Shown here one piece after another: positions 1 to 31,606 of a DNA stretch of 31,606 bases. The number at the start of each line of letters is the position of its first letter. Positions within the stretch are counted from its first letter, which is position 1. The notes under the pieces are model-generated. The model had not been told where the DNA came from. It worked only from the letters and a program-made list of their open reading frames with translations, and did no database searches. The position numbers were made by a program, and so were the translations under genes. Origin of the DNA: Macrostomum lignano (taxonomy: Eukaryota); contig NIVC01001562.1 in assembly GCA_002269645.1 (NCBI GenBank), positions 1-31,606 on the forward strand, written 5' to 3'.

Positions 1-22
1 ACCCCCTACTCTTAGTCAGATT

Positions 23-274
23 GACACTGCAACCACCTCACTCACCTGGCCGCAGCCAGCTGTACACTGCAACCACCTCACTCCCTGACCAGCCAGCTAG
101 CCGTACACTGCAACCACCTCACTCCCTGGCCCAGCTAGCCGTACACTGCAACCACCTCACTCCCTGGCCCAGCCAGCCTGTACACTGCAACCACCTCACT
201 CCCTGGCCCAGCCAGCTGTGCACTGCAACCACCTCACTCCTCTGGCCGCAGCCAGCTGTACTGCAACCACCTCC
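23..274. repeat. Minisatellite, about 36-40-bp unit (ctgtacactgcaaccacctcactccctggcccagccag), about 7 copies
   Basis: tacactgcaaccacctcactcc recurs at about 38-bp spacing from 23 to 274, with small indels in the ccagc part. Confidence 0.9.
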
Positions 275-552
275 CAATTAAATGAACGCCCATTTAATTC
301 ACAAGTCACCAATTAGACAATATTTCGGGTATTTATTGCCTTTTCATTCTAGCGTAATACCGACTGCATTGAACTGATTTAAGAAATAAAGGCTCAATAA
401 GACTCAAACCGAATCGATTTTAATTTGGTACTGATAATACAGAATTATGGACACCAACAAAATATTTGGATCAGCTTGTTGTCCAGCTTTTAATATAAAG
501 TGCCATTAGCAAGAAGAGCGATGCGTGCAGGGCTCGAGATGAAACACAGGAA

Positions 553-612
553 TGACAGACAGGCACAGACAGGCAGGCAGGCAGACAGACAGACAGGTAG
601 ACGGACAGACAA
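553..612. repeat. Imperfect (agac/aggc)n tetranucleotide microsatellite
   Basis: gacagacaggcacagacaggcaggcaggcagacagacagacaggtagacggacagac is read directly from the sequence. Confidence 0.8.
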
Positions 613-2371
613 ACACGCTGCGCTGAGAAAGTTAATGGAGGCACAATACCAAATCCAATAGTAAAAATGAGGACCGAAACGCGCTGAGTTGTAGAATAAA
701 AAGACAACACGGTGTGTGTTTACTGCTCGCAGAACTGAGAGTAGCGTAAGTCGACGCGTACTGATTTTTTGACAACGAACTCGCAAAAAAGAACAGAAGG
801 AAAAAACCTAGACAATTGAGAAGATAGCAATTGTCACACATACATGTAGGTAGCGCTTCTAAATATGAGACAGCATCGTTGTGGGTGGAATTTCGGACAG
901 CTTTATAAAAGTACAAAGCGCTTGCGTTCTAAGCACAAGCGCAAAGGCGTGCGCAAAAAAAACAGACACACACACAATATAATCCAAGACAATAAACAAA
1001 CAAGGGGCTGGATAACAATAAAATTGCGCGGAACAGATGGCCGATTACGAAAACTATACATCATACAATCTCCCGACTATATAACAGGAACAATAGTAGC
1101 AAAACAGAACCAAAGACAGACTCGAGGCAACACAAATAAATGAATCACAGGACAGAGTTGCTAAGCAGATCATTTTAACTACTATAAGTAGGAACTTACT
1201 GGATTAGTGCGAGAGTCAGAGGGGATCAGTGTAATGTCTAATTTTGGCTATCAATCACCTATTGTATGCAGAGTAATTCATTCAAAAATATTGTGCTAAT
1301 AGCTTGAATTAAGTTCGTTTTGTAAAAGTGCAGACTGAGTAGACTGCTTTGAAAAAAAAGTACTCAATCGCAACAATCAATTAAGAAATTAACAGCTTTA
1401 GCAATGAACCCAAGCAATAAAAACTTACATATAAACAACGTCAGTAAATATACGTAAATGTACTATAAAATCCAGCAGCAGTAGTGGCCTACTAAAGACC
1501 AACTAAAAGAGAAATAGCTAGATGGGCCACTCAGGCACATATACTTAGTAAAACAGCTTTCTACTTCAGTTCAGTAGCAAGGAAGAATACATAAGCTATT
1601 TTATAAAAATCAAGGCAGCTGAAATGAATTTGATAAGTTTAGAAGCCCAAGCTTGCAGGCGTAAACAGCTTGCTAATTGGTTCAGCAATAATGTACATTG
1701 GCCAGTCCACTGAAATGTACATGGCAGCTTTAGGGTGGAATTCCGAGAAAGGCAATAAAAATTGGGTGGGGCGGGGGGGGGGAGTGTGGAAAAGCGCGGT
1801 TGGAGGGTTTAAGCTGGGGGTAAGAGCCAATAAATGAGCTTTCGCTTTAAAAACACATTTAAATGCTTCTGTATAACTTGCTACTGAACTGAAAGTAGCT
1901 TAACACGCAAATGTGCTGAGTGGCCCATCTAGTTATTCTAGTATCTGTGCTAAAGACAAGCGGAGTCAGGCAGTCGACTGCAGAATTGGGGTCTGGCATA
2001 ATATGCTTTTAAACTACTGTCTGTTAAGTAGTGCATATTGTCTATTTATTTTGATTTTATATCATTGGCTAATTCTGAAAAGGCTAATAACATTCACACC
2101 TGCAGTCGTCGATCAGGTGAACAGGCGCATACGGTATTAATAAATAAATTTTACGCAATACAATGAAGTCAGAAATAGCATGTCTGTTTAATATTAATTA
2201 ATATTGTACACAACAGCGAGTCCATGGAGACAGAGACAATTACTAAAAGCTAGTAGAATTAAGTCAAAATAAAAAAGGACAGCAATTGCAATAACTCCAC
2301 ATATTATAGAATTCTAATAAACACGGCAGCACTAACGCTAGCCTTAAATTTAATTATAACTTCTGGAATTC

Positions 2372-5300
2372 CTACGCCAAGTTGTCGTGGCTCTTTGAGA
2401 AGCGCACAGGAAAGCTCGGACTGCGGCCAATTTTTGGCAAATTGTTAATCAGCTTGAATAGGTCGGCGAACTGCGGCCGTTGGGTCTTCTCGAAGGTCCA
2501 ACACTTGAGCACGATTTCCTGTATTTGGTTGGGGTTTTGATTAATGTGTTTTAATGCACTTCTTGGGCGTTTTGATTATGCGCGGACAATGATGAGACTC
2601 ACCTTGTAGTTGGACGGCAGGCCGATGTCTCCAAGGCTCTGCATGATGCCATTGCCAGCTTTCCAGATGATTGCTTCGACAGCCAGGCGTTTGTAGGGCC
2701 ACTGCTTGGTCATCAGCTCGTACCATAGGGTGCTGAAGTTACCAGGGATTAGTAACAACTGTTTGTTCCCGTCTAATTGCTGTGCTGACTAATCGAATCA
2801 TCAGATCTAATTACTTGGGAAACCTGATCTATACACCTGGGTAACCTGATCTATATCACCCCGGTAACCTGATCTATACACCTGGGTAACCTGATCTATA
2901 TCACCCCGGTAACCTGATCTATACACTTGGATAACCTGATCTATACGCATGGATAACCTGAACTATACTAATGGATAACCTGATCTATACTCATGGATAA
3001 CCTGATCTATACTCCTGGATAACCTGATCTATACTCATGGATAACCTGATCTATACACTTGGATAACATGATCTATACTCATGGATAACATGATCTATAC
3101 ACTTGGATAACCTGATCTATACACCTGGGTAACCTGATCTATACACTTGGATAACCTGATCTATACTCCTGGATAACCTGATCTATACTCCTGGATAACC
3201 TGATCTATACTCCTGGATAACCTGATCTATACTCCTGGATAACCTGATCTATACTCTTGGATAACCTGATCTATACTCCTGGATAACCTGATCTATACTC
3301 ATGGATAACCTGATCTATACTCCTGGATAACCTGATCTATACTCCTGGATAACCTGATCTATACTCCTGGATAACCTGATCTATACTCATGGATAACCTG
3401 ATCTATACTCATGGATAACCTGATCTATACTCCTGGGTAACTTAGATCCATATACTTGGATAATCCATCTAATAAGTTAGAGAAACTATCTACTCACATC
3501 CGTTACATGGTTGACTCATCTTATGACTCAGTAACACACTGACCCATATAATCACCTGACTGACCTAGTAACACACTGGCTGACCCTGTAACAGTGCTAT
3601 CAATCGCTTACCCAAACGCGAACACGTCAGTCTCCTTAGAGAAGTGCATGGTCTTCATGCCGCCCTGCAGACAGCGCAGCAGCTCCGGTGCCAGGTAGCA
3701 GAGCCAGCCAGGTGGCACCTGCAGACAGGCCGGGCCTTTGCGAGTTGCCTCGGCCATTCGAGTCCAATTAAACAGCGCATAGTCCGTGATTACAGCTTTC
3801 ACGGCATTGTTAGACATGAACTCGATGAATACATTCTTGGAACGCAGATCGGCGTGCACAATGTCCCTGGCGTGCAGGTAGCCCATGCCCTGCACAATCT
3901 GCTGGGCCACCGCTACGCACCTGGTGACAGTGAACCTTGCCTGACTTGTTGGCTGTTCCCGCAGCTCATGGTACAGACTGTGGCCTTTGCACAGAGCCGT
4001 TACAATGCACAGATTCTTGGGATCCAGACAGGCGCCAAGGAACAGGGCCAGATTCTCGTGCCGGGTCAGGGCGGCCTTCTTAACGTCCAGCTTGAAGGTC
4101 TGCAGGACGGCCCGGCCGGCCTCTTCGTCGAACTCGGCCGAGGCGGTGTCGCGCGGTTTGCGCAGAAATTTCACCGCCACCTCGCCGTGCCACTGGCCGC
4201 GATGTACGCTGCAGAAATTGCCGGTTCCCAGCAGCTCCCGGATCACCAGCTCGTCGAAGGGGATCTCCCATTTCTTCACTAGATCGCCCGCCGCTGTACC
4301 GTCGGTATAGTCGCCGGACACCTCCGGCCCGAAGCTGCTGCTCCAGCTCTCTTCGTCCGGCATGATCTGAATCTTCGCAGGGGCGCCGCCGCCACCGCCG
4401 CCGCCGCTGCCGCCGAACTTGGGCGGGAAAGTGAAAACGAACCCGCCGCCTCCACCTCCTTTAGTCACGGAAGGAGGCGCCTGCGGAGAGTGGCCGCCTC
4501 CGCCGCCGCTGCCGCCGCCGCCTCCGCCAGCCAGCTGGCTTGGCGAGCGCGGCGTCGACGGCGTGTTCGACGAGCTGGGATTCGAGCTCGAATCGGCGCC
4601 CCCACGAGCGACGCCGGCAGAGGCCGCTGCTGCGGCGGCGGCTGCGGCTGCAGCAGTCGAGGACGTAACAACGATATCCCGCTGGCCCCTGGGATCCTTG
4701 GCCAGGTGATAGCTGCAGGCTCCTGCGTTGCTGGTGCAGCGCTTGTGGCACCGCTTGTTGCAGTGGACGCACCGGCGCAAATGGTTGAGAATTCGCTCGG
4801 AGCAGACGCAGCACTTGGCGCCAATGTTAAACAGCTTATTGGTGTCCCATTTGTGGCCGTAGGCGACGCCAGCCGACTCACCGACAACCTGCTGCTCGGG
4901 AAAATCCGACGTCGATTTCCTCTGCCTATGCTGTGCGCTTCGGCTAACATAGTTCTGAATGTTGGACTCAACTGAGGAGCTGCGAGTCATAGGCGCCGGA
5001 TAGTTGGTGTGCACTATGTTGAACGGCGGCAGGCGCGGGCTGGCTGGCGGCGGAGTGCCGCTCAGCGACCTGTTTGCCTGCTGCGGCCCAGCTGGGCCTG
5101 GCGTGGCCGGCAGCGAGCCGCTGTTCACTGACGCCGACGTGGAGACGCCGCCCTCGGGACTGCGGCGCAATGGCGAGTCGACAGCGTTGGCGCGGACGCT
5201 GCCGCCGCCGCCAGTTGAATCGGCGCCAGCGCCGAATGCCAACAGCGAGGCGGCAGCGACGGAATCTGCTTCAGCTGAGCCACCACTGGTGCCGGTGCCG

Positions 5301-6750
5301 CCGCCGCCGCCACTGCCAATGCCTGCGCCAACGTCCGAGTCATCTGGTGTGCCTTCCATTAGCTGGTCGGCCTGAGGCGGAGTGGCGGGACTGGTTGAGC
5401 AGGGACTGGCCACGGAAGGATAGGCGACTTCAACTAGAGTGTCTGGCGCCTCAAGGAACTGGTGATAGTACTGCTGCACAAGCTGATAGCAGCGGACGCA
5501 GCGTTCAACTGTGGTCTCGGGCGTGTGCAACTCGGCCAGCAGCTCCAGCAGGCGCGGCTTCTCTAGCCGGACTAGCTCGAGCAGGGTCCAGTTCCGGACC
5601 ACCTGTGCGGGTGCGCGGTTTGGTGACGATGGCTTTGCGACTAGAGTGATTAGCATGAATGGCGTTAGTGATCAGAAATGAGTGAACTGAGTGACTATTC
5701 TGAGTGACCCGAGTGACTAGTATGGCTCACCCGAGTGACCAGTATGACTGACCCGAGTGACCAGTATGACTGACCCGAGTGACCAGTATGACTGACCCGT
5801 GTGACCAGTATGACTGACCCGAGTGACCAGTATGACTGACCCGAGTGACCAGTATGACTGACCCGAGTGACCAGTATGATTGACCAGAGTGACCAGTATG
5901 ACTGACCCGAGTGACCAGTATGATTGACCAGAGTGACAAGTATGACTGACCCGAGTGACCAGTATGACTGACCCGAGTGACCAGTATGATTGACCAGAGT
6001 GACCAGTATGACTGACCCGAGTGACCAGTATGATTGACCAGAGTGACCAGTATGACTGACCCGTGTGACCAGTATGACTGACCCGAGTGACCAGTATGAT
6101 TGACCAGAGTGACCAGTATGACTGACCCGAGTGACCAGTATGATTGACCAGAGTGACCAGTATGACTGACCCGAGTGACCAGTATGACTGACCCGAGTGA
6201 CCAGTATGATTGACCAGAGTGACCAGTATGATTGACCCGAGTGACCAGTATGATTGACCAGAGTGACCAGTATGACTGACCCGTGTGACCAGTATGACTG
6301 ACCCGAGTGACCAGTATGACTGACCCGAGTGACCAGTATGATTGACCAGAGTGACCAGTATGACTGACCAGAGTGACCAGTATGAGTGACACTAATCAGG
6401 TATAAAACACAAACCTGCAGCACCGCTCGCTCCTCCAATTCAACAACGTGCATCAGCCACTGGTCAGTCTTCGGTATAGCGCAGGACTGGCGCACCTCGG
6501 CGGCCTCCTCCGGCGGCATCCGGCTCAGGGCGCACAGTTGATCGGCGTAGAATGCGCACAGCTTGGCCTCGGCCTGCTGACACTCGGCGGGCGGGGCCCG
6601 GGCCTGGCCCATCTGCGAGCAGAGCCGGCGCAGCGGGATCAGCTCTTTGTCAACTGTCAGGTTAATCAAATTCTGCACGTGCCGGCAATGTGTGGCTAAC
6701 GGCTTCGCGGCCTCGACAACCGCGGTGCCTGACTGGTCCGTGGCTGACAT
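2372..6750 (-). CDS. ksr: Kinase suppressor of Ras (KSR) scaffold/pseudokinase, 867 aa; CDS = join(6415..6750, 3612..5602, 2603..2732, 2372..2518) on the minus strand
   Basis: All three introns are GT-AG and phase-consistent (CAG|gtttgt..cacag|GTG; GG|gtaagc..ttcag|C; AAG|gtgagt..tacag|GAA). The total is 2604 nt = 867 aa + TAG. The N-terminus (HCRHVQNLINL..LRRLC..EAKLCAFYADQL..DQWL..WTLLELVRL) aligns by eye to the KSR-specific CC-SAM/CA1 domain. Also present: C1 zinc finger (H..CCVC..CVHCNKRCHKRC..C), S/T-P-rich region with FTFP (FxFP ERK-docking motif), RAF-family kinase fold (WEIPFDEL, GEVAVK, TRHENL, HADLRSKNVF, YLAPE, DVFAFGTLWYEL, CWTFEKTQRPQF) and a C-terminal RSPSFP 14-3-3-type motif. 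Confidence 0.93.
2812..3452. repeat. 22-bp minisatellite (ggataacctgatctatactcct) in KSR intron 2, about 29 copies
   Basis: Direct tandem repeat with variant units (cacctgggtaac, tactcatgg, tacacttgg) inside intron 2733-3611. Confidence 0.95.
5680..6392. repeat. 22-bp minisatellite (gagtgaccagtatgactgaccc) in KSR intron 1, about 32 copies
   Basis: Direct tandem repeat. The 22-aa periodicity of ORFs 5695-6750 and 5727-6392 equals 3 x 22 nt. It fills most of intron 5603-6414. Confidence 0.95.
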
Positions 6751-7275
6751 GCCCGCCCTAGGCTTATTTAAAATAGCCTAGAGTTAGCAACTGCGCTCTT
6801 TAATCTACCAGGGCCTGACAGCGGCGCGCTGCTGCTTGACCGGCGAAACGGCACTGGAGGCCGCTTCGCTTTGCTGCTCCCGTCTGGGGCAAAGCGGACT
6901 CAGCAGTGGTAATTCCAATTTCACTTTAACAAAGTGAAACTTATTTTTTTCGTAATAATCGATATTTCATTGAAAGTATTGGTCATTTTATAATCATTTA
7001 GTATAGCAAAACATAAAGTTTATAAAGATCGTATCAGTTTTTTAAGAGGCCAATTTCATAGATGCTTAACTTTTTGTTTTGTTCATTCTTGAATCGAGAA
7101 TTTGTAATAAGAATATTGCTTGCAGGTACTCCTAAGCCATAATTGTAATCAATTATTATTGATTCCACTTCAATGCATATTAGTTCCTACAATACATGCA
7201 TACACAGTGTTAGTGTATACAACTTTGGACTTATGAAATAACTTATGAAATTTACTATATAGCAATATAAATATA

Positions 7276-8048
7276 CGAGGGGTGTCCCAAAAGTAGTGTT
7301 ACTTTTCTCTATATCTCTCGTTCTGCTGATCCAAATAACATCATTTTTCACAGATTTATAGCGGCAACTCTCTTCTTTATATTAACTTTAACATCATTAA
7401 AAACAGACAATGGAAACAAAAGTTATAAACTAAAATGTAGCAGGACCTCGACCATAGAATTCGACAAGCTAGCGGAAAGTAGCGAAAGTACTTTTGATTG
7501 ATGCACTCAGACCTCTTTGTTAGGCTGCTGTGACAGAGATATCTATGGAAAAAATGGAGAAGCTATAGCTTTTAAAGCAACAGAATATTTCAGACTGGGC
7601 TTCAGCTTTATTGCTTTTTGTTCCCTCCTTTTGCTGCGCTAAAACTTAAAAGTCAGGGATGTGCATTCAAGTGTTGCTCAGAGGAGTGTGATATACACCT
7701 TTGGGGGATGGGGCACAGTTGAGCCGAGATCCATGCTCAACTTTCATCGGCTCATGGGTCTATCGCAGTCATTCACTGCAGTCATTTTGCAGCATTCACT
7801 ATAGCCAGTTACCTGTTTGTGAGCTACCACTTCGAAATTTTGTTAAATTGCTTACTTACTGTAAGTCTATTGTCAAGTTCTTGCTACATTTTAGTTCATA
7901 ACTTTTGTTTTCATTGTCTGTTTTTAATAATGTTACAGTTAATATAAAGAAGAAGGTTTCTGCTATAAATCTGTACAAAATGATGTTATTTGGATCAGCA
8001 GAACGAGAGATATAGTATAAAGTAACACTACTTTTGGGACACCCCTCG
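7276..8048. mobile_element. Non-autonomous Tc1/mariner-type element (MITE/foldback), 773 bp, about 185-bp TIRs, TA target-site duplication
   Basis: The left end TA|CGAGGGGTGTCCCAAAAGTAGTGTTACTTT (7276) and the right end AAAGTAACACTACTTTTGGGACACCCCTCG|TA (8048) are exact inverted copies for 30 nt. Inverted homology continues to about 7459/7864 with scattered substitutions. A CGAGGGG terminus with TA duplication is typical of mariner. There is no internal transposase ORF. Confidence 0.88.
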
Positions 8049-9780
8049 TATAAAGAAGTAACATGCTGCAATTAAACAAGTGGTAATCGCCTCTGCCACA
8101 TATCAAATGCAATCATTGATTATGTGATGAAAAAATGATATTTTTATTTTATTTGGTGCACTTCTCCATGAAATTGGTCTCCCAAAAATTACACAATTGT
8201 ACATCACCATTACAGATAGCCTTCTAGCTGATTGAAAATGACTTAATTCTTAAATATATTTTTAGGTTTGAAGATATCCTATAAGCAACAATTAGTTCCC
8301 ATTTGCATTTAAATATTAGTTAAAGATAGACAAACCTAGACTTTATTACCATCAATATAATATTTCAAAATGAATGACTATAACAATATCCTATTGTTAG
8401 AACAGGCTTTGTCTATTGAAATAACTTTGTCTATTAAATAATAAGTTTTCTAGTTGGTAATTGCAATATAACTATAAATGGTCAATTTGCTAATAGAAGC
8501 TATATATATTTACCTCTTTAAAGGGTGCACTAATGGTTCACTATTTTCTAGTCTCAAGGTCACTAATAACTTCACTAGTAGGCCCTTTTCCCTTGTTATG
8601 TGAGCTAGTCATATGACAAGCCTTGCTTTCTTGGGACCCAAAGTGCAGTGAATTCCTCACTGTGCAATTGGTCTATGTTTATAGTAGAAATCACATACTC
8701 TAAGACCCTTGCCTTCTCTAAGGCAAACCTTAGCATCAGTTGCTAAAATTAGCAATAGCATCACACAATCTGGCACAAAGGGGTCTTGCATGCAATGGTG
8801 CAATAGTTTCTTACCTATAAATACAAACCCTCTTGAGCCTTGTTTCCATCAAATATTTTTAGCCCTATTGTCTCTCTAGTAAACACCAGTTTCTCAGTTC
8901 TGTGATTGCCCAATTTCTTCAATTGTCCAGACCTTGTTCTCATCCTAAACCCAGACCTCTGAGTCTGCTCTGAGGCTAATACTATCTTCCCTACCAACCC
9001 ACTAAGCCCAGTAGGATCTGCTAATTATTAGTCTAAAATTGTAAATCTGCCTAAAGTGCCATGTTTACTTATCTTTAAAAATAAAAAATAAAAGTAGATG
9101 CATACCTAGTATGCATTTTATAGAATCATGTAAAAGGTTTAGTGTTAAGTAGACAAAAGATTGAAAAATTCAAATGTAAGTTCAAGTATAAATTTCAAGC
9201 CTTCCAATTTTAGGCTTATAAAAAGGCATTTTTACAAATGTTTATGCATGTCAATTTTCTGCTAGAAATAGTATAGGCAATAAAAATAAATAATCAACCA
9301 AAAAGGTTCCTTCCTTTATAACACAAAAAGGTCATTTATTCTCAACATTGGCCTAGATTTGAGAGTGTGGGTGTGCACTCAATTTTTTTGGCATGCATTT
9401 GTAACTAGTTCATTTATGTTTGAGTATATACCTAGCATGATCTAGATTTTGGACTATGGCATTAGGGGTCAAACAAGATCTTAATCTTAATCCTGACTTT
9501 TTAAAATCTCAATCTTGGTTTTAAGATCTTGAAAAAAGTCAAGATTTGTGATTATGTGACTAGTGGTACTACCACAATATTACCATATATTAAATATACA
9601 TCGCGTTATTAACAAGCTCAATATTATTTAATAACTAGCAATCTTTGCCCCCCGATGGGGGACATCTGGATAGAATCTCTGTTCTCTACAAGTAACAAAA
9701 AAACAGCCAAAAATCCTTCAAAAAGACAACAGGCAAACTGCTCAAATGAAGTGCATTGCAAAAAGAAATCATCCCAAGAC

Positions 9781-10405
9781 CGCAAGCATCCCCCAGATAG
9801 CAAGCATCCCCAAGATAGCAAGCATCCCCCAGATAGCAAGCATCCCCAAGATAGCAAGCATCCCCCAGATAGCAAGCCTCCCCCAGATAGCAAGCATCCC
9901 CCAGATAGCAAGCATCCCCAAGATAGCAAGCATCCCCCAGATAGCAAGCATCCCCAAGATAGCAAGCATCCCCCAGATAGCAAGCGTCCCCCAGATAGCA
10001 AGCATCCCCCAGATAGCAAGCATCCCTCAGATAGCAAGCATCCCCCAGATTGCAAGCATTCCCTAGATAGCAAGCATCCCCCGGATAGCAAGCATCCCCC
10101 AGAAAGCAAGCATCCCCTAGATAGCAAGAATCCCTTAGATAGCAAGCATCCCCCAGATAGCAAGCATCCCTCAGATAGCAAGCATCCCCCAGATAGCAAG
10201 CATCCCCCAGATAGCAAGCATCCCTCAGATAGCAAGCATCCCCCAGATAGCAAGCATCCCCCAGATAGCAAGCATCCCCCAGATAGCAAGCATCCCCCAG
10301 ATAGCAGGCATCCCCCAGATAGCAAGCATCCCCCAGATAGCAAGCATCCCCCAGATAGCAAGCATCCCCAAGATAGATAGCATCCCCAAATAGTAAGCAT
10401 CCACC
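9781..10405. repeat. 18-bp minisatellite (cccagatagcaagcatcc), about 33 copies, near the Helitron 3' end
   Basis: Direct tandem repeat that produces the DSKHPP / GGCLLS / LGDACY pseudo-ORFs. Shorter variant arrays (cccagatagcaagcaccc, about 4-5 units) lie at about 14028-14160, 17556-17688 and 19268-19400. Confidence 0.95.
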
Positions 10406-13400
10406 AGACAATAAGTAGCTAGTGCGACAATTTCCTTAGCATTATAGCGGCTCCTTTAAAATTCGCTTACTTTTACGTTTGAAATTGTGTATCTTTTATG
10501 TTTAACAGGGTGGCTCTTTTATGTTATACATTGTGGCTCCTTTATGTTATACATTGTGGCTCTTTTTTGTTCTACGCTCGTACATGGTAACTCTTTTATG
10601 TTTGATACGGTGGCTTTTCAATGTCTGACATGGTGGCTCTTCTATGTTTGACATGGGGGCTCTTCTATGTTTGACATGGGGCTCTTCTATGTTTGACAAA
10701 GTGGCTTTTTAATGTTTGACATGGTGGCTCTATTATGTTTGACATGGTGGCTCTATTATGTTTGACATGGTGGCTCTTTAATGTTCAAAAAGGTGGCTCT
10801 TTTATGTTTGACATGGTGGCTCTTTAATGTTTGACATGGTGGCTCTTTAATGTTGGACATGGTGGCTTTTTAATGTTAGACATGGTGGCTCTTTAATGTT
10901 CGACATAAAGTCACTTATATGTTTGACATTGTGGCTCTTTAATGTTTGACATGGTAGCTCTTTTATGTTCGACATGGTGGCTCTTTTATGTTCGACATGG
11001 TGTCGCTTCAATGTTTGACATGGAGTTACGTATATGTTTTACATGGTGGCTCTTTTATGTTCGACATGGTGGCTCTTTAATGTTTGACATGGGGTCTCTT
11101 CAATGTTTGACATGGAGTTACGTATATGTTTGACATGGTGGCTCTTTAATGTTTTACATGGTGGCACTTTCATGTCTGACCTGGTGGCTCTTTAATATTT
11201 GAAATGGTAGCTCTTTTATGTTTGACATGGTGGCTCTTTTATCTTTGACATGGTGGCTCTGTAATGTTCGACATGAAGTCATGTATATGTTTGACATGGT
11301 GGCTCTTAAATGTTCGACATAGTGGCTCTATAATGTTTGACATGGTGGCTCTTCAATGTTTGACCTGGTGGCTCTTTAATGTTTGACATAGTGTATCTTT
11401 AATGTTTGACATTGATTCATGTATATGTTTGACATGGTAGCTCTTGAATGTTCAACATGGAGTCATGTATATGTTTGACATGGTGGCTCTTAAATGTTCG
11501 ACATGGTGGCTCTTTAATGTTTGACATAGTGTCTTTTTAATGTTTGACATGGAGTCATGTATATGTTTGACATGGTGGCTCTTTAATGTTAGACATGGTG
11601 GCTCTTTTATGTTTTGCATGGTGGCTCTTTTATGTTCGACATGGTGTCTCTTCAATGTTTGACATGGCGTCATGTATATGTTTGACATGGATGCTCTTGT
11701 ATTTTTAACATGTTGACTCTTTAATGTTCGAAATGGTGGCTCTTAATTGTCTAACATGGAGTCACGTATATGTTTGACATGGAGTCATGCATATGCCTGA
11801 TATGGTAGCTCTTTAATGTTTTACATGGAGTCAGGTATATGTTTCACATGTTGGCTATTTTATGTTTGACATGGTGGTTCTTAAATGTTCGACAAGGTGG
11901 CTCTTTAATGTTTTACATGGTGGCACTTTCATGTTTGACCTGGTGGCTCTTTAATGTTTGACATGGTGGCTCTTTAATATTTGACATGGTGGCCCTTTTA
12001 TGTTCGACATGGTGGCTCTTCAATGTTTGACATGGAGTCATGTATATGTTTGACCTGGTGGCTCTTTAATGTTTGACATGGTGGCTCTTTAATGTTTTAC
12101 ATGGTGGCACTTTCATGTTTGACCTGGTGGCTCTTTAATGTTTGACATGGTGGCTCTTTAATATTTGACATGGTGGCCCTTTTATGTTCGACATGGTGGC
12201 TCTTCAATGTTTGACATGGAGTCATGTATATGTTTGACCTGGTGGCTCTTTAATGTTTGACATGGTGGCTCTTTAATGTTTTACATGGTGGCACTTTCAT
12301 GTTTGACTTGGTGGCTCTTTAATGTTCGACATGGTCGCTCTTTAATGTTCGACATGGTGGCCCTTTAATGTTCGACATGGTGTCGCTTCAATGTTTGACA
12401 TGGAGTTACGTATATGTTTTACATGGTGGCTCTTTTATGTTCGACATGGCGTCATGTATATGTTTGACATGGTAGCTCTTGAATGTTCAACATGGAGTCA
12501 TGTATATGTTTGACATGGTAGCTCTTGAATGTTCAACATGGAGTCATGTATATGTTTGACATGGTGGCTCTTAAATGTTCGACATGGTGGCTCTTTAATG
12601 TTTGACATGGAGTCATGTATATGTTTGGCATGGTAGCTCTTGAATGTTCGACATAGAGTCATGTATATGTTTGCCATGGTGGCTCTTTAATTTTAGACAT
12701 GGTGGCTCTTTTATGTTTTGCATGGTGGCTCTTTTATGTTCGACATGGTGTCTCTTTAATGTTTGACATGGAGTCATGTATATGTTTAACATGGTGGCTC
12801 TTGTATTTTTAACATGTTGGCTCTTTAATGTTCGACATGGTGGCTCTTTAATGTTTGACATGGAGTCCCGTATATGTTTGACATGGAGTCATGTATATGT
12901 CTGATATGGTAGCTCTTTAATGTTTTACATGGAGTCACGTATATGTTTCACATGGTGGCTATTTTATGTTTGACATGGTGGTTCTTAAATGTTCGACATG
13001 GTGGCTCTTTAATGTGTTACATGGTGGCACTTTCATGTTTGACCTGGTGGCTCTTTAATGTTTGACATAGTGTCTCTTTAATGTTTGACATTGATTCATG
13101 TATATGTTTGACATGGTAGCTCTTGAATGTTCGACATAGAGTCATGTATATGTTTGCCATGGTGGCTCTTTAATGTTAGACATGGTGGCAATTTCATGTT
13201 TGACCTGGTGGCTCTTTAATATTTGACATGGTGGCCCTTTAATATTTGACATGGTGGCCCTTTAATGTTCGACATGGTGGCTCTTCAATGTTCGACATGG
13301 AGTCATGTATATGTTTGACCTGGTTGCTCTTTAATGTTTGACATGGTGGCTCTTTAATGTTCGACATGGTGGCTCTTTTAGGTTTGAAATGGTGGCTCTT

Positions 13401-13781
13401 TAATGTTTGACATGGTGGCTTTTTAATGTTCGACATGGTGGCTCTTTTATGTTCGACATGGCGTCATGTATATGTTTGACATGGTAGCTCTTTAATGTTC
13501 AACATGGAGTCATGTATATGTTGGACATGGTGGCTCTTTAATGTTCGACATGGTGGCTCTTTAATGTTCGACATGGTGGCTCTTTAATGGTCGACATGGT
13601 GGCTCTTTAATGTTCGACATGGTAGCTCTTTAATGTTCGACATGGTGGCTCTTTAATGGTCGACATGGTGGCTCTTTAATGGTCGACATGGTGGCTCTTT
13701 AATGTTTGACATGGTGGCTCTTTAATGTTTGACATTGTGCTTTTTTGTGTTTAGCATTTTGTGTTTTTAAGGTTTTTGAAT

Positions 13782-13865
13782 AAAAAAATCTTTTTGCACT
13801 ACTAAGATTCGAACCCAGGTCGCAGCATTAGCAGTCCAGTCTGTTCGCATCTATGCTATCTCTTG
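13782..13865 (-). promoter_or_regulatory. tRNA-derived Pol III cassette, copy 1 (A box, B box, T7 terminator)
   Basis: The minus strand reads TAGCATAGATG (A box, 13858-13848) .. TGGACTGCTAAT .. CTGGGTTCGAATCTTAG (B box GGTTCGAATC 13815-13806 in a 5-bp T-stem) .. TTTTTTT (13788-13782). A-B spacing is tRNA-like. The acceptor and anticodon stems do not pair, so it is not a functional tRNA. Confidence 0.65.
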
Positions 13866-16800
13866 TCTTGAATTGTGGTTTGTGAATTGTGGACATCTGG
13901 ATAGAACTTCTGTTCTCTACAAGTAAAAAAACCCGGCCAAATAGAGTCTTCACAAAGACAACAGAAAAACTGCTCAAATGAAGCGCAATGCAAAAAAAAA
14001 CATCCCAAGACAGCAAACACCCCCTCCTCCCAGATAGCAAGCACCCCCAGATAGCAAGCACCCCCAGATAGCAAGCACCCCCAGATAGCAAGCACCCCCA
14101 GATAGCAAGCATCCAATTGATAGCAAGTATCTATCCTTAAATAGCAAGCATCCACCAGACAAAAAGAATATGGTGCAACATTTCCTTTTAGCTTTCTAAG
14201 GGCTCCTTTATGATTGGCATGACGCTTCTTATTACGTTTGAAAATGTCTCTCCTGTGTTTGAAATGGTGGCTATTTTATGTTCTACATGGTGGCTCTTTA
14301 ATGTTTGACAATTTATGTTTGTGCCAGTTTTATGTTTGTCATGGTGGCTCCTTAATGTTAGAAACGGTGGCTCTTTAATGTTTGACATGGAGTCACATAT
14401 ATGTTTCACATGGTGGCTCTTCTATGTCTAACTTGGTAGCTCTTTTATGTTTGACATCGTGGCTCGTTAATGTTCGACATCGTGGCTCTTTAACGTTCGA
14501 CATAGTGGCTCTTTAATGTTCGACATGGTGGCTCTTTAATGTTCGACATGGTGGCTCTTTACTGTTTGACAATGTGGCTCTTTAATGTTTGACATGGAGT
14601 CATGTATATGTCTGATATGGTAGCTGTTTAATGTTTTACATGGAGTCACGTATATGTTTCACATGGTGGCTATTTTATGTTTGACATGGTGGTTCTTAAA
14701 TGTTCGACATGGTGGCTCTTTAATGTGTTACATGGTGGCACTTTCATGTTTGACCTGGTGGCTCTTTAATGTTTGACATAGTGTCTCTTTAATGTTTGAC
14801 ATTGATTCATGTATATGTTTGACATGGTAGCTCTTGAATGTTCGACATAGAGTCATGTATATGTTTGCCATGGTGGCTCTTTAATGTTAGACATGGTGGC
14901 AATTTCATGTTTGACCTGGTGGCTCTTTAATATTTGACATGGTGGCCCTTTAATATTTGACATGGTGGCCCTTTAATGTTCGACATGGTGGCTCTTCAAT
15001 GTTTGACATGGAGTCATGTATATGTTTGACCTGGTGGCTCTTTAATGTTTGACATGGTGGCTCTTTAATGTTTTACATGGTGGCACTTTCATGTTTGACT
15101 TGGTGGCTCTTTAATGTTCGACATGGTCGCTCTTTAATGTTCGACATGGTGGCCCTTTAATGTTCGACATGGTGTCGCTTCAATGTTTGACATGGAGTTA
15201 CGTATATGTTTTACATGGTGGCTCTTTTATGTTCGACATGGCGTCATGTATATGTTTGACATGGTAGCTCTTGAATGTTCAACATGGAGTCATGTATATG
15301 TTTGACATGGTAGCTCTTGAATGTTCAACATGGAGTCATGTATATGTTTGACATGGTGGCTCTTAAATGTTCGACATGTTGGCTATTTTATGTTTGACAT
15401 GGTGGTTCTTAAATGTTCGACAAGGTGGCTCTTTAATGTTTTACATGGTGGCACTTTCATGTTTGACCTGGTGGCTCTTTAATGTTTGACATGGTGGCTC
15501 TTTAATATTTGACATGGTGGCCCTTTTATGTTCGACATGGTGGCTCTTCAATGTTTGACATGGAGTCATGTATATGTTTGACCTGGTGGCTCTTTAATGT
15601 TTGACATGGTGGCTCTTTAATGTTTTACATGGTGGCACTTTCATGTTTGACCTGGTGGCTCTTTAATGTTTGACATGGTGGCTCTTTAATATTTGACATG
15701 GTGGCCCTTTTATGTTCGACATGGTGGCTCTTCAATGTTTGACATGGAGTCATGTATATGTTTGACCTGGTGGCTCTTTAATGTTTGACATGGTGGCTCT
15801 TTAATGTTTTACATGGTGGCACTTTCATGTTTGACTTGGTGGCTCTTTAATGTTCGACATGGTCGCTCTTTAATGTTCGACATGGTGGCCCTTTAATGTT
15901 CGACATGGTGTCGCTTCAATGTTTGACATGGAGTTACGTATATGTTTTACATGGTGGCTCTTTTATGTTCGACATGGCGTCATGTATATGTTTGACATGG
16001 TAGCTCTTGAATGTTCAACATGGAGTCATGTATATGTTTGACATGGTAGCTCTTGAATGTTCAACATGGAGTCATGTATATGTTTGACATGGTGGCTCTT
16101 AAATGTTCGACATGGTGGCTCTTTAATGATTGACATGGAGTCATGTATATGTTTGACATGGTAGCTCTTGAATGTTCGACATAGAGTCATGTATATGTTT
16201 GCCATGGTGGCTCTTTAATTTTAGACATGGTGGCTCTTTTATGTTTTGCATGGTGGCTCTTTTATGTTCGACATGGTGTCTCTTTAATGTTTGACATGGA
16301 GTCATGTATATGTTTAACATGGTGGCTCTTGTATTTTTAACATGTTGGCTCTTTAATGTTCGACATGGTGGCTCTTTAATGTTTGACATGGAGTCACGTA
16401 TATGTTTGACATGGAGTCATGTATATGTCTGATATGGTAGCTCTTTAATGTTTTACATGGAGTCACGTATATGTTTCACATGGTGGCTATTTTATGTTTG
16501 ACATGGTGGTTCTTAAATGTTCGACATGGTGGCTCTTTAATGTGTTACATGGTGGCACTTTCATGTTTGACCTGGTGGCTCTTTAATGTTTGACATAGTG
16601 TCTCTTTAATGTTTGACATTGATTCATGTATATGTTTGACATGGTAGCTCTTGAATGTTCGACATAGAGTCATGTATATGTTTGCCATGGTGGCTCTTTA
16701 ATGTTAGACATGGTGGCAATTTCATGTTTGACCTGGTGGCTCTTTAATATTTGACATGGTGGCCCTTTAATATTTGACATGGTGGCCCTTTAATGTTCGA

Positions 16801-17309
16801 CATGGTGGCTCTTCAATGTTCAACATGGAGTCATGTATATGTTTGACCTGGTTGCTCTTTAATGTTTGACATGGTGGCTCTTTAATGTTCGACATGGTGG
16901 CTCTTTTAGGTTTGAAATGGTGGCTCTTTAATGTTTGATATGGTGGCTTTTTAATGTTCGACATGGTGGCTCTTTTATGTTCGACATGGCGTCATGTATA
17001 TGTTTGACATGGTAGCTCTTTAATGTTCAACATGGAGTCATGTATATGTTGGACATGGTGGCTCTTTAATGTTCGACATGGTGGCTCTTTAATGTTCGAC
17101 ATGGTGGCTCTTTAATGGTCGACATGGTGGCTCTTTAATGTTCGACATGGTAGCTCTTTAATGTTCGACATGGTGGCTCTTTAATGGTCGACATGGTGGC
17201 TCTTTAATGGTCGACATGGTGGCTCTTTAATGTTTGACATGGTGGCTCTTTAATGTTTGACATTGTGCTTTTTTGTGTTTAGCATTTTGTGTTTTTAAGG
17301 TTTTTGAAT

Positions 17310-17393
17310 AAAAAAATCTTTTTGCACTACTAAGATTCGAACCCAGGTCGCAGCATTAGCAGTCCAGTCTGTTCGCATCTATGCTATCTCTTG
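17310..17393 (-). promoter_or_regulatory. tRNA-derived Pol III cassette, copy 2
   Basis: Same sequence as copy 1, offset +3528 (gattcgaacc at 17334). Confidence 0.65.
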
Positions 17394-19020
17394 TCTTGAA
17401 TTGTGGTTTGTGAATTGTGGACATCTGGATAGAACTTCTGTTCTCTACAAGTAAAAAAACCCGGCCAAATAGAGTCTTCACAAAGACAACAGAAAAACTG
17501 CTCAAATGAAGCGCAATGCAAAAAAAACATCCCAAGACAGCAAACACCCCCCTCCTCCCAGATAGCAAGCACCCCCAGATAGCAAGCACCCCCAGATAGC
17601 AAGCACCCCCAGATAGCAAGCACCCCCAGATAGCAAGCATCCAATTGATAGCAAGTATCTATCCTTAAATAGCAAGCATCCACCAGACAAAAAGAATATG
17701 GTGCAACATTTCCTTTTAGCTTTCTAAGGGCTCCTTTATGATTGGCATGACGCTTCTTATTACGTTTGAAAATGTCTCTCCTGTGTTTGAAATGGTGGCT
17801 ATTTTATGTTCTACATGGTGGCTCTTTAATGTTTGACAATTTATGTTTGTGCCAGTTTTATGTTTGTCATGGTGGCTCCTTAATGTTAGAAACGGTGGCT
17901 CTTTAATGTTTGACATGGAGTCACATATATGTTTCACATGGTGGCTCTTCTATGTCTAACTTGGTAGCTCTTTTATGTTTGACATCGTGGCTCGTTAATG
18001 TTCGACATCGTGGCTCTTTAACGTTCGACATGGTGGCTCTTTAATGTTCGACATGGTGGCTCTTTAATGTTCGACATGGTGGCTCTTTACTGTTTGACAA
18101 TGTAGCTCTTTAATGTTTGACATGGAGTCATGTATATGTCTGATATGGTAGCTCTTTAATGTTTTACATGGAGTCACGTATATGTTTCACATGGTGGCTA
18201 TTTTATGTTTGACATGGTGGTTCTTAAATGTTCGACATGGTGGCTCTTTAATGTGTTACATGGTGGCACTTTCATGTTTGACCTGGTGGCTCTTTAATGT
18301 TTGACATAGTGTCTCTTTAATGTTTGACATTGATTCATGTATATGTTTGACATGGTAGCTCTTGAATGTTCGACATAGAGTCATGTATATGTTTGCCATG
18401 GTGGCTCTTTAATGTTAGACATGGTGGCAATTTCATGTTTGACCTGGTGGCTCTTTAATATTTGACATGGTGGCCCTTTAATATTTGACATGGTGGCCCT
18501 TTAATGTTCGACATGGTGGCTCTTCAATGTTCGACATGGAGTCATGTATATGTTTGACCTGGTTGCTCTTTAATGTTTGACATGGTGGCTCTTTAATGTT
18601 CGACATGGTGGCTCTTTTAGGTTTGAAATGGTGGCTCTTTAATGTTTGACATGGTGGCTTTTTAATGTTCGACATGGTGGCTCTTTTATGTTCGACATGG
18701 CGTCATGTATATGTTTGACATGGTAGCTCTTTAATGTTCAACATGGAGTCATGTATATGTTGGACATGGTGGCTCTTTAATGTTCGACATGGTGGCTCTT
18801 TAATGTTCGACATGGTGGCTCTTTAATGGTCGACATGGTGGCTCTTTAATGTTCGACATGGTAGCTCTTTAATGTTCGACATGGTGGCTCTTTAATGGTC
18901 GACATGGTGGCTCTTTAATGGTCGACATGGTGGCTCTTTAATGTTTGACATGGTGGCTCTTTAATGTTTGACATTGTGCTTTTTTGTGTTTAGCATTTTG
19001 TGTTTTTAAGGTTTTTGAAT

Positions 19021-19104
19021 AAAAAAATATTTTTGCACTACTAAGATTCGAACCCAGGTCGCAGCATTAGCAGTCCAGTCTGTTCGCATCTATGCTATCT
19101 CTTG
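19021..19104 (-). promoter_or_regulatory. tRNA-derived Pol III cassette, copy 3
   Basis: Same sequence as copy 2, offset +1711 (gattcgaacc at 19045), with one substitution next to the T-run. Confidence 0.65.
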
Positions 19105-22090
19105 TCTTGAATTGTGGTTTGTGAATTGTGGACATCTGGATAGAACTTCTGTTCTCTACAAGTAAAAAAACCCGGCCAAATAGAGTCTTCACAAAGACAA
19201 CAGAAAAACTGCTCAAATGAAGCGCAATGCAAAAAAAAACATCCCAAGACAGCAAACACCCCCCTCCTCCCAGATAGCAAGCACCCCCAGATAGCAAGCA
19301 CCCCCAGATAGCAAGCACCCCCAGATAGCAAGCACCCCCAGATAGCAAGCATCCAATTGATAGCAAGTATCTATCCTTAAATAGCAAGCATCCACCAGAC
19401 AAAAAGAATATGGTGCAACATTTCCTTTTAGCTTTCTAAGGGCTCCTTTATGATTGGCATGACGCTTCTTATTACGTTTGAAAATGTCTCTCCTGTGTTT
19501 GAAATGGTGGCTATTTTATGTTCTACATGGTGGCTCTTTAATGTTTGACAATTTATGTTTGTGCCAGTTTTATGTTTGTCATGGTGGCTCCTTAATGTTA
19601 GAAACGGTGGCTCTTTAATGTTTGACATGGAGTCACATATATGTTTCACATGGTGGCTCTTCTATGTCTAACTTGGTAGCTCTTTTATGTTTGACATCGT
19701 GGCTCGTTAATGTTCGACATCGTGGCTCTTTAACGTTCGACATAGTGGCTCTTTAATGTTCGACATGGTGGCTCTTTAATGTTCGACATGGTGGCTCTTT
19801 ACTGTTTGACAATGTGGCTCTTTAATGTTTGACATGGAGTCATGTATATGTCTGATATGGTAGCTGTTTAATGTTTTACATGGAGTCACGTATATGTTTC
19901 ACATGGTGGCTATTTTATGTTTGACATGGTGGTTCTTAAATGTTCGACATGGTGGCTCTTTAATGTGTTACATGGTGGCACTTTCATGTTTGACCTGGTG
20001 GCTCTTTAATGTTTGACATAGTGTCTCTTTAATGTTTGACATTGATTCATGTATATGTTTGACATGGTAGCTCTTGAATGTTCGACATAGAGTCATGTAT
20101 ATGTTTGCCATGGTGGCTCTTTAATGTTAGACATGGTGGCAATTTCATGTTTGACCTGGTGGCTCTTTAATATTTGACATGGTGGCCCTTTAATATTTGA
20201 CATGGTGGCCCTTTAATGTTCGAAATGGTGGCTCTTTAATGTTCGAAATGGTGGCTCTTTAATGTTCGACATGGTGGCTCTTTAATTTTCTTCATGGTAT
20301 AGCTCTTTTATGTTAGACATGGTGGCTCTTTAATGTTCGACATAGTGGCTCTTTAATGTTTTAAATTGTGGCTCTTTAATGTTTGTCATAAAGTCACATA
20401 TATGTTTGACATGGTGGCTCCTAAATGTTTTACATGGTGGCTCTTTATGTTTGACATGGTGGCTCCTAAATGTTTTACATGGTGGCTCTTTTTTTGTTCT
20501 ACATGGTAACTCTTTTATGTTTGATACGGTGGCTTTTTAATGTCTGACATGGTACGGCTCTTTAATGTTCTACATGGTGACCCTTTAATGTTCGACATGG
20601 TGGCTCTTTACTTTTAGACATGGTGGCTCTTTAATGTTCGATATGGTAGCACTTTATTGTTTGACATCATGCCAGATTTATGTTTGACATGGTGGCTCTT
20701 TTAGGTTTGACATGGTGGCTCTTTAATGTTAGACATGGAGGCTCTTTAATGTTCGACATGGTGGCTCTTTAATGTTTGACATGGTGGCTCTTTAATGTTA
20801 GACATGGTGGCTTTTTTATGTTTGACATGGTGGCTCTTCTATTTTTGACATGGTGGCTCTTTAATGTTTAACATGGTGGTTCTTTAATGTTCGACATGGT
20901 GGTTCTTTAATGTTTGACATGGTGGCTCTTTAATGTTCTACATGGTGGCCCTTTAATGTTCGACATGGTGGCTCTTTTAGGTTTGACATAATGGCTCTTT
21001 AATTTTTGACATGGTGGCTCTTTAATGTTCGATATGGTGGCTTTTTTATGTTAGACATGGTGGCTCTTTTAGGTTTGACATGGTGGCTCTTCTATGTTTG
21101 ACATGGTGGCTCTTAAATGGTTGCATGGTGGCTCTTAAATGTTTGACATGGTGGCTTTTAAATCTTTGACATGGTGGCTTCTAAATGTTTGGCATGGTGG
21201 CTCTTTTTTGTTCGATATGGTGGCTCTTTTTTGTTCTACACGGTAACTCTTTATGTTTGATACGGTGGCTTTTTAATGTCTGACATGTTGGCTCTTTTAA
21301 GTTTGACATGGCGCTCTTTAATGTTCGACAAAGTGGCTCTTTAATGTTTGACATGGTGGCTCTTAATTTTTTGACACGGTGGCTCTTTAATGTTCGAAAT
21401 GGTGGCTCTTTAATGTTCGACATGGTGGCTCTTTTATGTTAGACATGGTGGCTCTTTAATTTTTGACATAAAGTCACATATATGTTTGACATGGTGGCTC
21501 CTAAATGTTTGACATGGTTGCTCCTAAATGTTTGACATGGTGGCTCTTTAATGTTCAAAATGGTAGCTCTTTAATGTTCGAAATGGTGGCTCTTTAATGT
21601 TCGAAATGGTGGCTCTTTAATGTTCGACAAAGTGGCTCTTTAATGTTTGACATGGTGGCTCTTTAATGTTTGACATGGTGGCTCCTAAATGTTTGACATG
21701 GTGGCTCTTTAATGTTCGAAATGGTGGCTCTTTATTTTCGACATGGTGGCTCTTAAATGTTTGACATTGTGGCTCCTAAATGTTTGACATGGTGGCTCTT
21801 TAATGTTTAAAATGGTGGCTCTTTAATGTTCAAAATGGTAGCTCTTTAATGTTCGAAATGGTGGCTCTTTAATATTCGAAATGGTGGCTCTTTTATGTTC
21901 GAAATGGTGGCTCTTTAATCTTCGACATGGTGGCTCTTTAATGTTCGACGTGGTGGCTCTTTAATGTTTGACAAAGAGTCACATATATGTTTTACATGGT
22001 GCCCATGTAATGTTTGACATGGTGCCTCTTTTATGTTTGACATTGTGCTTTTTTATGTTTAGCAGTTTCGTGTTTTCAAAGTGTTTTAAT

Positions 22091-22174
22091 AAAAAAATTA
22101 TTTTTCACTACTAAGATTCGAACCCAGGTCGCTACGTTGGCAGTCCAGTCTGTTCGTATATAGGCTATCTCTTT
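22091..22174 (-). promoter_or_regulatory. tRNA-derived Pol III cassette, copy 4 (diverged)
   Basis: The B box GGTTCGAATC (plus strand gattcgaacc at 22115) and T7 are intact. The A box is weaker (TAGCCTATATA) and the loop reads CTGCCAA instead of CTGCTAA. Confidence 0.55.
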
Positions 22175-22693
22175 TCAATTGGAGAACATGAATTGTGGCC
22201 CTTAGGCCCCTTATAATTCAATTCTTACAGCAAGTCAATTAGAGTAAAAAGTTATGACATTATCAATATATCAGTCAGCCAGTACCAGTCTCATTTTAAG
22301 TTAGCAATATGGTTACGCAATTTAAATCAAGTCGTGTGTGCATTTCTTTGGCACTGTTTTCAACTTGTTGTGATGCAATCTTTATCAGAATCAGAATTCA
22401 GCCAGTCAGTTTTTTCTCTAGCATTTTTACAATGGGTTTTAAGTCGAAAATTTTGCTTGACCTTTGCAAAAAAGCATGTTTTTCGAATATTTAATCCCTT
22501 TAATATTGAGCAATTTCTTAGCCAAGATGCATGTACCATCCCAGGAAAATTTCTGATCGAATGGTGCAAGTTTGAAGAAAATCAGTTGAGCCATTTTTTC
22601 TGAAATCTATTGCATACTTACCTACCTACCCACATACAGACAACTCATTTTTAGTATATAGGATTTATTTTTTTCTTTTATTGACTATTATCA

Positions 22694-23094
22694 CTAGTGG
22701 TATACTTGGGGGAAGGGGATATAGGGATATATCTCTCCCTATTTTGATGATTTATAATAAAAAATGAGGTTTTTTAAAAAATACAAAATAAAATGGCTGA
22801 CTTGGCAAAATTGCTAAAAAATTGGCCTATTTCAGCTATAAATTACTATTAAAATGTTTTAAACAATATTTCTGTGAATCCTTAGTAGGACCATAGTTCC
22901 TAAAATGCCATAGATAGAATAGACATCTATTGGCTTTATTTAGATTTTAACAAAAAAAAAGTTTTTTTAGCCCAATAAACATGGTTTTGGTACTTTTAAA
23001 ATGCATATCTTAAGCAAAAAATGGTAAAGTTTTTTAGTCTACAATTTTGTCCCTAGGCCTATCCACTCTTTTTAAAATCTTAGCTACACCATTG
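22694..23094. mobile_element. Possible decayed MITE with CpG-eroded CAGTGGCGTAGC-like termini
   Basis: The left end tagtggtatacttgggggaagggg and the right end ttagctacaccattg (revcomp caatggtgtagctaa) can both be derived from cagtggcgtagc mainly by C>T/G>A changes. The match is degenerate and no TSD was identified. Confidence 0.3.
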
Positions 23095-23152
23095 ATTATT
23101 TATCACCATAGTACACATTTAACAAATAACAATATTATTATTAGTGGGTAGT

Positions 23153-23673
23153 ACCCATAGTCAGGAAAATGGCCTTTTTCATGGAAAATTCTAGCACAAA
23201 ATGGGGTTGGACATCAACAGCAAGCAAGGGAGAAAAATCTGGTATAGTACAATGCAAGACAAAAAATTGGCATAATTTAGGGCAAGACAAAAGCTTCCGA
23301 CAAGACAATATTTTCTCTGACAGAAAATTAGCATGTAATTTTTAGATTCAATTAAATAGATTATATAGATTTTTTATTAGCACTTTTTTGCTTGCTGCAA
23401 ATTGCTAGTATATTGATGTCTTTTTTACATTAACATTGCCTTTTCTATGAAACAGATTCAAATACAAGTTTTACTAGTAGGGCCTATGTTTGCATTTTTT
23501 CAAAAAGTTGCAATACATAGTATGAGCAAACTTTTTTTGATAAAAAATAGGCCTAGTTTCAGTGTATGCTGCAAGCAAACTTTTTGATAGGATTTGTTCC
23601 GGCACACAGCGCAATCAAAATTTTTTGATAGAATTTGTTCTGGCACAGGCATGCCATGATCCTGACTATGGGT
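23153..23673. mobile_element. MITE-like element, about 520 bp, TIR acccatagtcagga(aa/tc)atggc
   Basis: A perfect 14-bp inverted repeat (23153-23166 vs 23660-23673) extends to 21 nt with 2 mismatches. The interior is non-coding and the TSD is unclear. Confidence 0.55.
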
Positions 23674-23928
23674 GGGTACCAGTCACTTTGGCAACAAGAC
23701 ATTGTCATTGGCGATAGATTGATTTATATAAATCACTCATCAAATCAAATTAAAATTTTATTCAGCACGCAGTATAATTTCATTCATAAGTTTATTTTGT
23801 TGGCTTTTTGCCAAAATGTCCCCTTTTGTCACTCGAAATGTTCAGTTGTTCCTAAACTGTCGCCAAACAGCCCAAAGTGTCCTTTGCTAATTTGTTTTGT
23901 TGTTGCCGCGCCGAAGTCACTGGTAGCC
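23674..23928. mobile_element. Possible MITE, 255 bp, TIR gg(g/c)taccagt(c/g)actt(t/c)ggc
   Basis: gggtaccagtcactttggc at 23674 vs the revcomp of 23910-23928 (ggctaccagtgacttcggc) match at 16/19. No TSD is seen. Confidence 0.4.
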
Positions 23929-26361
23929 ATTATTAGCATTGATAGATAAAATAGTATAAGTAGGCCTACTAAATGTTACTTAGGCATAATCTCGAATCTC
24001 GATCATCTCGAAAGTAAAGATCTCGAGTCTCAAAAGTTTCGAAAATATGATAGCATCTGACTCTGAAATTGGCTCAAATGCATCTGAAAAATGTACTAAT
24101 TTGCTGTTTCGATTATACATAGAGCTTTCTAAGTGTTAAGTGTCAAGGTGTCAAAATTCTAAGCGCTAATAGTAATACTTTATTTATTTGTGCAAAACTA
24201 AACATCCCACAAGTCACAAAATGATACGAATGATTTTTGGACTAGGATGGATTATGCCGTGCATTATATTTTAATAAATATCCACATGATTTGAATCGCG
24301 TTAGTGGTTTAACTTTTATCATAAATTTTTAAATAATAAAAAAGCCCGTAAAAGTTGCATTGTAACCCATGATAAATCCTATGGCGACATATTTTTCGTT
24401 CTATAATCATGACACTTGTAGCTGGCATAGTTGGTACTATCAAAATGTTGACAAGCGCTTCTAAGAAACTACTTTTTGGAAAAATTAATTTAAATTCTAA
24501 AATAAAACAAATACGATTTATGGTCAGGACCCAGGATTGACAAAATCGGGTAACTTGTCGAAAATGAACCGGAGTGTTAACTAAACTAAAGCATAATGAA
24601 ATTTTCTTTCTGTAATTGACGCAGCCAAAATTTCTGTTAGGGAATGCCAATAGTTTCTAGGGGGCAACTTTATCGCCATTATTTGCTCCTTATCCTAAGG
24701 CCGAGGCAAAGGACTACTAAAGAAGATAACAGGATGGTTTGCATCAAAAAGGGCAGGATTCCTGAATTTGAAAATGCAAACAGCTTTTGGGGTACTTTGA
24801 TTGCATATATGAAGCATATGTGAAGCATGTATTTTACTTTTATTTTTTACAGGGTAGTTCATCTCATTAAAAAGCTCATGCGTATGAATTTTTTTTTCCT
24901 GCCCACTATATTTTCTATCATACAAATCTAATGTAGTTTATCTAATTTGTCGGAACAATTTTGACCGCAGCATCATTCTAACAGTTCTTACATGTACATG
25001 CGTGCGTTTCGTAATTTATGTGGTGCCTAGTAGGACCACTGGAATATACAGTCTAGTACATGATGGAGTCCTTGCGTGTGCACCTTTATTACTTGCATTA
25101 GGAATTTAGGACTTGTAAACTGTTGAACAAAACTGAAGTCGAATAAAAACCAACGACAGGATTTTTCCAATTAGTAAATTGGCATGCAGAATCGTGTATA
25201 TGCATATATTTGCCGTGCTTATCTGCAGCATGCAATAAACGGAGAAAATATACGGCCGTAGTTTATATGATTGAATTAATATTAGGAAGTTTTAAAGCAC
25301 TGGATAAGACGTGCATGACGAAATTATTTAACTTTAATCCCGACAACAATTTTTGACAAGCGCCTTATTATAGCAAAAGTTGCATGCGTAGACAACTAGC
25401 TTGCGAGAATAAAATAAGAATTAATAGGTGCAGCTACGCTCGTATTAATCGCGGTACAGACTACTTGTTACGAGTAGCAAAAACAATTCTATTTTGGGCA
25501 GCAGGCAAGCGGAGCGGGTTGGAAGCGGTACAAGAAGGTAGTTGGAAGCTCGTGTATAACTCCGGTATCTATACACATTGTGCAGAAGGGCTACGCGGGT
25601 AGATTTGGCTGTACTGTCCGAACTGAAAGTATACTTAGCGGCATCTGACAAGTGCGGCCTACAAGTGCATTAGTAAATCGAAAACAAAAAACGGACGAAT
25701 GAAAGCAAAATAAGCAAGAACTTGTGTCCACCGACTGAACTGCCAACAGAGGGGCTGTGACAGCGGAGATCAGCCAATAATTGTAGGACATTGTTAGTTA
25801 GCAGCGCCTTTGCTGACTGACAGAAAGGTTTTGTTATACAGAACAGCACAATCTGGCAATGGAAGACAATAGCAATTAATTAGAATAATTAAGCGAATAT
25901 ATTAGGAATTAACCATTGTGATACTGGCTAAAAATCATTTTTGAACCTGTGAATAAAAATGGATAGTAAACGTGCGAGCGCATGAAGACGCAAAATGTAT
26001 AGCTGAAAAATGATTGCTTAAACCAGATGCAATACAATCTGTATATTATTTGCAGGCACAACATTTCCTTCCCCCTTGCTAGCAAACATTTCTCAGACGG
26101 CCCAGCAGGAGCCTGTGCTAGTTGTGTAAGAGACACATATAGCAGTACAGTTAGCAGTAGAAGCTGGCTAAATAAACTTCACACCATGAACTGACTGCGT
26201 ATCAACCCTTGCTAATGACTGAAGCAATTATAAATAACCATTCTAACATGGTAAAAGAAATTTACAACAGATGAAAGTGGAAGGCGGAAGGGACGCTCGG
26301 TTTTCAGAGCATGCGAGCCTGGATTGGGTCGATAATATGTACATTGGGCGGGCATGGTCAA

Positions 26362-26582
26362 GAGCATGTACATCGAGGGGTAGATAAGATAGATAAGTTT
26401 GCGTGGTTGGGGTGAGTCTGGTGAAGAGCGCATGTACATCGAGGGGTAGATAAGATAGATAAGTTTGCGTGGTTGGGGTGAGTCTGGTGAAGAGCGCATG
26501 TACATCGAGGGGTAGATAAGATAGATAAGTTTGCGTGGTTGGGATGGGTCTGGTGAGGAGCGCATGTACATTGAGGGGTAGG
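26362..26582. repeat. 66-bp minisatellite, about 3.3 copies
   Basis: gagcgcatgtacatcgaggggtagataagatagataagtttgcgtggttggggtgagtctggtgaa is repeated in tandem, giving 22-aa periodicity in ORFs 26212-26571 and 26358-26627. Confidence 0.9.
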
Positions 26583-27300
26583 AAAGTTTTGCTTGGGTAG
26601 ACTAAGTGGGTCAGGTCGGCCTAGCATTAGATGATTCTATAGATAAGGGAATTCTTAGAAATTCTTAGAGGAACGTAGGCTGCTGGGTATTTTACCACGG
26701 CTGGCAGGTGAATGTGCAACAGAAACCGATTTTACAGACGATTAATGACTCTGAATAATACCCGGAGACTAATACAATTATAGTACATACACGAGGAAAT
26801 AGAAAAGCAGTCGGACTTTATCATTAGACTGACTCGGAGAAAGAAGAAGCGCATTAATTAACACTAATTGATAAGATAAAGACTTATGCTTACTATTGCA
26901 TCCTAGCTATCAGATTTCAGCAGCGGTTGAACCAGATGGTACATAAAGACAAACGACAAGGATTCCACTAGCTTAGTCGCAGCTATGCAAAAATAGGATA
27001 ATATACTCGTAAAATAATTATTTAATAGAGCGCTGAGAATAGCGCAAAAAACACAATTATGATAATCTACGAAGACAATAATAACAGACAGTATTATATA
27101 CAATTATGAGCATAAGACATTGGATTGGGACTTCAAAAAATTTCCAAAAAACGACCCCTATGTAGCAGATAATCTAAGAAATCCGTTATAGAGTTACCGC
27201 GTTAACAAAAACAAATGGATTGGTAGTGCAGTGTACACCAATAAGCACAGGGGAGTGTGACGCAGAACTGAGACAAGGCAAAGGGACGGAGCAGGGGTAA

Positions 27301-29620
27301 TTACAATAGGCTGCACTTCGATTTCTTGGCCTGCTTACTGCCGCCTTTGGCGTTGTACAGTCTGAAATTTGGGGGGATGGGGGCAACTGAGATCAGCTTC
27401 CATGGAATTCTTTTGGCTGCTAGGTGCGCTGCTGAGTCCTTCCTCAGTCCTACCATACATACCAGAAATATGGATGTATAAGATCTGAGTACGAGTCCTA
27501 CTCCAACTTCCTCAGTCCCTACTCCAACATGCTCAGTCCCTACTCCAACATGCTCAGTCCCTACTCCAACATCCTCAGTCTCTACTCCAACATGCTCAGT
27601 CTCTACTCCAACATCCTCAGTCCCTACTCCAACATCCTCAGTCCCTACTCCAACATCCTCAGTCTCTACTCAAACATCCTCAGACGTTAAGTACGTCGTT
27701 ATATAACTATGCTATAAAATACTATTTAACATTATAGCAATTAAATATATAATTGTGTGTTAAACACTTTAGAGGATTCTAACACCAAACTGACCGGAAG
27801 CGTCGCCCGAAAAATGACAGGAAGTTTGATTTTTTTAAAGCAACGATTTTAATTGCCGTAGTTTAGTATAAAAAAACTGAACAAAAATACAGTAGCTTTT
27901 TGACACTTAGCCCCATTAGCGTACAGAGGAAATAAACAAAATGCATAGATACTAATGCGAAGATTTTTCCCTCACTCGACTTAGTGATAACGAATCGAGC
28001 AAAAACGAATAACTGACTCACCTGAGCAGTCGCACCAAGTCGTGGAATACCAAGTCAACGTTGAGTCGAGTCTTTGCGCTAGTCTCAATATAAGCGCAGT
28101 AGGGATTAAATTCCTGATGGCGCTGCACTAACTCCTGGGCTAGAGACTGGTCGATGCAGCGATCGTTCTGCAGGTCGATCTTGTTACCCGCCACCATGAT
28201 GGGGAACGCTTCGCGGTCCTTCACCCGGTAGATTAGCTGGATTAGGGAGTCGACCTCTTCGAAGCCTTTCCTGTCTGTGACAGAGAATACAACTAGGAAG
28301 GCCTGGCCTAGTCGCATGTACTGTTCGCGCATTGACGTGAACTCCTCCTGGCCTGAGCGATGTGCAGCATTAGGGTAATGTGAATGGTTTTTGGTGTCTA
28401 GCTATTTGGGATCGCTTTGTATTATTGAAATTGCACATGGTCGGAAGCATACTTGAATCAATAATTGGAAAATTGGCTCTCTCATTGAGGATTTTTACCT
28501 GGGTAACGATCTCCGAGACTTCCACCCCTGGATAATTAGGTCTCTGATTTGGGATCTATCTTGGGGTAATGGGATCTCTGAATAATGGGATATTTAATTA
28601 GGGTACATCTGACCATCTCTTAATAATGGGATCACTTATCAGGGATCTATCTGTGAATAATGGAATCTCTAATTAGGGATCCATCTCTGAATAATGGGAT
28701 CTCTAATTAGGGATCCATCTCTGAATAATGGGATCTCTAATCAGGGATCTATCTCTGAATAATGGGATCTCTAATTAGGGATCCATCTCTGAAAAATGGA
28801 TCTCCAATCAGGGATCTATCTCTGAATATTGGGATCTCTAATTAGAGATCCATCTCGGTATAATGGGATCTCTTATTAGGGATCCATCTCTGAATAATGG
28901 GATCTCTAATTAGGGATCCATCTCTGAATAATGGGATCTCTAATTAGGGATCCATCTCTGAATAATGGGATCTCTAATTAGGGATCTATCTCTGAATAAT
29001 GGGATCTCTTATTAGGGATCTATCTCTGAATAATGGGATCTGTAATTAGGGATCCATCTCTGAATAATGGGATCTCTAATTAGGGATCTATCTCAATGGG
29101 ATCTTTGATTAGGGATCTATCTCTGAATAATGGGATCTCTAATCAGGGATCTATCTCTGAATAATGGGATCTCTAATTAGGGATCTATCTCTGAATAATG
29201 GGATCTTTGATTAGGGATCCATCTCTGAATAATGGGATCTTTAATTAGGGATCTATCTCTGAATAATGGGATCTTTGATTAGGGATCCATCTCTGAATAA
29301 TGGGATCTTTAATTAGGGATCTATCTCTGAATAATGGGATCTTTAATTAGGGATCTATCTCTGAATAATGGGATCTTTAATTATGGATCCATCTCTGAAT
29401 AGTGGGATCTCTATTAGGACTTCATACTGGTATGATGGGCGATTTTCAATAATGTGATAGCAACGCGAAATAGATTACTAAATATTCCAGAAGATAATTT
29501 CAAGCAAGATGACATACCAGCTGTGTCCAGAATATCCAGTCGGGCCATTTCGTTGTCAATGTAGCAGGACTTGCTAAATGAATCCTCAATGGTTGGGTCA
29601 TAGTCCAGGAAAAACTTTGA
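27301..29620 (-). CDS. Ras-family small GTPase, R-Ras/TC21 (or M-Ras) type, 5'-incomplete; exons 29518..29620, 28022..28352, 27301..27361
   Basis: Spliced translation: [35 protein letters not shown]|[69 protein letters not shown]|[19 protein letters not shown]. It has G2 (PT), G3 (DTAG), G4 (NKID), G5 (SAK) and a CaaX box. Junctions are GT-AG and phase-consistent (ttttag|TCA; G|gtatgt..ctcag|GC; AG|gtgagt..tttcag|A). QEEF and RVKDR..FP are R-Ras/M-Ras subfamily features. The P-loop exon was not found in the window. Confidence 0.9.
27494..27683. repeat. 21-bp minisatellite (ctcagtccctactccaacatc), about 9 copies, in the last intron of the Ras-like gene
   Basis: Direct tandem repeat within intron 27362-28021. 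Confidence 0.92.
28550..29415. repeat. 34-bp minisatellite (gggatctctaatta + gggatccatctctgaataat), about 24 copies, in a Ras-like gene intron
   Basis: Dimeric unit of 14 + 20 nt sub-repeats, both starting gggatc. It fills most of intron 28353-29517. Confidence 0.95.
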
Positions 29621-30169
29621 CTAAAAATTTGTGACAAAAACTTTGGTTGATACCGGTATATAACTATCAAAACTAATTTCGAAGTACTGATTTGTTATGC
29701 AAACCTTGTCACAAATTTACTTAGAGTATAAAGTAATATATAATTAAATTTTCAATATTTTAATGCATCAATCTTACTGTTAAATTGCTAAGGTATCTTA
29801 ATGACTGAATAAAAAAGTTTTCAAACAACAATGCAGTTTTGCTAAAACTGTTTAAACTTTTTTTTGAATTTGTAGTTATCAAACATGCAAATTACCTACT
29901 AACTAACCAACAAAGCTTTTATAACTATTAATAATTTAAATTTTAATAGTATTTTGTTATATTGTATAAATAAAGATAGGAAATGACCATAAAAAAATTA
30001 AAGCAAAAGTTCAAGAAAAAACTAGCATTTCTGCCAGTAATTAACAGTAGAAAGACCACGCTATTTTTCCCCATGAGGAAAGACCACCAGGTGTATTTGG
30101 TGCCTTGATAGAAGCACGATGTTGGCGGTGTCAGATCATTGGGCCGCGTGGTGGCACTCCGTTGAAGGT

Positions 30170-31606
30170 CCGAAGGTCGCCTGTATGTCTACAGGTCAAC
30201 CTAGAGGGACAAGAAGTCAAGTATTCACGTCTTCCGCTATGTGCGCCTTGTGTTTGGCCTGATCTCCAGTCCAGCAATCCTGCAAGAAGTTCTGTTTCAC
30301 CATTTCCGCACAATAACCAAGGCTTCCAAGACCGTTTGTCTGAAACTGTCTCAGGACACATACGTCGACAACCTAGTATCTGGCGCAGACTCCAAAGAGG
30401 AAGCTATGGCATTGTATCACATGACGCAGAGCGCGTTCCTGGAAGCATCGATGAATATATACGACTGGCTCTCAAAATGCTCAGCTCTGAACACCACTGC
30501 TCTTGAAGATGGATGTGGCGTGTCACATTCAACCAAATCACCAGTCAAGGTCCTTGGCAAGCAATGGATTCCGGATAGCAACATTCCATTTGCCGATTTG
30601 TGATCATCCAGCAATCGGCTTGTCCGGCAAACGTCTGACCAAGCATTCGACATTGTCAGCATTCTCCAAGATGTTTGACCCTCTTGGCCGTCTTTGCCCG
30701 TTGCTGACGCGAGCCAAACTGCTTTTTCAGCAGAGCTGCAAACTAAAGGTGCCGTGGGACGCTATGCTTCCGGAGCCCCTTCACTCGTAGTGGGTTGAAT
30801 GCTTAGCTGAGTTACGATGTTGGACGATGCCACTCGACCGAAGAGTCTTCAGACAGACGCCCATTGCATGCGAAATTCATGGTTCTGTGATGCATCTCAA
30901 TCGGCCTACGCAGTGTGTGTCTATTTATGGTCTACATTTGATTCAGGTGACGTCCAAGTTGCGCTACTGATGGGCAAAACATGCGTTGCGCCCATAGCTC
31001 CGACGACTATTCCACGGCTAGAGTTGATGGCTGCGAACGAGCTTGCTCAAGCCCTCAACGAATTCCGCGCTGAATATCTGCATGGCTTCATCACCTGCTG
31101 GAGCAACAGCATGGACGTTCTGTGGTGGCTCAAGTCGACACACAAATTGTGGAAGTCATTCATTTAAAACAGAGTTTCCAATGTTCGAGCAGCTGTGCAC
31201 CGAGAAGTGGCGGTTCTTCCCTGGGAGGACAACCCCGCCAACAGTGCGACCCGACCAGTTGTGCCAGGCGCATTCGATTCATTGTCCCTTGGTTTCGGGG
31301 TCCTGGGTGGCTGTCTCTGGATTCCTCACTCTGGCCGGAGCAACCTGTGATAGGCGACCAAAGCTCAAATCATCAAGAAGATGCACACAACTGCGCAGTC
31401 ACACAGACGTCGACGTCAGAGGTACAATCGGCACGCATCCACTCCATCATCGAGGTGCAGTGCATCAATTCCTTGACTAGATTGCTGCGTGTTTTCAGCT
31501 GGGTTCTCCATTCATCAGCATTTTAAAATGGACGTGGCAGGCTACGACTGTCGAGCTGACGCCGGCAGAGCTGTTAAAAGCGGAGGAGTTCTGGATTAAA
31601 TTGCTG
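30170..31606 (+). mobile_element. Degenerate BEL/Pao LTR-retrotransposon pol fragment (RT C-terminal half, connection, RNase H), running off the window end
   Basis: Pao-type motifs occur across shifting frames: FRYVRLVFGLISSPAIL, TYVDNL, KVLGKQW, TKHSTLSAFSKMFDPLGRLCP..AKLLFQ..WD, FCDASQSAYAVCVYL, KTCVAPIAPTTIPRLELMAA, WSNSMDVLWWL, NRV, WRFFPG, RLLRVFSWV. Multiple stops and frameshifts indicate a pseudogene. The left boundary is approximate. Confidence 0.9.

What the first reader, a model, noticed from the sequence alone, without database searches (positions are those of the whole stretch)
9635..22663. A 13-kb transposase-less Helitron acting as a satellite-DNA carrier between two Ras-pathway genes
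What looks like an 11.5-kb satellite block is bounded by exact Helitron termini: 5'-TC preceded by A, and hairpin + CTAG-3' followed by T. Near the 5' end is AAAATGGCTCAACTGATTTTCTTCAAACTTG (22597-22567), which from memory resembles a conserved subterminal motif of invertebrate non-autonomous Helitrons. The modular order on the element strand is 5' arm (about 480 bp), tRNA-derived Pol III cassette, 23-bp satellite, 18-bp minisatellite, 3' arm. Satellites as central repeats of Helitrons are known in bivalves and Drosophila. A single element with two satellites plus a Pol III unit, internally amplified four-fold to 13 kb, may be an undescribed family that seeds and spreads satellite arrays.
Basis: partly seen in the sequence, partly recalled or inferred. 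Interest (0 to 1): 0.8.

Follow-up and report, generated by a model that had tools for sequence, protein, structure and literature searches.

The report
Satellite-filled non-autonomous Helitron transposon
The 13-kb block between a Ras-like and a KSR-like gene is most likely a transposase-less rolling-circle transposon (Helitron) whose interior has expanded into about 440 copies of a 23-bp repeat; Helitrons filled with such repeats are already known in frogs, fish, worms, flies and oysters, so this is a new example, not a new kind.

Summary
On the minus strand, 9635-22663 starts A|TCCTATATACTAAAA and ends in a 19-nt palindrome, 11 nt and CTAG|T. The first 15 nt match the 5' end of the bat Helitron Helraiser at 14 of 15 positions. 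That match is unique in the window (0.01 expected). The hairpin-CTRR-T motif occurs three times in the window, once exactly at 9635. There are no terminal inverted repeats, no target duplication and no RepHel ORF. Inside are a 465-bp 5' arm, then four units of tRNA-like box, 23-bp satellite (about 440 monomers), 17/18-bp minisatellite and arm body. The three internal junctions are 99.2-99.5% identical recent copies of one junction. That junction is only about 83% identical to the terminal modules and lacks both termini. It therefore reflects in-place tandem duplication, not rolling-circle concatenation. The tRNA origin is unproven: the B box and box spacing fit, but no cloverleaf or Rfam/ARAGORN hit was found. 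No other copy was found in any reachable collection, so mobility, family membership and "satellite seeding" remain untested. Minisatellite-rich canonical Helitrons are already described. Verdict: a real, ordinary-to-moderately interesting new member of a known kind.

The parts
22649..22663 (-). Helitron 5' terminus (LTS end): A|TCCTATATACTAAAA
   Evidence: Read directly. It matches the Helraiser/Helibat1 LTS start TCCTATATAATAAAA at 14 of 15 positions (supplement of PMC4778049). It is the only such match in the window, with 0.01 expected.
22199..22663 (-).
   Evidence: It has no other copy in the window and no Pfam hit for its ORF. It is absent from the internal junctions.
22040..22198 (-). 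Terminal tRNA-like module: A-box-like TAGC, U33-GCC-A37 spacing, B box GGTTCGAATC at 22115-22124, T7 run at 22091-22097
   Evidence: The B box occurs only at the four module copies, with 0.31 expected. There is no tRNA call from ARAGORN or Rfam, and the fold is no better than shuffles.
19490..22039 (-). 23-bp satellite array 4 (element-strand monomer GAGCCACCATGTCAAACATTAAA). The part to the right of 20247 lies outside the recent duplications.
18971..19489 (-). Internal junction J3: tRNA-like', arm body', 17-bp minisatellite (19269-19351) and linker
17780..18970 (-). 23-bp satellite array 3
17260..17779 (-). Internal junction J2, with the 17-bp minisatellite at 17557-17639
14250..17259 (-). 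23-bp satellite array 2
13732..14249 (-). Internal junction J1, with the 17-bp minisatellite at 14029-14111. The join reads ...CCAGATGTCC|ACAATTCA... and lacks both the LTS and the CTAG.
   Evidence: It is about 83% identical to the terminal modules and 99.2-99.5% identical to J2 and J3.
10470..13731 (-). 23-bp satellite array 1
9782..10408 (-). 18-bp minisatellite (GCAAGCATCCCCCAGATA), 35 copies
   Evidence: sequence read.
9660..9781 (-). 3' arm body, shared with the internal junctions at about 83% identity
9635..9664 (-). Helitron 3' terminus (RTS): 19-nt palindrome TGTCCCCCATCGGGGGGCA (9646-9664), then 11 nt AAGATTGCTAG, followed by T
   Evidence: Sequence read. The motif scan is. The 5-bp GC core is predicted by the folds. 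Helraiser has the same geometry, a 19-bp palindrome 11 nt from the end.

Best explanation
This is a non-autonomous canonical Helitron (the A^T-inserting type with TC...CTAG ends) lying on the minus strand between the 3' end of a Ras-family gene and the 5' end of a KSR-like gene.

Shown:
- Its ends carry the sequence signals that a RepHel transposase uses: a 5' LTS end almost identical to that of Helibat1/Helraiser, and a 3' palindrome 11 nt before CTAG.
- Its cargo is non-coding: a tRNA-like box with its own T-run, a 23-bp tandem array, a 17/18-bp minisatellite and short unique arms.

Inferred:
- The element arrived by rolling-circle 'peel-and-paste' transposition, mobilised in trans by an autonomous partner elsewhere in the genome.
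- After insertion, or partly before it, the arrays grew by replication slippage and unequal exchange.
- An illegitimate join with CC microhomology linked the 5' arm of the 3' palindrome to a point 35 nt upstream of the tRNA-like box. This made a tandem dimer of the whole cargo.
- Much later, a roughly 2.1-kb segment spanning that junction was triplicated (periods 3528 and 1711/1712 bp, 99.2-99.5% identity). This brought the element from about 7.8 kb to 13.0 kb.
For: Termini:
- Both ends were read directly.
- The LTS 15-mer matches Helraiser at 14 of 15 positions and is unique in the window, with 0.01 expected.
- The RTS motif occurs 3 times in 63 kb of both strands, once exactly at the block edge and facing outward.
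- The palindrome and spacer geometry equal Helraiser's.
- The two ends are on one strand, in the right order, and enclose the whole repeat block.

Other element features:
- No inverted terminal or subterminal repeats and no flank duplication above chance.
- No RepHel or any other coding ORF inside.

Internal architecture:
- The LTS motif and the hairpin-CTRR-T motif are each absent from the interior of the block.

Published parallels:
- Canonical Helitrons consisting largely of minisatellites are known.
Against: - Only one copy was seen. No second copy, empty site or autonomous partner could be retrieved from any reachable collection.
- The predicted hairpin is weak. The DNA MFE shows only a 5-bp GC stem (z about -1.8). 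The 8-bp version needs a G.T pair.
- My 3' motif definition and the choice of Helraiser as comparator were made after seeing the sequence, so the chance estimates are optimistic.
- The roughly 17% divergence between terminal and internal modules is large for a purely local duplication. It could mean sequence was imported from another family member.
Confidence: 0.7

Rival explanations
1. This is an ordinary complex tandem-repeat locus: a higher-order satellite or minisatellite that arose in place. Its Helitron-like ends are coincidences in AT-rich intergenic DNA.
For: - The window is full of unrelated tandem arrays that lack any Helitron ends (searches find no further termini).
- The 465-bp 5' arm is single-copy, so the 5' boundary is not defined independently.
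- The hairpin is small.
- No other copy was found.
Against: - It needs two independent rare matches (0.01 and about 0.9 expected per window) to fall on the same strand, in the correct order, and within 25 bp and 465 bp of the block edges.
- The A and T flanking bases and the 19-nt/11-nt geometry also fit.
Confidence: 0.12
2. This is a composite locus. A Helitron, or two Helitron fragments, sits next to or around a pre-existing satellite array. The arrays were then never cargo and do not move with the ends.
For: - The terminal modules differ by about 17% from the internal ones.
- The arrays are far longer than those usually reported inside mobile Helitron/HINE copies. The longest Cg_HINE array has 29 monomers.
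Against: - The arm body and the tRNA-like module are contiguous with the termini and also recur next to every array.
- Array edges degenerate into arm and linker sequence, as expected for arrays born inside the element.
- There is no second LTS or RTS inside.
Confidence: 0.1
3. The amplified unit is a tRNA-derived, SINE-like or Pol III-driven element that multiplies in tandem. The Helitron ends would then be irrelevant.
For: - The B box GGTTCGAATC occurs only at the four modules.
- An A-box-like TAGC lies 43 nt upstream, a GCC sits at the anticodon position, and a T7 run follows.
Against: - No cloverleaf was found. ARAGORN finds it only at noise thresholds, there is no Rfam tRNA hit even at E<=10, and folding is no better than shuffles.
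- The T7 terminator sits between the box and the satellite, so a Pol III transcript could not include the rest of the unit.
- The three junctions are recent segmental copies, not independent insertions.
Confidence: 0.04
4. This is a Helentron-derived HINE (of the DINE-1 or Cg_HINE type), not a canonical Helitron.
For: HINEs typically carry central tandem repeats plus a microsatellite.
Against: - There are no subterminal inverted repeats.
- Insertion is between A and T, not T and T, and the 3' end is CTAG.
- The LTS is like that of Helibat1, a canonical Helitron.
Confidence: 0.03

Closest known systems
Helibat1 / Helraiser (bat canonical Helitron; PMC4778049)
   Same: - The 5' end TCCTATATA.TAAAA matches at 14 of 15 positions.
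- It has TC/CTAG ends and an A^T target.
- A 19-nt palindrome lies about 11 nt from the 3' end.
   Different: - The last 30 nt are only about 43% identical by my count, so it is not the same family by the 3'-end rule.
- The host is an invertebrate; the nearest KSR relatives are arthropod, at 45-49% identity.
- It has no coding capacity, and its interior is tandem repeats.
Minisatellite-rich canonical Helitrons: Heli2Xen / Helitron-N2_XT / Helitron-N1_DR (PMC12001565), and C. elegans Helitron1 / HelitronY1A with a 35-bp minisatellite (bioRxiv 10.64898/2026.08.08.743475)
   Same: Rolling-circle elements in which minisatellite arrays occupy most of the non-autonomous copies.
   Different: - Here there are two unrelated short-period arrays (23 bp and 17/18 bp) plus a tRNA-like box.
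- The array is about 10 kb in one copy.
- The cargo itself has been re-duplicated as a 1.7-3.5-kb higher-order unit.
Helentron-derived HINEs: Cg_HINE in Crassostrea gigas (PMC7492417) and DINE-1 / DINE-TR1 in Drosophila
   Same: They share the modular plan of left arm, short repeat, central satellite-like array and right arm with a palindrome. They are the published model for TE-borne satellite dispersal.
   Different: - Those elements have subTIRs and T-rich or TT targets, which were tested here and not found.
- Their monomers are 140-180 bp, in arrays of at most 29 copies.
Tandem Helitron arrays made by rolling-circle read-through (Pritham & Feschotte 2007; Xiong, Dooner & Du 2016, as cited in PMC7492417)
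   Same: Several element-length units lie head to tail, and the inner units lack the 3' end.
   Different: The inner units here also lack the 5' terminus and the 465-bp 5' arm, and there is no CTAG-TC junction. That points to illegitimate or unequal recombination, not failed termination.

Membership tests
Canonical Helitron (Helitron1-type) | 5' terminus begins with TC | tested here: met
   The minus strand reads TCCTATATAC... at 22663. The first 15 nt match the Helraiser LTS at 14 of 15 positions.
Canonical Helitron (Helitron1-type) | 3' terminus ends in CTRR | tested here: met
   CTAG at 9635-9638 on the minus strand.
Canonical Helitron (Helitron1-type) | 16-20-nt palindrome about 10-12 nt upstream of the 3' end | tested here: met
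   TGTCCCCCATCGGGGGGCA is 19 nt (8 bp including one G.T) and lies 11 nt from the end. Only the 5-bp GC core appears in the MFE folds, with z about -1.8, so this is met in form but the hairpin is weak.
Canonical Helitron (Helitron1-type) | Insertion between host A and T, with no target-site duplication | tested here: met
   The flanking bases are A (5') and T (3'). Flank-to-flank matches are at chance level only. A true empty site could not be examined.
Canonical Helitron (Helitron1-type) | No terminal inverted repeats | tested here: met
   The inverted-repeat scan found no pairing between the element ends.
Canonical Helitron (Helitron1-type) | Multiple dispersed copies sharing both ends, and an autonomous RepHel partner | not testable with these tools
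   The source genome is not in any reachable collection.
Helibat1 family specifically | At least 80% identity over the last 30 nt (the 3'-end family rule proposed for maize Helitrons, mentioned in PMC6544945; the threshold itself is from my own knowledge) | tested here: not met
   The last 30 nt here are about 43% identical to the Helraiser RTS ...GTGCACGAATTTTCGTGCACGGGCCACTAG.
Helentron / HINE | Subterminal inverted repeats and a T^T insertion site | tested here: not met
   No subTIRs; the target is A^T.
tRNA gene or tRNA-derived SINE head | Cloverleaf recognisable by tRNA models | tested here: not met
   ARAGORN finds 0 genes at thresholds down to 85% of default. Rfam gives no tRNA hit at gathering score or at E<=10. 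Folding is no better than shuffles.
tRNA gene or tRNA-derived SINE head | Internal Pol III promoter (A and B boxes at tRNA spacing) followed by a T-run | tested here: inconclusive
   The B box GGTTCGAATC is exact and specific to the modules. The A box matches only TRGCNNA. The 43-nt spacing, GCC at positions 34-36 and the T7 run were read. Transcription was not tested.
Classical satellite DNA | Long homogeneous tandem arrays that are abundant genome-wide | tested here: inconclusive
   The local array holds about 444 monomers at 23 bp. Genome-wide abundance cannot be tested here.

The most novel reading that the evidence does not exclude
This copy may represent an undescribed invertebrate Helitron family with Helibat1-like ends whose standard cargo is a TFIIIC/Pol III B-box module plus two seed repeats. 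It would have been caught at the moment of turning from a transposon into a satellite: the cargo unit itself (tRNA-like box, 23-mer array, minisatellite, arm) has begun to amplify as a 1.7-3.5-kb higher-order repeat in gene-rich DNA. If other copies carry short versions of the same arrays, the family would be a demonstrable disperser of satellite seeds. The B-box modules that punctuate the arrays could then act as chromatin boundaries.
Probability: 0.15. Interest if true: 0.55.

Novelty: new member of a known kind. Interest (0 to 1): 0.35.

Why it matters
If the element belongs to a multi-copy family, it would add a canonical (A^T, TC...CTAG) Helitron from an under-sampled invertebrate lineage to the short list of transposons shown to carry and scatter satellite seeds. 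This copy would record the successive steps: short internal repeat, then kb-scale array, then higher-order duplication of the whole cargo.

In practical terms, it explains a 13-kb repeat block lying 2.9 kb upstream of a KSR-like gene. It also warns annotators that the minisatellite yields spurious 240-260-aa ORFs.

On present evidence it confirms an already published principle and does not open a new one.

Tried and rejected
Searches for other copies (all empty or uninformative):
- Exact-protein look-ups of window ORFs found nothing.
- Homology searches with the 5'-arm ORF and the 3'-arm/terminus ORF found nothing.
- Metagenome scan with the 27-nt 3' terminus: 0 hits.
- Metagenome scan with the commonest satellite 20-mer: 4 hits, all a single match in an unrelated conserved gene with no tandem repeat.
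- Viral scans with the satellite and the LTS: 0 hits.
- Prokaryotic genome scan with a two-monomer pattern: 0 hits.

Host identity:
- A KSR search gave only 45-49% identical arthropod relatives, so the species stays unknown.

Ideas tested and rejected:
- A 10-nt 'actagtggta' match in both flanks is at chance level.
- The tRNA identity was tested with ARAGORN at default and relaxed thresholds, Rfam at gathering and E<=10, and RNA folding. All were negative or at noise level.
- A rolling-circle concatemer origin for the internal junctions is rejected, because there is no internal LTS or CTAG-TC joint.
- Helentron/HINE membership is rejected.
- My first greedy monomer tiling lost register and was discarded in favour of local-maximum picking.


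Full report
**Observation**

The block is real and sits at the stated coordinates.
- The + strand reads ...aatattatttaataa|ctagcaatctttgccccccgatgggggacatctgg... at 9634/9635.
- The + strand reads ...tttttagtatatagga|tttatttttttc... at 22663/22664.
- On the minus strand the unit therefore begins A|TCCTATATACTAAAAATGAG and ends ...TGTCCCCCATCGGGGGGCAAAGATTGCTAG|T.
- The quoted 31-mer lies at 22567-22597 on the minus strand.
- TRF finds an 18-bp array at 9782-10408 (35 copies, 92% matches) and a 23/46/69-bp array spanning 10470-22060.
- A period scan shows three non-satellite interruptions.
- About 444 monomers are at least 60% identical to the 23-mer consensus, and 317 are at least 80% identical.

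**Architecture**

Self-BLAST and alignments give this order on the element (minus) strand:
- a 5' arm, 22663-22199, 465 bp and single-copy;
- then four units, each made of a tRNA-like module, the 23-bp satellite, a linker, a 17/18-bp minisatellite and an arm body;
- then the terminal palindrome and CTAG.

The three internal junctions read ...arm body'...CCAGATGTCC|ACAATTCACAAACCACAATTCAAGACAAGAGATAGC...(tRNA-like').
- They join a point inside the 5' arm of the 3' palindrome (+9660) to a point 35 nt upstream of the tRNA-like box (+22198).
- The join has CC microhomology.
- They contain neither the LTS nor a CTAG-TC joint.
- The LTS motif occurs only once in the window.
- They are therefore not rolling-circle head-to-tail concatemers.

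**Timing of the duplications**

Exact-word and diagonal analysis gives:
- 11839-15074 matches 15367-18602 (offset 3528, 99.2-99.5% identity);
- 16399-18535 matches 18110-20247 (offset 1711/1712, 99.2-99.3% identity);
- 12871-15004 matches 18110-20244 (99.5% identity).

The three junctions are thus very recent copies of a single junction. That junction's arm body and tRNA-like module are only about 83% identical to the terminal arm body (9660-9781) and the terminal tRNA-like module (22040-22198). The history is therefore an old cargo dimer of about 7.8 kb, followed by a recent triplication of a roughly 2.1-kb junction-bearing segment to reach 13.0 kb. 'Four-fold amplification' is correct as a count but hides these two very different ages.

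**Are the ends Helitron ends?**

Three independent tests support it.
1. I defined a 3' motif as a GC-rich stem of at least 5 bp, a 3-6-nt loop, a 4-15-nt spacer, then CTRR and T. It occurs 3 times on both strands of the window (0.89 expected from Markov simulations). Two are in the 60-65% GC coding region. The third is exactly at 9635, facing outward.
2. The palindrome extends to 19 nt (TGTCCCCC-ATC-GGGGGGCA, 8 bp with one G.T) and is followed by 11 nt. That is the geometry reported for Helraiser: 'a 19-bp-long palindromic sequence ... [quoted passage not shown]
3. The Helraiser/Helibat1 LTS starts TCCTATATAATAAAAGAG (supplement of PMC4778049). The element here starts TCCTATATACTAAAAATGAG, which is 14 of 15 identical. 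That 15-mer with at most 1 mismatch occurs once in the window, at 22649-22663, with 0.01 expected.

Both ends lie on the same strand, in 5'-to-3' order, and enclose the whole block. There are no terminal or subterminal inverted repeats. Flank similarity is at chance level only. There is no RepHel or other genuine ORF inside.

Caveats:
- The thermodynamic hairpin is modest. Only the 5-bp core is predicted, with z about -1.8, against z -4.2 for Helraiser's.
- The motif definitions were chosen after seeing the sequence.

**The tRNA-like module**

In favour:
- The B box GGTTCGAATC occurs only at the four modules (0.31 expected).
- TAGC lies 43 nt upstream.
- T-GCC-A sits where U33, the anticodon and A37 would be.
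- A T7 run follows 12-15 nt after the box.

Against:
- ARAGORN finds nothing at thresholds down to 85% of default, and only noise-level calls at 75%.
- Rfam gives no tRNA match at gathering score or at E<=10 on either version.
- Folding is no better than shuffles.

I regard derivation from a tRNA (pseudo)gene, captured with its terminator, as plausible but unproven. Because the T7 run precedes the satellite, a Pol III transcript from this box would not include the array.

**Genomic context**

- 3608-5656 (-) encodes a KSR-like kinase. Pfam gives PK_Tyr_Ser-Thr at 7.6e-27. The best relatives are named kinase suppressor of Ras 2 and come from arthropods, at 45-49% identity.
- An upstream coding segment starts at ATG 6750.
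- 28018-28332 (-) is a Ras-family exon (8.2e-22).
- A terminal exon ends ...[11 protein letters not shown] at 27301.

The element is therefore intergenic. It lies 4.6 kb downstream of the Ras stop codon and 2.9 kb upstream of the KSR start codon, in the same orientation as both genes.

**Other copies**

None could be obtained. The source genome is evidently absent from the protein and contig collections:
- no homologue above 49% identity for KSR;
- nothing for the arm ORFs;
- the DNA scans were empty or irrelevant.

Mobility, copy number, the empty site and the autonomous partner therefore remain untested.

**Comparison with known systems**

- The termini place the element with canonical Helitrons. 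It is not a Helentron/HINE, which would have subTIRs and a T^T target; both were tested and not met.
- It is not a member of the Helibat1 family by the 3'-end rule, because the last 30 nt are about 43% identical.
- Helitrons whose non-autonomous copies are mostly minisatellite are published for Xenopus and zebrafish (Heli2Xen, Helitron-N2_XT, Helitron-N1_DR) and for C. elegans (35-bp minisatellite of Helitron1/HelitronY1A).
- Helentron-borne satellites are well documented in oysters and Drosophila.

What is unusual here:
- the scale, about 10 kb of array in one copy, against at most 29 monomers in Cg_HINE;
- two unrelated short-period arrays plus a B-box module;
- re-duplication of the cargo as a higher-order unit.

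**Verdict**

This is a real feature, and the Helitron reading is well supported by intrinsic evidence (confidence about 0.7). It is a new member of a known kind. The 'satellite seeding and spreading' claim and the Pol III cassette remain hypotheses. Interest is moderate to low (0.35).

Noticed in passing
window 2821-3463 and 5678-6390: Two unrelated 22-bp tandem arrays (29 and 32 copies, 91-92% matches) lie in and around the KSR-like gene. The second lies between two coding segments and is read through by a spurious 351-aa ORF. Neither has Helitron-like ends, so kb-scale short-period arrays also arise in this genome without Helitrons.
   Followed up: partly
window 28615-29418: A 34-bp tandem array (24 copies, 90% matches) lies just upstream (on the gene strand) of the Ras-family exon at 28018-28332, probably in an intron.
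   Followed up: no
window 30105-31526 (+): A fragment of a BEL/Pao LTR retrotransposon pol gene, split over several frames. Pfam gives Peptidase_A17 at 4.7e-18 and a weak RVT_1 hit.
   Followed up: partly
window 3608-5656 (-): The KSR-like exon is about 60-65% GC with poly-Ala and poly-Gly runs, set in 30-35% GC non-coding DNA. Its closest database relatives are only 45-49% identical (arthropods), so the host belongs to a poorly sampled lineage.
   Followed up: partly
window 10470-22060 (-): On the element strand, every 23-bp monomer (GAGCCACCATGTCAAACATTAAA) contains a perfect Kozak-like GCCACCATG. This generates many short MSNIKEPP... ORFs. It is probably meaningless, but it explains why literature hits to this 13-mer were cloning primers.
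   Followed up: no
window 9624-10411: The 18-bp (6-codon) minisatellite is open in several frames on both strands and yields 241-258-aa repeat ORFs (DSKHPP, GGCLLS and LGDACY repeats). Gene callers could mistake these for proteins.
   Followed up: no
window 24-273, 26364-26581, 27497-27683: Further short tandem arrays (38 bp x6, 66 bp x3.3, 21 bp x9) show that the whole window is unusually rich in minisatellites.
   Followed up: no
window 27301-27440 (-): The likely last exon of the Ras-family gene ends in a polybasic stretch and the CAAX box CSLL. This fixes the gene's 3' end and shows that the Helitron is intergenic.
   Followed up: partly
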